Source of the DNA: an uncultured virus (IMG/VR IMGVR_UViG_3300021185_002094)
Lineage: Duplodnaviria; Heunggongvirae; Uroviricota; Caudoviricetes
Length of the DNA: 64,000 nucleotides
Reading direction: 5' to 3' (one strand)
IMG/VR virus record: IMGVR_UViG_3300021185_002094
The position numbers and the translations under genes were made by a program. The first letter of the stretch is position 1, and every line of letters begins with the position of its first letter. Shown in pieces: positions 1 to 64,000 of this stretch. The notes under the pieces are model-generated. The model was not told the DNA's origin and ran no database searches. It was given only the letters and a program-made list of their open reading frames with translations.

Positions 1-676
1 TTTCCATGGTGATGTAAAGTACATTCTTGCCTTGTTGTAATACCGATGCCGCACAATGACACATGAATAGAGACTTACCCACACCTGTTCCTGCCAAAGC
101 AATGTTCAAGGTTTTATTGGGTAAGCCACCCTTCGTAATCTTATTAAAGTAATCTAAATCAAATGGAGTTCTATCTTCTTTCGTATTATAGAAATCAAAT
201 CTTTCATCTGAATTATCAATATAATCATGACCAATAGCTTGATCAAATGAAACTCCTAGAGCATTCGATAGTATCTCTGGTATAGCACCATCGGTCTTAC
301 TAGTATCTTTGCCATCAATGATACCAATAGAATCCATGATAGCTAGATATACTGCTCTGTCTCTGCACCATTTTTCTGATTCTTTAATAAGATAATCAGT
401 ATCTATTACTTCTTCTTTCTGTAGGACTTTTACCAACTGAGATGCGTTATTTAGTAAATCATCATGAGCATCTATCTTTCTTAGTTCCAATTCTAATATA
501 CTTGAAGTAGGTAACTTATTATGTTTACCAACGAATGCTGTAATTAGACCGAATACAGTTCTGTGTTCACCTTCAAAGTATTCAGGCTTAATATACGGAA
601 TAACTCGTCTGCAATAACTTTCGTTATTGAGTAAGTTGCTCAGTATGTGTGTCGGTAGTTGGTGTTTTATGTCCAA
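1..676 (-). CDS. 41: Replicative DNA helicase gp41, N-terminal part (runs off window start)
   Basis: Not in ORF track. Manual translation from TTG at 676 (GAGG upstream): MDIKHQLPTHILSNLLNNESYCRRVIPYIKPEYF...LNIALAGTGVGKSLFMCH...NVLYITME (Walker A). Follows uvsX and gp40-like as in T4. Confidence 0.93.
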   Translation of the reverse strand, partial: MDIKHQLPTHILSNLLNNESYCRRVIPYIKPEYFEGEHRTVFGLITAFVGKHNKLPTSSILELELRKIDAHDDLLNNASQLVKVLQKEEVIDTDYLIKESEKWCRDRAVYLAIMDSIGIIDGKDTSKTDGAIPEILSNALGVSFDQAIGHDYIDNSDERFDFYNTKEDRTPFDLDYFNKITKGGLPNKTLNIALAGTGVGKSLFMCHCAASVLQQGKNVLYITME

Positions 677-989
677 TTTGTGCCTCTTTATTTTCTAGGT
701 TATCTGAAATAATATGTTGTAACAGAGCACCCAAGTAATTATTAAAATCAGGATCCTTTTCTAACTTCTCTATATCATAATCAACTGGATCTTGAATAGT
801 ATAATTAAATGAAAGTGTTGCAGAACCTGCATTCTTATCTTCTCTCACGGAAACTTTTCCGTAAACAAATACTACATTTTTCCATTTACCAGTTTTTAAT
901 CTTATTCCATAGAAGTCAGCAAGTTCTCCTGCATCATTTTCAACTAGTGTATAATCTTTATCGGATATACTAGATATATTATACTCCAT
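624..989 (-). CDS. gp40-like head vertex assembly chaperone
   Basis: 121 aa between uvsX and gp41 (T4 gp40 position); G...YGKV...LSFNY pattern. Confidence 0.55.
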   Translation of the reverse strand: MEYNISSISDKDYTLVENDAGELADFYGIRLKTGKWKNVVFVYGKVSVREDKNAGSATLSFNYTIQDPVDYDIEKLEKDPDFNNYLGALLQHIISDNLENKEAQIGHKTPTTDTHTEQLTQ

Positions 990-990
990 T

Positions 991-2046
991 TTACTCTTCC
1001 TGTAAAGTGGTTTCTAAATCAATTTCTAATAAAGGTTTGTGGCCGATCTGATAGTAAGACTTAATGAACTTTGCAAAATCTGTACCTGTTAAGATAGGTT
1101 CCCAGAATTCTTTAGTAAGTGTATCTTTCTGTCTTACTTTAGGTTGTACTACTTCACCTGTTGCTTGATCTACTCTGGCATACCAACCCATAGTTGGTTT
1201 AACCACATAGTTACCAGCCAAGGCAATTTCTAGTAGGCCTGAATACTGTTCGATGCCACCTTCCCATGATACTGATACTGGAATCTTTGATTTCTCTTTT
1301 ACAAATCTTGACTTCTCTACATTAATAATAAAGTCATAACCTGTAACATCACTGCCAGTTTTATTTTGTCTACGGCCTAGAATCCAAATGTTATCAGCTG
1401 AGTAGTAAATACCAGTACCACCTGATACGATAGCTTTAGGGAATAATCCAATCTCTTGATAAGTATGATTAACTGCAAGTAATGGCACATTTTTCATAGT
1501 AAGATATGGAGTAACCATTCTGAAAAGTCCTTTTAAAGCCTTAGCCCTAGACATATCAGCAACACCTTTTTCATTTAAGGCATCTTCTAGTTCTTTCTTA
1601 GACGCAAGGTTACCAATAGAATCAATCACAATGATTACTTTATCACCACGCTCGATATTATCTAACTGACCTACTAAATCAAACTTGAGTTGTTCTACAT
1701 CTGTAATTGGTGTATGTAATACTCTATCAGTATCAATACCAAATGCCTCGAAATACGATTGAGGTGAACCGAACTCGGAATCATAGAATAACATTACTGC
1801 GTCTTCGTGTTCTTTCATATAGGCACCAGCCATAAGTAAAGCAAAACTTGTCTTAAAGTGTTTACTTGGCCCTGCCAATACAGTTAGGCCTGAGGTAAGA
1901 CCACCTTCAATATCACCCGATAAGGCGACATTTACCATAGGTACTTCTGTTGGTACCATATCTTTTTCTGTAAAGAAAATCGATTTAGATAAGACTGATG
2001 TTGTCTTAATCTTCGAATTCTTTTTTAATTTATCCATTATTGACAT
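991..2046 (-). CDS. uvsX: RecA-like recombinase UvsX
   Basis: LAGPSKHFKT Walker A, FYDSEFG, IDSIGNLAS, DMSRAK, VSGGTG. Confidence 0.97.
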   Translation of the reverse strand: MSIMDKLKKNSKIKTTSVLSKSIFFTEKDMVPTEVPMVNVALSGDIEGGLTSGLTVLAGPSKHFKTSFALLMAGAYMKEHEDAVMLFYDSEFGSPQSYFEAFGIDTDRVLHTPITDVEQLKFDLVGQLDNIERGDKVIIVIDSIGNLASKKELEDALNEKGVADMSRAKALKGLFRMVTPYLTMKNVPLLAVNHTYQEIGLFPKAIVSGGTGIYYSADNIWILGRRQNKTGSDVTGYDFIINVEKSRFVKEKSKIPVSVSWEGGIEQYSGLLEIALAGNYVVKPTMGWYARVDQATGEVVQPKVRQKDTLTKEFWEPILTGTDFAKFIKSYYQIGHKPLLEIDLETTLQEE

Positions 2047-2315
2047 TATCTTTTTCTCCTGGAACTACCCGTCCCTAATTGTTGCATGATGGCCCTTTCT
2101 TTTTTTCTCCACCTTGCGACGGCTTCGGCCTTTTTACGTTTACGTTTTGCAGTAGGTTTTTCATAGAACTCCTTTCTGCGTACATCTTGCAGAGTACCAG
2201 CACGTTCGACAGCCTTTCTAAATTTTCTTAGGGCTACATCAAACGGCATTGGTTTCTGTGGTCGTTTATCCCTAGGGTTTCTTGGTTTCCTAGGTCTTAA
2301 ATCTATTGATGGCAT
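2046..2315 (-). CDS. rpsU: Phage-encoded 30S ribosomal protein bS21
   Basis: [11 protein letters not shown]...AG...[18 protein letters not shown]...AV matches the proteobacterial bS21 core. Confidence 0.93.
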
Positions 2316-2342
2316 ATTTTCTCCTGTTTAAATATTAAGTAT

Positions 2343-2371
2343 ATTATACTACAAATCACTTAGAATGTAAA
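2343..2371 (-). promoter_or_regulatory. Early sigma70-type promoter for bS21-uvsX
   Basis: TTTACA-N17-TATAAT with GTAG before the -10. Confidence 0.85.
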
Positions 2372-2778
2372 GTGTTTTCTTTAATTCTTTTGCGTAAATT
2401 TGTAGTTGAAAAGCGATGATCTCGCTTATTGAAATAGAAATCAATATCTCTTTGTTTGCATAAATCTCTGCCGGTGAAGTCTTTGTCTCTATACTCTTCT
2501 CCCATAATCTTGACATTAATATCATACATTCCTAAAATATCTAGCAACTCTTCTTCTGTATTATATACTAGGATTTCATCCACATATTTAATAGCGGCGA
2601 GTTGTGCTTGTCTTTCTACTATATTCTGAACTGGTTTATTCTTCTCTAGTCTATCAACTGATGGATCATTCTGTAGTGCACAGATAAGATAATCACATTG
2701 TGTTTTTGCTTCTCTTAACATAGCACAATGACCTGCATGTAGCAAGTCAAATGTTGATGCTGTAATTCCTACTCTCAT
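2356..2778 (-). CDS. Glycerol-3-phosphate cytidylyltransferase-like (TagD family) nucleotidyltransferase
   Basis: ASTFDLLHAGH (HxGH) and C-terminal RFSTT. Start placed at ATG 2778 (ATGA overlap with the upstream stop); track start 2787. Confidence 0.85.
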   Translation of the reverse strand: MRVGITASTFDLLHAGHCAMLREAKTQCDYLICALQNDPSVDRLEKNKPVQNIVERQAQLAAIKYVDEILVYNTEEELLDILGMYDINVKIMGEEYRDKDFTGRDLCKQRDIDFYFNKRDHRFSTTNLRKRIKENTLHSK

Positions 2779-3443
2779 GATAACCAAAGTTCTATTGCTT
2801 GTTCTACAGATAATCCGTTTACGTTTATCATTTCTCCGTCAGCAGTTAGTTCATAATCTTTTTCATTATCTTGTACCCACTGATCTCTTAGCTCGTCTCT
2901 ATTCTTTGCACTAAACTTTACCTTTACCAATGGAATAAATGTATCTACTTCTGGAGTAACATATAATAAATATTCAATTCCATCGACTGTTGATTGAGTA
3001 AATACAAATGTTTTACCAGTTACCCACATACCTTTAACATGGTCTTGTATTTCGGGGTGGTCGTTATAAAATCTCATTGATTCTTTTACTGGATTAATTT
3101 GTTCTTTTTTCCATTCTGTATATAGATCATCCAATCTAGTAGGATTCCATAACTTTCCATATCTGCCTGAAACACTATTTAACTTAGGATTCGTAATTGC
3201 AATGATTGCTGCCTCTGCGGCAAAAGATGCAATGTCTTCCGAGGGGGTTGACTTGGCATATTTTTCCAAGTTTCTACCCATGATGTAAAGGTTTGCCGGG
3301 TCTTGATCTTTATCTTTAACGTGAGATAGACAACGGGTATCTACCCCTTTACCTACATACTCAGGTTGTTTATCAAGTCCTTCGGGGTAATATGCGTATA
3401 CATATTGACCAAGTGTTTCCATAAATGCTTTAGGATAAGCCAT
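2775..3443 (-). CDS. GIY-YIG (LEM-3-like) nuclease domain protein
   Basis: YVYAY...YVGKG...R...H...AEAAII...LN...G pattern in the N-terminal ~95 aa; C-terminal half not recognised. Confidence 0.6.
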   Translation of the reverse strand: MAYPKAFMETLGQYVYAYYPEGLDKQPEYVGKGVDTRCLSHVKDKDQDPANLYIMGRNLEKYAKSTPSEDIASFAAEAAIIAITNPKLNSVSGRYGKLWNPTRLDDLYTEWKKEQINPVKESMRFYNDHPEIQDHVKGMWVTGKTFVFTQSTVDGIEYLLYVTPEVDTFIPLVKVKFSAKNRDELRDQWVQDNEKDYELTADGEMINVNGLSVEQAIELWLS

Positions 3444-3463
3444 ATTTTTTCTCCATAATATAA

Positions 3464-3892
3464 TTAATCATTACCATAAACTAGCCCTTTAAGTCCAAGT
3501 GCTACTCTATTCTCCAAATGAGCCTTTTCAGTTAGCTCTTTATTCCCGCCGTAATATTCAACAGCATGAAAATCTTTAATCATTATTTGATTAACAGTTT
3601 CTACATCATTAGGTGATAATCGTAAGTCACCTAAAATACGGCCAAACTTACCTTTATCATGTGATGTTAAATAAACTTTATTATCATTTTCTTCTAATAG
3701 TTTTTTAAGATGAGCCTTAGAAGCCTTTCCAAAAAACTTTTCTTCTAAATCTCTTGTTCTTGATTCGGGTGTATCTATTCCTACCATTCTAACTCTTTGC
3801 TTCTTATAAGTCATTCCAAAACCTAAATCAACATCTACATCAATTGTGTCTCCGTCTACTACTCTTACCACATACGCTTTATACTGATACAT
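3464..3892 (-). CDS. Thermonuclease (SNase family)
   Basis: VVRVVDGDTIDV, VRMVGIDTPE, GKFGRILG. Confidence 0.9.
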   Translation of the reverse strand: MYQYKAYVVRVVDGDTIDVDVDLGFGMTYKKQRVRMVGIDTPESRTRDLEEKFFGKASKAHLKKLLEENDNKVYLTSHDKGKFGRILGDLRLSPNDVETVNQIMIKDFHAVEYYGGNKELTEKAHLENRVALGLKGLVYGND

Positions 3893-3900
3893 ATTTCCTC

Positions 3901-4146
3901 CTAATATCTAAAAGACCCCATATATTCTGGGCCTTTGGTTATAAATTCCATACCAGCCTTTGAACCAACATACTGATCGTGTTTCTTATTATATCTAAGA
4001 TAAACTTCAATTTTACCTTCAACCAATATCTTACATAAGTCTTTTGGTCTAAAGTTTGCTACATCAACTTCCATTGATTTTCCATTATCAGTGCATGTAA
4101 CTTGGCACACTGATTCGTATTGGTCTTGGTATTCTTTCTTTTGCAT
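3901..4146 (-). CDS. Hypothetical protein
   Basis: 81-aa ORF tightly packed in the operon. Confidence 0.7.
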   Translation of the reverse strand: MQKKEYQDQYESVCQVTCTDNGKSMEVDVANFRPKDLCKILVEGKIEVYLRYNKKHDQYVGSKAGMEFITKGPEYMGSFRY

Positions 4147-4154
4147 AATATATC

Positions 4155-4673
4155 CTATTTATAAAAAATGTGGTTGTCAATAGTAACAACTCTAGTTAAG
4201 TATGGAGCCCAATATGGTAAAACAAAGTCTGCATGATAATACAAAGCTCCTTCGGTTAAATCAGGTACTTCTCCCTCTAATACTAAATGTGCAATTCTAA
4301 GTGATTGCATCCATGTAACTGAGTCGGTTGGTTCATCTGACTTACCATCACAATACCAACTAAACTGGCATTTATTTCTAATAGGAACCATATTACCTTT
4401 CCAATTCTCTCTTAATTTTGCTTGATATACTACATCACATACTTCGTTAGGAAATTGTAAATCTTCTACCCTATTTAATACTACATTGGCAACTGCAACT
4501 CTACCTGCAAAGGGCTGGTTGGCTGATTCAAAATAAATGTTCTGTGCTAAACAAAATCTTGCTTGTGAGTATTCATCATCATTTTGTGTTGCGGCAACTT
4601 GTGGTATTAATAGAACTGCAACTACTAGTGCTGCAATCCATAAAGATATTTTTCCATAGTCTGGACTATTCAT
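4155..4673 (-). CDS. SleB-like cell wall hydrolase (Hydrolase_2)
   Basis: N-terminal hydrophobic segment; CLAQNIYFES, VANVVLNRV, CQFSWYCDGK, GALYYHA, HIFY. Confidence 0.92.
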   Translation of the reverse strand: MNSPDYGKISLWIAALVVAVLLIPQVAATQNDDEYSQARFCLAQNIYFESANQPFAGRVAVANVVLNRVEDLQFPNEVCDVVYQAKLRENWKGNMVPIRNKCQFSWYCDGKSDEPTDSVTWMQSLRIAHLVLEGEVPDLTEGALYYHADFVLPYWAPYLTRVVTIDNHIFYK

Positions 4674-5521
4674 AAGGTTTCCTCTATATATGTTTTTAAA
4701 CTTCTCTTAGGTTTCCACCCTAAGGCCTTTGTTCTATCTGTAACTAATTTGCCATTTTTTCTATTACCGGCTTTGTCTTCTTTAAATATAGGTGTTGCAC
4801 CTAGGTAAGATATTAGATCAAGTATTGAATGTTGTTCATCTGAACCGATACCATAGTTATCTCCATATCCTTTAAAACCTGCAAGTAGAATGCCTTCTAC
4901 AATATCATCAACGTGAGTAAAGTTTCTTAACTGCTTTCCTGTACCTGTTACTGGTAATTCTGTTGCACCTTCTTTTACCATTCTTAGAAACTTACCTACT
5001 ACTGTGGCATATTTGCCTCTATCTATTTCGTTATTACCATAGGCGTTATAGAAGTATACTATGGTATGATCTAGGCCAAACCATTCTGAATAATTAGTAA
5101 GTAATTCTGTGTTTTGTGCTTTGGTATATGCATACGGACTTGCAGCAGATGTATTATTAGCAAACTTAGTTGATGAACCAGAGTAAATAAGTTTTGCATC
5201 ATTGTGTGTTGCAAATCTTAATACTTCTGGAAACTGCATTAAGTTATAGTCCATAACTAAATCATAATCTTCAAACGATTGTTCTACTCTTGCATATTCA
5301 CCGAAGTGAAATATATAATCAAATGGGGTATGATTGCCAAGGGTGCTGAAAAGATCAAATGCATCTCCATAATAGTATGTACACCCATCATGTTTATTTG
5401 TATTTTTATTTGAATGGTGATTATCCATGGATACCACTTTGTGGCCTTGTTCTAATAATCTTTTAATGAGGTTAGAGCCTATGAATCCTTCTCCACCTGT
5501 TACTAATATATTTTCTTTCAT
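4670..5521 (-). CDS. NAD-dependent nucleotide-sugar epimerase/dehydratase (extended SDR)
   Basis: TGGEGFIG, catalytic PYAYTK (YxxxK), YFYNAYG, RNFTHVDDIV. Confidence 0.9.
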   Translation of the reverse strand: MKENILVTGGEGFIGSNLIKRLLEQGHKVVSMDNHHSNKNTNKHDGCTYYYGDAFDLFSTLGNHTPFDYIFHFGEYARVEQSFEDYDLVMDYNLMQFPEVLRFATHNDAKLIYSGSSTKFANNTSAASPYAYTKAQNTELLTNYSEWFGLDHTIVYFYNAYGNNEIDRGKYATVVGKFLRMVKEGATELPVTGTGKQLRNFTHVDDIVEGILLAGFKGYGDNYGIGSDEQHSILDLISYLGATPIFKEDKAGNRKNGKLVTDRTKALGWKPKRSLKTYIEETL

Positions 5522-5544
5522 AAACTTCTCGTTCTAATAGGTAT

Positions 5545-5573
5545 ATTATACTACACTTTTATATAAATGTAAA
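5545..5573 (-). promoter_or_regulatory. Early sigma70-type promoter for the epimerase operon
   Basis: TTTACA-N17-TATAAT. Confidence 0.85.
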
Positions 5574-5582
5574 GTGTTTTTG

Positions 5583-6764
5583 TTAATTATTATTAAATAC
5601 ATCTCGCGTATAAACTTTATCATAAACATCTAAGAGCTCAGATTCCATTCTATTGGTAATAATCACATCTGATTTTCTTTTAAACTCATTGATATTATGT
5701 ACTAAATCACAATCCATAATCTTAGTGGTAAAATCACAGAACTCTGGCTCGTAAATAATTACATTTGTTCTCTTCTTTAATCTTTCTATAACACCTTGTA
5801 TTGCAGAACTTCTAAAGTTATCTGAACCAGACTTCATAATCAGCCTATAGATACCTACTGTTTTAGGTCGTTTATATAATACTCTTCGAGTTACCCAATC
5901 CATTCTAGTATCGTTAGAATCAACTATTGATGATATAATATTGTTAGGTATATTACCTTTAGTGTAGAGTGCTTTTAATTGTTTTGTATCTTTGGGAAAA
6001 CAATAACCGCCATAACCAAATGAAGGATTATTATAGTGTCTGCCAATTCTTTCATCATAGCCCACACCTTCTATAATATCACGGGGACTAAGTCCAAATC
6101 TTTCTGCATACATATCCAGCTCATTAAAAAAGGCTACTCTCATTGCAAGATATCCATTTGCAAATAATTTAATTGCCTCTGCCTCTTTAGTTCCTGTATA
6201 TATCACTGGTGCCTCTGGAAAGTTTGGTATAATACATTCTTTTAATACATTGGCAAATTCTTCTGCCTCATCAGTCTTATCACCTATAACAATCCTTGTG
6301 GGTCTTAATGCATCTCTAAGTGCTCTTCCCTCTCTTAAAAACTCTGGCGAGAATATAATATTTTCGTATTGGTATTTCTCTCTCATTTCATCAACAAAGC
6401 CTACAGGTATCGTTGACTTAATTATAATAGTAGGTTTAAAGTTTCTTCTTACTACATCGCCAATAACATATTCTACTGACTTAGTATTAAAGGAATCTGA
6501 TTCTGGATCATAATCAGTTGGAGTTGCAATTAACACGATCTCTGGTTGATCTGTATATGCCTCATCTGCAGATGTAGTGGCAACTAATCCCACACTCTTT
6601 AACATATCAGAAATTTCTGGATCTATAATGGGTGATACTTTGTTATTGATTAGCTCTACTTTTTCTTTATCTAACTCTAATATCTTAACAACATTTTGTT
6701 GACCCAACATTGTTGCATTGGCCATACCAACGTATCCTGCACCTACTACTGTAATATCCCTCAT
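5583..6764 (-). CDS. ugd: UDP-glucose 6-dehydrogenase
   Basis: GAGYVG, IKSTIPVG, FSPEFLREG, catalytic GYGGYCFPKD, MKSGSDNFRSS. Confidence 0.95.
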   Translation of the reverse strand: MRDITVVGAGYVGMANATMLGQQNVVKILELDKEKVELINNKVSPIIDPEISDMLKSVGLVATTSADEAYTDQPEIVLIATPTDYDPESDSFNTKSVEYVIGDVVRRNFKPTIIIKSTIPVGFVDEMREKYQYENIIFSPEFLREGRALRDALRPTRIVIGDKTDEAEEFANVLKECIIPNFPEAPVIYTGTKEAEAIKLFANGYLAMRVAFFNELDMYAERFGLSPRDIIEGVGYDERIGRHYNNPSFGYGGYCFPKDTKQLKALYTKGNIPNNIISSIVDSNDTRMDWVTRRVLYKRPKTVGIYRLIMKSGSDNFRSSAIQGVIERLKKRTNVIIYEPEFCDFTTKIMDCDLVHNINEFKRKSDVIITNRMESELLDVYDKVYTRDVFNNN

Positions 6765-7687
6765 AAACTATTCCTATGTACAAATTCTAAGGCCCTTTCA
6801 GCCTCTTTATCTAATGGTCTTTTATTATACCAATTACCAGTATCTAAATCTAATTCCCTACATAAGTAGGCAATTTCTTTAGCAGTAATTGGATATTTAT
6901 TGTTTATTGCATTACCAGCCAGTGCTACCATTATCTGATACATTTTATGATACCAGCCACTGCCTGTAATCGTTCTATATTCTTGTTCTAATTTCTTTGG
7001 AAAGAAAGGACAGTCTTTATAACCAGTCCATGTAACCTTAGTATTTGTTAAAGATGATTTCATATGAGCCATCATGGCTTCTTGCATCTTCTTAGGCAAT
7101 TTATCAAAGAATGTATTACCACTTCTTTCTATATACTCGTGTCTTGACATAATATCCATAGGGGATATTGCCTTACCTTCTTTAGTAAAGATGAAGTTAT
7201 ATGCATTAGCATACTTGCCGGGTATATAATACATTCTTGATAAATCTTTGGTTTGTATATCACCCATTTCTCCAAGTTCCTTGTTGAGTGCAAACCAGAA
7301 ATGTTTAATCTTATCTTTTGTAACAAACTCAGTAAGGGGAAAGACAAGTCTAAACTTTGGCAAGTCCTTTGTGGATGAAGCAGTAGAGTAACAGATATAA
7401 TAATAATCTTTACACTTTTTCTCTAGGAACTGTTCTAAGTCCTCAGTGCAATCATCTACATCTATGGCACACCAGCCACCCCAGCCTTCTACATTATCGT
7501 TTTTCCTTGTACTACCAGCAGGATAAAAAGCAGGAGACATTAACTCTGCTGACTTTTTATCTTTTCTTGGTTTCTCGGATAGGCGATATAGTATAGATTC
7601 AAACTCTTTGAATGTTGGGAATACAAACTTCTTATCTGTCTTGATATCGAAGAGTGATTCAAATAGTGTACCAGAAACTTTATCCAT
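6761..7687 (-). CDS. Prim-Pol / archaeo-eukaryotic primase superfamily protein
   Basis: AIDVDD (DxD), YSTASS...PKFRLVFPL, D...KDLSRMYYIP, helical C-terminal domain. Confidence 0.7.
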   Translation of the reverse strand: MDKVSGTLFESLFDIKTDKKFVFPTFKEFESILYRLSEKPRKDKKSAELMSPAFYPAGSTRKNDNVEGWGGWCAIDVDDCTEDLEQFLEKKCKDYYYICYSTASSTKDLPKFRLVFPLTEFVTKDKIKHFWFALNKELGEMGDIQTKDLSRMYYIPGKYANAYNFIFTKEGKAISPMDIMSRHEYIERSGNTFFDKLPKKMQEAMMAHMKSSLTNTKVTWTGYKDCPFFPKKLEQEYRTITGSGWYHKMYQIMVALAGNAINNKYPITAKEIAYLCRELDLDTGNWYNKRPLDKEAERALEFVHRNSL

Positions 7688-7697
7688 AATATTGTAT

Positions 7698-7726
7698 ATT
7701 ATACTACAATTCAGTCTGTTTGTAAA
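7698..7726 (-). promoter_or_regulatory. Early sigma70-type promoter for Prim-Pol and ugd
   Basis: TTTACA-N17-TATAAT overlapping the upstream stop codon. Confidence 0.85.
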
Positions 7727-8637
7727 GAGGTTTTTAAAATTAATTTTAAATTTTTATAATCGTTAAAAAATCTTCTTTTATGTTCTAACTTGTAGCCCTT
7801 ACTTGATCCTTCTACTAACTCCACTACCCTAAAGTTTTTAGGCCAGAGTGATGCAAAGTAATCATAAAATTCTTTTCTTTTTTCAATAGTTGCCCAATCG
7901 GTAAGATTATTACCACCTTTGTTTGTGCCGGATGACGGCGTTTGGAAATTAATGTGAGAGAAGGCGATTGTACACATTCCTGCCTCTAGAGCATTTAATG
8001 TATAGTCCCAATCTTCTACAGTCTTGTCTCTCCATTCTTGTTCAAAATCATTGTTAATGATAGAACAGCCATACCCTAGTTGATTGAGCTTTACAGGGTG
8101 TGGTTTAGAAAATGCAAATGCATTTGAGGTCATACCACCAACTGCAACATTCTCAAAGAGTGAAAATACAGATTCAATAATTGACATTGAATTCACTAAA
8201 TTCACTTTCTTATTTTTATCATCCATTCTCATTGTAAAGTATTTCATATCATCATCCATTTGCCAGTGATATGATTCGCCTTCATTATTAGAATATCTTT
8301 TAATCCATGATCTAGCATATTGTATACCTTGATCATTTTTATCTAAGGTTAGAATATGAGTATGCGGAACAGTCTCAACGTATTGTTCGTAATCCTGGGG
8401 TTCAACTACTATCTTACATGGAATATTTTCTGCTCGACATAGGTCATATGTACTATGTGATGAAGCTCTTCCTTTAGAAGGGATATATACTGTGTATCTT
8501 TGTAGATTTTGATTTGCATAGTCTGCAATTAAATCTTCTACTAAAGCAACTAAATTAAATGTTGAACCCTGTTGAGTCCCATCCATCATAGCAAACAAGT
8601 CTTGATCTTCTTCTAAATACTTCTTTACATCAATCAT
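7711..8637 (-). CDS. TAGT/GREB1-like GT-A glycosyltransferase (copy 2)
   Basis: YTVYIPSKGRA, IVVEPQDYEQY, ARSWI, HWQMDDDM (DxD), EDWDYTL, GGN. Confidence 0.8.
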   Translation of the reverse strand: MIDVKKYLEEDQDLFAMMDGTQQGSTFNLVALVEDLIADYANQNLQRYTVYIPSKGRASSHSTYDLCRAENIPCKIVVEPQDYEQYVETVPHTHILTLDKNDQGIQYARSWIKRYSNNEGESYHWQMDDDMKYFTMRMDDKNKKVNLVNSMSIIESVFSLFENVAVGGMTSNAFAFSKPHPVKLNQLGYGCSIINNDFEQEWRDKTVEDWDYTLNALEAGMCTIAFSHINFQTPSSGTNKGGNNLTDWATIEKRKEFYDYFASLWPKNFRVVELVEGSSKGYKLEHKRRFFNDYKNLKLILKTSLQTD

Positions 8638-8996
8638 TATTCTACCCTAATCTCCTCATCACTAAGAACTGCATCCACATCTGGATTACCTTCTATCTGA
8701 TCTTCATGCATCCATCTAAGTAGTGAATTCTTAGATTTATCTGCTGCTGGATACCAAATACCTTTTGTTTTAGGTGTTACTGTTTGACCAACTAATTCTG
8801 CAAATGCCATTAAATCTTCTTCATTTCTAAATCTGATCTTTAACATTTTCCATGCTTCATTTTGTTTCTGATCGAATTCAGGCATAGAATCCCACTGATG
8901 TGGTGTTTCTATCTCTTCTTCTCCAGATAATACAAATAGACTTTCACCTTCGTAATTGGCTTGTCTATCTTTTGTTGAATTGTTTTTAACTGCCAT
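8637..8996 (-). CDS. Small protein coupled to both glycosyltransferases
   Basis: 119 aa, W..MPEF.Q...F....D...FA.L..Q.VT.KTK.IWYP; overlaps both neighbours. Confidence 0.75.
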   Translation of the reverse strand: MAVKNNSTKDRQANYEGESLFVLSGEEEIETPHQWDSMPEFDQKQNEAWKMLKIRFRNEEDLMAFAELVGQTVTPKTKGIWYPAADKSKNSLLRWMHEDQIEGNPDVDAVLSDEEIRVE

Positions 8997-9894
8997 TTAA
9001 TGCCTCCTGTTTTAATCTGACTAGTTTTAGACCTTTATCGTCAATACCTTTAGGTATATTTAGGTCCGATTTAAGAGTAGGTTTTTCTTTCTGGAAAATA
9101 GAATAGTCAATGTGGTGATGCCACCTACCCCATTTCCAAGTAACCTTAACACAATCTGGATGTTGCTTCCTTAATGATTCTGCAAACTCTCGTCTGTTAT
9201 CATATTCTTCATTTCCTTTACGATTGTTCTGATCTCCCGTTTGGTCGATATTATATAACTCTTCTGTGTTACCACCTTTCATTGTCATTGTAGTAATCTT
9301 ACCACAAGCAAAGTTGTTAAATAAGAAAGTATGGTATCCTGCCTTCATAATCCTTAGAGACAAGTCTGTATCTTCATTGAATCTACCTCTCCAGGCAAAC
9401 TCTGGATAAATATCATTAGCCAATAAGATACAAGAATATACTCTAGTGTTATGATAGTAAGGTGGGCGCTTTGTAGTTGCTGGTAAGAAGTAACTGTAGT
9501 TTAAACCTGACATTTTAACATCTGTATATCTATCAGTAAATTCTTCACTAGCACTAAAGCACGTTCCGTCGGTGATCTTTATTTTAGCATTCTTATGTAA
9601 TCTATACATATGCTGTATATTATCATCAAGAATCCAATGTCTTTTTGCACCAGTTGAACATGCATGTTCCCATACAAAGTTACGCACAGGAATTGATCCT
9701 TGCCCTAGATTAGTAAATGGAGTAACCAGAATATTAGCTGGGTCAATGACTGCAGCGTAATCATTATATTCTTGTGGTTCAACTACTATAGTATAAGGAG
9801 TGCCATTTGCCTCTAGGGTCTTAACAGTCAGTCTAGTGTCTGCTCTACCTTTAGAGATAATATAAATTGGATATTTTGGTTGATTTCCTGCCAT
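8986..9894 (-). CDS. TAGT/GREB1-like GT-A glycosyltransferase (copy 1)
   Basis: YPIYIISKGRAD, IVVEPQEYNDY, RNFVWEH, HWILDDNI, YSCIL, WRGRFNEDTDLSLR, MKGGNT, RWHHHIDY. Confidence 0.85.
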   Translation of the reverse strand: MAGNQPKYPIYIISKGRADTRLTVKTLEANGTPYTIVVEPQEYNDYAAVIDPANILVTPFTNLGQGSIPVRNFVWEHACSTGAKRHWILDDNIQHMYRLHKNAKIKITDGTCFSASEEFTDRYTDVKMSGLNYSYFLPATTKRPPYYHNTRVYSCILLANDIYPEFAWRGRFNEDTDLSLRIMKAGYHTFLFNNFACGKITTMTMKGGNTEELYNIDQTGDQNNRKGNEEYDNRREFAESLRKQHPDCVKVTWKWGRWHHHIDYSIFQKEKPTLKSDLNIPKGIDDKGLKLVRLKQEALNGS

Positions 9895-10202
9895 TATAAC
9901 TCCTTGATAAATATTCCGTCTACCATCTTGCCCTTGCGATCTTTAATATCATTATAAGCAACTTCTAAGCACTTATCGATAGTTAGGTTATTACGAATGG
10001 CAATATTAATAAGTACCACGATACAGTCGCCAATATCATCGGCAACATCATTTCCTTTACAAACATTATCTGATAACTCTCCCACTTCTTGAATTAATTT
10101 ACATACTTGGTCTTTGTCAGTAGCACCTTCAATAAGATTTCTATCTTGATGCCATTGGCCGATCTTTTGTATCAACTCTCCAGTTCTTACGCTCGTATTC
10201 AT
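9894..10202 (-). CDS. MazG-like all-alpha NTP pyrophosphohydrolase
   Basis: KLIQEVGEL, DDIGD, AYNDIKDRKGKMVDGIFIKE. Confidence 0.85.
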   Translation of the reverse strand: MNTSVRTGELIQKIGQWHQDRNLIEGATDKDQVCKLIQEVGELSDNVCKGNDVADDIGDCIVVLINIAIRNNLTIDKCLEVAYNDIKDRKGKMVDGIFIKEL

Positions 10203-10489
10203 TAGACTATAATATCCTGTTTTTTAGGTGTAATGATTTTCTTTGGGTTTCTAACTGATTCTACTTGTGAGATTAACTCATCAACTGGGTCTGCCACAAA
10301 TAGAATATTACTTTTATTAATTTCTAAGCCTTCTTTCCAGCTCTTGGTGTATGGCATAAATGGCATAAATGCAATCTTACCTTCACCGCCAGGGATTAAT
10401 ACATACCCCTTTTTAATTGTTACTGTATCAGTAGTTTCGGTAATGTCTCCTATGACCTCTTCTCCTGATGATATTCTTACTAGTTTCAT
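10202..10489 (-). CDS. Conserved T4-like hypothetical protein (probable Sm-like fold)
   Basis: KLVRISSGEEVIG...FMPFMPY...IITP pattern, next to gp43. Confidence 0.7.
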   Translation of the reverse strand: MKLVRISSGEEVIGDITETTDTVTIKKGYVLIPGGEGKIAFMPFMPYTKSWKEGLEINKSNILFVADPVDELISQVESVRNPKKIITPKKQDIIV

Positions 10490-10514
10490 AATATTTCCTT
10501 AATTTATATTGTAT

Positions 10515-10543
10515 ATTATACTACACTTTCCCATAAAAGTAAA
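10515..10543 (-). promoter_or_regulatory. Early sigma70-type promoter for the MazG/glycosyltransferase operon
   Basis: TTTACT-N17-TATAAT. Confidence 0.8.
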
Positions 10544-10548
10544 GTGGT

Positions 10549-13056
10549 TTATCCAAAAAAGTCCTCTAAATTTGAAGTTTCTTCGGTAGTCCATCCAATG
10601 GCCTTGAATATGGGTTCAATAGGGTCAAGGAATGTTTTTTGAAATTGTATTTCATAATCTATATAGTGATCCAATTCGAACTCTTTTGGGAGGTACTGCA
10701 TAAATCCGATTACGTTTTCTTTAATGGGGTTAGGCGTTTTGAGATATATAAATTTAATCTTCTCGCCATTCTTGATTGGCTGATATTTCTTTGTAAGGGT
10801 TTTATTCTTTAACAATCTGTTATGAAGTAGAGCAGCACGAACATGCATTGGAGTACCTTTCTTGTAGATGGTTTGCATGTTTGAATATTCTGTGACATTA
10901 CTTACCCCACGTGGGAATGCAATATCATGTGCTGGTAATGTTTGGAAGTATTCTTTGAATTGTAAGATTGCCTTTTGGTTATCACTTTCGGAACCTTTCA
11001 TAATAACTTTGAAAAGTTCTTTAAGAGCATCACGGCATGGTGCAGGTGTTGAGGACTTAATGGCCTCGATGCCCATAATTTTAAGTTTAGGTTCTTTATA
11101 TCTAACACCCTCGTTATCATGCACGTTTAGGATATATCTTTTCTTGGCTGTCCATATAGCACGATCTGCAATGGCCTCTCTCTTCATAACCATACGATCA
11201 TCAATCCCGCCCATTTGGCAGAACAGTTCTTGATATGCCTGACTAAGGACTGGTTCTAGTTTTTCACTAGCAACTTTATCAAGGAAATCAACTGGATTGG
11301 ATGGGTTGACTTGTTCTACCAAAGGGCCAAGATTAACATAGAGCGAATCTGTATCGATGGCAATAATATAATCTGTATCTGTATTCATTACTTTATTTAG
11401 GTATCTATTAAGAGCGACTTCTGCCCATCTAATAGTTAATTGACCAGAGAGTGTAATGGCCTCTGCAATACGTTGATCAAAGAAACGGAAGTACTTGTTA
11501 CCCATAGCACCATAAAGTGAGTTAAGAAGAATTTTAATTGCCATCTGTTGATTTTCTGCCACTGATATTCTACGTTCAATATCATAGAGTTTTTGTTTAT
11601 CACCAGGGACTACATTCTGCAATTCTTTCTGTGCATCGATCATCTGTTTCTTGATTACAACACGTTCACTATATAAATCATCTACTAAGGTAGGCATCAT
11701 GCCCCTCTTACTAGTACTAAAGCATTGGCCGTTACCGCCAACCGCACTACCATTTCTATCAAAGGTATAGCCATCTAGTATCTTATCAATATTAATTGGT
11801 ATCACTTTACCATTTTCTATTGTTTCAGGCGACATATTGTACTGCATGATGATGGATGGATATAGTGAGTTAAGGTCGAATGATACCACGTGTTCATGTA
11901 AACCAACTACTGGATCTTTTACATATCCGCCAGGGTAATTAGTCTTGATCTTACTTTCTGAGAATGGCATGGCAATCTTTCGGTCATTAAGATATCTGTA
12001 AATAATAGTATCCCAGATTGCAGTAACTCCGAATGTATCGGAATAGTTAACGCCACCTTTATAAGCCATAGTCAACATAAGTGTAATAAGGCCCATCTTA
12101 TCTTCCAGTCGGTCAACCAACTCAACGTCTTTGATATTATAATCAATGAATTTTTGGTGGTCATTTTTATATAGGCTGTGAAGTGAACCATACTCTTCAT
12201 AGGATAGTTTCTTCTCGCCTAGAATAACATGAGCGATATGATTAAGAGCATAGGACTCTTGGGCTGTGTAAGTATACTTCTGAAATAGTTCCATGTAATC
12301 TGCATGGCCAACACCCTTGATATCAAAGACAGTTTGTTCTCTATTCATTTTACGGGCCGTTCTTCGGTCAACCATACCCCATGGGGATAATCTTTTAGGA
12401 GCATCATCGCCGAGTAATCTAATTGTTCTATTGACAATATATGGAATATCAAAGTACATAGTATTCCAGCCAGTAATAATATCTGGGCAGTTACTAGGTA
12501 AAGACCAATGATTGATAAATTTATTGATAAGGTCTACTTCTGATATACAGTGTTCATATATTACACGATGTGTTTTCATAATAGACTGATCTGTATTGTA
12601 TTCTCCAAGACCCCACACATAATAGGTATTATCAATATTGTTCTTCATGGCGATTGATATAATTGGATGTTCTGCTTGATCTGGTTCTGGGAATCCATCA
12701 TCAGATGCAACCTCGATATCAATTGAGGTTACGTTAATAATATTACGATTGAATTCAATATTGCCAGGGAACTGGTCATTGATAAACTGAGATATGTATC
12801 TGTCATTGCCATAGATTTCTCTACCAGCAGTATGTTTGTTTACATCCATCCAATCTTTGGCCTCTCTCATAGAGTCAAACTTGATAGGTGCACATGGATT
12901 ACCATCTAGGGAAGTCCAATCTCCCTGCGGGGTATTTACGAATAGTGTTGGTTTGTATTTGATACGTTTCTGGACTTTTTTGCCATTTTCGTAGCCACGA
13001 TAAAGTAGCATATTTCCGTATCTTGTAACATTAGTGTAGAAATTCATATAGTCCAA
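10549..13056 (-). CDS. 43: Family B DNA polymerase gp43
   Basis: DIEV exonuclease motif, FDLNSLYPS, KILLNSLYG, IDTDS, KKRY. No intein. Confidence 0.98.
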   Translation of the reverse strand: MDYMNFYTNVTRYGNMLLYRGYENGKKVQKRIKYKPTLFVNTPQGDWTSLDGNPCAPIKFDSMREAKDWMDVNKHTAGREIYGNDRYISQFINDQFPGNIEFNRNIINVTSIDIEVASDDGFPEPDQAEHPIISIAMKNNIDNTYYVWGLGEYNTDQSIMKTHRVIYEHCISEVDLINKFINHWSLPSNCPDIITGWNTMYFDIPYIVNRTIRLLGDDAPKRLSPWGMVDRRTARKMNREQTVFDIKGVGHADYMELFQKYTYTAQESYALNHIAHVILGEKKLSYEEYGSLHSLYKNDHQKFIDYNIKDVELVDRLEDKMGLITLMLTMAYKGGVNYSDTFGVTAIWDTIIYRYLNDRKIAMPFSESKIKTNYPGGYVKDPVVGLHEHVVSFDLNSLYPSIIMQYNMSPETIENGKVIPINIDKILDGYTFDRNGSAVGGNGQCFSTSKRGMMPTLVDDLYSERVVIKKQMIDAQKELQNVVPGDKQKLYDIERRISVAENQQMAIKILLNSLYGAMGNKYFRFFDQRIAEAITLSGQLTIRWAEVALNRYLNKVMNTDTDYIIAIDTDSLYVNLGPLVEQVNPSNPVDFLDKVASEKLEPVLSQAYQELFCQMGGIDDRMVMKREAIADRAIWTAKKRYILNVHDNEGVRYKEPKLKIMGIEAIKSSTPAPCRDALKELFKVIMKGSESDNQKAILQFKEYFQTLPAHDIAFPRGVSNVTEYSNMQTIYKKGTPMHVRAALLHNRLLKNKTLTKKYQPIKNGEKIKFIYLKTPNPIKENVIGFMQYLPKEFELDHYIDYEIQFQKTFLDPIEPIFKAIGWTTEETSNLEDFFG

Positions 13057-13074
13057 TCCATAATTAATAAGTAT

Positions 13075-13103
13075 ATTATACTACAATTCAAATCAAATGT
13101 AAA
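13075..13103 (-). promoter_or_regulatory. Early sigma70-type promoter for gp43
   Basis: TTTACA-N17-TATAAT. Confidence 0.85.
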
Positions 13104-13114
13104 GAGGTTTTTTT

Positions 13115-13147
13115 AAAAAGTTGGTGGTACCCAGAAGGATACCACCT
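13115..13147 (-). terminator. Intrinsic terminator of the hsp20 unit
   Basis: GGTGGTATCC-TTCT-GGGTACCACC followed by AACTTTTT. Confidence 0.8.
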
Positions 13148-13160
13148 TATATCATGACCA

Positions 13161-13301
13161 TTAAAGATTAGTAGAAGCTAACCAAATGATGGATGGTGCA
13201 ATTAAAATTGTTCCTATCATCACAAGGAGTAGTTCAGCTACTTCTTTAAGGGCCGCAGATAGATCATCATGTTGTTTCACGATGTTGAGTAAAGTCCTCA
13301 T
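13161..13301 (-). CDS. Small membrane protein (46 aa)
   Basis: ATG 13301 with GGAGA SD (track start 13355 lacks one); C-terminal hydrophobic helix. Confidence 0.6.
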   Translation of the reverse strand: MRTLLNIVKQHDDLSAALKEVAELLLVMIGTILIAPSIIWLASTNL

Positions 13302-13361
13302 TTTATATCTCCAGTAGAAATTGTTGCAAATATCCACTGAGTTTTCGCTGCTCACCGGAAT

Positions 13362-13814
13362 CTATTCTTGAATAAATTCCTTCTTCTTTGATGCCCCAGC
13401 AGACCCTATATTGATCTTCCTAGGACGCTTCTCTTCTGGAACTTCTACTCTGGCATGTACCACAAGTATTCCGTTCACTAGATCAGCACCGTCTATTACG
13501 ACAAACTCGGAAAGACGGAAGTTCTTTTCGAATTTACGGGACGATATACCTTTATGTGCATATTCACGATCATCTTTAGCAGTTTCACCCTTAACAGATA
13601 AAATACCATCCTTTACCTCAACAGAAATTTCCTCTTCCGAGAATCCTGCAACAGCTAATTCAATGATAAAGTTTTCATCATCTACCTTAACAACGTTGTG
13701 AGGTGGGTAGTTATCCTGAGTTCTTCCAGCAGTGTGGATTCTTTCAAGTTCGTTAAGTATCGGTTCAAATCCGATAAAGAGTGAACGTGGCACGTTCATT
13801 GTATTTCTTACCAT
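13362..13814 (-). CDS. hsp20: Small heat shock protein (Hsp20/IbpA family)
   Basis: NYPPHNV, IELAVAGF, HKGISSRKF, A.LVNGIL, PEEKRPRKI. Confidence 0.96.
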   Translation of the reverse strand: MVRNTMNVPRSLFIGFEPILNELERIHTAGRTQDNYPPHNVVKVDDENFIIELAVAGFSEEEISVEVKDGILSVKGETAKDDREYAHKGISSRKFEKNFRLSEFVVIDGADLVNGILVVHARVEVPEEKRPRKINIGSAGASKKKEFIQE

Positions 13815-13885
13815 TTTAGTTTCCTCCTATATATAGCAAGGTTATTAATGTGGACCCGATTATTCGGCATCCACATATATTTATA
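13815..13885 (-). promoter_or_regulatory. Late promoter and ROSE-like structured leader of hsp20
   Basis: TATAAATA 13878-13885; hairpin 13850-13874; CCTTGCT pairs with the AGGAGG SD (13823-13841). Confidence 0.7.
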
Positions 13886-13910
13886 CAACTTTCGTTGTTA
13901 GTTTAAAAAA

Positions 13911-14000
13911 TTAGAAACATTTTTTTACGATTTTATTAATTCTGCCGCATTTCATAAATTTATGAAACTGTTTCCATTTATTCTTTATTAGTTTTTTCAT
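13911..14000 (-). CDS. Putative 29-aa cationic peptide
   Basis: Manual translation MKKLIKNKWKQFHKFMKCGRINKIVKKCF; overlaps the regA end and fills the regA-hsp20 gap. Confidence 0.45.
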   Translation of the reverse strand: MKKLIKNKWKQFHKFMKCGRINKIVKKCF

Positions 14001-14421
14001 TATTGCTATTTCCTATGTTATATTTAGGACATAGCTGCCATTCAGCTTTTTCTTTGTAGGGAATAACTTTTATTTGTCTCAATGGTGCTACATCCTTACT
14101 CTTTTCTGTATTGAGTATACTAATTAGACCCCAATCAGCAAGTAGAGTTGCGATTGTATTTCTGCGATGTAGATCATTCTCGATTAAGTTTGATGGTTTA
14201 CCATCTAGCAAAAATAGTTCTTTAAAGTGAACTATAAAGTATCTGCCTTGTTTGTGTAAGATATGACATGACTGATATAGCTTCTGATCTTTTCGAGATG
14301 CTACACCTATTCTGGTTAATGTTTCCCTTATCTTTAAGAAATCATCTGGTTCATTTAAGGATACTTCAAGCATATCTGCTGGTATCCAGTTTTTAATTTC
14401 AATATTATTTTCGTTTTCCAC
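13978..14421 (-). CDS. regA: Translational repressor RegA
   Basis: PDDFLKIRETLTRIGVAS, LYQSCHILHKQGRYFIVHFKELF. Confidence 0.97.
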   Translation of the reverse strand: MENENNIEIKNWIPADMLEVSLNEPDDFLKIRETLTRIGVASRKDQKLYQSCHILHKQGRYFIVHFKELFLLDGKPSNLIENDLHRRNTIATLLADWGLISILNTEKSKDVAPLRQIKVIPYKEKAEWQLCPKYNIGNSNNEKTNKE

Positions 14422-14785
14422 CTTTATACATCCTTTTTTTCAATGTTTCCAACTGTTCATTATTAAGTAAGGATAGTACGGACTTAGCCTTTTCATTACT
14501 ATATCCATAATATTCTTTGATAATTTCCAAATTAGAAACGGATTCTGGTTTGGCCCATTTGGACCACCTTTTCTGCTTCTTAATTATATTTATAAAAAAA
14601 TCATATTGAAGCCGTGCATCCAGATGGTGATGTACGTTCATTTCGTTGGCATATAAGATAGTATCGCGGAAGTTACCTAGACCACGATTGACTATAAAGG
14701 CGTTATATTCTTTCTCAGCGATATCATCTACCATTATACCTTTCTTATTATTAGTGATATCGTTTATATAATCGAAGGGGTTCAT
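14405..14785 (-). CDS. 62: Clamp loader small subunit gp62
   Basis: YANEMN, QYDFFIN, KRWSKWAK, YYGYSNEKAK. Start at ATG 14785 (ATGA overlap with gp44). Confidence 0.93.
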   Translation of the reverse strand: MNPFDYINDITNNKKGIMVDDIAEKEYNAFIVNRGLGNFRDTILYANEMNVHHHLDARLQYDFFINIIKKQKRWSKWAKPESVSNLEIIKEYYGYSNEKAKSVLSLLNNEQLETLKKRMYKGGKRK

Positions 14786-15720
14786 TTGAATTGAACTCCA
14801 GCCATGATCTCTGTGCAACAGGCGACCATGTTGATTTCGTGATCTGCAACGAAACTATTTTTATATTGATAGTCTGCGAGAATAAGTACAAGCTGTGGGA
14901 TACTTTGAGGTTCCACATACTCATACATATTATCATATAGCTTTCTAAAGAGAGCTGCAGGTTCTTGGTCAATATTATCTGTAACCCATTGTCGCATCTT
15001 CTTAAAGTCTTTACCTTTTAAGGCCGACATAAGATTATTGATAGATACTTCACCCAAAGAAGTAAGTATGCCAGAGTCAATGTGGTTAGATACAGAATAC
15101 CTTTGTAACTCATTAAGAACTCTACGCCAATCTGGTAAGTATTTCATAATGAGTTCGGCAACTACAGCCTCTTCATATTCAACACCTTCTTGGGTTAGAA
15201 TTTTACAGCACCTTTCTAGGAACTGCATACATAGTTTAGGAGTATCTTTCTTTGCAATGTTGAATTCTATTACAGAACAACGAGAATGCAGTGGATCAAT
15301 AATCCTGTTCTTAAAGTTACAGGTCATAATAAACCTGCAGTTGTTACTGAACTCTTCAATGAATCCACGTAACGCAGGTTGGGTGGATTGGGGATTTAGA
15401 TAATCTGCTTCATCTAAAATGACCACCTTGTATCCACCCTGTAATGATACTGTAGAAGCAAAGTGTTTAATCTTTGTTCTAAGTGTATCAATGTTGCCTT
15501 CTTCCGATCCGTTAATGATCAGATAGTCTAGCCCCAGGGTCTTACATAGAGCCTTGGCAACAGTTGTCTTACCGATACCTGCAGTACCAGTAAGAAGTAA
15601 ATTAGGAATCTCACCAGTATCAACGATTGTTTGAAAAGTTTTCTTAATCTGTGATGGTAAGATTGTGTCTTGTATAGTTTGGGGTCTATACTTTTCTACC
15701 CATAAGAACTCATTGTTCAT
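14782..15720 (-). CDS. 44: Clamp loader large subunit gp44
   Basis: LWVEKYRP, GTAGIGKTT, ILDEADYL, LHSRC. Confidence 0.97.
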   Translation of the reverse strand: MNNEFLWVEKYRPQTIQDTILPSQIKKTFQTIVDTGEIPNLLLTGTAGIGKTTVAKALCKTLGLDYLIINGSEEGNIDTLRTKIKHFASTVSLQGGYKVVILDEADYLNPQSTQPALRGFIEEFSNNCRFIMTCNFKNRIIDPLHSRCSVIEFNIAKKDTPKLCMQFLERCCKILTQEGVEYEEAVVAELIMKYLPDWRRVLNELQRYSVSNHIDSGILTSLGEVSINNLMSALKGKDFKKMRQWVTDNIDQEPAALFRKLYDNMYEYVEPQSIPQLVLILADYQYKNSFVADHEINMVACCTEIMAGVQFK

Positions 15721-15977
15721 TTAACTACCTCCCAGCCAGTTACAGTATTTACTCTAAAAGAACGCCATGCGCCTTTATCTAAACACCACACTGCAATATG
15801 ATCTGAATTAGGAGATACACTTTCTAGTATAGTTCCAATTCCATTCTCTCGCAAGATATCTGGGTTAAGTGAAGATTCCATTACACGAATTTCATTTGTA
15901 ATGATTTTCTTAAAGGTTATATTTACTATCCCGTTTTGTAAGGCAGAGATAAGAGCCTTGACTTCATTTGTATTCAT
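15717..15977 (-). CDS. SH3/WYL_2-like small protein
   Basis: ITFKK...EIR...VWCLDKGAWRSFR pattern. Confidence 0.6.
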   Translation of the reverse strand: MNTNEVKALISALQNGIVNITFKKIITNEIRVMESSLNPDILRENGIGTILESVSPNSDHIAVWCLDKGAWRSFRVNTVTGWEVVK

Positions 15978-16000
15978 AATATAAATCCGTTAATTATAAT

Positions 16001-16027
16001 AAAAAAATATGGGGGAGCCACCCCCAA
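16001..16027 (-). terminator. Intrinsic terminator after the 89-aa gene
   Basis: TGGGGG-TGGCT-CCCCCA then TATTTTTTT. Confidence 0.8.
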
Positions 16028-16044
16028 TCTCATGGCTAGTTAGG

Positions 16045-16314
16045 TTACGCCTCTTCGGCTTCTACCTCTTCAACAGATGGTTCTTCCACAGGAACTTGTC
16101 CTTCAGGAACATCGCCATCTTTAGGTGCCGCAGCATTTAGAAATGCCACAGTTCTGTTTCTAAGGCCACCTACTGCCTCTAGCTCTTGCCCTTCAAAACC
16201 ACCGCGTCTTGATACTAGATCAATGATCTGCACCATAGTAGCAATATCTTGTAGGGATAGATTTGGAGCCTCTTGCCCCTCTGCACCTTGTGGTGCTTTT
16301 ACTTCTTCAGTCAT
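16045..16314 (-). CDS. Hypothetical acidic protein (89 aa)
   Basis: AGGAGA SD; core LSLQDI...IIDLVSRRGGF.G.EL..VG.LR; has its own promoter and terminator. Confidence 0.8.
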   Translation of the reverse strand: MTEEVKAPQGAEGQEAPNLSLQDIATMVQIIDLVSRRGGFEGQELEAVGGLRNRTVAFLNAAAPKDGDVPEGQVPVEEPSVEEVEAEEA

Positions 16315-16426
16315 TTTTTTCTCCTTTGCAAAGTAGACTAATTATGAGAGACCCGAACCATTCGGCATCTTCTCGTATTATCCTCATAATGTTATGAGAA
16401 TTCTTTTTAATGTATTTATATTTATA
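16315..16426 (-). promoter_or_regulatory. Tandem late promoters and structured leader of the 89-aa gene
   Basis: TATAAATA at 16413-16420 and 16419-16426; hairpin 16346-16374 shares its core with the hsp20 leader. Confidence 0.65.
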
Positions 16427-17099
16427 CACCATAAGTACTTGATTTCTCTAAAGCGATAAAATAATTTACAGGTAAATTAGTGTTACACCATTTAGAAATT
16501 AACTTAGATGAAATAAATACATTGTAATCGCCATCAACTAGCTTTAAGTTAGCAATGTTCATGACAAAGTTAAACTTAGAACCTGAGGTATTAGCACCTA
16601 GGTCTAAAGTATAAGTATTTGCGCTTGTATCTTTAGCATCAAATATTTCAACGGTTACATTGTCTTCGCCTTTTATAGCAAGATCAATATGACCAAGGAC
16701 GTTTGCCGCCTTCTTAATCTTACCGATAGTATCAGCTGTAAAGTGAATCTCTACATCAGTAGAAGGCATTGTAATATCTTTCTCTGGCGTCGTTAGAATA
16801 CTTGGTGCTGCAAAGAAATATTTTACCTTATTGGTATCATCTTTGAATAACACGGCGTTATCTTCGAACTGCAAGGTAGGGTTTTCAATAAGACCATGAA
16901 TCGATAAAAATTCATTAAGGTCATAGATTCCCATATCAGCAGGAAAGTCCTCGGTGATATTTGCGACAGCCAGAATGTTCTTGGCCTCGGAAATAGTTTT
17001 TAGTTGTTTACCAGGTTTTAACACCATGTTTGCATTGATCGTAGCAAAATTGGCGAGTAATGCCTGGGTTTCATTCGATAGTTGCATTTGCATCTCCAT
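16422..17099 (-). CDS. 45: Sliding clamp gp45
   Basis: NFATIN, GIYDLNEFL, C-terminal YFIALE; upstream of gp44/62. Confidence 0.95.
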   Translation of the reverse strand: MEMQMQLSNETQALLANFATINANMVLKPGKQLKTISEAKNILAVANITEDFPADMGIYDLNEFLSIHGLIENPTLQFEDNAVLFKDDTNKVKYFFAAPSILTTPEKDITMPSTDVEIHFTADTIGKIKKAANVLGHIDLAIKGEDNVTVEIFDAKDTSANTYTLDLGANTSGSKFNFVMNIANLKLVDGDYNVFISSKLISKWCNTNLPVNYFIALEKSSTYGV

Positions 17100-17114
17100 T
17101 TATTTAATAGTTAT

Positions 17115-17143
17115 ATTATACTACAAGTTCGGACATTTGTAAA
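17115..17143 (-). promoter_or_regulatory. Early sigma70-type promoter for gp45
   Basis: TTTACA-N17-TATAAT. Confidence 0.85.
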
Positions 17144-17156
17144 GTCTTTTTTGCAG

Positions 17157-17450
17157 TTACTCTTCATTAATACGATCATGCTCATATAGAGCAAGTAATC
17201 CATAATGTAAAACCTTCATAAGGTCTTTGCGATACTCACTAGGAGAATCACCTTTCTTCCCATAACGCGCATTGTATTTATCCACATTACCTAAGAAAAA
17301 TCCTAGGCCGTGTCCTCTATCAATGATTACTTCACTTGATTGAAGTCCTCCTTGACCATAATGAGCATTATAAGTTGAATCTATGTAATCCTGGAGCTCT
17401 TGTATCAGAGCTCCTTCGTTAAATTTGTAGTCTGGGTTAGGCTGTTTCAT
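17157..17450 (-). CDS. DUF3310-like conserved protein
   Basis: YIDSTY..HY, GFFLGNVDKY..RYGKK, DLMKVLHY. Start at ATG 17450 (GAGG SD). Confidence 0.7.
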   Translation of the reverse strand: MKQPNPDYKFNEGALIQELQDYIDSTYNAHYGQGGLQSSEVIIDRGHGLGFFLGNVDKYNARYGKKGDSPSEYRKDLMKVLHYGLLALYEHDRINEE

Positions 17451-18570
17451 ATGTATCCTCGTTTGTAGTTTCATCTTCGAAGGTAACTCCTGAATCCACT
17501 TTAGTGTATAAGTCTAAGAAGGCGGCCTTAGTATCATCATCAAACCTTGCAATACATAGGTCTATCGCCTTCATCTTGTTATCAAAGATAGAGAAAGTTT
17601 GGACTATGTGACATAACCTTCTAGTTGAAATTACCTCGTCAACGCCATCATCATAGAATGTCTTTCTGATAATGTCTGCCCAAGATACTAGTTTCTCAGC
17701 AAACTCTACATCTGTCTTGCCGAACTTTTCCATATGTTTGGCAACGATTTTCTTTTCTACTGTTTGACTTGGAAACTGCTGATCTATAGCTACTGTAAAT
17801 CTTTCTAAGAAAGCATCATCTATGATTGAAGCGGCTGTAAACCTGCCATCTTCTGAGCCCTTACCTTTAGTATTGGCTGTGGCAATAACATTAAATCCAG
17901 GACTTGGTTCTACTACCTCGCCGGTCTTTTTAACTAGTACTGGTTTTCCTTCTAGGATACCTTGTAAACACATAATCTTGTTAGTTGCTCTATCGACTTC
18001 ATCCAGTAGAAGAACAGCTCCTCTTTCCATGGCCTTAAGAACTGGCCCTTTAGAGAATACTGTTTCTCCATTGATAAGTCTGAATCCACCTAGTAGGTCA
18101 TCCTCATCCGTCTCAGGATTAATTTGAACTCTGATGAACTCTCTACCTAGTTTAGCGGCCGCTTGTTCAACCATGAAAGTCTTACCGTTACCAGATAGAC
18201 CTGACACATAAACTGGGTAAAACATTTCAGACTTGAGGATTTTAACCACATCTGAAAAGGAACCCCATGGTACGAATGTTGGGTCTTTTTTGGCAAAGTT
18301 TGATTCTTCATTTACTATTGATTGCATCTTAACCACGTTTGATAAACCAGCAATTGGTTCTTTTTTAACTGGTACTATCATGGCCGAAAGGTCATAAACA
18401 CCAGGTTTAATCCTAATCTTTGCATCGATTAAGTCCCAGAAGTCTTTTCTTGAATAACCCAATGAGTCAGCTGTATCACTGATTTGGGCTCTTTTAAACT
18501 CTGTCTGGTCTGGGAATCTTTGAGCCAGAGTTTCAAGGATTATTTGAGTTGATTTTTTCATTTTATTCAT
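17437..18570 (-). CDS. CobS/MoxR-like AAA+ ATPase
   Basis: GLSGNGKT, ETDEDDLLGG, LLLDEVD, ATANTKGKG, AFLERF, ISTRRL. Confidence 0.92.
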   Translation of the reverse strand: MNKMKKSTQIILETLAQRFPDQTEFKRAQISDTADSLGYSRKDFWDLIDAKIRIKPGVYDLSAMIVPVKKEPIAGLSNVVKMQSIVNEESNFAKKDPTFVPWGSFSDVVKILKSEMFYPVYVSGLSGNGKTFMVEQAAAKLGREFIRVQINPETDEDDLLGGFRLINGETVFSKGPVLKAMERGAVLLLDEVDRATNKIMCLQGILEGKPVLVKKTGEVVEPSPGFNVIATANTKGKGSEDGRFTAASIIDDAFLERFTVAIDQQFPSQTVEKKIVAKHMEKFGKTDVEFAEKLVSWADIIRKTFYDDGVDEVISTRRLCHIVQTFSIFDNKMKAIDLCIARFDDDTKAAFLDLYTKVDSGVTFEDETTNEDTYETA

Positions 18571-18606
18571 AATATAAGTTACTCCATTTAATTAATTTAC
18601 TAGTAT

Positions 18607-18635
18607 ATTATACTAGGTTTTGCACTGCTTGTAAA
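18607..18635 (-). promoter_or_regulatory. Early sigma70-type promoter for the AAA+ gene
   Basis: TTTACA-N17-TATAAT. Confidence 0.85.
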
Positions 18636-18700
18636 GTGTTTTGCTGAAAATAATTCATTTATTTTCATCTTTTTTTGCAAGTGTATCAAATATGTTACAC

Positions 18701-20851
18701 TCAAGCTACTGCTCCTCCGAATTTAGTGAGAAGCACTTTGTTAGTTTTCTTGGTTTTTGAAAACTTCTTAAAGGCTGTTCTAATCTGGGCATCGGACATG
18801 TGATCTTCCACCTCAAATTCTTCTTCTTTAGTGTCTAAGGTCTTGCCACCTTTGACCATATAGTAAGTATCATATCCTTTAATTTTCTTAAACTCAACAC
18901 ATTTGTTTTTACTATATTCTCTGTTACAGGTTTTTCTAAATTCCACATCGTCAATATCGTTATTCTCATACCATGCAATGTCGTTTAGTCTATACTTCCA
19001 TTCAGAGCCTTCCGCCATGAAGAATCCAATATTGTTAGTATTGTACATCTTCTTTAGATTATTGAGAAGAGCCTTAGTTAAGTTATTGTTTCTACCTCTT
19101 GTTGCCTTGACGGTTTTACCTTGAACTATCAGTTTCATATCATCTGAATATTTGTAGTAATCATTACCATGGATAGATATTCTATTTGCATCTCCATCTG
19201 TAAAGGTTAAGAAGTTAAGCTTTTCAATATTATGTTTTGCTCTGAATTTCTTAACCACATCATGGCAAACTATTAATGACTGATTAAGTGGAGTAGAACC
19301 CCAACTTTCTGAGTAACCGACTGGCATATGGTTATGTATATCTGGTATTGTTCTTAGGAAAAGATATTTAGTAGCCTCGATATAATCGGCCTTTTTCATT
19401 TCTGAACTAACCAAAAGTGGCATCCTGAGATCATCCATATCTAAATCTCCAGGGAGATAATCTCTTTCTATATGAGAAGCACTCCAGCCACCTGTTGTGA
19501 ATGCATAGACTTCAAAAGGTATATTAACTGATTTGCAAAATACTATGGTGTGAAGTATTTGATCCATTACATATCTCATAGAGCTAGACATTGATCCAGA
19601 ATAGTCTACCAACATGACCATGCCGTGTGACTTGGCTTTTGGTAACTTGGTTGCCTTTAGAAAGATATCATCATTTGTTTTATATGACCATAACTTATTG
19701 ACATTGATGTTACCAGTCTTAGCCTCTGTAGCTCTTTGCCACTGAGTCGCAGCCTTTTTCATTTCGAATTCTCTAACTGCTGGTTGAACATTCTTTTTTA
19801 GTTGTTTCATATAAGAAGGATAATCATCTAGCTTTTCTTTATATTCTGTCATATAACTTACATTATATTCTTTGGCTTCTTTTTCTAATTTAGCAGCGCA
19901 ATCATTTCTTTGTTTTGAAAGTGTTTTAAAATCTACTAAAGATTTTTGAATATTCTCTTTTGAGATTTGGCTGATTACTAAAGTTTCATTGCCTCTATCA
20001 TCTTGATCAACTAGTGACTTTTCTTTTGCTCTAAAGATTTCATCTGTAATAGATATATCACCATCGGTATGCTCTGGAGAAAGTGAAGCCACTGTTTTAG
20101 TTTCTTCTTCTGACTCTTCATCATTTTCTTCGGTAGAAGGGTCAGCACTAGAATTCTTTGTTTTCTCTTTTTCGTTTTCTTGTTCCATGTAATCATCATG
20201 GCCAGATGAACTAGGATCCACATCTTGATTATCTTCAGTATCTTGATTCTGATCTTCTGTTGTATCAGGTTCAGGTTCCTGAATAAGCTCTGGTGTATTA
20301 CTTTGGGTGAAGGCTAGAATATCTTTTACTAATTCTACTACCTCGCCAAATGTTTGAGTGGTTTTGGCTCTTTCTAGGAAAACCATTTCTTCTGAATTAA
20401 ATGGTACTTCTATAAGAGAACCGAGTTTTGTCTTTAGGTTGATTTTATCAATTAGCTTTACTTGATCATAATCTACATCATCTAATGGGCCGAAGAATTC
20501 GTTATCCAATAGCTTCTTGTAACCTTTATTAAAAGAGTTTACTAACCCGGGATATCTTGATTGGACTTTTCTCTCAATCCTTGCATCTTCTATTACATTA
20601 ATATATGACCTTGGACATCCTTCTAACTTCTCGGGACTATCGTGCCAACCTTCGAATGGAGTTTCTAATGCATGACCAACTTCGTGTCCGATTAAAAGGT
20701 CATAAACATCTTTACCCATATCTTTCCATAGTGGAAGACCAAGGGTTCTATTCTTAATATCAAACCAGGCTGTCTTGAAGTTACCATGTCTGATGGTAAT
20801 ATTCTCTTTAGCCAAGAGTTTGGGAAGGATTGATTTCTCATAATTTATCAT
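18701..20851 (-). CDS. CobT-like protein: zincin HExxH domain, acidic linker, vWA domain
   Basis: HEVGH, NVIEDARIE, D/E-rich linker, MIDAS DYSGSMS, GSTPL, TDGD. Confidence 0.88.
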   Translation of the reverse strand: MINYEKSILPKLLAKENITIRHGNFKTAWFDIKNRTLGLPLWKDMGKDVYDLLIGHEVGHALETPFEGWHDSPEKLEGCPRSYINVIEDARIERKVQSRYPGLVNSFNKGYKKLLDNEFFGPLDDVDYDQVKLIDKINLKTKLGSLIEVPFNSEEMVFLERAKTTQTFGEVVELVKDILAFTQSNTPELIQEPEPDTTEDQNQDTEDNQDVDPSSSGHDDYMEQENEKEKTKNSSADPSTEENDEESEEETKTVASLSPEHTDGDISITDEIFRAKEKSLVDQDDRGNETLVISQISKENIQKSLVDFKTLSKQRNDCAAKLEKEAKEYNVSYMTEYKEKLDDYPSYMKQLKKNVQPAVREFEMKKAATQWQRATEAKTGNINVNKLWSYKTNDDIFLKATKLPKAKSHGMVMLVDYSGSMSSSMRYVMDQILHTIVFCKSVNIPFEVYAFTTGGWSASHIERDYLPGDLDMDDLRMPLLVSSEMKKADYIEATKYLFLRTIPDIHNHMPVGYSESWGSTPLNQSLIVCHDVVKKFRAKHNIEKLNFLTFTDGDANRISIHGNDYYKYSDDMKLIVQGKTVKATRGRNNNLTKALLNNLKKMYNTNNIGFFMAEGSEWKYRLNDIAWYENNDIDDVEFRKTCNREYSKNKCVEFKKIKGYDTYYMVKGGKTLDTKEEEFEVEDHMSDAQIRTAFKKFSKTKKTNKVLLTKFGGAVA

Positions 20852-20882
20852 AATATAGGTTTCTCTTTTAATTTATAAGTAT

Positions 20883-20911
20883 ATTATACTACGCATCCAA
20901 TAGAATGTAAA
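20883..20911 (-). promoter_or_regulatory. Early sigma70-type promoter for the vWA gene
   Basis: TTTACA-N17-TATAAT. Confidence 0.85.
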
Positions 20912-20947
20912 GAGGTTTTTTCGGTTTTAACCAACTTTTTTCACAAC

Positions 20948-20976
20948 TGTAACATAAATGTAACACAATTGTAACA
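20948..20976. repeat. Three TGTAACA direct repeats at 11-bp period
   Basis: TGTAACA at 20948, 20959 and 20970. Confidence 0.8.
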
Positions 20977-20981
20977 AAGGC

Positions 20982-21179
20982 TTATTCAAATTCTAATTCC
21001 ATCTGATTAGGGCAGAAAGTTCGCTTAAAGTAAAGACGGCCGTCCTCACATTCAATCAAGGTAAATACATCTCCTTCTTTAAAGGGTGTGTTTCCAAGAT
21101 TAATCAATTCACCTGGTTCTTTATCCATCATCATTAATCCATGTTCATTTATTTGAAACATATATCCTGAATATAACAT
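20982..21179 (-). CDS. Hypothetical protein
   Basis: 65 aa with AAGGA SD, directly after the tRNA. Confidence 0.65.
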   Translation of the reverse strand: MLYSGYMFQINEHGLMMMDKEPGELINLGNTPFKEGDVFTLIECEDGRLYFKRTFCPNQMELEFE

Positions 21180-21195
21180 TGCTTTTCCTTTTGTT

Positions 21196-21272
21196 TGGCC
21201 GACCCTTCAGGACTCGAACCTGAAACCTACAGCTTAGAAGGCTGTTGCTCTATCCAGTTGAGCTAAGGGCCG
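21196..21272 (-). tRNA. tRNA-Arg(UCU)
   Basis: 77-nt cloverleaf: acceptor CGGCCCT/AGGGTCG, D arm GCTC/GAGC with A20, ACAGC-CTTCTAA-GCTGT, T loop TTCGAGT, encoded CCA. Confidence 0.96.
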
Positions 21273-21297
21273 TTAATCTTTTAATTTCTAAGAGTAT

Positions 21298-21326
21298 ATT
21301 ATACTAGGCTTTGCACCTGCTGTAAA
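21298..21326 (-). promoter_or_regulatory. Early sigma70-type promoter for the tRNA
   Basis: TTTACA-N17-TATAAT about 25 nt upstream of the tRNA. Confidence 0.85.
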
Positions 21327-21372
21327 CAATAAAGTTGGTTCTTTTTTAGATTATTTTGTTATATGTATATAA

Positions 21373-23088
21373 CTAGCTGATCTTAGAGAAGTTTTTATGC
21401 TTGAAGAATTCAATCTTTGACCTAAACTTATTCTCTAGGATATCACCTTTGTGAGATATAATAAACACATTGGTTCCATCTTCTAGCGTTGATAGGATCT
21501 TCGTTAGATTATCTACCCCATCAACATCTAAACTACTATCAAAGGTTTCATCTAATATAAGCAGATTAGTAGCGGCAGAGTTTTTCATCTTGGCTATTTG
21601 TCTCCACGTAAAGAGCAAAGATAAGTCAATTCTTTGTTTCTCTCCTTCACTAAATGATGCATAATTAAAAGTATCTCTGTGACGTGATCTAATAGTTTCA
21701 TTGAAGTTTTCATCTAAATGGAATGCAACAAAGAAGTCCAACACTTGTAAGTATTGATTGATAAGTCTATTCATTACTGGGAGATACTGCTTAATAACTT
21801 TAGTCTTTATGCCGGTATCTTTCAACATCTCGCCAATAACTTCATTGTATGTGCGTTCTTCTACATAGCTGAGTTTCATTTCTGTTGCTTTTTGTTTTGT
21901 TCTTCTTAACTCTGTTAGTTCTTTCTTTGCTTTACCACTATCACCAGTCATTTGAGTAAGACTATCTATATCCTTTTGGACTTTATCTATCTCTTTTTGC
22001 AGTAATGATATCTTTTCATTATTAGAGTTAATTTTACTTTGACGCTGTCTAAGTGTATTAAGATTGTTGGATATCTGAATCCCTTCCTTTTCTGTGGTAT
22101 CTACTTCTTTGGCTAGTTTACCGAGCTCTGTTTGAACATCAGAGGCACTGGCTTTAATGGCAGTGATCTTAGTTTCTTTAATAGCTGAATCAATCTCTTG
22201 ATCACACGTAGGACATTGATCATTATCTTCATAAAAACGAGCTTCCTTTACTAGTGTTTTAATCTTACCATTAAGTGTTTTATCTAGCGACTTAACTTCA
22301 CTCATTCGTTCCATAAAATATTTATGGTTCTTTTCCTCTTCGGATATGAGTGAAGACAAGTTCTTACCTAGCTTTTGTGACTCTTTAAACGTATCATCTA
22401 TCTGCTTCTTATACACATCAATTGAATCTCTATTCTTATCAACTTGTTCTTGGTTAAGGGCATCTAGGTTTTTAATATATTTTGATTGTGAGTCAATCTT
22501 AGTATCAACCAAATCAATTCTATGGTTAATGTCATTAAGATTATCACGTAACTTAGCATTCTTTTCTTTTAAAAGATTATTCATCTTACTAAAGATATTG
22601 ATATCCAATAGGTCTTCAATAATGCTTCTACGTGACCAACTAGGTAATTGCATAAATGGAATAAAGGAACTACTGCCTAATACAACAACCTGATGGAATG
22701 ATTTATGGTTTAATTTAAGGATATTGGTTTCTAAGAATTTTTGAAAATCTCTAGCATTTGATGCCTGATTAATCATATTACCATTCTGCCAGATTTCAAA
22801 CTTATTAGGCTTAATTCCACGAACAATTTTAAAATCTGAATTACCAACAGTAAACTCTACTTCTACTAAAGTTCCTTTCTTATTAATGGAGTTAATTAAC
22901 TGAGCCTTTCCGATATCTCTATGAGCCTTACCGAATAGACCAAATGATAATGCATCTAATAGTGTAGACTTACCAGCACCATTTTGGCCAACTATAAGTG
23001 TTGATGGTGATTTATCTAAACTAATTTTTATCGCATCTGTCCCTGTTGACAGAAAATTCTGCCACTTACATGATTTAAAATGTATCAT
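21373..23088 (-). CDS. 46: Rad50/SbcC-like ATPase gp46
   Basis: GQNGAGKST, CPTC hook, FSEGEK, ILDETFD, ISH. Confidence 0.97.
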   Translation of the reverse strand: MIHFKSCKWQNFLSTGTDAIKISLDKSPSTLIVGQNGAGKSTLLDALSFGLFGKAHRDIGKAQLINSINKKGTLVEVEFTVGNSDFKIVRGIKPNKFEIWQNGNMINQASNARDFQKFLETNILKLNHKSFHQVVVLGSSSFIPFMQLPSWSRRSIIEDLLDINIFSKMNNLLKEKNAKLRDNLNDINHRIDLVDTKIDSQSKYIKNLDALNQEQVDKNRDSIDVYKKQIDDTFKESQKLGKNLSSLISEEEKNHKYFMERMSEVKSLDKTLNGKIKTLVKEARFYEDNDQCPTCDQEIDSAIKETKITAIKASASDVQTELGKLAKEVDTTEKEGIQISNNLNTLRQRQSKINSNNEKISLLQKEIDKVQKDIDSLTQMTGDSGKAKKELTELRRTKQKATEMKLSYVEERTYNEVIGEMLKDTGIKTKVIKQYLPVMNRLINQYLQVLDFFVAFHLDENFNETIRSRHRDTFNYASFSEGEKQRIDLSLLFTWRQIAKMKNSAATNLLILDETFDSSLDVDGVDNLTKILSTLEDGTNVFIISHKGDILENKFRSKIEFFKHKNFSKIS

Positions 23089-24146
23089 ACTACCTCTAGG
23101 TTTTGAGCCTCTGTATATAGAGTCCTTAATTCAACTTTTAACTTATCTTTTTCAAGATCAGTTTCTACTGCATCGACATAAGAATCAAGAAGGGTCGTAG
23201 TATCTTCTAGGGATATTTTCTCGTCCTCGACGCTTTCTCCCAGATACTCTTCAAAAGATTCTGCAATCTTCAACTCATAAGTTTCAATAGATTGTAACCT
23301 ATCCACAAACTGATCAAACATATATAAGTCATTTTTATTTATAACAATTAATTTGATAAACTTTTTCTCAAATTGGCTTACATCTATCTTACTGTAATCT
23401 GTTTTACTATCATCATATATAACCTTTTTAAACATAGTAATAGGATTGCGGACTGGAGTAATTTCTCTAGTTTCTGTATCTAATACATGGAAGTATTTTG
23501 GATCATCTACATCGGCCCATGTGAATTCCATTTGAGAACCTAGATAGGTAACATTACCCTGGCTTGATCTAGTATGGAAGTGACCAGATAATACCATTTC
23601 AAACCTAGAGAATACATCAGCATTCATTCCGTGTGGATTGGGTATACCAGCCATCATTTCAAACCCTTTTAACTCCAAATGAGCACCAAGGATAGGAGCT
23701 TTACAATTCATAGCCCACTTTGTATATTCTTCATAGTTACCATTATTAATCCATGGAATAACTGCAACACCAGTTCCGTCATAATCAATAACAGTAGGTT
23801 TCATAATAATATTAACATTACTTGTAAAGTAACCTAAAAGTTCTTTGAGTGAGCATAGTTCATTAGTATTCTTAAAATATACATCATGGTTACCAGGGAT
23901 GATATCCATAGTAATGCCCATATCTCTCATAGGTTCTAGGAAATGTTTACGATTAGCATTAAGTGCCTTAAAGTTAACAAACTTGCGATGTTCATAATAA
24001 TCACCAAGGTGCAAGATGTTCTTGATATTATGTTCTTTTAAATAAGGAAAGAATATTTCCTCATAAAATCTTTCTTGATACTTTAGAAAAATATCAGATG
24101 AGTTTCTTACCCCACAATGGGTGTCGTTTAATATTGCTACTTTCAT
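23085..24146 (-). CDS. 47: Mre11/SbcD-like nuclease gp47
   Basis: DTHCG, HLGD, GNHD, SGHFH. Confidence 0.97.
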   Translation of the reverse strand: MKVAILNDTHCGVRNSSDIFLKYQERFYEEIFFPYLKEHNIKNILHLGDYYEHRKFVNFKALNANRKHFLEPMRDMGITMDIIPGNHDVYFKNTNELCSLKELLGYFTSNVNIIMKPTVIDYDGTGVAVIPWINNGNYEEYTKWAMNCKAPILGAHLELKGFEMMAGIPNPHGMNADVFSRFEMVLSGHFHTRSSQGNVTYLGSQMEFTWADVDDPKYFHVLDTETREITPVRNPITMFKKVIYDDSKTDYSKIDVSQFEKKFIKLIVINKNDLYMFDQFVDRLQSIETYELKIAESFEEYLGESVEDEKISLEDTTTLLDSYVDAVETDLEKDKLKVELRTLYTEAQNLEVV

Positions 24147-24149
24147 ATA

Positions 24150-24713
24150 TTATACCATAAAGAGCTCTAGTTTCTCTTTAGCCTTCTCCTCTTTTGCGAA
24201 TTTTTTAACTGCTTTATCTTTCTCTCTAACTGTAGAAATACGTTGTCTTAATGTATCAACATAGTTCATAGTTTCTGCTGCTCCTGCATCATCCATACCC
24301 ATAGATACAAAATCATCAATGCCCATCTTTTCAATAAACTTGAACTTAATGTCTTGTTGTTTCTTCTCTTTAGTTATCCTACGAATAAATGCAAAGTAAC
24401 AGATTTGAGTAAAGTAAGAGAACGCGTTTGGATTACCAGTTCTTGTTGCAGTCTCTATCTTATAGTTACCGATTGCTCTTAAACAATTTTCTACTGCATC
24501 CATAACCATCTCTTCCCGATAGGTGTACCGAACAAAGTTCGGTCTATGGGATAGGCCTTCTGCGATCTTAATAAAGCATTTGGCAATGTAATCTGGTACA
24601 GTAGGTACGTCAACTCCTTTTTCTGTGTGCATATTACAGTCCTTAACATAGTCTACTACAGCGAGTGAGAATTCCTTGTTATTGACGTAATGTGGCTTTT
24701 GTTTAGGTTTCAT
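24150..24713 (-). CDS. 55: Late transcription sigma factor gp55
   Basis: HYVNNKEF, PNFVRYTYREEMVMDA, NAFSYFTQI, FIRRI. Confidence 0.96.
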   Translation of the reverse strand: MKPKQKPHYVNNKEFSLAVVDYVKDCNMHTEKGVDVPTVPDYIAKCFIKIAEGLSHRPNFVRYTYREEMVMDAVENCLRAIGNYKIETATRTGNPNAFSYFTQICYFAFIRRITKEKKQQDIKFKFIEKMGIDDFVSMGMDDAGAAETMNYVDTLRQRISTVREKDKAVKKFAKEEKAKEKLELFMV

Positions 24714-24737
24714 AATTATTTCTCCAATAATAGTATT

Positions 24738-24766
24738 ATTATACTACAAATTCTGTTCAATGTAAA
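24738..24766 (-). promoter_or_regulatory. Early sigma70-type promoter for gp55-47-46
   Basis: TTTACA-N17-TATAAT. Confidence 0.85.
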
Positions 24767-24821
24767 GAGGTTTCTTTAAATAAATAAGACAAAATAAATT
24801 CATTTTTTTTCATTTAGCCCC

Positions 24822-24850
24822 TTTACAAATGCCGAAAAGTGTAGTATAAT
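24822..24850 (+). promoter_or_regulatory. Plus-strand early-type promoter with no downstream sense gene
   Basis: cTTTACA-N17 (ending GTAG)-TATAATATA, the same consensus as the minus-strand promoters. Confidence 0.8.
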
Positions 24851-24888
24851 ATATTATCTCCGGGGGAGACAGGGGTATACTATATTCT

Positions 24889-25272
24889 TTAATGTATTGT
24901 TGGGGGTTTCTTAGGGGTCTCTTCATCATATTCATCATAGGATAGTTCTTTTTGTTCTTTAACCATATCCTGTAATTGTTCTATTCTTTTTAGAAGCTCA
25001 TCATCCGAGTAGGGCTGTTCTTCATTTATAATAAACTTAGTATAAGCCTCTTCAAAGACTTTGGTAATTGGCACATGCTGTATGCATCTATTCTTATAGA
25101 GTTTAAACATATTCTGTTCTGAAAGTGGAAACCAATGGCTGAAGTGTAGCCTACCATATGCATCATAAGCAAACTGAACTGGTCTTTCTATAATATAGTG
25201 ATCACCATATCTAGTATTCATTACGGCAATTATATCATCACCATTTAATAATTTAAACTGTCTTATTTCCAT
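24889..25272 (-). CDS. Conserved hypothetical protein (Sm-like) between uvsW and gp55
   Basis: FKLLNGDDII pattern; late box TATAAATA at 25280-25287. Confidence 0.7.
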   Translation of the reverse strand: MEIRQFKLLNGDDIIAVMNTRYGDHYIIERPVQFAYDAYGRLHFSHWFPLSEQNMFKLYKNRCIQHVPITKVFEEAYTKFIINEEQPYSDDELLKRIEQLQDMVKEQKELSYDEYDEETPKKPPTIH

Positions 25273-25274
25273 AC

Positions 25275-26774
25275 TTATATATTTATATCGTATATTTTAT
25301 ACTTAAATTTCTCTTTAGCATATATCTTAATGCGCTCTGCCGCATGAACCAATGTATAATTCTTTCTTGACTTCCAGTGTAGATCATCAGCAATATCAAA
25401 TACTGTAGTCGGTTTACCATCATCGGTCTTTCTTAATCCTCTTCCGATACTTTGGAGAACCCTAATCTGAGATTTACTTGGTGAAGCAAATACAATATTG
25501 TGTAGGTTACGAATATTAATCCCAGTAGAAAAAGTGCCCATAGAGGCGACAATAATCGCGTCACTGGATTTCTCTGTAATCTCTCGTACTTTCTCCCGCG
25601 TATCCACGTCGGTCTCTCCTGATACATAAAATAATCTCCTAGTGTTTCTTGGTAGTTTATCAAACTTTTCTTGCAGAAGGTTATGTAGAGGTTTTCCGTG
25701 TTTGTCGACATATTGGAATAATATGAGTGTGTTCCCGACATTTTTCATTGCAAGGTTTGAAATGAAGTTATTTCTAGGACCATATTGTACTATGAAGTCC
25801 ATCTCTTGTTGGTAGTCTCTTTTAGTTTTACAGAATTCATCTGTATATTTTAGTAGTAGTATATTAATATCCAACTGTGCTAAGTCTTGATTATCCATTA
25901 GTTTCTTAGTGGTTGTTACTCTATGCACAGGGCCGAATAAACCTTCTAATACTAACTGATGAGTTTGAGTTCCATCCAATGTTCCTGTAGTACCCATTTT
26001 AAATTTGGCCTCGGTACATTTTTCTAATATAGCAGTAAGTGATTTAGCCTTAAATGCATGAGCTTCGTCACCTATTACCATACCATACTGCTGAAACCAT
26101 TCTGCCCTTTCTTTATAGATAGATTGCCATGTAGAGATAATTACCCTTTTATTAATATTGTATTTTTCTCTACCCGCATATATCTTATGACAATTCTCTT
26201 CGGTATCCCATTGATCTAATGAAGAATAGTCTATAAAGTCAGAATACATTTGTTCTACTAGTGATGTAGTCGGTACTATAAGTAGGACGTTGTTATCATG
26301 GCTATCAAGAAAAGCTCGTAATGCCATGTAGATAATAAGTGACTTACCACTTGCAGTTGGTGATAGTAATAGTGATTTTTTATTAGAAAGTGCATGATGT
26401 AATGCCTCCAACTGATAGTCTCTTGGTTTAATTTTATTTCCACCTGCTGTTAGTGTTAACATATTTAATATGTGTTCTATATCAACGGGCTCATGAGTAT
26501 CTGGTCTTCCGTAGTTAGTAGAATCCACTTCAATAGTATAATCTCTAACATCTGCAAACTCTTTTAGATACTTAAAAAGGCCACAGTAAAGTGTTCTTTT
26601 TCTCATATCTAAGAGCCTGATCTTACCATCCCAAATACGATTTTTATATGCAGGCATGAATTTATAACCAGGAACAAAGAAACAGAAGTGCTCTGTTAAT
26701 TCCATTAGAATACTAGGGTCAGCATCTATATGTAAAAAGGTTTCGTTCTTTTTGGTTACTTTAATTTTGTCCAT
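25275..26774 (-). CDS. uvsW: SF2 helicase UvsW
   Basis: SPTASGKS, DEAH, TGT, QSIGRGLR. Confidence 0.96.
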   Translation of the reverse strand: MDKIKVTKKNETFLHIDADPSILMELTEHFCFFVPGYKFMPAYKNRIWDGKIRLLDMRKRTLYCGLFKYLKEFADVRDYTIEVDSTNYGRPDTHEPVDIEHILNMLTLTAGGNKIKPRDYQLEALHHALSNKKSLLLSPTASGKSLIIYMALRAFLDSHDNNVLLIVPTTSLVEQMYSDFIDYSSLDQWDTEENCHKIYAGREKYNINKRVIISTWQSIYKERAEWFQQYGMVIGDEAHAFKAKSLTAILEKCTEAKFKMGTTGTLDGTQTHQLVLEGLFGPVHRVTTTKKLMDNQDLAQLDINILLLKYTDEFCKTKRDYQQEMDFIVQYGPRNNFISNLAMKNVGNTLILFQYVDKHGKPLHNLLQEKFDKLPRNTRRLFYVSGETDVDTREKVREITEKSSDAIIVASMGTFSTGINIRNLHNIVFASPSKSQIRVLQSIGRGLRKTDDGKPTTVFDIADDLHWKSRKNYTLVHAAERIKIYAKEKFKYKIYDINI

Positions 26775-26775
26775 T

Positions 26776-27222
26776 CTACATACCAGAAGTAAATTTATGC
26801 CAATCTATGGCATTTCTAATAGATTGATGACGCCACTTAATATTTTCCATTATCTCTTTAAGTGTGTCTACAACTTCTTGTTGATAGTGCTGTTTTGCCT
26901 GATGTGATTGAATGAGAGGATCTGAATCATACCATTTATCCATATCTCCCTTTAGTACTGTAAGACCATTAAGAGGGTCGTATTCCCAACCTTTATCATC
27001 CATTTCTTCTTGTGTTAATTTACCATTATAGTGCATAAACTTCTCTTTAAGTAACACCTTAAAGTCTAGGTCTAATTTCTTTAGTTTAAGTTTATTTACC
27101 GTATACAGTTCTAAGTATTTTGAATGTAGTTTGGCTGACTCACGTGATGCATCACCTAAGTTCATTTCATCAATTGTAGAATCTTTTTTCCACATTTCAA
27201 TTATTTGTTCTAAGTTATTCAT
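26776..27222 (-). CDS. uvsY: Recombination mediator UvsY
   Basis: WKKDS.ID, LHSKYL, IRNAIDW.KF. Confidence 0.92.
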   Translation of the reverse strand: MNNLEQIIEMWKKDSTIDEMNLGDASRESAKLHSKYLELYTVNKLKLKKLDLDFKVLLKEKFMHYNGKLTQEEMDDKGWEYDPLNGLTVLKGDMDKWYDSDPLIQSHQAKQHYQQEVVDTLKEIMENIKWRHQSIRNAIDWHKFTSGM

Positions 27223-27249
27223 AATAATATTTCCAATATAGTTTTATTT

Positions 27250-27278
27250 ATTATACTACAAAAAGTATAAAAAGTAAA
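27250..27278 (-). promoter_or_regulatory. Early sigma70-type promoter for uvsY-uvsW
   Basis: TTTACT-N17-TATAAT. Confidence 0.8.
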
Positions 27279-27281
27279 CCA

Positions 27282-27740
27282 TTATTTAAATTCAAATGTT
27301 GAGTAAGCAAATGTAACTGTTGCTTGTAAATACTCTACTTCTCCACCCTGAGTATCAAATGCAAGTTCTGACATTGCAATAGGGAATACATCACTAAAGT
27401 GAATCTTCTTTACAGGATTGCTATGAGAGTTAAGAATAATTAATTCTGCATCTTCTGATTGATCTGTTCCACTATCTACTAAACGATGCATCCAGTTAAA
27501 CATTTCAAGATAATTATCCATATCTTCTGTTACGTTGAAAGTAATAGATAGATCACCAAAGTTAATTCTATCTCCAGTAAATGCCACGTTTGCTCCTCTA
27601 TAAGGTAAAGGGCTTTCTGCAATAGATAAATCTGGTAAAGAGACTGCAGTGCAAAAATACTCGGAATTAGAAAACTTGTTCCTATCTATACTAAATTGAA
27701 ATCCAATTGGATTAAGAAAGTTTTTATTTGTAGTTACCAT
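27282..27740 (-). CDS. 3: Tail completion / tube terminator gp3
   Basis: NFLNP.GF, LP, F.V.EDM.NY, FP..., ATVTF.Y; located after gp23. Confidence 0.85.
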   Translation of the reverse strand: MVTTNKNFLNPIGFQFSIDRNKFSNSEYFCTAVSLPDLSIAESPLPYRGANVAFTGDRINFGDLSITFNVTEDMDNYLEMFNWMHRLVDSGTDQSEDAELIILNSHSNPVKKIHFSDVFPIAMSELAFDTQGGEVEYLQATVTFAYSTFEFK

Positions 27741-27745
27741 ATATG

Positions 27746-27780
27746 TATTTATACCTTTTATTTACTTACTATTATTTATA
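27746..27780 (-). promoter_or_regulatory. Two late promoters for gp3
   Basis: TATAAATA at 27746-27753 and 27773-27780. Confidence 0.75.
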
Positions 27781-27783
27781 AAC

Positions 27784-27813
27784 AAAAAAAGAGAGCCCCT
27801 AAGGACTCTCTTT
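27784..27813 (-). terminator. Intrinsic terminator after gp23
   Basis: AAAGAGAGTCC-TTAG-GGGCTCTCTTT followed by a T run. Confidence 0.88.
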
Positions 27814-27834
27814 AAAATATCTCTTAATCTGAGA

Positions 27835-29187
27835 TTAGTCGACCATAATGTCGTCTACTCTGAAGATTCTGAAATATGGGTTTTCTCTGACATTACCGAT
27901 ACCGTCAGCAGCAACGAATGGGTTAGCTACCATGCCATATCTAGTTTTGAAACCGATTCTTGGCTGGAAGTCATTTTCCCCAACTGCTTTAACCATTGTT
28001 AATGGTACGTATGGGCAGTAGAAAATACCTGCGTCATAAGGATTAGTACCTCTATAACCAACTAAAGCAAAGTCTTCTGTTGCATATGGATCGATATATA
28101 CTTTTAGTCTTCCGTTAAGAACACCAGCGAAAGTATTACCAGTATCATCAACATTCAATGAAGTTGACAATGCAGGAGTATAGTCCATTACACCAGCAGC
28201 TGCAAGAGCAGAAGCTACGTCTGAAGAACAGATTACATAGTTACCTTTTCCTCTTCTTGTTTCTTTTGCAATTACGTTTGCTTCTCTTTCTAGTTGCATG
28301 ATAAGTCCTTTGAACTTCTCTACCATCCAACGTCCGTCTGAGTCTGTACCCACATCAAACGCACCTTTTAGTGCAACTGATGTTTGTTGAGCACCTAACT
28401 TAGCTCTTGACATAACTGTTCTAACCATCTCTCTGTTGATCTCTGCAAGGATTTCAGTAGAAAGAATATTAGCTAGTTCAGCTTCTGCATCTAGACCATG
28501 AATTGCTTTAAGGTCTTGAGCAAGTTCCATTGTGTACTCAGCTTTAAGAGCTCTTGACTTAGCAGTAACTGTTGATTTTTCGATTGAGAAAGCCATCTCA
28601 CCGAAAGTACCATCACCACTTTCGCCAACGCCTAATCTTTCTGCGTCTGCAGTAGCAATACCATTACCAAAAGTAACAGTTGTATCAGCTAGGTTATCAC
28701 CTAGGATACCATCATTACCTGAACCATCTGTTTCTCCTTCGAGACCAGTTGGGCCAGCAGCGTGAGTACCAGTTCCTGAGAAATCTGTATCAGCTTCATT
28801 AAAGAAAGCTTCTGAGCCTCCTTGTGTGCCGTACTTAGATTTCATTGCAAAGATAAGACCAGTTGGTCCAGTCATTGGTTGTACACCAGCAATATCATAA
28901 GCGATAAGATTTGGCATTGCTCTTCTTACTAGAGAGATCAATACTGGATCAAATCCTTTGATGTTACCAGCTGTGGCGCCCATACCGGCACCTACGTTAT
29001 TAGCAGCGGCTGCTTCTGAAATGAAGTTTCCACCTGCTTGAGCTGCTTCTTCTTGAATAGCAACTTCTTGGTTTTCTAACAATCTAGCTGTAACAGCTTT
29101 CTTGTATTTATCCTGAATACCTGGAGCACTTTCGTGATCTAGTACAGGACCCCATTTTTCCATGAGTTGTGAGTCTGCATTAAACAT
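27835..29187 (-). CDS. 23: Major capsid protein gp23
   Basis: LVRRAMPNLIAYDIAGVQPMTGPTGLIFAM, SRALKAEY, YCPYVPL, GFKTRYG. Confidence 0.98.
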   Translation of the reverse strand: MFNADSQLMEKWGPVLDHESAPGIQDKYKKAVTARLLENQEVAIQEEAAQAGGNFISEAAAANNVGAGMGATAGNIKGFDPVLISLVRRAMPNLIAYDIAGVQPMTGPTGLIFAMKSKYGTQGGSEAFFNEADTDFSGTGTHAAGPTGLEGETDGSGNDGILGDNLADTTVTFGNGIATADAERLGVGESGDGTFGEMAFSIEKSTVTAKSRALKAEYTMELAQDLKAIHGLDAEAELANILSTEILAEINREMVRTVMSRAKLGAQQTSVALKGAFDVGTDSDGRWMVEKFKGLIMQLEREANVIAKETRRGKGNYVICSSDVASALAAAGVMDYTPALSTSLNVDDTGNTFAGVLNGRLKVYIDPYATEDFALVGYRGTNPYDAGIFYCPYVPLTMVKAVGENDFQPRIGFKTRYGMVANPFVAADGIGNVRENPYFRIFRVDDIMVD

Positions 29188-29210
29188 GTTTAGTTTCCCC
29201 TATATAATGT

Positions 29211-30356
29211 TTATTGATAATTTTTACTAATAGCTTGTGTGTATCTTGCCATAGAATCAGAAACTTCTGCAGCTGGCGCTGTGTCATTTCCAATAAGACC
29301 GTCTACTTCATCGGCTGATTGACTTACTTCTTTTGCAAAGTATGATTCTTTAACAGTTTTAACTTTCATTTCAAAAGTTTCTTTGTTATCAAAATCAATA
29401 TCTTCAACTAAAGATGCTAACTTCTCAGCTTCTGTTTCAGCTAAACCTAAAGAATTTTCTCTGATTACATTTGCTCTTTCAAGTTCTTGAACGGACTCAT
29501 GTAGTCTGATATTATCTTCTGTTGATTTATTAAGGTTCCCTTCTAGTTCAGCTACTTGCTCTGATAAATCATCAACAAGGTCTACTTTACCTTCTGGAAC
29601 ATCAATGTAATGCTCTACGAACACTTTTTGAAGTGAAGCCATGAACTCTTCAGCAATTTCGGTTCTAAGACCGTTAGTTACTGAAACTTCATTTTCTTTC
29701 ATCCAATTTTCAACAACGTATGAAAGGTATGAATCTACCTTCTCTACTAGTTGAGATTGAACTTGAGAAACTTCTTCTTCAAGATTTTGCACATACTCGG
29801 CTTCAAGTCTTTCAACTTCTTGAGTAAGTTTAGATGTAAGTACTGCTTCGAAAATAGCTCCTGCTTTTCCTCTGAAGTTTTCAGAAAGAGTAGCCTCTTC
29901 TTGTACTAATGCATCTAAGTCTTCATCAAAGTCTACTGACTCTACCTTAGCTTTTACTGCTGGTGCAGGAGACTTCTTCGCCTGTTTCTTAATCGCTTGA
30001 TCTACTGATGCAATTGATTCTTCTTCAGATGTTTCATCTACCTTTGCCATTTTTGCGTAAAGTTTCTGTGCGTCTTCTTTACGTGCTTTCTTCAACATTT
30101 CTACTGCAGCTTGGATAACTCCTGCTTTAGTCTTAGGAACAGTTACAACAGGTGCGTCTTCTTTAACGTCCTTATCTTCATCATGCTCCTCTTCCTCTTC
30201 CTCTTCATCAGATTCAGTTTTAGCAGTTTTACCCTCTTCAAGATCAGTTTCCTCGTCTAAATTCTCATTTTCAACAAGCTCTTCTTCTTGAGTAAGCTCT
30301 TCACTAGCAATGTCTTCAACCAAAGCGTCTTCTACTTTTTCATTGTCGATTGACAT
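29211..30356 (-). CDS. 22: Prohead core scaffold gp22
   Basis: Acidic coiled coil, IFEA, VDSYL.YVVE.W; between gp21 and gp23. Confidence 0.92.
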   Translation of the reverse strand: MSIDNEKVEDALVEDIASEELTQEEELVENENLDEETDLEEGKTAKTESDEEEEEEEHDEDKDVKEDAPVVTVPKTKAGVIQAAVEMLKKARKEDAQKLYAKMAKVDETSEEESIASVDQAIKKQAKKSPAPAVKAKVESVDFDEDLDALVQEEATLSENFRGKAGAIFEAVLTSKLTQEVERLEAEYVQNLEEEVSQVQSQLVEKVDSYLSYVVENWMKENEVSVTNGLRTEIAEEFMASLQKVFVEHYIDVPEGKVDLVDDLSEQVAELEGNLNKSTEDNIRLHESVQELERANVIRENSLGLAETEAEKLASLVEDIDFDNKETFEMKVKTVKESYFAKEVSQSADEVDGLIGNDTAPAAEVSDSMARYTQAISKNYQ

Positions 30357-30368
30357 AATGCTCTTCTC

Positions 30369-31025
30369 CTATATTTTAGAGTTTAGTTTAGAGAGGAAAT
30401 TTTTGAATGCTCTGATCTCAACGTCTGAGTTGAATCGTTTAGCTTCTTTTATTTCAGTCTCAATTTCTTCAATTTCTTGTGCAACAAGGACACCATTATT
30501 CCATACCCAATCTACACCTTCCATAATGCCATCTACGAAAGCACCTGGGGCTGACGGGTCTTGAACAATGTCAACGGTCGCTAACATAAAATCCTTACCG
30601 ACATGTTGTGCGCCATTCTTGTTTACAAGAGTTCCCATACCACGACTTGAAACACCAAGCTTAACACCACCTTCTAATAATCCTTCAACTATTTTTCCCA
30701 TAGGGGTACTAAGTATTGATGCTTTTCCAACAACATCATCACCATTCCATTTAAGTTCGGTGATTTTGTGTGAAACTTTATCAAGATTGATAGTCGGTCC
30801 ATCTGGGTGATTTAATTCACCAACCGCTCTACCAGTCTTTACTTGTTCTTTTACATACTTATTAACAGCCGACTCTAATACGGTCTTGTCATAAGTTCTT
30901 TTGTTTCTATTCTCTCTATTGGCCTGCATGAAAACACCTTCAATAACGTATCCTTTCGAACCGTCTTTTCTTGCTTCCTGTATGACCTCAAGGTCAGTTT
31001 CTAAATATTCTGCAATAAGCTTCAT
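30369..31025 (-). CDS. 21: Prohead protease gp21
   Basis: NRNKR.Y, GELNHP, GVSSRGMG, DIVQDPSAP. Confidence 0.96.
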   Translation of the reverse strand: MKLIAEYLETDLEVIQEARKDGSKGYVIEGVFMQANRENRNKRTYDKTVLESAVNKYVKEQVKTGRAVGELNHPDGPTINLDKVSHKITELKWNGDDVVGKASILSTPMGKIVEGLLEGGVKLGVSSRGMGTLVNKNGAQHVGKDFMLATVDIVQDPSAPGAFVDGIMEGVDWVWNNGVLVAQEIEEIETEIKEAKRFNSDVEIRAFKNFLSKLNSKI

Positions 31026-31258
31026 TCTGACTCTTCTCCCATCAACTTAATGAAATCATTAGCTGATTTTTCTGCTTCTTTTGCATTCTTAAAGTTGTCA
31101 TCAAGTTTTTCTCCGTCTACATAAACGGCAAACTTTCTTCCTTTTTGAGTAATTTGTATATCGGTTTTCTTTCGTTTACCACCTTTATACTTCTTTACTT
31201 CTTTTTCACCAGAACCAATTTTGGCTACTTTTTCTCTAAGTTCTACAAAAGATAACAT
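31022..31258 (-). CDS. Small prohead-region protein (gp68 position)
   Basis: 78 aa, coupled to gp21. Confidence 0.65.
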   Translation of the reverse strand: MLSFVELREKVAKIGSGEKEVKKYKGGKRKKTDIQITQKGRKFAVYVDGEKLDDNFKNAKEAEKSANDFIKLMGEESE

Positions 31259-31260
31259 TG

Positions 31261-31431
31261 TTATTCTGTTTCCTGTACTTCTGCCTGTCTGTCTTGCATA
31301 GAAGATGCTACTTCGATCTTCTTAGCATCAAGGGCTGCTGTCATTTTATCTGCCATAATACTATTAAACGCATTATTAGCAGAAACATTGTCTGAATCTT
31401 TCAGACTATTAATTAAGTTTTCAATACTCAT
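31261..31431 (-). CDS. gp67-like prohead core protein (56 aa)
   Basis: Not in track: MSIENLINSLKDSDNVSANNAFNSIMADKMTAALDAKKIEVASSMQDRQAEVQETE; AAGGA SD. Confidence 0.75.
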   Translation of the reverse strand: MSIENLINSLKDSDNVSANNAFNSIMADKMTAALDAKKIEVASSMQDRQAEVQETE

Positions 31432-31454
31432 AATTTATATTTTCCTTGTTTATA

Positions 31455-31462
31455 TATTTATA
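31455..31462 (-). promoter_or_regulatory. Late promoter for prohead genes
   Basis: Intergenic TATAAATA. Confidence 0.8.
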
Positions 31463-31481
31463 AAAAAATGTATTTCAAGAC

Positions 31482-32972
31482 TTAAAAATCATCTTCATCT
31501 GACTTGTGCATACCTGCTGCAACTTCAGCTTTAATCTGATCTTCCATCTCTTTCTTCGCTTCATCGTCCAGTTTTAGAATATTTTTAGCAGCCCACTCGT
31601 GTGAGATATACTTACCAATATAATCTTCTACTGAACTTAACATATCAAATCTTTCTTTCCATATCTCAGCTTCTTTTAACTCTGAGAAATAGTTATCTTC
31701 GATATAATTAAACTGTATTTGTTCTTTCCATTCGTCCCAATCTTGTTTAGTAATAACACCTTTTAATAACAATTGGGTCTTTAATGTTTGTCTAAATAGA
31801 TCACTAAATCTTTTTCTAAGTCTATCAATAAACTTCTTAAACTTAACTTCATCCCTAGAAATTTCAGTACTTCTACCTAAAGTAAAGTTAGCTTCTTGTT
31901 CTAATCTATTTACTGGTACATTCAATGATTTATATAGTTTCTTTTGGAAGTATAAGATATCATCTATCTGACCAAGATTTTCTCCACCAGGCAATGTAGT
32001 GATCTCTGTTCCTCGGCCACCTTCTCTTCTTGGTAAGAAGAAATCTTCCAACATTGACATATGCTTCTTATCATCTTTAATATTACCAGTCTTAGCATCA
32101 TAAACCATTTTATTTCTATATTGGCCCATGATATTTTTAAGATACTCTTCTGCTTTACCTTTAGGTAAGTTACCAACATCAATATAGAAAATTCTTCTTT
32201 CTGGCGCTCTACTTATTCTATAGATTACCAGCGAGTCTTCCATCATTCTTAGTTGGTTAACAGGCTTAATTGCTTTCTGTAAGTAACTTAATATTCTTCT
32301 TCTACTTGCATCCAATACACCTGATGTGCAATAGATAATTGAATCTGGGTGAATTTTAATGCCTTGATTAGATTTGCCCATTGCTGTATCTTGGAATAAG
32401 AAGTACTCTTGTTGCTTCTTAATAATATTCGCACCAGTCTTAGGGTCTTTTTCTTCTTCGATCTCTTTTACTTTTCTTAATTTAGTAGGATCGATATATC
32501 GTAATTCTTTGATACCATTCTTTGGATTCTTATCATCAATAATAACGTGATAAGGTAATCTACCATCTACATACCATCTACGGAAGATATCGTGTCCGTA
32601 ACTATTAAAATTATACATAGAAAGAATATTTGAAAACTCTTCTTGCATAGTTTCTTTTATCTTATCTGAAGTCTTTACTTCATCAAGTACCAATCTAATT
32701 GGAGTATCTGTATGATCTCCAACAATCGCCTCATTCATTATATCTTCAATTGCTGCATCACATTCTGGTTGTGTAGAGACATCGCGATATTTAAATATAA
32801 GCTCTATCTCATTTTTTGCCTTGTCACCATCTAGGTCAAGATATGCGCCAAAATGGCCTCCTGCCTGAATAACACCAGCACCGTCCTCATCTGTGTTTGG
32901 TACAAATGATGGGCGTACAGGCTCCTGTGCCTGTTTTTTTCTATTTATTTCGAAACCGAAAAATTCTGCCAT
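31482..32972 (-). CDS. 20: Portal protein gp20
   Basis: WYVDGR, YRISRAPERRIFYIDVGNLP, EDFFLPRREG. Confidence 0.98.
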   Translation of the reverse strand: MAEFFGFEINRKKQAQEPVRPSFVPNTDEDGAGVIQAGGHFGAYLDLDGDKAKNEIELIFKYRDVSTQPECDAAIEDIMNEAIVGDHTDTPIRLVLDEVKTSDKIKETMQEEFSNILSMYNFNSYGHDIFRRWYVDGRLPYHVIIDDKNPKNGIKELRYIDPTKLRKVKEIEEEKDPKTGANIIKKQQEYFLFQDTAMGKSNQGIKIHPDSIIYCTSGVLDASRRRILSYLQKAIKPVNQLRMMEDSLVIYRISRAPERRIFYIDVGNLPKGKAEEYLKNIMGQYRNKMVYDAKTGNIKDDKKHMSMLEDFFLPRREGGRGTEITTLPGGENLGQIDDILYFQKKLYKSLNVPVNRLEQEANFTLGRSTEISRDEVKFKKFIDRLRKRFSDLFRQTLKTQLLLKGVITKQDWDEWKEQIQFNYIEDNYFSELKEAEIWKERFDMLSSVEDYIGKYISHEWAAKNILKLDDEAKKEMEDQIKAEVAAGMHKSDEDDF

Positions 32973-32995
32973 AATTTATCCTTTATAATAATATT

Positions 32996-33027
32996 AAAAG
33001 GGAGGAGAGGTTAATTTCCCCTCCCTC
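32996..33027 (-). terminator. Hairpin/terminator between gp19 and gp20
   Basis: AGGGAGGGGA-N8-TCTCCTCCCT followed by TTT. Confidence 0.65.
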
Positions 33028-33033
33028 TAATAC

Positions 33034-33041
33034 TATTTATA
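33034..33041 (-). promoter_or_regulatory. Late promoter upstream of gp20
   Basis: Intergenic TATAAATA. Confidence 0.75.
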
Positions 33042-33047
33042 CTAGTT

Positions 33048-33575
33048 TTAGCTAGTAGTATTTGACTCCCAGTAATTAACCTGAAGTTCAACTGTGAACT
33101 CCTCGATCGCATTCTCATTTTCATAAGAAAGGTCGATTGCACTAATGTTACTTGGGAAGGTTCCCCTAAAGTCATATCTCTTAACGGCTTTACCTTCTTT
33201 GTCGAGTTGTTCGACAATCATGTCAGCCATATAATCATTAGGGTTAGCTATACCAACGTTTGCTTCGTGCTCGTTAATACCATTAGACCATCTTTCAAAT
33301 GCATCTCTAATCTTGAAATCTGTATCATTGATAACAGTAATGTTCCAAGGTTCGAATGTTCTGTCGCCAGCCATAATCAACTTTCTTCCTCTAAATGGAA
33401 TTTCCACTGGGGATAAAATTGAAGCAGGTAGCTGAGCAGCTTTACATAAGAAAGAAGTAAGTTCGACATCACCTTCAGCGTATCCAGGGAAGTTAACTGT
33501 TGCTTTGAACATATTAGCCCTAGCTCCACCACCGGTTAGTCTTGATTTAAAATCATCAATTCCTAAAATTGCCAT
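33048..33575 (-). CDS. 19: Tail tube protein gp19
   Basis: GGARANMF, FRGR, GDRTFEPW, IEEFTV. Confidence 0.96.
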   Translation of the reverse strand: MAILGIDDFKSRLTGGGARANMFKATVNFPGYAEGDVELTSFLCKAAQLPASILSPVEIPFRGRKLIMAGDRTFEPWNITVINDTDFKIRDAFERWSNGINEHEANVGIANPNDYMADMIVEQLDKEGKAVKRYDFRGTFPSNISAIDLSYENENAIEEFTVELQVNYWESNTTS

Positions 33576-33587
33576 GTCTTTCTCCTA

Positions 33588-35312
33588 TTATTGTCCAGCT
33601 ATCTCGGAGAATTCAACTCCGGATCTGGTTGCTACAAAGTTCAATGTAATAAAGTTGATAGACCTAGTTGGCTTGACATAGATGTCAGCGACAAACTTAT
33701 TACCATCAACAACTGCTGGGGTATTATTTGATTCATCACATACTACTGAGAAGTCTGTAACTCCTCTTCGGCCTTTTACATCCCTCATAAAGGGTTCTAC
33801 TAAGTTTCTAAACTGTGCTCTTGTAAATTCATCATTGAATTCAAATAGTTGTGCTTTAGCAGCAGTACTAATTGCTTTCTCTAATACAATAAACAATCTT
33901 CTTACGTTGATTCTATCGAATGCTGAGGCTCTAGAAGCTAAAGTTTTATCACCAAATAGTACTGTACCCTGACCAGGTAATGATACTAATGGATTTACTT
34001 TACCTACATAAAGACTGTCTCTCTGAGCTGCAGTTGGGTTATAAGCCAACTTAGTAACTCCAAAGAGTTGTCCTCTATTTACACCAGCCGGTGAGAACCA
34101 TGCATCTGCAACTCTATCAGTGTTAACTGCAAGACCTGCAATAAGACCACATGCTCCGATCCAAACGTATTGATCATGGTATTTATCATAGACATAAATT
34201 GCTCCACCATCTAGTGCTGCATATGAAGAACTAGTTAAACTAGTTTTATATGCTAATACATTGGTTACTGCTGTTGCTGAAGCTTGACCTTTAGTATCTG
34301 CTATTGGAGGTGAGATGAATGTCATACAATCTTTTCTATGCTCACATACTTCAATCAGTTTTTCTCCAACTGTATCTGCACCGTTTGCATCAGGTGTACA
34401 GAAAAGAAGTGATACATCAACTGTATCTACATCTTTAAATAGTTCTAAACCTGCTAACTTTTCGGCTGCTGCTACATTATCACCATCTGATCCATCAGCT
34501 AATGAATCGGCTAGAATTGTAGCTGAAGTTTGATATTGAGCAGCTGGTATTGTAGGAGCTTCAGTGACGGCCGCCAATAGCTTGACTTCTGCTATGGTCT
34601 TGCCAGATCTTGTATGTTCTGCAGCTGAAGCGCCGAACCATATCCACTCTGATTGTCTATTAATTACTTCTTTATAATATAATGAAGATCCATTTACATC
34701 TTTAGCATCTGAGGCCTGTGATAAGAAACCAAAAGTTTCTAATACTTGTCCTTTAGTGCCTGTAATTAAGCCATCTTCGTCATAGACTACTATATGTAAT
34801 TCATCATTAACACTAGCTCCATCTTGACTAATTGCATAGTCTGAAGTGCTAGGTGCTTTTTCAAAGTTACCTTTATAGTCCCAACCAGTAAATGCGGCTG
34901 AACTAGAGCATACTTCAACTTTTAGACTGTTTCCTAGAACGCCTGGGCATCTAGCAAACCAATCGCCAGTTAAAGAACTCTTACTGATATAATCATCTTC
35001 ATTGTCAATACTTACAGCAGTACCACCGGTACTTACTGCGTTTTTTGCCCCTGTGTGGGCAACTCTAATTACTTTCAAGGCGTTTCCATACTTTAAGAAT
35101 GATGCCGCCGTTAGAAAGTGTTCTACGGTATTGAGTTTAGGTGTTGAAAAGATACTTCCTAGTTCATCTTCTGATGATACCAAAGTAATCTGATCGACCG
35201 GCCCCCAATGAAATTGTCCGACAAATCCACCAATAGATGATGAAACTGCTGGGACAACATTTGTGGCGTCAATTTCTTTGAATTGAACACCAGGTGAGAC
35301 TTGAAATGCCAT
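33588..35312 (-). CDS. 18: Tail sheath protein gp18
   Basis: SPGV..KEID, WFSPAG..RG, FDRINVRRLF, FEFND. Confidence 0.97.
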   Translation of the reverse strand: MAFQVSPGVQFKEIDATNVVPAVSSSIGGFVGQFHWGPVDQITLVSSEDELGSIFSTPKLNTVEHFLTAASFLKYGNALKVIRVAHTGAKNAVSTGGTAVSIDNEDDYISKSSLTGDWFARCPGVLGNSLKVEVCSSSAAFTGWDYKGNFEKAPSTSDYAISQDGASVNDELHIVVYDEDGLITGTKGQVLETFGFLSQASDAKDVNGSSLYYKEVINRQSEWIWFGASAAEHTRSGKTIAEVKLLAAVTEAPTIPAAQYQTSATILADSLADGSDGDNVAAAEKLAGLELFKDVDTVDVSLLFCTPDANGADTVGEKLIEVCEHRKDCMTFISPPIADTKGQASATAVTNVLAYKTSLTSSSYAALDGGAIYVYDKYHDQYVWIGACGLIAGLAVNTDRVADAWFSPAGVNRGQLFGVTKLAYNPTAAQRDSLYVGKVNPLVSLPGQGTVLFGDKTLASRASAFDRINVRRLFIVLEKAISTAAKAQLFEFNDEFTRAQFRNLVEPFMRDVKGRRGVTDFSVVCDESNNTPAVVDGNKFVADIYVKPTRSINFITLNFVATRSGVEFSEIAGQ

Positions 35313-35371
35313 CGCTTTATCCTCTCAATTTGAGTTAGTTAATAAGTTCATAATACGAATTTTCACTACTA

Positions 35372-35385
35372 TTATTTATAAATAA
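35372..35385. promoter_or_regulatory. Palindromic, potentially bidirectional late promoter
   Basis: TTATTTATAAATAA has TATAAATA on both strands. Confidence 0.7.
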
Positions 35386-35392
35386 CATTATC

Positions 35393-36835
35393 CTAGTGGT
35401 CAGTCGTATCATTACGCTCAGTAACTTTACTTAATATAAACTGTCTATTAGGATTAATTGAAACTTTAAATTTAGTAAGTAATATTCTATTTACTAACAT
35501 TTCAGATGCAGTATCCTTTAAAGTTAATCCTATTTCAGCTTTGTATTTTTTATTATTAAAGATTAGATTGTGTTCTATAATTGGCCTAACATCAAAAGGT
35601 TTTCCACCTCTTCTAGGTTCTGATACACCAACTACTTCACTTCTAAACTTTTTACCATTTTTAACCCATTCTACATAATCTCCATCTGCCTCTAGTTTAT
35701 CAACGTGTAACATAGTTGCTGATGCAGAGTTTCCTGTATCGAATTTGGCACGAATAGGGTCATTTTCCATACCTTCTAACATTACTGTTTCTATGAATCC
35801 TGACTCTTGCCTCATCATAGGCCTTCTATTTAAATCACTAGAAAAGAAATCTATGATAAGACTTACCATATCTTTATCGGACTTTTTGCCTAATATTTTA
35901 CCACTATTAGGGTCATAGGCATTAAAGTGTGATCTAATTCCTGGGGAACCATTTACTTCTAAAATATGATAATCACTACCAACTTTACAATGATCTACTC
36001 CACAATACCAAGCACCTGTAGATCGAGCAGCTGCAACTACTAATTCTTTTTCTTCTTCTGATAAAGAATATGGTCTTGTTTTAGCACCTAAGTGAACATT
36101 ATTTCTGAAATCTTTGTTAGTATCTTCTCTAACTCTTTCTGCAGAACCAATTATATTACCACCTACAACAAGAGTTCTGACATCTGATTTAATATCTAAG
36201 TATTGTTGTAAAAGTAAATCAGCATTATATTTCCACAATGATTGTGCTACTGATACTAGTGAGCCCATATCATTTACTTTAGAAACACCAACGCCTTGAG
36301 TACCTGTAAGTGTTTTAATGATTACAGGAAACTTACCACCAATTCTTTTATGAGCATCTTCTATAGACTTCTCATTATTTAGAATAGATGTTTTTGGAGT
36401 AGGTATATTATTTCTTTCTAATAATAAAGAATTAGTCATTTTATTATGACATGCTAACATTGCTTCTAAATCATTTACTAAGAAGAATCCTATACTTTGC
36501 AAAGAAGATACGATAGCTTGACAAGCTAGACTTTCTAATGCACCTGCTCTAACAAAGATAATAGTATTATGTGTAGTTAATTCAATAGAATTATCTTTAC
36601 CATCTGAGTTTTGAATAGTAACTTTACCAATCTCAATGTCTGATTGAGATATCCAAGCTTCATCTACATATATTTGATCGAAGGCAATTTTTTTATTATT
36701 ACATACTTCTTCAGCAATCTCTGCAAAAGTTCCTTCACCTGACTCTTTTTTACCAAGAACAGCAATGTGTAAACCAGTCTGATCTATAGGTTCTTCAAAC
36801 TCTTCAGGTATAAAATACTCATTAAAATTTTTCAT
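35393..36835 (-). CDS. RimK-family ATP-grasp ligase fused to a C-terminal retropepsin-like (RimB-type) protease
   Basis: FPVIIKTLTGTQGVGV, LLQQYL, DVRTLVVGG, DFRNNVHLGA, GVD, LEVNGSPG, then IRAKFDTGNS...RP...ML.R. Start ATG 36835 (TAATG overlap with gp17). Confidence 0.88.
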   Translation of the reverse strand: MKNFNEYFIPEEFEEPIDQTGLHIAVLGKKESGEGTFAEIAEEVCNNKKIAFDQIYVDEAWISQSDIEIGKVTIQNSDGKDNSIELTTHNTIIFVRAGALESLACQAIVSSLQSIGFFLVNDLEAMLACHNKMTNSLLLERNNIPTPKTSILNNEKSIEDAHKRIGGKFPVIIKTLTGTQGVGVSKVNDMGSLVSVAQSLWKYNADLLLQQYLDIKSDVRTLVVGGNIIGSAERVREDTNKDFRNNVHLGAKTRPYSLSEEEKELVVAAARSTGAWYCGVDHCKVGSDYHILEVNGSPGIRSHFNAYDPNSGKILGKKSDKDMVSLIIDFFSSDLNRRPMMRQESGFIETVMLEGMENDPIRAKFDTGNSASATMLHVDKLEADGDYVEWVKNGKKFRSEVVGVSEPRRGGKPFDVRPIIEHNLIFNNKKYKAEIGLTLKDTASEMLVNRILLTKFKVSINPNRQFILSKVTERNDTTDH

Positions 36836-38445
36836 TAGAATTGATTTCCCTTCCATTTTTGTTCAAACCATACGTTACCTTTACCATCTCCTTCACCAGC
36901 TGGTACTTCATCACCAGCATCAATAAATCCAAACGGAACCATATCGTCTTGTATTTCTGCTAATCTTTCTTTATATAACATATTCTTTATATCTATATCT
37001 GTTAATCCATTGAATACATCAGTAGATGTAAACCACGCAAACATAACTAAATTCATCATTAAGTCATCGTGGTTAGGAGCTATTGCTTGATAACTACTAC
37101 CCTTAGAAACAAATGTACTCATTTCTATAATTGTTTGTGCGTCGTGTATAATAAGTTTCTTCTGTTCTATTAAATCTTTTACTGTTGAACATCCGATACG
37201 TTTTACTCTTCTGGTCATTGTAGCACCAATTGCATTTGCCTTTAAAGAAGATTCTACAAACATATGCTCATATTCTAAATCGTAATATAATCCATTACAT
37301 ACAACTGCACCTTGATCATTACTTTCTATAACAACATATGCTTCATTATACATATTGGCGTATTTATAAATCATATCTGGTAATAACATAGGTGATATAT
37401 TATTATCCCTAAATATCGCCACCTGTTCAAACACTGCAGCTGAAACATCTATAATTGTAAAGGTAGAATAATCTTGGCCTCTCCCTTTACAAACATCTAC
37501 TGTCATGATATAATTATGATCTGGTATTGGATCTTTGTAAATAAATATATTTTCTTTATACTTAATAGGGTCTATAGCTACTTGAGATAATAAATGATTA
37601 GCATCTATTAAAGTATTACCACGACCATGAAAAGTATTTCCAAACTCTTGCTCAAATTGTAATGCAGAAGTATTACTAATTGTTTCTTCTTTCCAGTTAT
37701 CATCTCTGCCTGGAACATCCCACCAATCTACTCTAAAGGGTTTATACTCATTTGTTCCTTGAGATGCCCCTTCCCATATCTTGTGATATATATTACCAAT
37801 ACCATTCGCAGTAGAAGTAATAATTACCTTAGTATCTTTACCAGAAGATACCACTGGATAAGTTGATGTATAGAATTGTGCATCATTCTCTACAAAAGCA
37901 AACTCATCCAGAAAAAGTAAGTTAATGGATAAACCACGAATAGATGAGCCACTCGTTGCTGATGCCATGATCTTAGAATTATTACTAAACTCTATAGAAC
38001 CTTTATTCAAAGCCTTACAGCCAGGTTGTAAGAAAAAGGGTAAGTTCTCTAACATTAGAGTCACCCTTGCCAACATCTCCCTTGCTGTAGCGCCCTTATT
38101 TGCAAGTACTGCAATAGTCTTCTCTGGGTGAAAACATGCATACCATAGTAAATAAGCAACCGATGAAATAGATTTACCACTTTGTCTACAAGCTAATACT
38201 ATACTAAATCTATTTTTATTAAAGTGATTAAACATCTTTTCTTGATAATCATATAGATCAAAGGGTACTAAACCTTTATCTAAAGATATAACCTTAAGAT
38301 ATTTTCGAGCAAAGTATGCAGGATTTTCCATGCATTTAGCATATTCTAATACTTCATCTTTCGTGAATTGAGTCTCTACTCCATCACGCTTTACCGAAGG
38401 GTTACCTAAATAACCAAATTCGTTATTCTTTATTCTCTGCATCAA
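36835..38445 (-). CDS. 17: Terminase large subunit gp17
   Basis: RQSGKS, FLDEFAF, TSTANG, DVCKGRGQDYS, HDDL. Confidence 0.97.
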   Translation of the reverse strand: MMQRIKNNEFGYLGNPSVKRDGVETQFTKDEVLEYAKCMENPAYFARKYLKVISLDKGLVPFDLYDYQEKMFNHFNKNRFSIVLACRQSGKSISSVAYLLWYACFHPEKTIAVLANKGATAREMLARVTLMLENLPFFLQPGCKALNKGSIEFSNNSKIMASATSGSSIRGLSINLLFLDEFAFVENDAQFYTSTYPVVSSGKDTKVIITSTANGIGNIYHKIWEGASQGTNEYKPFRVDWWDVPGRDDNWKEETISNTSALQFEQEFGNTFHGRGNTLIDANHLLSQVAIDPIKYKENIFIYKDPIPDHNYIMTVDVCKGRGQDYSTFTIIDVSAAVFEQVAIFRDNNISPMLLPDMIYKYANMYNEAYVVIESNDQGAVVCNGLYYDLEYEHMFVESSLKANAIGATMTRRVKRIGCSTVKDLIEQKKLIIHDAQTIIEMSTFVSKGSSYQAIAPNHDDLMMNLVMFAWFTSTDVFNGLTDIDIKNMLYKERLAEIQDDMVPFGFIDAGDEVPAGEGDGKGNVWFEQKWKGNQF

Positions 38446-38845
38446 TCACTCTATCTCTATCAAGTAACATCTTTTGTAAATCAGTAGTACTACCTACAAA
38501 TACATTATTATTGGTTACTCTCTTAGCATCATCATCTCTTTTTTCATCTTTTAAATCTTTTTTGGCCTTCTGTAATGCCATTAACTTTTCTGTAGTATCA
38601 CTAATATCTTTTATAGATTTAGATAATACTTCGAACGCCCTAGGATGTTCTGATTCTCTTGCAAGTTCAGCAAGAATATCTAGTGACTTAGTACCAGTGG
38701 CAATTAAATCTCTATATGTATCCCTAGAAAATTCATAATCATCTTTTATATCTTTTTCTTCAGCTGGAATGGCTGGAACATTTACCTTACTCTTAGTCGG
38801 TAAATTCTTTTGCAAAGATGCATTCAACTTATCTCTTTTATCCAT
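38423..38845 (-). CDS. 16: Terminase small subunit gp16
   Basis: DDYEFSR, HPRAFEV, NNNVFVGSTTDLQKML. Confidence 0.93.
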   Translation of the reverse strand: MDKRDKLNASLQKNLPTKSKVNVPAIPAEEKDIKDDYEFSRDTYRDLIATGTKSLDILAELARESEHPRAFEVLSKSIKDISDTTEKLMALQKAKKDLKDEKRDDDAKRVTNNNVFVGSTTDLQKMLLDRDRVIDAENKE

Positions 38846-39612
38846 TAATCTTGTGCAGGACTTTCATCAATAGTTGTAGTTACTGTAAAATTATCTGCAG
38901 TATCTGTACTACCTACTGTAAAGTCCATCTCCTCAAATCTATTGGTATCATTATTAGTACCAAATTCTTCAAAATCTATATTAACTTCTCTAATGATATT
39001 AGCATTATCATTAACTGGTCCATAAAACTTCATCTTCATTGTAAAATCTAATTGATATATAAGCACTCTTCGTGTAACGTAATCACCTTCGTAATCATCT
39101 TGAATATCAGTATTAGTAAGTACAACAGGAACATCTTGTTTAAAATCAAAGCCATCTACAGGTTTTATAGTGACAGTATAATCTGGTTGGAAGTATGGAA
39201 GTATTTGTTCCATAATTTGTAATCCATCATCTTGGTTTTTAGCCATTATATAAAGTGACATGCCTATATTATATGGCGTATAGAACCCTATTTTCTTTTT
39301 CTTTGTTACATCACTTCCGTGGGATTCTATAATAGAACTTAGTTTATTTAATTTAGTAGCAGTATCTTGTGATAATGAAGTTATTTCAAAAGCCATTCTA
39401 GGTAACTTTAATGCAATCGATGCATCGATATTAGTGTCCTGATCTAATCTTGAAAGAAACTTTTGTTTTGGGCCATATGCAAGTGGAACTTTTTGTTGAG
39501 AAAGAATACCGCCATTTCCGTCTTTACGGACTACTGATATATTATTAAATAGAGTACCGAATACAGCTACTGATTTTCTAAGAGTAGCATGATAAAAATG
39601 ATTTCCGAACAT
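38845..39612 (-). CDS. 15: Tail sheath stabiliser gp15
   Basis: FGTLFNNI, VPLAYGP, LPRMAFE, EQILPYFQP. Confidence 0.95.
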   Translation of the reverse strand: MFGNHFYHATLRKSVAVFGTLFNNISVVRKDGNGGILSQQKVPLAYGPKQKFLSRLDQDTNIDASIALKLPRMAFEITSLSQDTATKLNKLSSIIESHGSDVTKKKKIGFYTPYNIGMSLYIMAKNQDDGLQIMEQILPYFQPDYTVTIKPVDGFDFKQDVPVVLTNTDIQDDYEGDYVTRRVLIYQLDFTMKMKFYGPVNDNANIIREVNIDFEEFGTNNDTNRFEEMDFTVGSTDTADNFTVTTTIDESPAQD

Positions 39613-40553
39613 TAGTAACTCTCCGATGGATCACCAAACGGATTAGTTTCCGTAAAGTCTAAGAAGTTATCTGCAAAAGTTTCTATTGCTACATTCTGTG
39701 CAGCACCATCATTTGCAAATACATTATTTGTATCATTATCTCCAATATCATAAACTTTAGTGATAATGCAGGTACTACCACTAGTACCTCCAATTAGCGG
39801 TTTACTAGCGGACGCTACGAACTGCCTATAAGATTCTGAGCCAGAGACACCTATACCTGATACTGATATACTTCCAAGAGCATTTGATGTTTTAGTAAGA
39901 GTCTGTACTTCTCCGAAGATTTTTATCGCAGGAGTATTACCGTCTGCTGGTACTAGTTCTTGTGTTACTATCTCTGATTGTTCAAAGTGATTACCATCAG
40001 TTACAGTTAAGTCCATTGCAATCTGATATGCTTCAGCACCGGTCTTATCATCAATCTCTGCGATACCAGTTTCAAACTCTTCATCAGAATACTCAAAGAG
40101 AGCACATGTAAGTTTATAAACAGGTAGATTAGATAATTGGTAAAATGGTTTATCATCTTCTACATGAGATATTTCAAAGAAAGAATTGGTCATTGGTAAG
40201 AAGAGTAAATCCCCTTCTTGTGGTTTTAATTGATTTTCATGTAACCCTATCGCATGATTCCAAGACTTTCGTGAAATAACAAATGAAGCTTCATCCCTAA
40301 TTTCTAAACCAAATTTAGAATATAGATCACCAGTTCCTTCGAATCCCTCTACATTTTCAATATATGCTTCTATTAAATATGCATCATCAAACTTGGATGA
40401 AGGATCTTCATTTAAAATATTATCACGATTTACTAAAGTCCTTGGCACATAATATACATCTTGACCAAAGATTTTTAGTGATTCTATTACTAAATCTTCA
40501 TACAAGTTTTGTTCGGATCGAACTGCTTGACTAAAAAACACATTACGTGGCAT
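39612..40553 (-). CDS. 14: Neck protein gp14
   Basis: GQDVYYVPR, SKFGLEIRD, P.EGDL, PFYQL, NPFG. Confidence 0.95.
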   Translation of the reverse strand: MPRNVFFSQAVRSEQNLYEDLVIESLKIFGQDVYYVPRTLVNRDNILNEDPSSKFDDAYLIEAYIENVEGFEGTGDLYSKFGLEIRDEASFVISRKSWNHAIGLHENQLKPQEGDLLFLPMTNSFFEISHVEDDKPFYQLSNLPVYKLTCALFEYSDEEFETGIAEIDDKTGAEAYQIAMDLTVTDGNHFEQSEIVTQELVPADGNTPAIKIFGEVQTLTKTSNALGSISVSGIGVSGSESYRQFVASASKPLIGGTSGSTCIITKVYDIGDNDTNNVFANDGAAQNVAIETFADNFLDFTETNPFGDPSESY

Positions 40554-40556
40554 CTA

Positions 40557-41522
40557 TTACCCCATATAAAAGTCAACTGGTTGTTCCCAATTCAGCCTGA
40601 CTTCCTCTTCTAATTTTTCTATTTCAGTATTTGCATCATCAAAGAGTTGTCTGCCATTAAACTGTACTCCGCCTGGCATTTGCATCCCTTCGAATTTAAG
40701 TAAGTTTGAACCCCATTGTCTTTTGATAATTGCGGTTAAATATTTTTTAAGATAGTGATCATTATAGATATCTGTAAATGTTTCTGGGTCTATAATTCTA
40801 TAGGCTTCAACAATTACATACTCATCCATTACAACTTCTGTTCCCCAATCCATATCTATTCTGAGTTGGTTTCTATGTCTATCAAAACTAACAAACTTAT
40901 TATCAGAATCAATAACTAAGTCTAGTGTTGAAAGATACTGTTGGGCCATAGAGTATTCTAATAATGAACCCATGTAACCTAAACTAAACATATCATTTAA
41001 ATGCATCTGATATTTAATGTCAAATAAGTTATTACTTGTAAATGTATCGAAAATAGGAAATAATCTAATTACATCTGTTACTGCATCAGGAATAGGAACG
41101 TATTCATTTTCCATATCACCCTTTACAATACTGGAGATCGTTGCCGTAACTCCACTATCTTCTCCTGTTATAACTTCATTAGCTTGAAAAGGTATTTCAT
41201 CCGTATGAGTTAGAACAGTATATACTACTTGAGTTGCTGTAGTATTTTTATGTACTTTTGCTGTTGCACCTGTTGTACCACCTGTAATAGTTTCACCTAC
41301 TGAAAAACTTGCTGAACTGGATAAGTTTAACTTACTGCCAGTAATTTTATGTTTTAAAAATACTTTTTCAATTGCATCTGTATGATAATGTTGATAAAAC
41401 TGTAAGGCCTCATCAACTCTATCTTCTAGTTGATCATCATCTACATTTATTTCAATTACAGGAGCACCTAAAGCACGTAAGCAATAATCTTTTAAAGTTT
41501 CTCTGCTATTAGGGACTGCCAT
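40557..41522 (-). CDS. 13: Neck protein gp13
   Basis: CLRALGAPVIEINV, KRQWGSNL.KF.G.Q.PGGV. Confidence 0.95.
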   Translation of the reverse strand: MAVPNSRETLKDYCLRALGAPVIEINVDDDQLEDRVDEALQFYQHYHTDAIEKVFLKHKITGSKLNLSSSASFSVGETITGGTTGATAKVHKNTTATQVVYTVLTHTDEIPFQANEVITGEDSGVTATISSIVKGDMENEYVPIPDAVTDVIRLFPIFDTFTSNNLFDIKYQMHLNDMFSLGYMGSLLEYSMAQQYLSTLDLVIDSDNKFVSFDRHRNQLRIDMDWGTEVVMDEYVIVEAYRIIDPETFTDIYNDHYLKKYLTAIIKRQWGSNLLKFEGMQMPGGVQFNGRQLFDDANTEIEKLEEEVRLNWEQPVDFYMG

Positions 41523-41525
41523 ATC

Positions 41526-41789
41526 TTAACTCCAGATTGCTGAACACATACTAACCACTAGAGCATCTGCTCCGTCTAAGGATGTATCATTACCATCAGA
41601 ATCAAACTTTTGATATACCACTTCTCTTAATACTGGTGAATGATTAATTGGTGCGCCATCTTCTGAAAATGTATCAAAATATGAAACCCTAACTGTTGGC
41701 CATGCAATGTTATCTGTTTGATCACCACCACTATTTAGTGCGGGAGATACTATGATTTCACCTAAGGCACTTGTTTTTGTAATCGCCAT
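41526..41789 (-). CDS. Hypothetical protein, possible fibre accessory
   Basis: 87 aa after the S74 fibre, GGAG SD; late box at 41842-41849. Confidence 0.65.
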   Translation of the reverse strand: MAITKTSALGEIIVSPALNSGGDQTDNIAWPTVRVSYFDTFSEDGAPINHSPVLREVVYQKFDSDGNDTSLDGADALVVSMCSAIWS

Positions 41790-41791
41790 TT

Positions 41792-44700
41792 TTATTTTTC
41801 TCCTAATTTATTTTCGAGGTTATTTAATCTTTCCTCTAATCTATTTATAAGACTTTGTTGTTCTTTTATAGCTTCTACTAATAAAGGTACTACTGCAGGA
41901 TAATTAACTGTTAAATGAGTGTCATCTTTTTCTGTAAGTGTTTTAACTTCTTTAACAACTTCAGGTAGTACTTCCTCTACTTCTTGAGCAATAAATCCTA
42001 ATTGATCATTAGCTTTATTTTCATCTTTCCAATCAAACTTAACTCCTCTAAGTTTAAGTGTTTTATCTAATGAACCTTCTAAATCTCTAATATTTTTCTT
42101 TAACTTTCTATCAGAACCAGTGGTAGTTGAAAATGCAATAACATCTCCATCATGGTGTGCATCTCCATCATGCTCAAATTGATGTTTTAAATATGTACTT
42201 GTTTCTGAGTTAGTTTGAGTTGAGCCACTTATATAAAATTGTATTAAACCAGGCACACCTGTAAAGTTTTGGTTCTGATACTTAATAAATGCAGAACCTG
42301 CACTGCTTAAAGGAGTATTACCTGTATATGTTCCTCCTGAACTTCCAGATGGAGTAGGTCTGAGATCTTCTTGTAATGCAGCATTAGTAAGTTTACCAGA
42401 ACTAGTCATTAATTGAGTACCTGCACCTGTACCACTTGTAGGATCAACATAAAGGCCTTCATCAAACATAAGTTTGCCTTTAACTACTACTGATAATGTA
42501 GATTCTGAACTATTAAATATGAAAGCGTTACCTGATCCATATGATGCACCATCACCATGATAGTATGATAAATATCCCCTTTGGCCTGAATTTGATACTG
42601 CAGGTGTTCCATTATCTGAGAATGTAATACCGACTCCACTACCATTACTATCGCCGAGAAGATTTAAGGTATTATTAGAAGTACTATAATTTCCCTGGAA
42701 CTTACCAGTTCCTCCAAAGGTAGCATCATTGTTACCATCAAGCCTAAGTGCTGTAGATACGTTAGAACCATCATAAGTTTGGAAAGATAAAGAATAATTA
42801 TTAACCAAACCTTCAACTATTCTTGCATCTCCATTTGCCCAATCCAACATTCCACCTGAAGGTAAGTCAAATTCGGTTCCTTTAATTGCACCTGTAACAT
42901 CTAGTTTAGTACCTGGCGAACTTGTTCCAATACCAACTTTGCCATCATGTGTAAATCTTGTATTGAATACTCTATTTCCAGTTCTAATATCAATGTGCTC
43001 AGCAGAATTTCCATCTGAATAAAACTCAATAGCTTGGTGATCAGTATTATCAACTCTCATACCCAATCTGTATATTGTATTTTGCCAATCAGAAGTATTA
43101 GCTGTTCTTTCTTCTTCAATATCTAAATGATGTCTTGACCCCGCAATACATGCATGTACTTTGATATCTCCATCTGTACCACTAATACCTGCTCCTTGCA
43201 CTGTAAATCTACCATCCATACTGCCTGCATCACTAGTACCTATAGAAACTTTATCGGTACCTCCATCTACAAATATCATTGCATCGTTATTGTTTGATTC
43301 TACTCTGAAATTATAATCATTGGAGCCATCATTAACAACAGTTTCAGAAGTAGTTAGTTTTAATCTTTGCACGCCGTTTGTAGTAAACCCTAATTCGTGA
43401 TTTGCAGGGCTGTACATTCCTGTGTTCAGATCATCATTAAAACCATAAGAAACCCTATTTACACCACCTACACCTGATTGAAGTGTACCATTAAATTTAT
43501 TAGGAACCTCATCAGCTATATAAACACCAAAAGGAGTAGTAGGCAATGTTCCTGCATAGTTTCCGTAATATAATGCAGCAGTGTGTGTTTGAGCAACACC
43601 TGAATTATTATCATATTGAGATTCAAATACATAAGTGGTTCCAAATTTATCTCCACCATCTGCAGCAATTTCGACTTCGCCGTATACACCTCTTGCTGTG
43701 GTAACGAATTGACTATCTCCTGTATTCACCGCTCTTCCGTAAAGTCCGTACATTGTGTCTGTATCTGATGCAGCATTATCCGATTGAGCTACACCCATAA
43801 CACCATAGACATTTTGAACAGCCCCTGCTCCACCATTATCTTCGGCAAAGAAGTAACCTCCATAAACATTAGTTGTCTGACCCGTAGTAGGGGTTGCGGC
43901 AACATTTGAATAAACACCATATACTAAATCTGCATCACCAGTAGTGTCTACATCTAAATACACTCCATAGACTCTATGTTCATTAGAAGTATCGCCACCT
44001 GTAGCACTAGAGTTAAGATCCAGGTAAATACCACCTTGCTCTCTATCTGATGTAGTAGCAGTGCTACCTGAAAGAGTAGAATACATCTCTTGTGCAAAGT
44101 AAAAATCATTATTAGGATTTGTTTGGTTAGCTTCAATTCTTAAAGCACCACCTGATTGGTTATCAACATCAATAGTCAATGAACCAGTCATTTCACCACC
44201 AGCTTTTGGTAAAAGTCCGCTTATATTAGGAATTGTTGGAGTACCGGTAAGATTAGAGTATGCCATTGTTCCAAGTTCGGAATATGTTGGCTTGTGGCCT
44301 TCGTGATATATTTCATCACTGCCCCAAGTTAATTGGCCGGAGCCCGCTCTACCCAATGCAGTATTGCTAGAGTTACCAAAAGAAATATAACCATTGTTTG
44401 CATTTTGGGCACCTGAAATCCTAATTGTATTGGCAACATTTATATCACCTATCCAAGCATCATCACCAACCTTAAAGTTTGTTCCAGCCCCATTACTTGT
44501 AGCAAGTACTTGAGTTGCTGATATGTTTCCTGATACTGTTGTAGTAGAACCAAGTGTGATTAGTGAACCTGTATCTGTAATATTTGAATCGTCTAATATT
44601 GACCCATTGAATTTGACTACTTTATTAGTAACTATATTTGTAACACCTAAACTTCCTGCGACACTAAGGCCGCTATCTGTAATTGAAAGTCTCTCTGTTC

Positions 44701-47080
44701 CACTTGTAGAAAATCCTATTGTACTATCTGTTCCGAGATCTAAATATGTATCATCTCCCCCAGCAGTATACCATATTTTTCCTCCAGTGGCAAATCTAAA
44801 TTCTTGAGTAGGATAAGAATCGTTAGTACCCACTGCCATAAAGATACCAGTTTGGCCATATCCCCAACCTGCTTGTGTTGTACCATTACTTAGAAATGCT
44901 TGTTTATATGCACCTATTACAAAACTTGTTCTATATCCTGAACCATGTGTATTAGATTGTTGAATCCAAGGCATGTATGTATTTTGAGATACACCACGAG
45001 AAGGAACATGAATGATGGCATTTTTCTCGGAATGACCTATACCAGCAAGAGTAGTTTCATCATAAGAAGAACTATTATTAATAGTGATGGGCTTATTCAT
45101 CCTCATCTCAGTATTTAACCACTTAACAACTTCACTATTTCCAGCAACTACTCTTGCTTGATTGGCTGCAGGAAATTGAAAATATGTATCTGTATCACCA
45201 GCATGTCTTAGTTTGCTTGGTATATTGACTTCACCTGTAAATGTTGGGTTGTCAATTGGAGCCAAACCTGAAGTATCTGGAATCGTTGGGGTACCAGTAA
45301 AGTTCCCATATGCTAAGTAGTAAGAGCCATGTTCTCCATCAAGTTTATCAGCATCTAATCCTGAATTTGCACCATCATTATTAGAACCCCATACAGTTCC
45401 TATGTTGGTGTTTATTGTAGTTCTTGCTGTTTCTCCAGCTCCTACTATTTGGAAATTTTTGCCAGACTGAAGTGTATGTACTCTGATATGTCCTTGATAG
45501 TTGTCTACTGCAAATGATGAATATACTCCACCTGTTGGAGCACCGAAGTTTAATTCACCACCTTCATTACCACTTGTTCCTGCTAATATTGGTGTATTAT
45601 TAAATGTTATTGTACCGGTTGCTGTATCATTTGCATCACTTCTTAAATATTTACTTTGTGTTGAAGATGATGTTAAGTAACCAGCACTTGCGTGGTTACC
45701 CCAACCGTGTGCAGTATTCCAGTTAGTAGAGTTACCACCAGTTGCTGTTACAGTTCCTGCAAAGTTAGCATTACCCGTATTAGTTACTTGGAATGCATTT
45801 GTAGTAAATGGTGCAGTTGTACTAGCTGCAGTCTCTGCGGCCTTCTCTGTTCGACCGTAAGCAAATATGTTGTCTGCAATTACAATGGCACCATGGTTAT
45901 TTGCACCATTACCTGATGCTTTTACAGTTAAGAAGTCTCCTATGGTGGAGTTATAACTATTTTTTATAACATCCTGAACCGCATGAGTATTCCAGGCGGT
46001 AATATTAACTTTTAAAAGACTGCCACTGGAATTAACTTGGAAGTAATCATCTGTTCGTGTTTGGCCTGTAAAATTTGAATGTCCTGATGAATCCAAATTT
46101 AATCTCATTACACCACCAGTAGAAAACTGTAATGAGTTAGAGCTTCCTCTATACATACCCGTATCTGTATCACCAGAAAATGTATGACTAGGTGCCGCAT
46201 TTGTGCCATTGCCAGTATATAATATTCCACTAAAGTAAGCATCATTAAATCTTTCAGAACTTCTACCTAAATTGACTTCACCATCTACACCACTTCCTTC
46301 TTTTAATGGTGATATTGTAGGAGTTGTTCCTCCAGCACCCCATAGAAGTAATCCTGCTCCACCACCTGTTGTAGCGGTTACTTTAAAATTATCTGTCGAT
46401 TCTATACTAAGTTCACCTCTTTGAGTACCAGAATTAGATACTTTAATTGTACCATTAGCATCAATGCCACTGCCACTAACTGTTAATCTTCTTGTACTTC
46501 CATAAACAACTTGGAAATTACCTGCAGAGTTTGTTGTTAAATCATCTGGCGATTCGTATATTTTTATGTTTGACCAAGTGACTCCTTCATTTGGCCCAGG
46601 GTCTGCCATTTGAATCGCATTAACACCAATAATATTATTGTTATTCATGTTAAGCATATTACCAGCACTACTATTACTCATTGTGAGTGTACCACTTATA
46701 TCGGCATTTCCATTAATATCTAATGACGTTCCAAGTATCCCAGCTGCTTGGAAGTTAGCCGCGGCCAATGATAAATTACCAGTAGCAGTACCATCTGCAG
46801 TTGTACTAGCAACAATAACTTTATCTGCGCTTTCGTCCCAACCAATAAATATATTATTACCAGTTGAACCTCTTTCTAAAATTAAACCAGTATCATTAGC
46901 ATTAGCGCCAGTTAATCCAGCATTTAATTCTATTAAATGATCGTTGATTGATGTGTTAGTAGAATTGATGGTTGTCGCAGTTCCTGTAATTGTAACACTG
47001 CCTGTTACAGTTAAATCACCAGTGGTGACATCATCTAATACTAATACCTTGTTTCTCAGTGAACCTGCAATAGTAGCCAT
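41792..47080 (-). CDS. Long tail fibre-like protein with C-terminal peptidase S74 autocleaving chaperone
   Basis: G/S/T/N-rich repeats; SDRKLKKNI...GFIAQEVE...VNY...LVEAIKE. Confidence 0.88.
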   Translation of the reverse strand: MATIAGSLRNKVLVLDDVTTGDLTVTGSVTITGTATTINSTNTSINDHLIELNAGLTGANANDTGLILERGSTGNNIFIGWDESADKVIVASTTADGTATGNLSLAAANFQAAGILGTSLDINGNADISGTLTMSNSSAGNMLNMNNNNIIGVNAIQMADPGPNEGVTWSNIKIYESPDDLTTNSAGNFQVVYGSTRRLTVSGSGIDANGTIKVSNSGTQRGELSIESTDNFKVTATTGGGAGLLLWGAGGTTPTISPLKEGSGVDGEVNLGRSSERFNDAYFSGILYTGNGTNAAPSHTFSGDTDTGMYRGSSNSLQFSTGGVMRLNLDSSGHSNFTGQTRTDDYFQVNSSGSLLKVNITAWNTHAVQDVIKNSYNSTIGDFLTVKASGNGANNHGAIVIADNIFAYGRTEKAAETAASTTAPFTTNAFQVTNTGNANFAGTVTATGGNSTNWNTAHGWGNHASAGYLTSSSTQSKYLRSDANDTATGTITFNNTPILAGTSGNEGGELNFGAPTGGVYSSFAVDNYQGHIRVHTLQSGKNFQIVGAGETARTTINTNIGTVWGSNNDGANSGLDADKLDGEHGSYYLAYGNFTGTPTIPDTSGLAPIDNPTFTGEVNIPSKLRHAGDTDTYFQFPAANQARVVAGNSEVVKWLNTEMRMNKPITINNSSSYDETTLAGIGHSEKNAIIHVPSRGVSQNTYMPWIQQSNTHGSGYRTSFVIGAYKQAFLSNGTTQAGWGYGQTGIFMAVGTNDSYPTQEFRFATGGKIWYTAGGDDTYLDLGTDSTIGFSTSGTERLSITDSGLSVAGSLGVTNIVTNKVVKFNGSILDDSNITDTGSLITLGSTTTVSGNISATQVLATSNGAGTNFKVGDDAWIGDINVANTIRISGAQNANNGYISFGNSSNTALGRAGSGQLTWGSDEIYHEGHKPTYSELGTMAYSNLTGTPTIPNISGLLPKAGGEMTGSLTIDVDNQSGGALRIEANQTNPNNDFYFAQEMYSTLSGSTATTSDREQGGIYLDLNSSATGGDTSNEHRVYGVYLDVDTTGDADLVYGVYSNVAATPTTGQTTNVYGGYFFAEDNGGAGAVQNVYGVMGVAQSDNAASDTDTMYGLYGRAVNTGDSQFVTTARGVYGEVEIAADGGDKFGTTYVFESQYDNNSGVAQTHTAALYYGNYAGTLPTTPFGVYIADEVPNKFNGTLQSGVGGVNRVSYGFNDDLNTGMYSPANHELGFTTNGVQRLKLTTSETVVNDGSNDYNFRVESNNNDAMIFVDGGTDKVSIGTSDAGSMDGRFTVQGAGISGTDGDIKVHACIAGSRHHLDIEEERTANTSDWQNTIYRLGMRVDNTDHQAIEFYSDGNSAEHIDIRTGNRVFNTRFTHDGKVGIGTSSPGTKLDVTGAIKGTEFDLPSGGMLDWANGDARIVEGLVNNYSLSFQTYDGSNVSTALRLDGNNDATFGGTGKFQGNYSTSNNTLNLLGDSNGSGVGITFSDNGTPAVSNSGQRGYLSYYHGDGASYGSGNAFIFNSSESTLSVVVKGKLMFDEGLYVDPTSGTGAGTQLMTSSGKLTNAALQEDLRPTPSGSSGGTYTGNTPLSSAGSAFIKYQNQNFTGVPGLIQFYISGSTQTNSETSTYLKHQFEHDGDAHHDGDVIAFSTTTGSDRKLKKNIRDLEGSLDKTLKLRGVKFDWKDENKANDQLGFIAQEVEEVLPEVVKEVKTLTEKDDTHLTVNYPAVVPLLVEAIKEQQSLINRLEERLNNLENKLGEK

Positions 47081-48817
47081 CTAAAATTTTCTCCCTCTAA
47101 TTTTTCTTCTTACAATTTTTGTTGGAATATCAGCCGTTGATAAACCTGTATATAATATTCCGTATGTTACTTGATCTTTATCAAATGACATTTTATATGG
47201 TGCTTTATCTGGACCTCCAGTTGCAACATATTTTATTTTTAACTGAGTGCCTGAACTTGAGAAAGTATGCACACTATTCGCAGTGTAACTTTCATAAGTT
47301 GACCCATTGTTATTACTTACCATTATTGTTAATGAATGTCCTCCAGTAATAAAATGTCCATGAGTAGCTACGTGAACAAAATCAATATTTTGACTTGTAT
47401 CAGTCATTTGAAATGTTCCAAACTCAACAGACCAGTTTCCTATTAATTGATTTCCGTATGTATCTGACCAAACTTTAAATGAATGACCATTACCACCATA
47501 ACCCGTTTTTACCCACCACTTTGTTCCGTTTGCTGATTTCATTCTAAACATTGGATTACAGTAATCAGCATAATATGTAGAACCTCTTCCACCGGTTGTT
47601 GTATCTTCTGTTCTTTCTTCTACTCTCATTAGTGCAACAATATTATCGTTATCAAAATCAACCCAACCACCCATCTGATATTTACCGCGGTCTGCACAAA
47701 CAGGCATATACCATGGATAACTTGGCATTCTATCAATCCAATCAGCACTATTACTTGTAGTTTGACGAGATGTTCCTGTTCTAACCAAAACACCAGGAGC
47801 AAACTTTAAACCATTAGAGCTGTTATCAGTCCAAATAGTCTTTGTAATAGTAGGAGCATTACCTGATAAACACGGAGTAATATCCACATATACAGCTCTA
47901 CTATTTGCACCAATAACTATTTTATTTGGATAATTTACTGGATCTGGAACAAAAACTCCTTGTTCATATCCATCATCACCCGCTCCAGCATCTCCTAAAT
48001 CACACCATATAATTTTTGGATTTGCAGTTGAAGCGTCATCAACAACAACAAAATTAGCATTATAATAAAAGTTATAAAATACTCTGTCGTTTATTTCATC
48101 GTATGCAATATATCCACGATAGCCATTTCTATCTATAGCAGCACTACCTGAATATAAATCACTTGAACCTGATTCACCACTTAATAATTCTTCTGTATCA
48201 TTTGTCCAATGCCTTCTTGGAATTTTTTTATAATGACTTGCATCGTAATCTAATATATACAACCAATCCCCAGCTGTAACAGTTCCAGATGCATAGTATA
48301 ATCCTGATCTATCAATATTTACTCCATTACTAAAAACATATTGCGATGAAGGTCTTGTATTTACAACATTATTTGTAGAAGTAGACGAATCTTTAATATC
48401 ACTATAATCAACCATTGAATAACCATTAACATTATGAGTTGTTAAACAAATCTGACTTGATCCAGCATGAAATGCCATTGAGTTAATATGGTTATATGTA
48501 GATGTTGTATCTCTAAATAATGCATTATTATCGTGCCATAATTTAGTCATCGAACCATCGTTATTTAATCTTCTGATCGCAGCACCATCACCCCAACCAG
48601 TTGTTAGTAATAAGTCTCCATCTACACCATAAGCACCTTGCCCAATAACTCTGTCTCCGCCATCATATTCTCCCGAACTACTACTAGTAGTAGCATTTGA
48701 AAGTCCAGCCTTTTGTACTGGAACAATACAACACGTACCCATAGCTTCGCTCATCATAGCGCCAGTTATGGATGATATATTACTTCTCTCTAATTTTGTA
48801 TTCTTAATTTCTGACAT
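47081..48817 (-). CDS. Putative virion/receptor-binding protein, beta-rich
   Basis: 578 aa rich in aromatic residues and Asp, inside the fibre block; family not recognised. Confidence 0.55.
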   Translation of the reverse strand: MSEIKNTKLERSNISSITGAMMSEAMGTCCIVPVQKAGLSNATTSSSSGEYDGGDRVIGQGAYGVDGDLLLTTGWGDGAAIRRLNNDGSMTKLWHDNNALFRDTTSTYNHINSMAFHAGSSQICLTTHNVNGYSMVDYSDIKDSSTSTNNVVNTRPSSQYVFSNGVNIDRSGLYYASGTVTAGDWLYILDYDASHYKKIPRRHWTNDTEELLSGESGSSDLYSGSAAIDRNGYRGYIAYDEINDRVFYNFYYNANFVVVDDASTANPKIIWCDLGDAGAGDDGYEQGVFVPDPVNYPNKIVIGANSRAVYVDITPCLSGNAPTITKTIWTDNSSNGLKFAPGVLVRTGTSRQTTSNSADWIDRMPSYPWYMPVCADRGKYQMGGWVDFDNDNIVALMRVEERTEDTTTGGRGSTYYADYCNPMFRMKSANGTKWWVKTGYGGNGHSFKVWSDTYGNQLIGNWSVEFGTFQMTDTSQNIDFVHVATHGHFITGGHSLTIMVSNNNGSTYESYTANSVHTFSSSGTQLKIKYVATGGPDKAPYKMSFDKDQVTYGILYTGLSTADIPTKIVRRKIRGRKF

Positions 48818-48971
48818 CTATTTCTCTTATGCATTCTTCTATATGATCTCTTAATAATTCTATTAAAGTATCATCTGGCTTTTCCATGGCCAATTCTTGT
48901 TCTAAACATTCTTCGTAATCGGCTTTTCTTCTTTCCCAAAACTCTAGTGTTTCTGATTCAATATTAGACAC
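48804..48971 (-). CDS. Small acidic helical protein (55 aa)
   Basis: Not in track. GTG start with GGAG SD: MSNIESETLEFWERRKADYEECLEQELAMEKPDDTLIELLRDHIEECIREIDVRN; overlaps both neighbours; late box at 49028-49035. Confidence 0.7.
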   Translation of the reverse strand: MSNIESETLEFWERRKADYEECLEQELAMEKPDDTLIELLRDHIEECIREIDVRN

Positions 48972-51900
48972 TTACGCACTCCACCCAAAACTGATGATAT
49001 TTTTCCATATCACTGTTACTTATATTATATTTATAAGATGGATTGCTTCCGCTATAAATGAGTGAAGCACCCGATCTAGCTAAATTACTATTTGAAGCCT
49101 CAGCATCTACATAAATTTCTACGTGATCCAAAAATCTTGTATTTGGTAAATTATATTGTATATGATATGTATTTGTATCTGGTACTACTGACATATTTGA
49201 AACATCAAGTGATGGCATACTAAATGATCGAGTAGTAGTTGCAGGTGATGAATAAACACCATTCTTAACTGCATATACTCTATACGCAACTGTTCCACTA
49301 TCGTCAAAAGAAGCATCAACAACACTCATTGATGAGGCAATATCTTCTGGTGGAATTCTAGCAATTAAAGAATAATCCGAACCAGTTGCACCATCACTAT
49401 GAACTTCGTAATGATCCACACCTGTTGTTGCTGATTGAGCAAATACAAGTTCTATTGTTTCGTTTACTACTGATGTTGATGTAATACTTGGTGCGGCAGG
49501 AATATCTAAGATAGCATCACTAATAATACTATCAATAACTTTATAATGACCAGGAGCTAATGTTGCCGTATGTAATTCAACGGCCGCTCCAGTTGGTGCA
49601 GTAGTAACGTATGTATTATTACCATGCCAATCTATAAGATTTCCTGTACCATTACTATTACCGTGAATAGTTGCTTCTACATCAACATGAGCATACTTAG
49701 GAACTACAATATAAACATCATAGTTAATATATCCGCTTCCTCCAGTTTGTTTAACAATTCTTACACCACCATTTGATGATGCAACATCAATTGTACCATT
49801 AACAGAGATATTTCCAGAATTATTATCCTCTCTACCAAAAATTGCTAAATCAAATTTACCAGTACCATAACTTTCTACATGGTTTGCCAAAGTACCTTTT
49901 ATTGTAATTCCTGAATTTCCTTTGTTGACTGTTGCAATTTTATAATATCTAATTGTTGTACCCAAATTGCCAACATCATCAATTCTAAAATGTTTCTTCA
50001 TAGTAGATTCAATTCTACCATCAGTTCTAAAGAATATTCTTTCGCCATTATTAATGATGAATTTCATGTCAAGGCTATTACCGCATGAGATCCATTGCTG
50101 TGAGTTACCCCAAATAAGTTTTTGGCCGCTATCTAATATGAAATTTCCGCTATTTGTATATACATTTCCAACAACATGTAGAGGATATAAAGGAGTACTT
50201 GTCCCAATACCAACTCTATCAGTACTACCATCAACAAGAAGCATATTCTGTTTATTATTAGACTCAACTCTAAAGTCATAAGAAGAGCCGCCATCATTGA
50301 TAACAGTCTCGCTGTCTCTTACTTCAATCCTTTCTGTACCACCAGTAACAACTCTCCATAAATTATTACCATGGAATCCAAAGTATGTATCTGTATCTCC
50401 CGCGTGTTTTATATTTGCAGTAATAGTTACATCTGCGCCTTGAACTTCTAAATTTCCAGAAAGAGTAGTATTTCCACTGCCACTGATTACAAGTCTATCT
50501 GTGTTATCAGTTTGAAGTGCCAAGTTTCTTGAGGTACTATCATGGCCAATCTCAAGGCCAGTATTATCCATGTTAAATGTAGTATTATATCCACTTGTAG
50601 AATTTGCTTGAAAATCGAAATGCGCATTACTCCCAATATCAAATCCAACTGCCGTTGTATTATTTGGTGCACTTACTGTTAATTTATGTGCTGGATTATT
50701 AGTGCCGATACCAATATTACCTCTGCCGGTAATAATCATTTTATCTGATTCTGTACCGCCGTCAGTAGTAGAAAATATTAAGTTAGAAGCCGCTTCATCA
50801 TTATCGCCATAAGTAGTATCATTGACAGTAGCCATTCTTATTCTGGCTTCATTAGTATTATTATTTCCGTCTTGGAATTTAAATGCTAATGCAATAGCAG
50901 ATGGAGTAGTACCAAAGTCAACTATATTACCTTCGAGTTTTAAAAGGTCGGTTGTAGTATTATTTAATGATGTTGCATCTTCATATATGTGTAACAGAGA
51001 GCTCGGATTGGTTAAACCAATACCAATGTTACCAGCAAAATCTACTGTCATTCTATCTAAATTATTTGTTCTAAGTCTAAAGTCATGTGCACTAAAGTTA
51101 CCAGTGGAACTAAAGTCTCCATCCATTCCAACTCTTGTTTGATATTCTACTGTTGTGCCATTATTACCATGATCTGCATATCTTCTATCGAGAACACCAC
51201 CAGTATTGTTTCTATATGTTGATGTGAAGGTGCCATCATTATGAACAGAAATTAAATCACTAGCGCCTTGACCAATATGTAGTTGGTCTGCATTTAGTGT
51301 ACCTGTAACTAATAACCCCCATGACTGTGTTTTTGCTTTTTCAGAACCATAAGATTTTAATATAGTAGCGCCAGTACCTCCATCCAATACAATATATTCG
51401 GCTAAGCCACCACTTCCATTATCTGAACGTAAAATAAGATTTCCGTCATCTACATTTTGATCAATATATAATACACCTTGTTGATTATTGATAATACTAT
51501 TAGTACCATCATGATATAGTGTCATATCAGCATTGTCACCAAACTGAGCTTTGGACATATCTTTCCAAGTCCAGTTAGCTATAATGTTTTCATCTATATT
51601 CTTTTCAGCAAAGTAGGTACCACTTTCTGAATAATCGTAAGCAAATAATTGATTTATTCTTAAACTTGTAGATGCAAAATTTGTAAGAGTATATCTTACA
51701 GCATTAGTATTAGTACCATTACCTCCATGATAATGATTGACTACAGCTAATGGAAAGTCATCTACATCATAAATAGTAGACCAATTTGTGCCACCATCGG
51801 TTGATCTTTCTATTTTTATATCCCTTGCTCTAAAGCTATCATTACCAAATTGTATTCCATAATATTGGCCATAGGATAGTTGAATACCAACAATCGTTAT

Positions 51901-53649
51901 AACTATAGTATCTGTAGTTCCAGCAACAACAGTCGCACTAGAAAAATCACCCCTTGAGGAGAACATTTGAGTACCTAAACTTATATTACTTCCATTCTTA
52001 GTAGTAGTAACAGTGAATTTTTTATTTGCACCTGCGAGTTGGTTAGGTGAAGTTCCAGGAATATAAAAATGTCTATAAGCATTTTCAAAGGCTGAGTTTG
52101 CAGTAAATCCGCCTATTATAGTAGAACTAAGGTCTAAATCACTGGCTGATGCAGTGTTTCCTGAGAACGTACCTCTTGCTAATGTTAACTCGCCAGATGC
52201 AGAAGTTTGAGCTCTTCTTAAAATTAAATCTTCGTTGTGAGATGTAATAATACCGGTATCAACTTGAATCTGCTTATTAAAATAGAAATTACTTCTATCT
52301 GTTAAGAAGTGAGCATGAGCTGCATTACCTGGTCCGATTTGTATATAACCGTATGCAGTTGTGTTTCTTAAATAATTACCATCACTTGATTGATAGTTAG
52401 CAGTTGTTCCACTTAGATATAATCTACCGCCAGTTCTTGTATCAGCTGATTCATCTACACTAAATAAATCTGTACTTCCTGCTGTATCTTTTCTTACTCT
52501 AAATCTTCTATCTGTATTATTATTGTTAGAGTCGATATGCATGATGATATCGCCAGGAGCATCAAGGAACATTTCCCCTGCTGAACCTCTTCTCATAGAA
52601 GGGTGTGCTGAATTTATTGTGGCATTGGCTGTAGTTACTTCCAATCTTTCTGCAGATACTAATCCACTAAAAGAACCTGTAGTACTAAATACTCCATCCC
52701 ATTTATAGGATGAGTTCCCAAGTGATGCATTATTAGAAGCAGTTGTGTGATGCGGTAATAAACCTCCAGTGGCATAAAATTGTACATTATTACTATCACC
52801 ACTTCTAGTAAAATAAGTATTACCAAATCTTAATTTTTGGGTTGATGTAAATTTAAAATCTTTATTAAGAGTCATTTGAGTATTTGTATTATCCCAAATA
52901 AACTCTGCACCAGCCCCATTAATTATAATACCACCGCCGTCATTCGCAGCTGCAGTTCCATTAACACCCAAAGTAATAGTTTTATCTAAAACATCTAAAT
53001 CTGTTACTGATACCGAATTAATATCGCCAGTAATATTTAGATCTCCAGTAACATTTAAGTCTGCACCAACATCTAAGCTATTATGAACTTCTACATCTCC
53101 AGCATTATGAACTGTAAGTCTTGCTGAGGTGCCACCTGTTCTAATTATGACATCACTTGCATCACTAGTACCAAAGTATAAATTGCCAACTCCTTTGGCC
53201 ATGATTTCATTATTATCCATGGCAATACCGGCAGATGAACTACCTAATAGTAACCACCCATTAGCTAAATTATTCCAACCAACTGTTCCGGTTCCAGTTA
53301 TATTTACCCCTGCACTGGTTGTGGCTAGTTTGGCGACACCTGCATAATATAAATTAACTGCACCATTATCTACAGCACCTATCTTTAATTGTGTTCCTGC
53401 TGAATTTCTTACATAAAAATCAGTTGCATCTATTCTTAAATTACCAGTACCAGTATCTTTTATATAACTATTACTGCCATCATGATAGATTTTTAAATCG
53501 CCACTATTACCAAATTTGGCTTCAACATTATCTAAATAATGTATATGGGATGATGCTGTGACAGCTACGAGCTGTCCTGATGAATTGACTATTAATGAGC
53601 CGCCTACTTCAAGGCCATTCTTTATTCGAAAGTTGTGATCTGTTGCCAT
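48964..53649 (-). CDS. Tail fibre-like protein with C-terminal FN3/Ig-like domains
   Basis: FG...DL.IYHDG and GNIGIG repeats; C-terminal PAAPSI...YRVYAVKNGVYSSP. Confidence 0.75.
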   Translation of the reverse strand: MATDHNFRIKNGLEVGGSLIVNSSGQLVAVTASSHIHYLDNVEAKFGNSGDLKIYHDGSNSYIKDTGTGNLRIDATDFYVRNSAGTQLKIGAVDNGAVNLYYAGVAKLATTSAGVNITGTGTVGWNNLANGWLLLGSSSAGIAMDNNEIMAKGVGNLYFGTSDASDVIIRTGGTSARLTVHNAGDVEVHNSLDVGADLNVTGDLNITGDINSVSVTDLDVLDKTITLGVNGTAAANDGGGIIINGAGAEFIWDNTNTQMTLNKDFKFTSTQKLRFGNTYFTRSGDSNNVQFYATGGLLPHHTTASNNASLGNSSYKWDGVFSTTGSFSGLVSAERLEVTTANATINSAHPSMRRGSAGEMFLDAPGDIIMHIDSNNNNTDRRFRVRKDTAGSTDLFSVDESADTRTGGRLYLSGTTANYQSSDGNYLRNTTAYGYIQIGPGNAAHAHFLTDRSNFYFNKQIQVDTGIITSHNEDLILRRAQTSASGELTLARGTFSGNTASASDLDLSSTIIGGFTANSAFENAYRHFYIPGTSPNQLAGANKKFTVTTTKNGSNISLGTQMFSSRGDFSSATVVAGTTDTIVITIVGIQLSYGQYYGIQFGNDSFRARDIKIERSTDGGTNWSTIYDVDDFPLAVVNHYHGGNGTNTNAVRYTLTNFASTSLRINQLFAYDYSESGTYFAEKNIDENIIANWTWKDMSKAQFGDNADMTLYHDGTNSIINNQQGVLYIDQNVDDGNLILRSDNGSGGLAEYIVLDGGTGATILKSYGSEKAKTQSWGLLVTGTLNADQLHIGQGASDLISVHNDGTFTSTYRNNTGGVLDRRYADHGNNGTTVEYQTRVGMDGDFSSTGNFSAHDFRLRTNNLDRMTVDFAGNIGIGLTNPSSLLHIYEDATSLNNTTTDLLKLEGNIVDFGTTPSAIALAFKFQDGNNNTNEARIRMATVNDTTYGDNDEAASNLIFSTTDGGTESDKMIITGRGNIGIGTNNPAHKLTVSAPNNTTAVGFDIGSNAHFDFQANSTSGYNTTFNMDNTGLEIGHDSTSRNLALQTDNTDRLVISGSGNTTLSGNLEVQGADVTITANIKHAGDTDTYFGFHGNNLWRVVTGGTERIEVRDSETVINDGGSSYDFRVESNNKQNMLLVDGSTDRVGIGTSTPLYPLHVVGNVYTNSGNFILDSGQKLIWGNSQQWISCGNSLDMKFIINNGERIFFRTDGRIESTMKKHFRIDDVGNLGTTIRYYKIATVNKGNSGITIKGTLANHVESYGTGKFDLAIFGREDNNSGNISVNGTIDVASSNGGVRIVKQTGGSGYINYDVYIVVPKYAHVDVEATIHGNSNGTGNLIDWHGNNTYVTTAPTGAAVELHTATLAPGHYKVIDSIISDAILDIPAAPSITSTSVVNETIELVFAQSATTGVDHYEVHSDGATGSDYSLIARIPPEDIASSMSVVDASFDDSGTVAYRVYAVKNGVYSSPATTTRSFSMPSLDVSNMSVVPDTNTYHIQYNLPNTRFLDHVEIYVDAEASNSNLARSGASLIYSGSNPSYKYNISNSDMEKYHQFWVECVSV

Positions 53650-53699
53650 GTGTTCTCCGTTTCACTGTCCACGGGTAATTTTATATAATACTATTTATA
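53650..53699 (-). promoter_or_regulatory. Late promoter and SD-overlapping hairpin
   Basis: TATAAATA 53692-53699; CCGT-GGACAGTGAA-ACGG overlapping the GGAG SD. Confidence 0.65.
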
Positions 53700-53711
53700 C
53701 AAATAAGTTAC

Positions 53712-56700
53712 TTAAACTGTTATAGAATGGCAAACTACTTTAAATGACATAGCATTAGTAGATGTTGGAGTTGCCCTTAATCTAAAGTTACTTGAAGATA
53801 TATCTGCATCAAATGTTGCTTCTACTGATGAGCCAGTATGAACTTCTCCAAACTCTGTAATATTAGCAGTAGTTCCATCATGTACAGCAATGATCTCTGT
53901 ACTATGATATGTTGAATCAGTAGTATTAGTAATCTGAATTGTAAACCTAGCAGTTCTAAAGTCAGCAATAGGGAAAGAATGTATTGTTACTTGAGTTGTT
54001 GCTGCTGTTGAAGTTGTACTTGTATCAATTCCGTATTCTTCTATACTTAGTTTAGCTTTTGGGTTAGTTGTTCCGATACCAACGTTGCCATTTTGTTTTA
54101 TTGCAAATAAATTACCACTTCCGTTTAAATCAGAAGTTGTTCCTACTGCAAATTCCTCTCCACCCCCAAGTCCAAAGAACATACTACCTTGTGAGTTAGC
54201 TAGTTCTATTGCTAAATCAGATGTTAATGAAGTTTCAAATTTAGCAACTGTATTGCCTGTGGTCTTAGTATGTAAAGTGAATGATGGACTAGTTGTTCCG
54301 ATACCAACCCTTTGAGCAGAAGTATCAATATAAACTATATCAGGATTGTTTGTATCACCTAGCTGTATGTCTCTACTTGCATCAGATTGAAGTGCTAGTT
54401 TACCAGAGAGATTTGTAAGTTCCCCTACAAAAGTTGCGCCAGTACCTGTTCTCCAACCACCTGTTGCATATCCATCTCCACCTATATATAATTTATCATT
54501 AAAAGCAGTAGAAGTAGCATTTACTAAAAGTCTTCCACTATTATCTATTCTCATCTGTTCAGAACTATTAGTATAGAATCTCATAAAGTTATTTGAACTT
54601 TGATAATAGATACCTTCTCCAGTAACTCCTACATCATTACCTACCCAACCAGCATTTACATCTCCAGCAATAATAATTCCTGAGTGAGAAGAATCTGAAT
54701 CTTTAAACCTTGCAAGTGTGTTTCCATTAGCTTCTTGAACATCCAGTTTAAATGTTGGAGTGGTTGTTCCAATACCAACATTGCCATCTTCATCAACTAC
54801 CATTTTAGTACTAGGTGCATTATTGTTTACACCACTTTTAGTTGTTTTAAAATGTAATTCATTACTACCATTAGTAGAAGTTGATCTTATACCTTCAACA
54901 CTTGCGTAATATAGTGTGTGGTCATCATTTGAAGCTGACGTATCAAACCTTATGGCTCCACCACCTCCAGTTTGATTTGTCCCGGTTTGTCTTAGAAATA
55001 TAACACTAGTAGGGCTTGTTGACATATCCTTAGATAGTTCTAATATGTGATCGGGTGATTCAGTTCCAATACCAAGGTTTCCTGCATTTGTAAATTTTAG
55101 TTTATGTGCACCACCACCAGGAACACCACTATAAATATCAAAATCTCCAGTACCTATATGAGTACCTAAACCTGCAGTACCTCCCCAATCTCTATTTGTG
55201 CCATTAACAAAGAAGTCTCCTCCACCAATATCTAACATATAAGAAGGCGAAGTTGTGCCTATTCCAACTCTGCCATTACTTAATATAGTCATCCTATCAG
55301 TTTGAGAAGATGATGTTTTAAAATATAAGTTATCTCCTATGTTTGCAACTGCCGCAGCACCTGTATTATCTTTAAGAGTTATAACAGCACCACCATCAGT
55401 GCTTTCAAATCTAGCAACATTATTATCTGAACCACTATTAACGTGTAAAGTATTGGCTGGCGAACTTGTTCCGATACCAACTCTGCCATCTGATTTTTGA
55501 ATAGTTACTACATCACTAGTAGTTCCATAAGAGTATATTGCTAATTTATCTGTTCCACCACGATATCTAATTTGCATATCGTTTACACTTGAAGTATTAA
55601 AATCTATACCTGGGTCAGTATTACTTCCAGTAGTATTTAATCTTAGTACACCTTGTCCTTCTACTTCCAATTGCCTATCTGGAGAAGCTGTTCCGATACC
55701 AACATTGCCAGCACTTGTAATACGCATTCTTTCATTATTACCATTAGTCTTAAATAATAATGGGTGATTAGTTTCTACTCTAATTTCACCATGTGAGTCT
55801 GTATATGCTGACATTCTAAGAGCTACATTATCATTATTTACTACCATATTAGCAATACTACCATCAGCACCAGTTACGTGTAGTAAATGGGATGGCGAAG
55901 CAGTTCCGATTCCAACATTACCAGGTTGAGTTATAACCATTCTGTCTGTGCTTGTTGTTTGGAATTTTAAAGCACCATAAGAAGAATCAGCATTAAATAT
56001 AAATCCTGCACCAGCTGCACCACCAGTTTGATAACTTTGTATTTTTAATCTTCTTCCATTATGACCGCCAGTAATTATTACTGCTGGAGATGTATCTGAT
56101 CCATTTTGAACATGTAATTTTGTTTCTGGTACATTTGTTCCAATACCTACACGGTCAGTAGAAGCATCCGCAAAAATAAGATTATCATTATTTTGTCCAA
56201 AGACCTGAAAGTCTTGATTAAGTCCTTCTTGGTTAAACCTAGCTAAACTATTAGAAATTTGGAACCTTGTGCTATTACCTGTAACAAAGCTTTGTGTATC
56301 TGCAGCAGGGAAAGAAATATAGTTATCTGTATCACCGCTATGTCTTATCTTAGTTGGTATTGTTAAATCACCATAGAATATTGAATCGGCTGAACTAAAT
56401 GCAACTGCTTCTGTTGAAGATGAGGTACCAATAACAAGTGTATCATTTTCACCCCATAAATCTGGAGTTGTAGTTCCACTACTACTTCTTGTAAGTTTTA
56501 ATCCATAAAGTGATGAACCTTGTGTTTGTGTACCAATAATTTTTTGTGTGGTTATTGTACCTGCTGTATTAATTCCATGAGAGAAATCAAACTCATCATT
56601 AGTTGTGTCCCAAAGGATTGTAGCGTCTGTAGAAGCATCTACGGCATCTTGAATTGTAATACCTGCTCCGTTTGCAGAGCCTGTAGTATCCCCTGAACCA

Positions 56701-59700
56701 TAATTCAGTGTAATATTTTTATCTTCTACATCTAGTGTTGCAACATTTAATGTTGTACTCGTTCCCTCAACGGTTAAGTTACCAGAAATAGTTGTGTCTC
56801 CTGCAACTGTTAATCCTGTGCCGTTTAATAATTGTAATGAATCGGAACGAAGTCTTGCTGTAATTTCATTTGCGCCATTCTTTCTGTTTGCAAATTCTAT
56901 TAAACCATCTTCAGTTCCTGCAGATGCATCTAGTATTTTTGCAGTAATCTTAGCATATACTACTTCTTGGTCAGAATCATTCTCACCTTTAAATTTAAGT
57001 TGTCCTAAGTAATCTGCATCTGCTGGTGAAGATGAATTTCTTTTAAATGTTAATACTGGGCCAGCTGCATTTGAAGCTTCAGTTGTCGCTAATAATAAAG
57101 TATCTGTTGTAGCATTATTTACAATATGAAGTTTAGCAGTTGGGCTAGATTGTCCTATACCAACTTTTCCATCAGCACCAATGACCATTCGTTGGATTGG
57201 ATAATCTGTACTATCAGTTTTAGTTCTAAATTCTAAGCCTGTAGAGGAACCAAATGTAGTAGTTGCATACATATTAATTGCTGCTCTTGGCTCACTAGAA
57301 GTTCCAGCACCACCTGAAACATCATCTGAATCAAATTCAATTGATGACATAATATCACCAACTGTAAAACTCTGATTTCTTGTATCAGTAATTCTTAGTT
57401 TAGGATTACTTCCACTTATTTCTAAATTAGTAGCTGGCGAGCTTGTTCCAATACCAACCTTGCCATCGCCATCAAGCGTCATAACTGTATTTTCTGATGC
57501 ATTTTTAGCTGTTATAAATGATAATTCTCTTGTTCCGTTTCCTGGAACTGTAGCTCTAATCCTAGCGTTATAAGTAGTTGTCCCTACTGTGGTAAACACC
57601 AAGTCACCATAGTTGTTAGTGGCAAAAGGTGTACTAATAGATATAGCAGTTGCGTTGGTTGTACTATCACCTACAGTTAATTTTGAAACTGGTGAACTCG
57701 TTCCGATACCGACATTACCAGCCTGTGTTACTCTCAGCCTTTCTGCGCTGTTTTGGGTATCTTGTATTCTAAATGCATTAGAAGATGATGGTAATTCAAC
57801 TAATGCAGTTCCACTTACTGTTAGTTTTGCACTAGGTGAGGTATTATTAATACCAACATTACCATTGGCTAATATAACCATACGCTGTACACCAGCAGTA
57901 TCGAATCTGATTAAATCTTCATCAGCACTTTCTTCTACTTGAATTTTTGTATCGCCATCGGAATCACTAATAGAATCAGTAGAACCCCCGCCACCTGTTT
58001 GGTCAGACCATACTAATACAGAACCACTATTTGGAACTTTAAGAACTTGACCTGCTGAACCAATTGATGTTGGGAATGTGAATGCATTATTAAATCTAAT
58101 AGAACCATCTGAGTCAATAACTAATCTGTCTTGACTTGTTCCACCTGTTGTGTCTGTTTTAAATGAGAGTTTACCACCACCGCCTGTTCCGTATGTACCA
58201 GTAATACTTGACCTATCACTTGAATCGCCAAAGAATATTCTCCCACCTTGGGATGTTCCTGCACCATAGAGATATAAGTCAGTATATGAACCATCGACTT
58301 TAACAGACATTGCACCAGCAGCACCTACCGATGTTCCGCCAAAAATAGTATTACCATCTGATGTAATAACCATTCTTTGAGATCTATTTGTATAGAACTC
58401 CATTCTATTATTTGTATGATTATATGATACTCTACCAGCATCATTATTATCATTATCACCAAAAAAGAGATTACCATTATGTGAACTATTTGACATGATA
58501 GATATACCATGTGCACCTGTTGTATTACCTACTTGTAAATCGTTTGCATTAGCATCTGAGAAACTAGTAGCATTACCAATTAAGAAATGACCAGATGGAG
58601 TAAATCTTCCGTATTCTGTACTAGATGATCCATCATTGCCTTGAAACTGTATAGATCCATTATTAGAGCCGTTCCTAGCAAATAGTTGTAACGCACCACC
58701 ATTTTGTGTTATTGTTGTAAATTGATTTGTTCCATCACTATCTTGTAATCTCATACTAGGCGAATCGGACATTATATGCAATTCATGAGCAGGTGAAGCC
58801 GTTCCAATACCGACTTTGCCAGCTGAGGTAATACGCATTCTTTCAGAAGCGGAGTTTGCGCCACCAGAGTCAGTATAGAAAGCAAGGAACCCATCAGCAG
58901 TATTTCCTACAGTATCTGTTCCACCTTTTATAGCAGCACGTATTGTTCGAGGGTATCCATTTGCATCTTGATAATGGTCAGAGAAAGTTAATATCGCACC
59001 TTTTTCATCTGTGTTCGCTTGAAGTGGGTTATAAATATCTAAAGCTGAATGAGTTAAAGAAATATTGCCAGAAGTATGGCCTCCATTGTAAGCTACTTGA
59101 AGTTTAGCATCTGGAGAACTCGTTCCGATACCAAGATTTCCCCCATTAGTAAGTCGCATTTTTTCTGTGCCACTAGGATTAAAATGATAATCAAAAGCAT
59201 CAAAATCCATTGACTGATAAGTTGAAGTATTTCTATCGTAAGCAAATAATATTACTCTATCGTTTGCTGTTTGTGGATTAATTTCTAGTCCTGCACCACC
59301 AGCATCTGAAACATGCAATTTATTAGCAGGATTAGTAGTACCGATACCGACATTGCCATCATTATCAATTACAAGTTTTCTACTAACATTACCATCAGCA
59401 ACCATAAATAAATGGTCTGCAGCTGGATCATGACCTATTAAACAGCCATAAGAACCACTATTGGAATCCTGTAAATCAATCCATACCTGAGCATCACTTG
59501 ATTCGAATTCAGCTACAACATTGGTACCACTTGGTTGATAAACATGAAGTTTTCTAACTGGGTTATTAGTTCCAATACCCACTGAGCCTGCAGATGAAAT
59601 TCTCATATGCTCTACCATGGCACTTGAGCCGTCGTAAGTATGGAAGCCCATAGCATAAGAACCTTCGTTTCTTATCATCATATCGCCTGAGTTCCAACGT

Positions 59701-60449
59701 AAATAAGAACTTGTACCTATAATGTTTATACCATCACTAGCACCACTTACAGATAACTTATTGTTTGGTGAAGTTGTTCCAATTCCAACATTCCCGGCCG
59801 CAGTAATTGACATACGATTTGTATTTGATGTTCCAAAATGTAATAATCCAGCTTCTCTATTATTAATTGAAAAACTATTACCTGATGTTACTAAAGCAGT
59901 TCCATCTGAGGCTCCACTACCAGTTGTATCATTTGTAAATTTAATCTCTGAGTTTGCATCATCGTGAATGTGTATACCTTTTCCACTAGACTGAAGATTT
60001 GCTGTAATAACACCCAAACCTACATTACCACTACTAGTTATATTTAAGTTGTTTGCATGAGAACCTGCTTGTATACCCATGAAAGCTTTGTCGCCTTCCA
60101 CACCAAAATAGCCAGTAGTATCATCATCTGCAATTATAATACCGGCTTTATTATCTGTAGATTTAAAAAATCCTGGCCAGTCACTTGTACCAGAATCTAC
60201 TGAAAGTTTAAACGCGGGAGAAGTAGTTCCAATACCAATCTTTTTATTAGCACCTGAATTGTCTGTATCGGAATCAATATGGAAAATAGTATCATCAGCG
60301 GCTGTGATAATAACATTATTTGATTTTTTGAAATAGAGAGCACCTGTATTAGTGTTTATGGCCAATTCACCATCACTAAGGTTTGCTGCTCCTGGGACTG
60401 CATTTAGGACGTTAGAACGCCTAAGTCTGATATCTGTTTTCTGAGACAA
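53712..60449 (-). CDS. Very long repeat-rich tail fibre-like protein (2245 aa)
   Basis: Mtd-N-like start (IRLRRS...L.DGELAINT), many G(N/K/R)VGIGT..P repeats; TTG start with AGGAG SD. Confidence 0.8.
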   Translation of the reverse strand: MSQKTDIRLRRSNVLNAVPGAANLSDGELAINTNTGALYFKKSNNVIITAADDTIFHIDSDTDNSGANKKIGIGTTSPAFKLSVDSGTSDWPGFFKSTDNKAGIIIADDDTTGYFGVEGDKAFMGIQAGSHANNLNITSSGNVGLGVITANLQSSGKGIHIHDDANSEIKFTNDTTGSGASDGTALVTSGNSFSINNREAGLLHFGTSNTNRMSITAAGNVGIGTTSPNNKLSVSGASDGINIIGTSSYLRWNSGDMMIRNEGSYAMGFHTYDGSSAMVEHMRISSAGSVGIGTNNPVRKLHVYQPSGTNVVAEFESSDAQVWIDLQDSNSGSYGCLIGHDPAADHLFMVADGNVSRKLVIDNDGNVGIGTTNPANKLHVSDAGGAGLEINPQTANDRVILFAYDRNTSTYQSMDFDAFDYHFNPSGTEKMRLTNGGNLGIGTSSPDAKLQVAYNGGHTSGNISLTHSALDIYNPLQANTDEKGAILTFSDHYQDANGYPRTIRAAIKGGTDTVGNTADGFLAFYTDSGGANSASERMRITSAGKVGIGTASPAHELHIMSDSPSMRLQDSDGTNQFTTITQNGGALQLFARNGSNNGSIQFQGNDGSSSTEYGRFTPSGHFLIGNATSFSDANANDLQVGNTTGAHGISIMSNSSHNGNLFFGDNDNNDAGRVSYNHTNNRMEFYTNRSQRMVITSDGNTIFGGTSVGAAGAMSVKVDGSYTDLYLYGAGTSQGGRIFFGDSSDRSSITGTYGTGGGGKLSFKTDTTGGTSQDRLVIDSDGSIRFNNAFTFPTSIGSAGQVLKVPNSGSVLVWSDQTGGGGSTDSISDSDGDTKIQVEESADEDLIRFDTAGVQRMVILANGNVGINNTSPSAKLTVSGTALVELPSSSNAFRIQDTQNSAERLRVTQAGNVGIGTSSPVSKLTVGDSTTNATAISISTPFATNNYGDLVFTTVGTTTYNARIRATVPGNGTRELSFITAKNASENTVMTLDGDGKVGIGTSSPATNLEISGSNPKLRITDTRNQSFTVGDIMSSIEFDSDDVSGGAGTSSEPRAAINMYATTTFGSSTGLEFRTKTDSTDYPIQRMVIGADGKVGIGQSSPTAKLHIVNNATTDTLLLATTEASNAAGPVLTFKRNSSSPADADYLGQLKFKGENDSDQEVVYAKITAKILDASAGTEDGLIEFANRKNGANEITARLRSDSLQLLNGTGLTVAGDTTISGNLTVEGTSTTLNVATLDVEDKNITLNYGSGDTTGSANGAGITIQDAVDASTDATILWDTTNDEFDFSHGINTAGTITTQKIIGTQTQGSSLYGLKLTRSSSGTTTPDLWGENDTLVIGTSSSTEAVAFSSADSIFYGDLTIPTKIRHSGDTDNYISFPAADTQSFVTGNSTRFQISNSLARFNQEGLNQDFQVFGQNNDNLIFADASTDRVGIGTNVPETKLHVQNGSDTSPAVIITGGHNGRRLKIQSYQTGGAAGAGFIFNADSSYGALKFQTTSTDRMVITQPGNVGIGTASPSHLLHVTGADGSIANMVVNNDNVALRMSAYTDSHGEIRVETNHPLLFKTNGNNERMRITSAGNVGIGTASPDRQLEVEGQGVLRLNTTGSNTDPGIDFNTSSVNDMQIRYRGGTDKLAIYSYGTTSDVVTIQKSDGRVGIGTSSPANTLHVNSGSDNNVARFESTDGGAVITLKDNTGAAAVANIGDNLYFKTSSSQTDRMTILSNGRVGIGTTSPSYMLDIGGGDFFVNGTNRDWGGTAGLGTHIGTGDFDIYSGVPGGGAHKLKFTNAGNLGIGTESPDHILELSKDMSTSPTSVIFLRQTGTNQTGGGGAIRFDTSASNDDHTLYYASVEGIRSTSTNGSNELHFKTTKSGVNNNAPSTKMVVDEDGNVGIGTTTPTFKLDVQEANGNTLARFKDSDSSHSGIIIAGDVNAGWVGNDVGVTGEGIYYQSSNNFMRFYTNSSEQMRIDNSGRLLVNATSTAFNDKLYIGGDGYATGGWRTGTGATFVGELTNLSGKLALQSDASRDIQLGDTNNPDIVYIDTSAQRVGIGTTSPSFTLHTKTTGNTVAKFETSLTSDLAIELANSQGSMFFGLGGGEEFAVGTTSDLNGSGNLFAIKQNGNVGIGTTNPKAKLSIEEYGIDTSTTSTAATTQVTIHSFPIADFRTARFTIQITNTTDSTYHSTEIIAVHDGTTANITEFGEVHTGSSVEATFDADISSSNFRLRATPTSTNAMSFKVVCHSITV

Positions 60450-60536
60450 TTTTGTCTTCTCCTATGTTCAACCTCTATATAGAGTGTTTAATAAATTCTT
60501 ATAACCGTATATACGGATTTCTTAATAGTATTTATA
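60450..60536 (-). promoter_or_regulatory. Late promoter and leader with twin palindromic hairpins
   Basis: TATAAATA 60529-60536; CCGTATATACGG 60505-60516; CTCTATATAGAG 60473-60484. Confidence 0.7.
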
Positions 60537-60553
60537 AGAGAAGAAATCTTAGA

Positions 60554-62065
60554 TTAGTAAGTTCCACCATCAATTATATTAGATACTACTGGTGCATTTG
60601 AACTATCATCAAACTGAACTATACTTCCTGCAGTAGATGTTGTTAAGAAACTTAATGCATTTCCAGAACCATTAGAGATAACTACAGCTTTAGCAGTAAA
60701 TGAACTTACTCCAGTACCACCGTGCGCTACTGCTAGATCAGTGCCTAATACAAGAGATCCAGAAATATCAACATTATCGTTAATATCAATTGTTCCACCA
60801 GCTGAATCTAATACTAGATTGCCAGAAGATGTTGTAACCTTACTAGTATATACTTCACCAAATTCTGCATCACTCCATGGTGCAGAAGCGTTATCTGTAT
60901 CTGGATCACCAAAATCTTCATCTTTCGTAAATACAAACCTTTCGGTCTGCATATCAAAACCAAAGAAGCCTTCTTTTACACTTGATCCGTCACCATACTT
61001 AAATCTAACACCACGGTCTAATGAATCAGCAGTAGAAGTAGCATTATCTGCAAGTACTAATACTGGATCATTAAGAGTAATGGTACTTGAATTTACAGAT
61101 GTTGTAGTACCTTGTACAGTTAAGTTTCCACCAACTGTTAAACTACCTTGAGTTTGTACTGTATCTGATGTAGAATTACCTAAAGTAACATTACCATTTA
61201 CTATTAAGTTATCTGTAACAGTTAAGTCTGAACCAATAGTAACATCATCTGGTAAACCAATAGTAACTTTAACATCTGTACCAACTTTAGTTACAGCTGT
61301 TGTAACCTCATTTGTTGTACCAAGAATTTGTAGATCATCATCAATAAGAGAAACTGATGCAGTTGAACTACTGTCGCCGTCAACCGTTAAGGTTGTTGCA
61401 ACATCAAATTCTCTTAATCGTGTTACTTGACCCTGACCATTTACTGTAATAGCAGGAATTTTTACTGCTGATCCATATTCAGTTCCTGCAGAACCATTTG
61501 TAAATGAAATATCTGTAATAGAAACTGTTGAAGTATTACCAACATCACTATTAGCAACAGTAATACCAGTTCCACCTGTTACTGCTCCACCAACTGTATC
61601 ATAAATAAATTCTGCTAATGATACATCATCAGCGCCGATATAAACATCATGTAATATAAGTTTACCACTACCTGCTGGATCAATGGTAAGATTACCATTA
61701 GTATTAGTAGTAGAAATTGTATTTCCATCTAATCTTATATTATCAACATTCCATTGATCTACCTTTCTATCTGAATCTAAGATAGGTACAAACCCGTTTC
61801 CTGCTGTATCTGGATTCTGTGCTGTTGAAATAACCCCAGGAGAAGTCTGTGCTAACATTAATCCTGTAAAGTACTTACCACCAATAACATCTACACTAGG
61901 AGCGATTCCACCACTTTCAGTCCCTGTACCGATGTAAAGTCTATCACCATTATCAGTTAAATTACCAGATCTCCATGAGTAGGCAAATTCACCAGTTTTT
62001 AGATTTGCGGGGGCTGTGGTGGTTGACCCCGTATTTAAGATTTTAATTCTTGTTAATTTAGCCAC
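60554..62065 (-). CDS. Virion fibre/baseplate-associated protein
   Basis: Mtd-N-like start (P..L..GE.AY...RLYIG), GNLTVQGTTTSVNS module, DGGTY end. Confidence 0.7.
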   Translation of the reverse strand: MAKLTRIKILNTGSTTTAPANLKTGEFAYSWRSGNLTDNGDRLYIGTGTESGGIAPSVDVIGGKYFTGLMLAQTSPGVISTAQNPDTAGNGFVPILDSDRKVDQWNVDNIRLDGNTISTTNTNGNLTIDPAGSGKLILHDVYIGADDVSLAEFIYDTVGGAVTGGTGITVANSDVGNTSTVSITDISFTNGSAGTEYGSAVKIPAITVNGQGQVTRLREFDVATTLTVDGDSSSTASVSLIDDDLQILGTTNEVTTAVTKVGTDVKVTIGLPDDVTIGSDLTVTDNLIVNGNVTLGNSTSDTVQTQGSLTVGGNLTVQGTTTSVNSSTITLNDPVLVLADNATSTADSLDRGVRFKYGDGSSVKEGFFGFDMQTERFVFTKDEDFGDPDTDNASAPWSDAEFGEVYTSKVTTSSGNLVLDSAGGTIDINDNVDISGSLVLGTDLAVAHGGTGVSSFTAKAVVISNGSGNALSFLTTSTAGSIVQFDDSSNAPVVSNIIDGGTY

Positions 62066-62313
62066 TAGTATGTGCCTCCCATTATATTCAGATTCTCATT
62101 TTCAATCTGACTTGTTACTTTATACTCTCCTGCAGTAGCATCGTAAATCATCATTACGCCGTCACTTTGGCCTGAAGTATTTACATCAGTAAGGTCTCCT
62201 AAACTAAGAGAACCCTGAGAAAGTTTTACTGTTTGTGCAACGATTTCATTATTTTTTGTCGTTGCTCCCTTTAAAGTGCTTGTCTGTCTAATTTTAGCCT
62301 TTATATTCGCCAT
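62065..62313 (-). CDS. Small virion protein
   Basis: LGDLTDV motif and GGTY end like its neighbour. Confidence 0.65.
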   Translation of the reverse strand: MANIKAKIRQTSTLKGATTKNNEIVAQTVKLSQGSLSLGDLTDVNTSGQSDGVMMIYDATAGEYKVTSQIENENLNIMGGTY

Positions 62314-62319
62314 TTCTAA

Positions 62320-62670
62320 TTAGCCCCTTGTTACTCCCGGCGTTACCTCTATTTGTCCTTCAACTATTCTTGTAACCTCACCTGTAGTACCATGTTCAAT
62401 CTCTACATCATATACATATCTTCCAGCTTTAAGAGCATTAGTTGCAGTGGCACTTAAACCTATTCTTACAGTTCCACTAGTAGCACTATATACACTAGCA
62501 GAAAAATCTACAGCTGTGGTTGATTGGTAAGTTTTTCTTAGTTGTCCTCTTACCCCATTAGTTTGTTGATAAGCAGTTAATACCAAGGCATCTCCACTTG
62601 CATCTGTGACATCAATGTCAGCTTGAAAAGTTGATCCCTGATCTATAACTAAGTTTGAAATAATAGCCAT
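62320..62670 (-). CDS. Conserved virion structural protein (Ig-like adaptor)
   Basis: NLVIDQGSTF, GRYVYDVEI, RIVEG..VTPGVT; late box at 62688-62695. Confidence 0.7.
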   Translation of the reverse strand: MAIISNLVIDQGSTFQADIDVTDASGDALVLTAYQQTNGVRGQLRKTYQSTTAVDFSASVYSATSGTVRIGLSATATNALKAGRYVYDVEIEHGTTGEVTRIVEGQIEVTPGVTRG

Positions 62671-62679
62671 ATCTAACCT

Positions 62680-64000
62680 TTATTCTTTATTTATAAGTTT
62701 TTGTATCTCATCTCTGAGAGATTTATTTTCTTCTTTTAATTCTTTAATTGCTTCTATGAAGAGAGCAGATAGTTGGTTATAATCAACTACTTTATGTGTA
62801 TCATCTTCATTAAGTGTTTCAACTTCTTTCACTGCAGATGGTAATACCTCTTCTACATTTTGTGCTATAACACCAGCAGATGAACCTCTTTCTTTATCTT
62901 TCCAATCAAAGGTAACTCCATCTAGTTGTGATACTAATTCTAGTGCACCTTCAACCTTTTGTATATTCTCTTTTAATTTTCTATCAGAAGTGGTAGTATT
63001 TGAAAATGCAATAACATCGCCGTCTGCATGGAATGTTCCATTTGATTCAAATCTAAATTCATCTTTACTAGTTCCATTTGTTCCATCAACAAAATTTAGA
63101 TTAATTTCGGCAGCAGATTGGTTTACAGTCTCGTGAGTAAGTTTAAAATGATCTGTATTATTTGGATTAAATACTACATCCATAACAGGAGCACTATCTT
63201 GATTTATTTCAATTAATTGGATACCATCTGCATACATTCTAATAGAACCTGATGGATCAAAATGTACATATTCTTTTGACTTATTACCAACATAAGCATT
63301 ATCGTTATCGTATCTTGTTCTCCAATCATTATTTCTATTGATTGTCATTTTATCAGTTGAAGATGATGCTGTAGTTGTAAATCCATGACCAGTTTCAATA
63401 GTAAATGTATCTGTTTTACTATCGGCAGAAAGTACTGCCACATTAATTCCACCCTGAGTACTAGAATCATATGTATTCGCCATGAGACTACTAAATGCAT
63501 TTTGGTTAACTTCAGCACCTGTTGCAATACCATTAAGTTTTAGCTTATCATCTTTTGTCATAACACCAGCAAGTGATGTAGTTACTGCATTGATCGTAGC
63601 ATTAGAACCAGAATCATTTGTAATTACAACATTACTTGCATTATGAGTAGTACCTAGAGCAACTCCCTGAAGATATCTTCCATCTAAATCTACTGTTGCA
63701 CCTGCATTACCTACACCACCAAGTGTAAGTACACCATTACTTGTATTAAACGATGCGGAATTAACATAATCAATATCATTAGTGTCTGTAGAGGATATTG
63801 TAATTCTTTGTGGTGAAGATTCAAATCCTACTGATGTGGCACCACTACCAGCAAATCTTACACCCTCTGTCTTAGTGACTGCAAACTGTTGTGATCCACT
63901 ATTATTCTGTACTCTCCAATCTGTAGTATCAGGAGTATCTGTATTTACCCATGGTACGTTAACAACTAATCTACCACTACCATCTTCTTGAATACCATAA
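62680..64000 (-). CDS. Tail fibre with C-terminal peptidase S74 chaperone, 5'-truncated by the window edge
   Basis: Frame stays open from 63999 (YGIQEDGSGRLVVNVPW...) through track ORF 62680..63561; SDRKLKENI, GVIAQ, VDY, FIEAIKEL. Confidence 0.85.
   Translation of the reverse strand, partial: YGIQEDGSGRLVVNVPWVNTDTPDTTDWRVQNNSGSQQFAVTKTEGVRFAGSGATSVGFESSPQRITISSTDTNDIDYVNSASFNTSNGVLTLGGVGNAGATVDLDGRYLQGVALGTTHNASNVVITNDSGSNATINAVTTSLAGVMTKDDKLKLNGIATGAEVNQNAFSSLMANTYDSSTQGGINVAVLSADSKTDTFTIETGHGFTTTASSSTDKMTINRNNDWRTRYDNDNAYVGNKSKEYVHFDPSGSIRMYADGIQLIEINQDSAPVMDVVFNPNNTDHFKLTHETVNQSAAEINLNFVDGTNGTSKDEFRFESNGTFHADGDVIAFSNTTTSDRKLKENIQKVEGALELVSQLDGVTFDWKDKERGSSAGVIAQNVEEVLPSAVKEVETLNEDDTHKVVDYNQLSALFIEAIKELKEENKSLRDEIQKLINKE

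Follow-up and report, generated by a model that had tools for sequence, protein, structure and literature searches.

The Pfam family TAGT (PF20691) is the DNA-glycosylating family of phages T2 and T6, whose characterised member uses UDP-glucose; GREB1, a eukaryotic relative of these enzymes, has been reported to modify protein. Three routes to a DNA handle are known, namely a ThyA-type hydroxymethylase, a C5-methylase and a TET enzyme. Passages of two papers are consistent with the use of UDP-glucose by the T2/T6 TAGT (PMC13216743; PMC2993671), and a passage of the first describes binding of the T4 alpha-glucosyltransferase to the sliding clamp gp45 in experiment (PMC13216743). Here, we analyzed a stretch of 64,000 nucleotides (the window) from an uncultured marine T4-like (pelagimyophage-like) phage, in which a module with two TAGT genes lies beside the gp43 DNA polymerase gene (Table 1). 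The ORF list of the window places all genes named in a preliminary description of this DNA on the minus strand, where that description had put them. We propose that the module is probably a replisome-coupled DNA glycosylation system with a uronic-acid-type donor made by the phage, and we put the probability that this reading best explains the locus as a whole at roughly 55%. New here are the split p119/TAGT-1 enzyme, the variable TAGT-2 slot, the predicted clamp docking, the co-occurrence with a nucleotide-sugar dehydrogenase and an epimerase/dehydratase-type enzyme (SDR), and the content of the locus in TAGT-less relatives. Of the preliminary description, the TAGT family, DNA target, phage-made donor and two-step glycan are supported, and the glycerophosphate cap, hydroxylated base and pentose donor are not.

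Table 1. Features of the TAGT module and its surroundings in the 64,000-nucleotide window.
Feature	Position	Strand	Support
gp43 family-B DNA polymerase (polB)	10549..13056	-	PF00136 7e-30, PF03104, phrog_262
Sigma-70-like promoter match (10/12), upstream of p95-MazG-TAGT1-p119-TAGT2 run	10515..10543	-	consensus match
95-aa ORF (p95), first gene of coupled run	10202..10489	-	phrog_527 1.9e-17, function unknown
MazG-like all-alpha NTP pyrophosphatase	9894..10202	-	phrog_715 1.8e-34
TAGT-1, constant GT-A glycosyltransferase	8986..9894	-	PF20691 5.5e-44
p119, 119-aa small partner of TAGT-1	8637..8996	-	no family; homologous to long-TAGT N-terminal extension
TAGT-2, second TAGT paralogue in variable slot	7711..8637	-	PF20691 6.4e-29
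Predicted gp45-docking peptide, TAGT-2 residues 10-20 (EDQDLFAMMDG)	8578..8610	-	class-specific insert; predicted complex
Sigma-70-like promoter match (11/12), upstream of Prim-Ugd	7698..7726	-	consensus match
Primase-like protein (Prim)	6761..7687	-	phrog_9765 1.6e-47; Pfam match weak
UDP-glucose 6-dehydrogenase-like enzyme (Ugd)	5583..6764	-	PF03721, PF00984, PF03720
Sigma-70-like promoter match (11/12), upstream of SDR	5545..5573	-	consensus match
Short extended SDR, 283 aa, nucleotide-sugar epimerase/dehydratase type	4670..5521	-	PF01370 4.9e-37
Cytidylyltransferase-like protein	2356..2787	-	PF01467 1.1e-13
gp45 sliding clamp, predicted TAGT-2 docking partner	16422..17099	-	PF09116 2.5e-12

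Both glycosyltransferases had been described as GT-A enzymes, with an HMM check against TAGT/GREB1 profiles proposed, and in a Pfam search both lie above the PF20691 gathering score of 27.5 bits (TAGT-1, 151 bits; TAGT-2, 101.8 bits). They are 30% identical and carry all of the GT-A motifs claimed for them (SKGR, DDN/DDD and ED). The AF2 model of TAGT-1 (pLDDT 83, pTM 0.84) has structural matches to the GT-A fold only, and residues D90, D91, N92, E174, D175 and D177 are invariant among 28 sequences. A profile of p119 homologues matched residues ~2-130 of five long TAGTs, which come from four cultured phages and gave E values between 4e-16 and 4e-8: phage 65 p128 (4e-16), PTm1 gp209 (4e-14), GD1 gp80 (3.5e-11), and both TAGTs of Vibrio phage Kuja (5e-9 and 4e-8). 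Because p119 matches the N-terminal extension of these longer enzymes, TAGT-1 and p119 are, judged by homology, a split two-part form of the long TAGTs. A p119 match adjoins TAGT-1 in 73 out of 80 loci fetched with TAGT-1, non-T4 contexts included, and most of the other seven end at or near the edge of TAGT-1; alone, p119 folds poorly in structure prediction (pLDDT 63). We infer that this pair would attach a first sugar to newly made phage DNA.

The slot between p119 and Prim differs among relatives and holds one of four protein types or nothing: a TAGT-2 of 283-291 aa (tail ..NTLDDFFG or similar), a GT4-like protein of 390-394 aa (..LHLDQFMI), a DxD protein of 315-318 aa (..SSLDEFF) or a methyltransferase-like protein of 261-262 aa. 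Three unrelated slot occupants thus share the C-terminal tail motif of the polymerase, whose own tail (...SNLEDFFG in gp43), conserved across related loci as [ST]L[ED]xFFG, serves as the clamp-docking reference in these phages. Among the 163 ORFs of the window, only polB and a 57-aa frame nested in a longer gene show the pattern, and neither TAGT-1 nor p119 has a clamp motif. The TAGT-2 class of the window has a specific N-terminal insert, QDLFAMMDG, which resembles the clamp motif and was flagged before complex prediction. The predicted gp45/TAGT-2 complex reached 0.69 (runs 0.73, 0.69 and 0.65) versus 0.34 for the best control. Of 157 solved complexes, 116 attained the mark that this pair passed, as did 2 of 215 mismatched pairs. 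The runs agreed in 88% or more of their contacts, partner pLDDT was at least 84, and the predicted interface on TAGT-2 comprised residues 10-15, 17-18, 20 and 26; a control that kept TAGT-2 and replaced the clamp still gave 0.34. The model confidence thus predicts that TAGT-2 docks on the gp45 clamp, although the score may reflect mere likeness to already solved clamp-peptide complexes, and the contact that is experimental for the T4 alpha-glucosyltransferase is a predicted one here. Held at the fork by this peptide, TAGT-2 would add a second sugar, an order of transfer in which the constant TAGT-1/p119 pair is followed by a variable second enzyme and which fits the mono- or disaccharide suggested previously.

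Relatives without TAGT characterize the locus further. Between polB and uvsX they encode PF11440 DNA alpha-glucosyltransferases (7.8e-33, 2.6e-31 and 7e-37), C5 DNA methylases, a Dam-type methylase and a thymidylate-synthase-like gene; the alpha-glucosyltransferases and both kinds of methylase all have polymerase-like tails, and the alpha-glucosyltransferases adjoin SDRs or, in one locus (L168), an SDR and a dehydrogenase. Therefore, the polB-uvsX locus is an island of DNA modification, where DNA glycosyltransferases of two unrelated folds are found together with sugar-nucleotide enzymes. The tails of the slot enzymes in relatives and the predicted gp45 contact make DNA at the replication fork the likely target, in line with the DNA glycosylation suggested previously.

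The Ugd contains three Ugd domains and exceeds the TIGR03026 cut-off (301.6 vs 189.8 bits), with 478.9 bits against NF011631 (cut-off 757). Its GAGYVG motif and its catalytic-cysteine motif (GGYCFPKD, at 252) are intact, in agreement with the preliminary description. Presumed to be the source of UDP-glucuronate, it would oxidise host UDP-glucose to this product, while the short SDR would reshape a UDP-sugar, the simplest option being 4-epimerisation to UDP-galacturonate. In this way, the phage would provide its own unusual sugar donor. The SDR passes no NCBIfam equivalog or curated model, and for this reason the identity of the donor sugar is a guess. Among solved chains, its nearest are UDP-hexose 4-epimerases (4zrm, 2.9e-24), ahead of UDP-xylose synthase (UXS, 3e-12) and UDP-GlcA 4-epimerase (8e-12), which speaks against the pentose donor considered previously. 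The MazG-like pyrophosphatase, which scores 17.8 bits against Pfam MazG (cut-off 22), would be a member of the same early transcription unit as the TAGTs; in many relatives its gene lies between the dehydrogenase and the SDR, and in other lineages a PRA-PH-type enzyme replaces it.

A dehydrogenase is present in all 37 TAGT-positive loci that extend 1.5 kb or more beyond Prim, and an SDR in all 28 that extend 3.5 kb or more. In a Prim-seeded sample, the dehydrogenase was present in 18 out of 18 TAGT-positive versus 3 out of 41 TAGT-negative loci, although these counts are not phylogenetically independent. Because of this strict co-occurrence of TAGT with a nucleotide-sugar dehydrogenase and SDR, a phage-made donor is likely. 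The same pair accompanies two tandem long TAGTs in phage Kuja, an unrelated member of the Ackermannviridae, whose Ugd is the closest among cultured phages (39% identity) and whose SDR is of the same short type (44% identity to that of the window). We consider it unlikely that the TAGTs instead glycosylate DNA from a donor that the host provides, for example UDP-glucose, with the Ugd and SDR as mere neighbours that drain or divert host UDP-sugars or change the envelope. This reading agrees with the donor of the characterised T2/T6 TAGT, with the long TAGTs without a dehydrogenase in cultured phages 65, PTm1 and GD1, and with the position of Prim between the TAGT genes and Ugd and the separate promoter-like sites before Prim-Ugd and SDR. 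Moreover, short dehydrogenases occur in three TAGT-less relatives (a 140-kb contig, the complete phage C48C1 and a 50-kb contig) in which we found neither TAGT nor AGT, so the sugar enzymes do not always go with a recognised DNA glycosyltransferase. However, no marine T4-like TAGT lacks the dehydrogenase or SDR in the loci counted above, and the pairing also holds in a sister clade, where dehydrogenase and SDR share only 22-29% identity with those of the window. The combination recurs in Kuja, in another virus family; the AGT-SDR-dehydrogenase adjacency of L168 follows the same logic with a different DNA glycosyltransferase fold; and one non-T4 TAGT locus lies near a DegT aminotransferase, a hexapeptide acyltransferase and a methyltransferase.

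Somewhat more doubtful is the reading in which the sugar genes serve as auxiliary metabolic genes: they would remodel the envelope polysaccharide of the host (LPS O-chain or capsule), for instance as a block to superinfection, with that glycan rather than DNA as the TAGT substrate. In passages of one study, Ugd, rfaE and glycosyltransferases of pelagimyophages are interpreted as genes for the host O-chain, and restriction systems are argued to be rare in SAR11 genomes (PMC7029224). Ugd, SDR epimerases and RfaE-like enzymes are well known from envelope-sugar synthesis, Ugd is present in cyanophages in other contexts, and a DNA acceptor pathway was not found in 48 TAGT-positive records. However, passages of this study name GT8 as the commonest glycosyltransferase family and do not mention TAGT (PMC7029224), and the genes are located in the replication module rather than in a host-recognition cluster. 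The clamp tails of the slot enzymes, the predicted docking of TAGT-2 on gp45, and the DNA methylases and T4-type DNA alpha-glucosyltransferases at the same locus of relatives also argue against it, as does the fusion of p119-type domains to TAGTs in many phages whose hosts have quite different envelopes. The cytidylyltransferase was rejected as a member of the module: it is retained at 71-79% identity in TAGT-less relatives (L135, L138, L168, L172 and L182), and lysis and nuclease genes set it apart from the sugar genes. It matches RfaE domain II (73.8 bits, cut-off 181.5) at least as well as TagD (63.6 bits, cut-off 165.4), both below cut-off. Because it also occurs without TAGT, the glycerophosphate cap proposed previously is unsupported.

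As had been noted previously, no candidate acceptor-forming enzyme was seen in the window: thymidylate-synthase-family, TET/JBP and C5-methylase domains were absent from the 57 window ORFs scanned. Acceptor-forming domains were likewise absent from 68 kb added by a near-identical 120.8-kb contig, with the TET search covering only the ORFs scanned; the genome is incomplete, CheckV placing this contig at 67% completeness. Among 48 TAGT-positive records, of which three reach 90% completeness or more, none had a ThyA-type hydroxymethylase (PF00303) and none had a C5-methylase (PF00145), whereas this search did find a thymidylate-synthase-like gene in 4 out of 4 TAGT-less relatives; these results do not favor a hydroxylated base. 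The phage DNA assembles from ordinary Illumina metagenomes, so standard sequencing is not prevented by whatever modification it may carry. Least probable, and improbable in our view, is that the module modifies a non-DNA target near replication and RNA repair (protein, or tRNA/RNA), as might be read from the missing handle pathway, from the long TAGT of phage 65 inside a tRNA gene cluster and those near an RtcB-type ligase (PTm1 and L076) or RNA-repair genes (GD1), from td beside frd as the sole thymidylate-synthase-family gene of phage 65, and from the lack of genes 42 and 56 in phages 65 and Aeh1 in a passage of PMC2993671, but the RNA-gene neighbourhoods are few and are not seen in the window, and the clamp-type tails and DNA-modification character of the locus indicate DNA.

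In the proposed replisome-coupled glycosylation module, consecutive genes share 1-11 bases throughout the p95-MazG-TAGT1-p119-TAGT2 run, and overlaps of 4 bases occur at Prim/Ugd and at SDR/hydrolase. TAGT-less relatives also have p95 beside polB, so this ORF is unlikely to be module-specific, and Prim, which hundreds of marine T4-like contigs retain whether or not they have a TAGT (at least 596 relatives), is a replication gene interposed in the cluster and not part of the sugar pathway. TTTACA-N17-TATAAT occurs with 11/12 matches just upstream of polB, Prim, SDR and S21, with promoter-like sites in total not above chance (51 vs 54.1 +/- 7.2 in shuffles). Contigs from three RNA-library runs matched parts of TAGT-1, MazG, TAGT-2, Ugd and SDR with 0-1 differences, a weak hint given possible DNA carry-over. 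Between the SDR and the cytidylyltransferase lie four genes absent from the preliminary description, encoding a SleB-like cell-wall hydrolase, an 81-aa ORF, an SNase-type nuclease and a 222-aa ORF.

We found that the gene set which the preliminary description placed downstream of gp43 is present as claimed, both in the ORF calls and in the domain matches. All genes of the region are on the minus strand. Directly downstream of gp43 (polB) lie five ORFs whose neighbouring ends overlap by 1-11 bases, including TAGT-1 and TAGT-2, the two glycosyltransferases of the Pfam family TAGT (PF20691), and p119, the ORF between them (see the table). They are followed by a primase-like gene (Prim; phrog_9765), a UDP-glucose 6-dehydrogenase-like enzyme (Ugd) and a 283-aa extended SDR, and then by a SleB-like cell-wall hydrolase, an 81-aa ORF, an SNase-type nuclease, a 222-aa ORF and a cytidylyltransferase-like gene, after which come ribosomal protein S21, UvsX and gp41. 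T4-type replication and structural genes make up the remainder of the window. The second protein of the run had been called a MazG-like pyrophosphatase, a label that strong matches to PHROG MazG-like families uphold (1.3e-37 and 1.8e-34), although its 17.8 bits against Pfam PF03819 do not reach the gathering score of 22. The early-type promoters claimed for the region stand in part: identical TTTACA-N17-TATAAT matches (11/12) precede polB, Prim, SDR and S21, and a promoter-like 10/12 match precedes the five-gene run, but promoter-like sites in total show no excess over shuffles. The primase-like gene, with at least 596 relatives found, is a widespread replication gene. No support was obtained for a TagD-like enzyme providing a glycerophosphate cap. 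Specifically, the cytidylyltransferase-like gene is above cut-off only for the broad families PF01467 and TIGR00125 (RfaE domain II, the best of the others, 73.8 bits against 181.5; TagD TIGR01518, 63.6 against 165.4), it is kept at 71-79% identity in loci without a TAGT, and lysis and nuclease genes separate it from the sugar genes. The 222-aa ORF has a GIY-YIG-like N-terminus by eye, possibly that of a homing endonuclease, and is not counted in the module.

Features of the window, of the gene position between p119 and Prim (slot), of TAGT-less relatives and of related loci
Source	Feature	Position	Strand	Length or C-terminal end	Match or context
Window	gp43 family-B DNA polymerase (polB)	10549-13056	-		upstream neighbour of the five-ORF run
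Window	first ORF of run		-	95 aa	phrog_527
Window	second of run, MazG-like pyrophosphatase		-		phrog_715 1.8e-34
Window	third of run, TAGT-1		-		PF20691 5.5e-44
Window	fourth of run, p119		-	119 aa	no family
Window	fifth of run, TAGT-2		-		PF20691 6.4e-29
Window	222-aa ORF	2775-3443	-	222 aa	between nuclease and cytidylyltransferase
Window	ribosomal protein S21, phage-encoded	2046-2315	-		PF01165 7.4e-16; directly upstream of uvsX
Window	MoxR/CbbQ-type AAA ATPase	17437-18570	-		between gp45 and gp46/47 nuclease genes
Window	protein of no family	18701-20851	-	716 aa	after MoxR/CbbQ-type ATPase, before gp46/47 nuclease genes
Window	RimK-like ATP-grasp fused to putative Zn-protease domain	35393-36856	-		between tail sheath and large terminase genes
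Slot	TAGT-2 class as in window			303-308 aa	window member without polymerase-type tail
Slot	other TAGT-2 class			283-291 aa; ..LDDFFG
Slot	GT4-like protein			390-394 aa; ..LDQFMI
Slot	DxD-motif protein			315-318 aa; ..LDEFF	no family
Slot	methyltransferase-like protein			261-262 aa
Slot	nothing between p119 and Prim
TAGT-less polB-uvsX interval	PRA-PH-type NTP pyrophosphatase
TAGT-less polB-uvsX interval	thymidylate-synthase-like protein			224-229 aa	PF00303 2.4e-21; 26 loci of sample
TAGT-less polB-uvsX interval	T4-type DNA alpha-glucosyltransferases				PF11440 7.8e-33, 2.6e-31, 7e-37
TAGT-less polB-uvsX interval	C5 cytosine methylases and Dam-type methylase
TAGT-less polB-uvsX interval	SDR epimerases, UDP-galactopyranose mutase, short dehydrogenases
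Aeromonas phage 65	p119 profile match				4e-16
Tenacibaculum phage PTm1	p119 profile match				4e-14
Paraglaciecola virus GD1	p119 profile match				3.5e-11
Kuja	p119 profile match, both TAGTs				5e-9, 4e-8
L024	Ugd read as two ORFs with gap	13362-14542		263 + 83 aa
L082 (non-T4 contig)	methyltransferase-like gene preceding TAGT; DegT-type aminotransferase and hexapeptide acyltransferase nearby	650-7779
L083	p119 homologue	9373-10011		212 aa
L129	protein with homologues in L130, L140, L149, L157	9386-10423		310-345 aa; ..NTLPI or ..YVLPI
G002 (= L099)	CHASE2-sensor adenylate/guanylate cyclase, FecR-like protein, CsgG, CsgF in row	~29.7-35.6 kb

A profile check placed both glycosyltransferases in the TAGT family, each of them exceeding the PF20691 gathering score of 27.5 (151 bits for TAGT-1 and 101.8 bits for TAGT-2) and covering profile positions 1-205. 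The AF2 model of TAGT-1 (pLDDT 83, pTM 0.84) resembles GT-A glycosyltransferases only, none of them closely (TM 0.40-0.48, 5-15% identity), and its sequence has no meaningful match among the sequences of solved structures. Residues D90, D91, N92, E174, D175 and D177 of TAGT-1 are invariant among 28 sequences, and the alignment puts a DDD of TAGT-2 at the position equivalent to the TAGT-1 acidic motif. We observed a p119 match adjoining TAGT-1 in 73 of the 80 retrieved TAGT-1 loci, most of the other seven ending at or near the TAGT-1 side; non-T4 contexts are included, in which p119 lies just upstream of TAGT-1. Moreover, a p119 profile built from 52 distinct homologues matches the N-terminal 100-130 residues of longer TAGTs in cultured phages. 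Because of this match, TAGT-1 and p119 are, on sequence grounds, one enzyme in split form, made up of a catalytic GT-A part and an adaptor. Modelled alone, p119 gives a poor structure (pLDDT 63, pTM 0.31), and in the protein atlas it falls into unnamed viral clusters only. The longer p119 homologue of L083 has an extra N-terminal part that looks ParB-like by eye and has no Pfam match.

Among relatives, the slot shows six alternatives, one of which is empty. Three unrelated slot occupants share their C-terminal motif with the polB of the same loci, which ends [ST]L[ED]xFFG. When the 163 window ORFs of 50 aa or more were screened, only polB and a 57-aa frame nested in a larger gene had such a polymerase-type tail. 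The TAGT-2 of the window carries a class-specific N-terminal insert, EDQDLFAMMDG, which we had singled out as a candidate clamp peptide ahead of the complex prediction. The predicted complex of gp45 and TAGT-2 scored 0.69 (runs 0.73, 0.69 and 0.65; best control 0.34), with at least 88% of the contacts common between runs and a partner pLDDT of at least 84. In its interface, TAGT-2 residues 10-15, 17-18, 20 and 26 face gp45 residues on both domains and on the connecting stretch. Of 157 solved complexes, 116 reach the passing mark, as do 2 of 215 mismatched pairs; these rates apply only roughly here, since the alignments were our own. Structures of clamp-peptide complexes already exist, and the pass therefore shows likeness, not binding. 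With this in mind, the TAGT-2 of the window is predicted to ride the gp45 sliding clamp via its N-terminal peptide. The clamp tails in relatives and the predicted gp45 contact indirectly suggest that the TAGTs may transfer sugar to modified DNA. T4 alpha-glucosyltransferase was the only modification enzyme with a clamp tail in the literature searched (supplements aside).

We also compared the interval from polB to uvsX in relatives sampled via the primase-like gene, a choice that is blind to TAGT. The glycosyltransferases and methylases of TAGT-less intervals have polymerase-like C-terminal tails too, and the interval gives the impression of a general island of clamp-tethered DNA modification. 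L168 has genes for an alpha-glucosyltransferase, an SDR and a dehydrogenase next to one another. At this locus, sugar-nucleotide enzymes are thus found with DNA glycosyltransferases of two unrelated folds, and this is our strongest argument that the sugar-nucleotide enzymes feed DNA glycosylation. Polymerase-tailed alpha-glucosyltransferases and methylases beside SDRs, the mutase and the short thymidylate synthase (TS)-like gene were seen in the marine T4-like contigs L129, L152, L154, L160, L168, L181 and L182. The ends of the L129 protein and its homologues, which belong to TAGT-less islands, resemble the ..NKLPI with which the gp33-like late-transcription coactivator ends in G002, a 120.8-kb related viral contig, and could represent another kind of clamp tail.

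For the sugar donor, we found Ugd to have the intact catalytic motif attributed to it: PF03721, PF00984 and PF03720 are each above cut-off, and GAGYVG at residue 8 (NAD) and GGYCFPKD at residue 252 (catalytic cysteine) are both present, motifs of a type that we take to be diagnostic of UDP-glucose 6-dehydrogenase. Ugd passes the subfamily model TIGR03026 (301.6 bits, cut-off 189.8), with next-best specificities far lower, and does not reach the curated NF011631 (478.9 bits, cut-off 757). The divided Ugd of L024 is either broken or a sequencing error. No curated NCBIfam model is above cut-off for the SDR, a short protein (GalE-like 4-epimerase model TIGR01179, 59.3 bits against 262.3). It has a Rossmann GxxGxxG motif (GGEGFIG) and a YxxxK motif (YAYTK); its SSxxVYG stretch departs from the usual form. 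Its nearest solved chains are UDP-hexose 4-epimerases (2.9e-24), then UXS (3e-12) and UDP-glucuronate 4-epimerase (8e-12). A role as UDP-xylose synthase has no support: the UDP-glucuronate decarboxylase model NF008872 aligns to residues 4-38 only (25.7 bits against 294), and the 4-epimerase chains score better than UXS. Of the uronic acid or pentose donor originally proposed, the pentose has become less likely, the SDR being closer to 4-epimerases, and our best guess from sequence is UDP-glucuronate, perhaps in the epimerised form UDP-galacturonate.

Every one of the 37 TAGT-positive loci that extend at least 1.5 kb beyond Prim has the dehydrogenase, and the SDR occurs in all 28 that extend at least 3.5 kb; in the primase-seeded sample, 18 of 18 TAGT-positive and 3 of 41 TAGT-negative loci have the dehydrogenase, all of these counts being phylogenetically non-independent. 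In a sister clade, whose dehydrogenase and SDR are 22-29% identical to those of the window, the pairing with TAGT is still kept. Short dehydrogenases in a 140-kb contig, in the complete phage C48C1 and in a 50-kb contig, where no TAGT or AGT (alpha-glucosyltransferase) was found, count against a strict TAGT link. Alternatively, TAGT might glycosylate DNA with host UDP-glucose while Ugd and the SDR act elsewhere, which we consider unlikely. In the literature searched (supplements aside), TAGT was not found tied to Ugd or to a uronic-acid donor, and SP-15 was the only case of glucuronate-type DNA glycosylation in phages that the search yielded. In L082, the neighbours are further sugar-tailoring enzymes beside a TAGT.

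The acceptor is a different matter. As stated in the preliminary description, no hydroxymethylase or TET is visible in the window (none among the 57 ORFs scanned). G002 is colinear with the window at 79-87% DNA identity and extends 67 kb past its left end, adding gp32, gp59, ribonucleotide reductase, ThyX, glutaredoxin, PhoH, RNase H and ligase; its CheckV completeness is 67%. The window and G002 together cover ~131 kb, and the genome is incomplete. Pfam and PHROG revealed no TET/JBP, dCTPase, dNMP kinase or deazaguanine genes in the 57 window and 85 G002 ORFs, and AGT is absent from G002. A ThyA-family gene (PF00303) and a C5-methylase (PF00145) were each found in 0 of 48 TAGT-positive records, 3 of which are rated at least 90% complete, and as a positive control the PF00303 search recovered the divergent TS-like gene from all four of the TAGT-less relatives used. 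On these counts, and with the genome incomplete, the hydroxylated base that had been proposed as acceptor has no support. Genome searches with PF12851 (TET/JBP) and PF05118 (Asp/Arg hydroxylase) gave no matches and are uninformative because the controls likewise matched in no genome; the absence of TET comes solely from Pfam scans of ORFs. ThyX is absent from one 140-kb TAGT-less contig and present in the TAGT-positive G002. For this reason, the TS-like gene found where TAGT is missing may be the plain thymidylate synthase of that lineage, and the ThyX distribution weakens this gene as proof of a hydroxymethylase replaced by TAGT. Long TAGTs are present in the cultured phages 65 and Aeh1, which the available part of PMC2993671 gives as lacking genes 42 and 56; the single TS-family gene of phage 65 is td, beside frd. 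One reading, tentative and on balance doubtful, is that TAGT-1 with p119 glycosylates DNA without the known handles (the chemical groups on DNA that receive the sugar), using a phage-made uronic-acid donor and acting on a canonical base directly or on a handle that an enzyme family so far unconnected with DNA modification would supply. To our knowledge, all characterised DNA sugar decoration begins at a hydroxymethyl or hydroxy pyrimidine. If this handle-free reading were true, an abundant group of ocean myoviruses would carry negatively charged DNA sugars, installed at the replication fork.

Among known systems, the beta-glucosyl-HMC-alpha-glucosyltransferase of T2 and T6 is like the window enzymes in its Pfam TAGT membership, GT-A fold and T4-type phage setting. 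The T-even TAGT requires gene 42 (hydroxymethyl-C), gene 56 and an alpha- or beta-glucosyltransferase for the first glucose, whereas here a TS-type hydroxymethylase and a C5-methylase were not found, AGT is absent from G002, there are two paralogues of which one is split into catalytic part and adaptor, and an Ugd/SDR donor supply is attached. By analogy with the T6 enzyme, which has a GT-A fold (PMC13216743, in part), TAGT-2 would plausibly add a second sugar. The same source, in the part available, reports solitary TAGT homologues of undefined function in 288 of 753 phage genomes, a question made concrete here by a split TAGT and adaptor, a predicted clamp-riding enzyme, a donor pathway and the usual handle enzymes not being found. 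T4 alpha-glucosyltransferase, which binds gp45 by pull-down (PMC13216743, in part, citing Sommer 2004), is a DNA glycosyltransferase held at the replisome via the sliding clamp, as predicted for TAGT-2, and the polymerase-tailed AGT homologues at the same locus in TAGT-less relatives are a further likeness. It is, in contrast, of the GT-B type and glucosylates hydroxymethyl-C from UDP-glucose, whereas TAGT-2 would be a GT-A enzyme with an N-terminal docking peptide and predicted binding.

Kuja (Vibrio phage vB_VchM_Kuja, Ackermannviridae) encodes two tandem long TAGTs with a p119-like domain and an adjacent Ugd/short-SDR pair that is 39% and 44% identical to that of the window, its Ugd being the closest from a cultured phage. 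It differs in that the adaptor domain is fused to TAGT, the Ugd/SDR pair is ~60 kb from the TAGTs, and these have a TS-family gene (206 bits) at a distance of 6 kb; a hydroxymethyl-pyrimidine handle is therefore possible in Kuja. Nothing on Kuja DNA chemistry appeared, by title, among the publication matches listed. A precedent for uronic acid on phage DNA is Bacillus phage SP-15, with glucose and phosphoglucuronolactone on dihydroxypentyl-uracil; its own UDP-glucose dehydrogenase has been ascribed a part in DNA modification (PMC5977210, in part). In SP-15, however, the modification starts from hydroxymethyl-dUMP made by a TS-type enzyme and the uronic acid is linked through phosphate; its Ugd has only 29% identity over 67% of the window Ugd query, and no TAGT match appeared. 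The Mosigviruses RB69 and NP, which have arabinosyl-5-hydroxy-cytosine with one or two sugars added, are likewise T4-like and combine DNA glycosyltransferases with their own sugar-nucleotide cluster (isomerase, epimerase, kinase and NTP-transferase) (PMC13390438, in part). They differ in a TS-superfamily 5-hydroxy-dCMP synthase, other transferases and a pentose donor, no TS-superfamily member having been found for the module studied here.

The part added by G002 also holds the curli genes CsgG and CsgF. S21 and curli genes are given as typical of pelagimyophages in the available part of PMC7029224, and by this gene content the phage may be called pelagimyophage-like. In 14 marine or viral metagenome runs of ~11 studies (2017-2025), half or more of the sampled words were matched, which we count as near-identical sequence; the phage group is ecologically widespread. 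RNA-library contigs match parts of the module genes, a weak hint of expression; no meaning is attached to stretches without them. According to the published reading (PMC7029224, in part), the sugar genes would serve remodelling of the host O-chain. This is compatible with the sugar enzymes and at odds with the TAGT family, the clamp tails and the DNA-modification character of the locus, and we judge it improbable. If DNA glycosylation with a phage-made donor is true, that view of pelagimyophage-like sugar genes needs revision, and new DNA chemistry could emerge. Putting sugars on their DNA is one of the main ways in which phages escape restriction and CRISPR systems. All of our conclusions are computational: we predict the clamp contact and infer the donor and the acceptor. 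Least likely of all is a TAGT target other than DNA, hinted at by tRNA and RtcB genes beside the long TAGTs of cultured phages. In L088 (Aeromonas phage 65), L089 (PTm1), L090 (GD1) and L076, long or two-part TAGTs lie in a tRNA cluster or near RtcB-type or RNA-repair genes, neighbourhoods that might point to an RNA-related role for some TAGTs.
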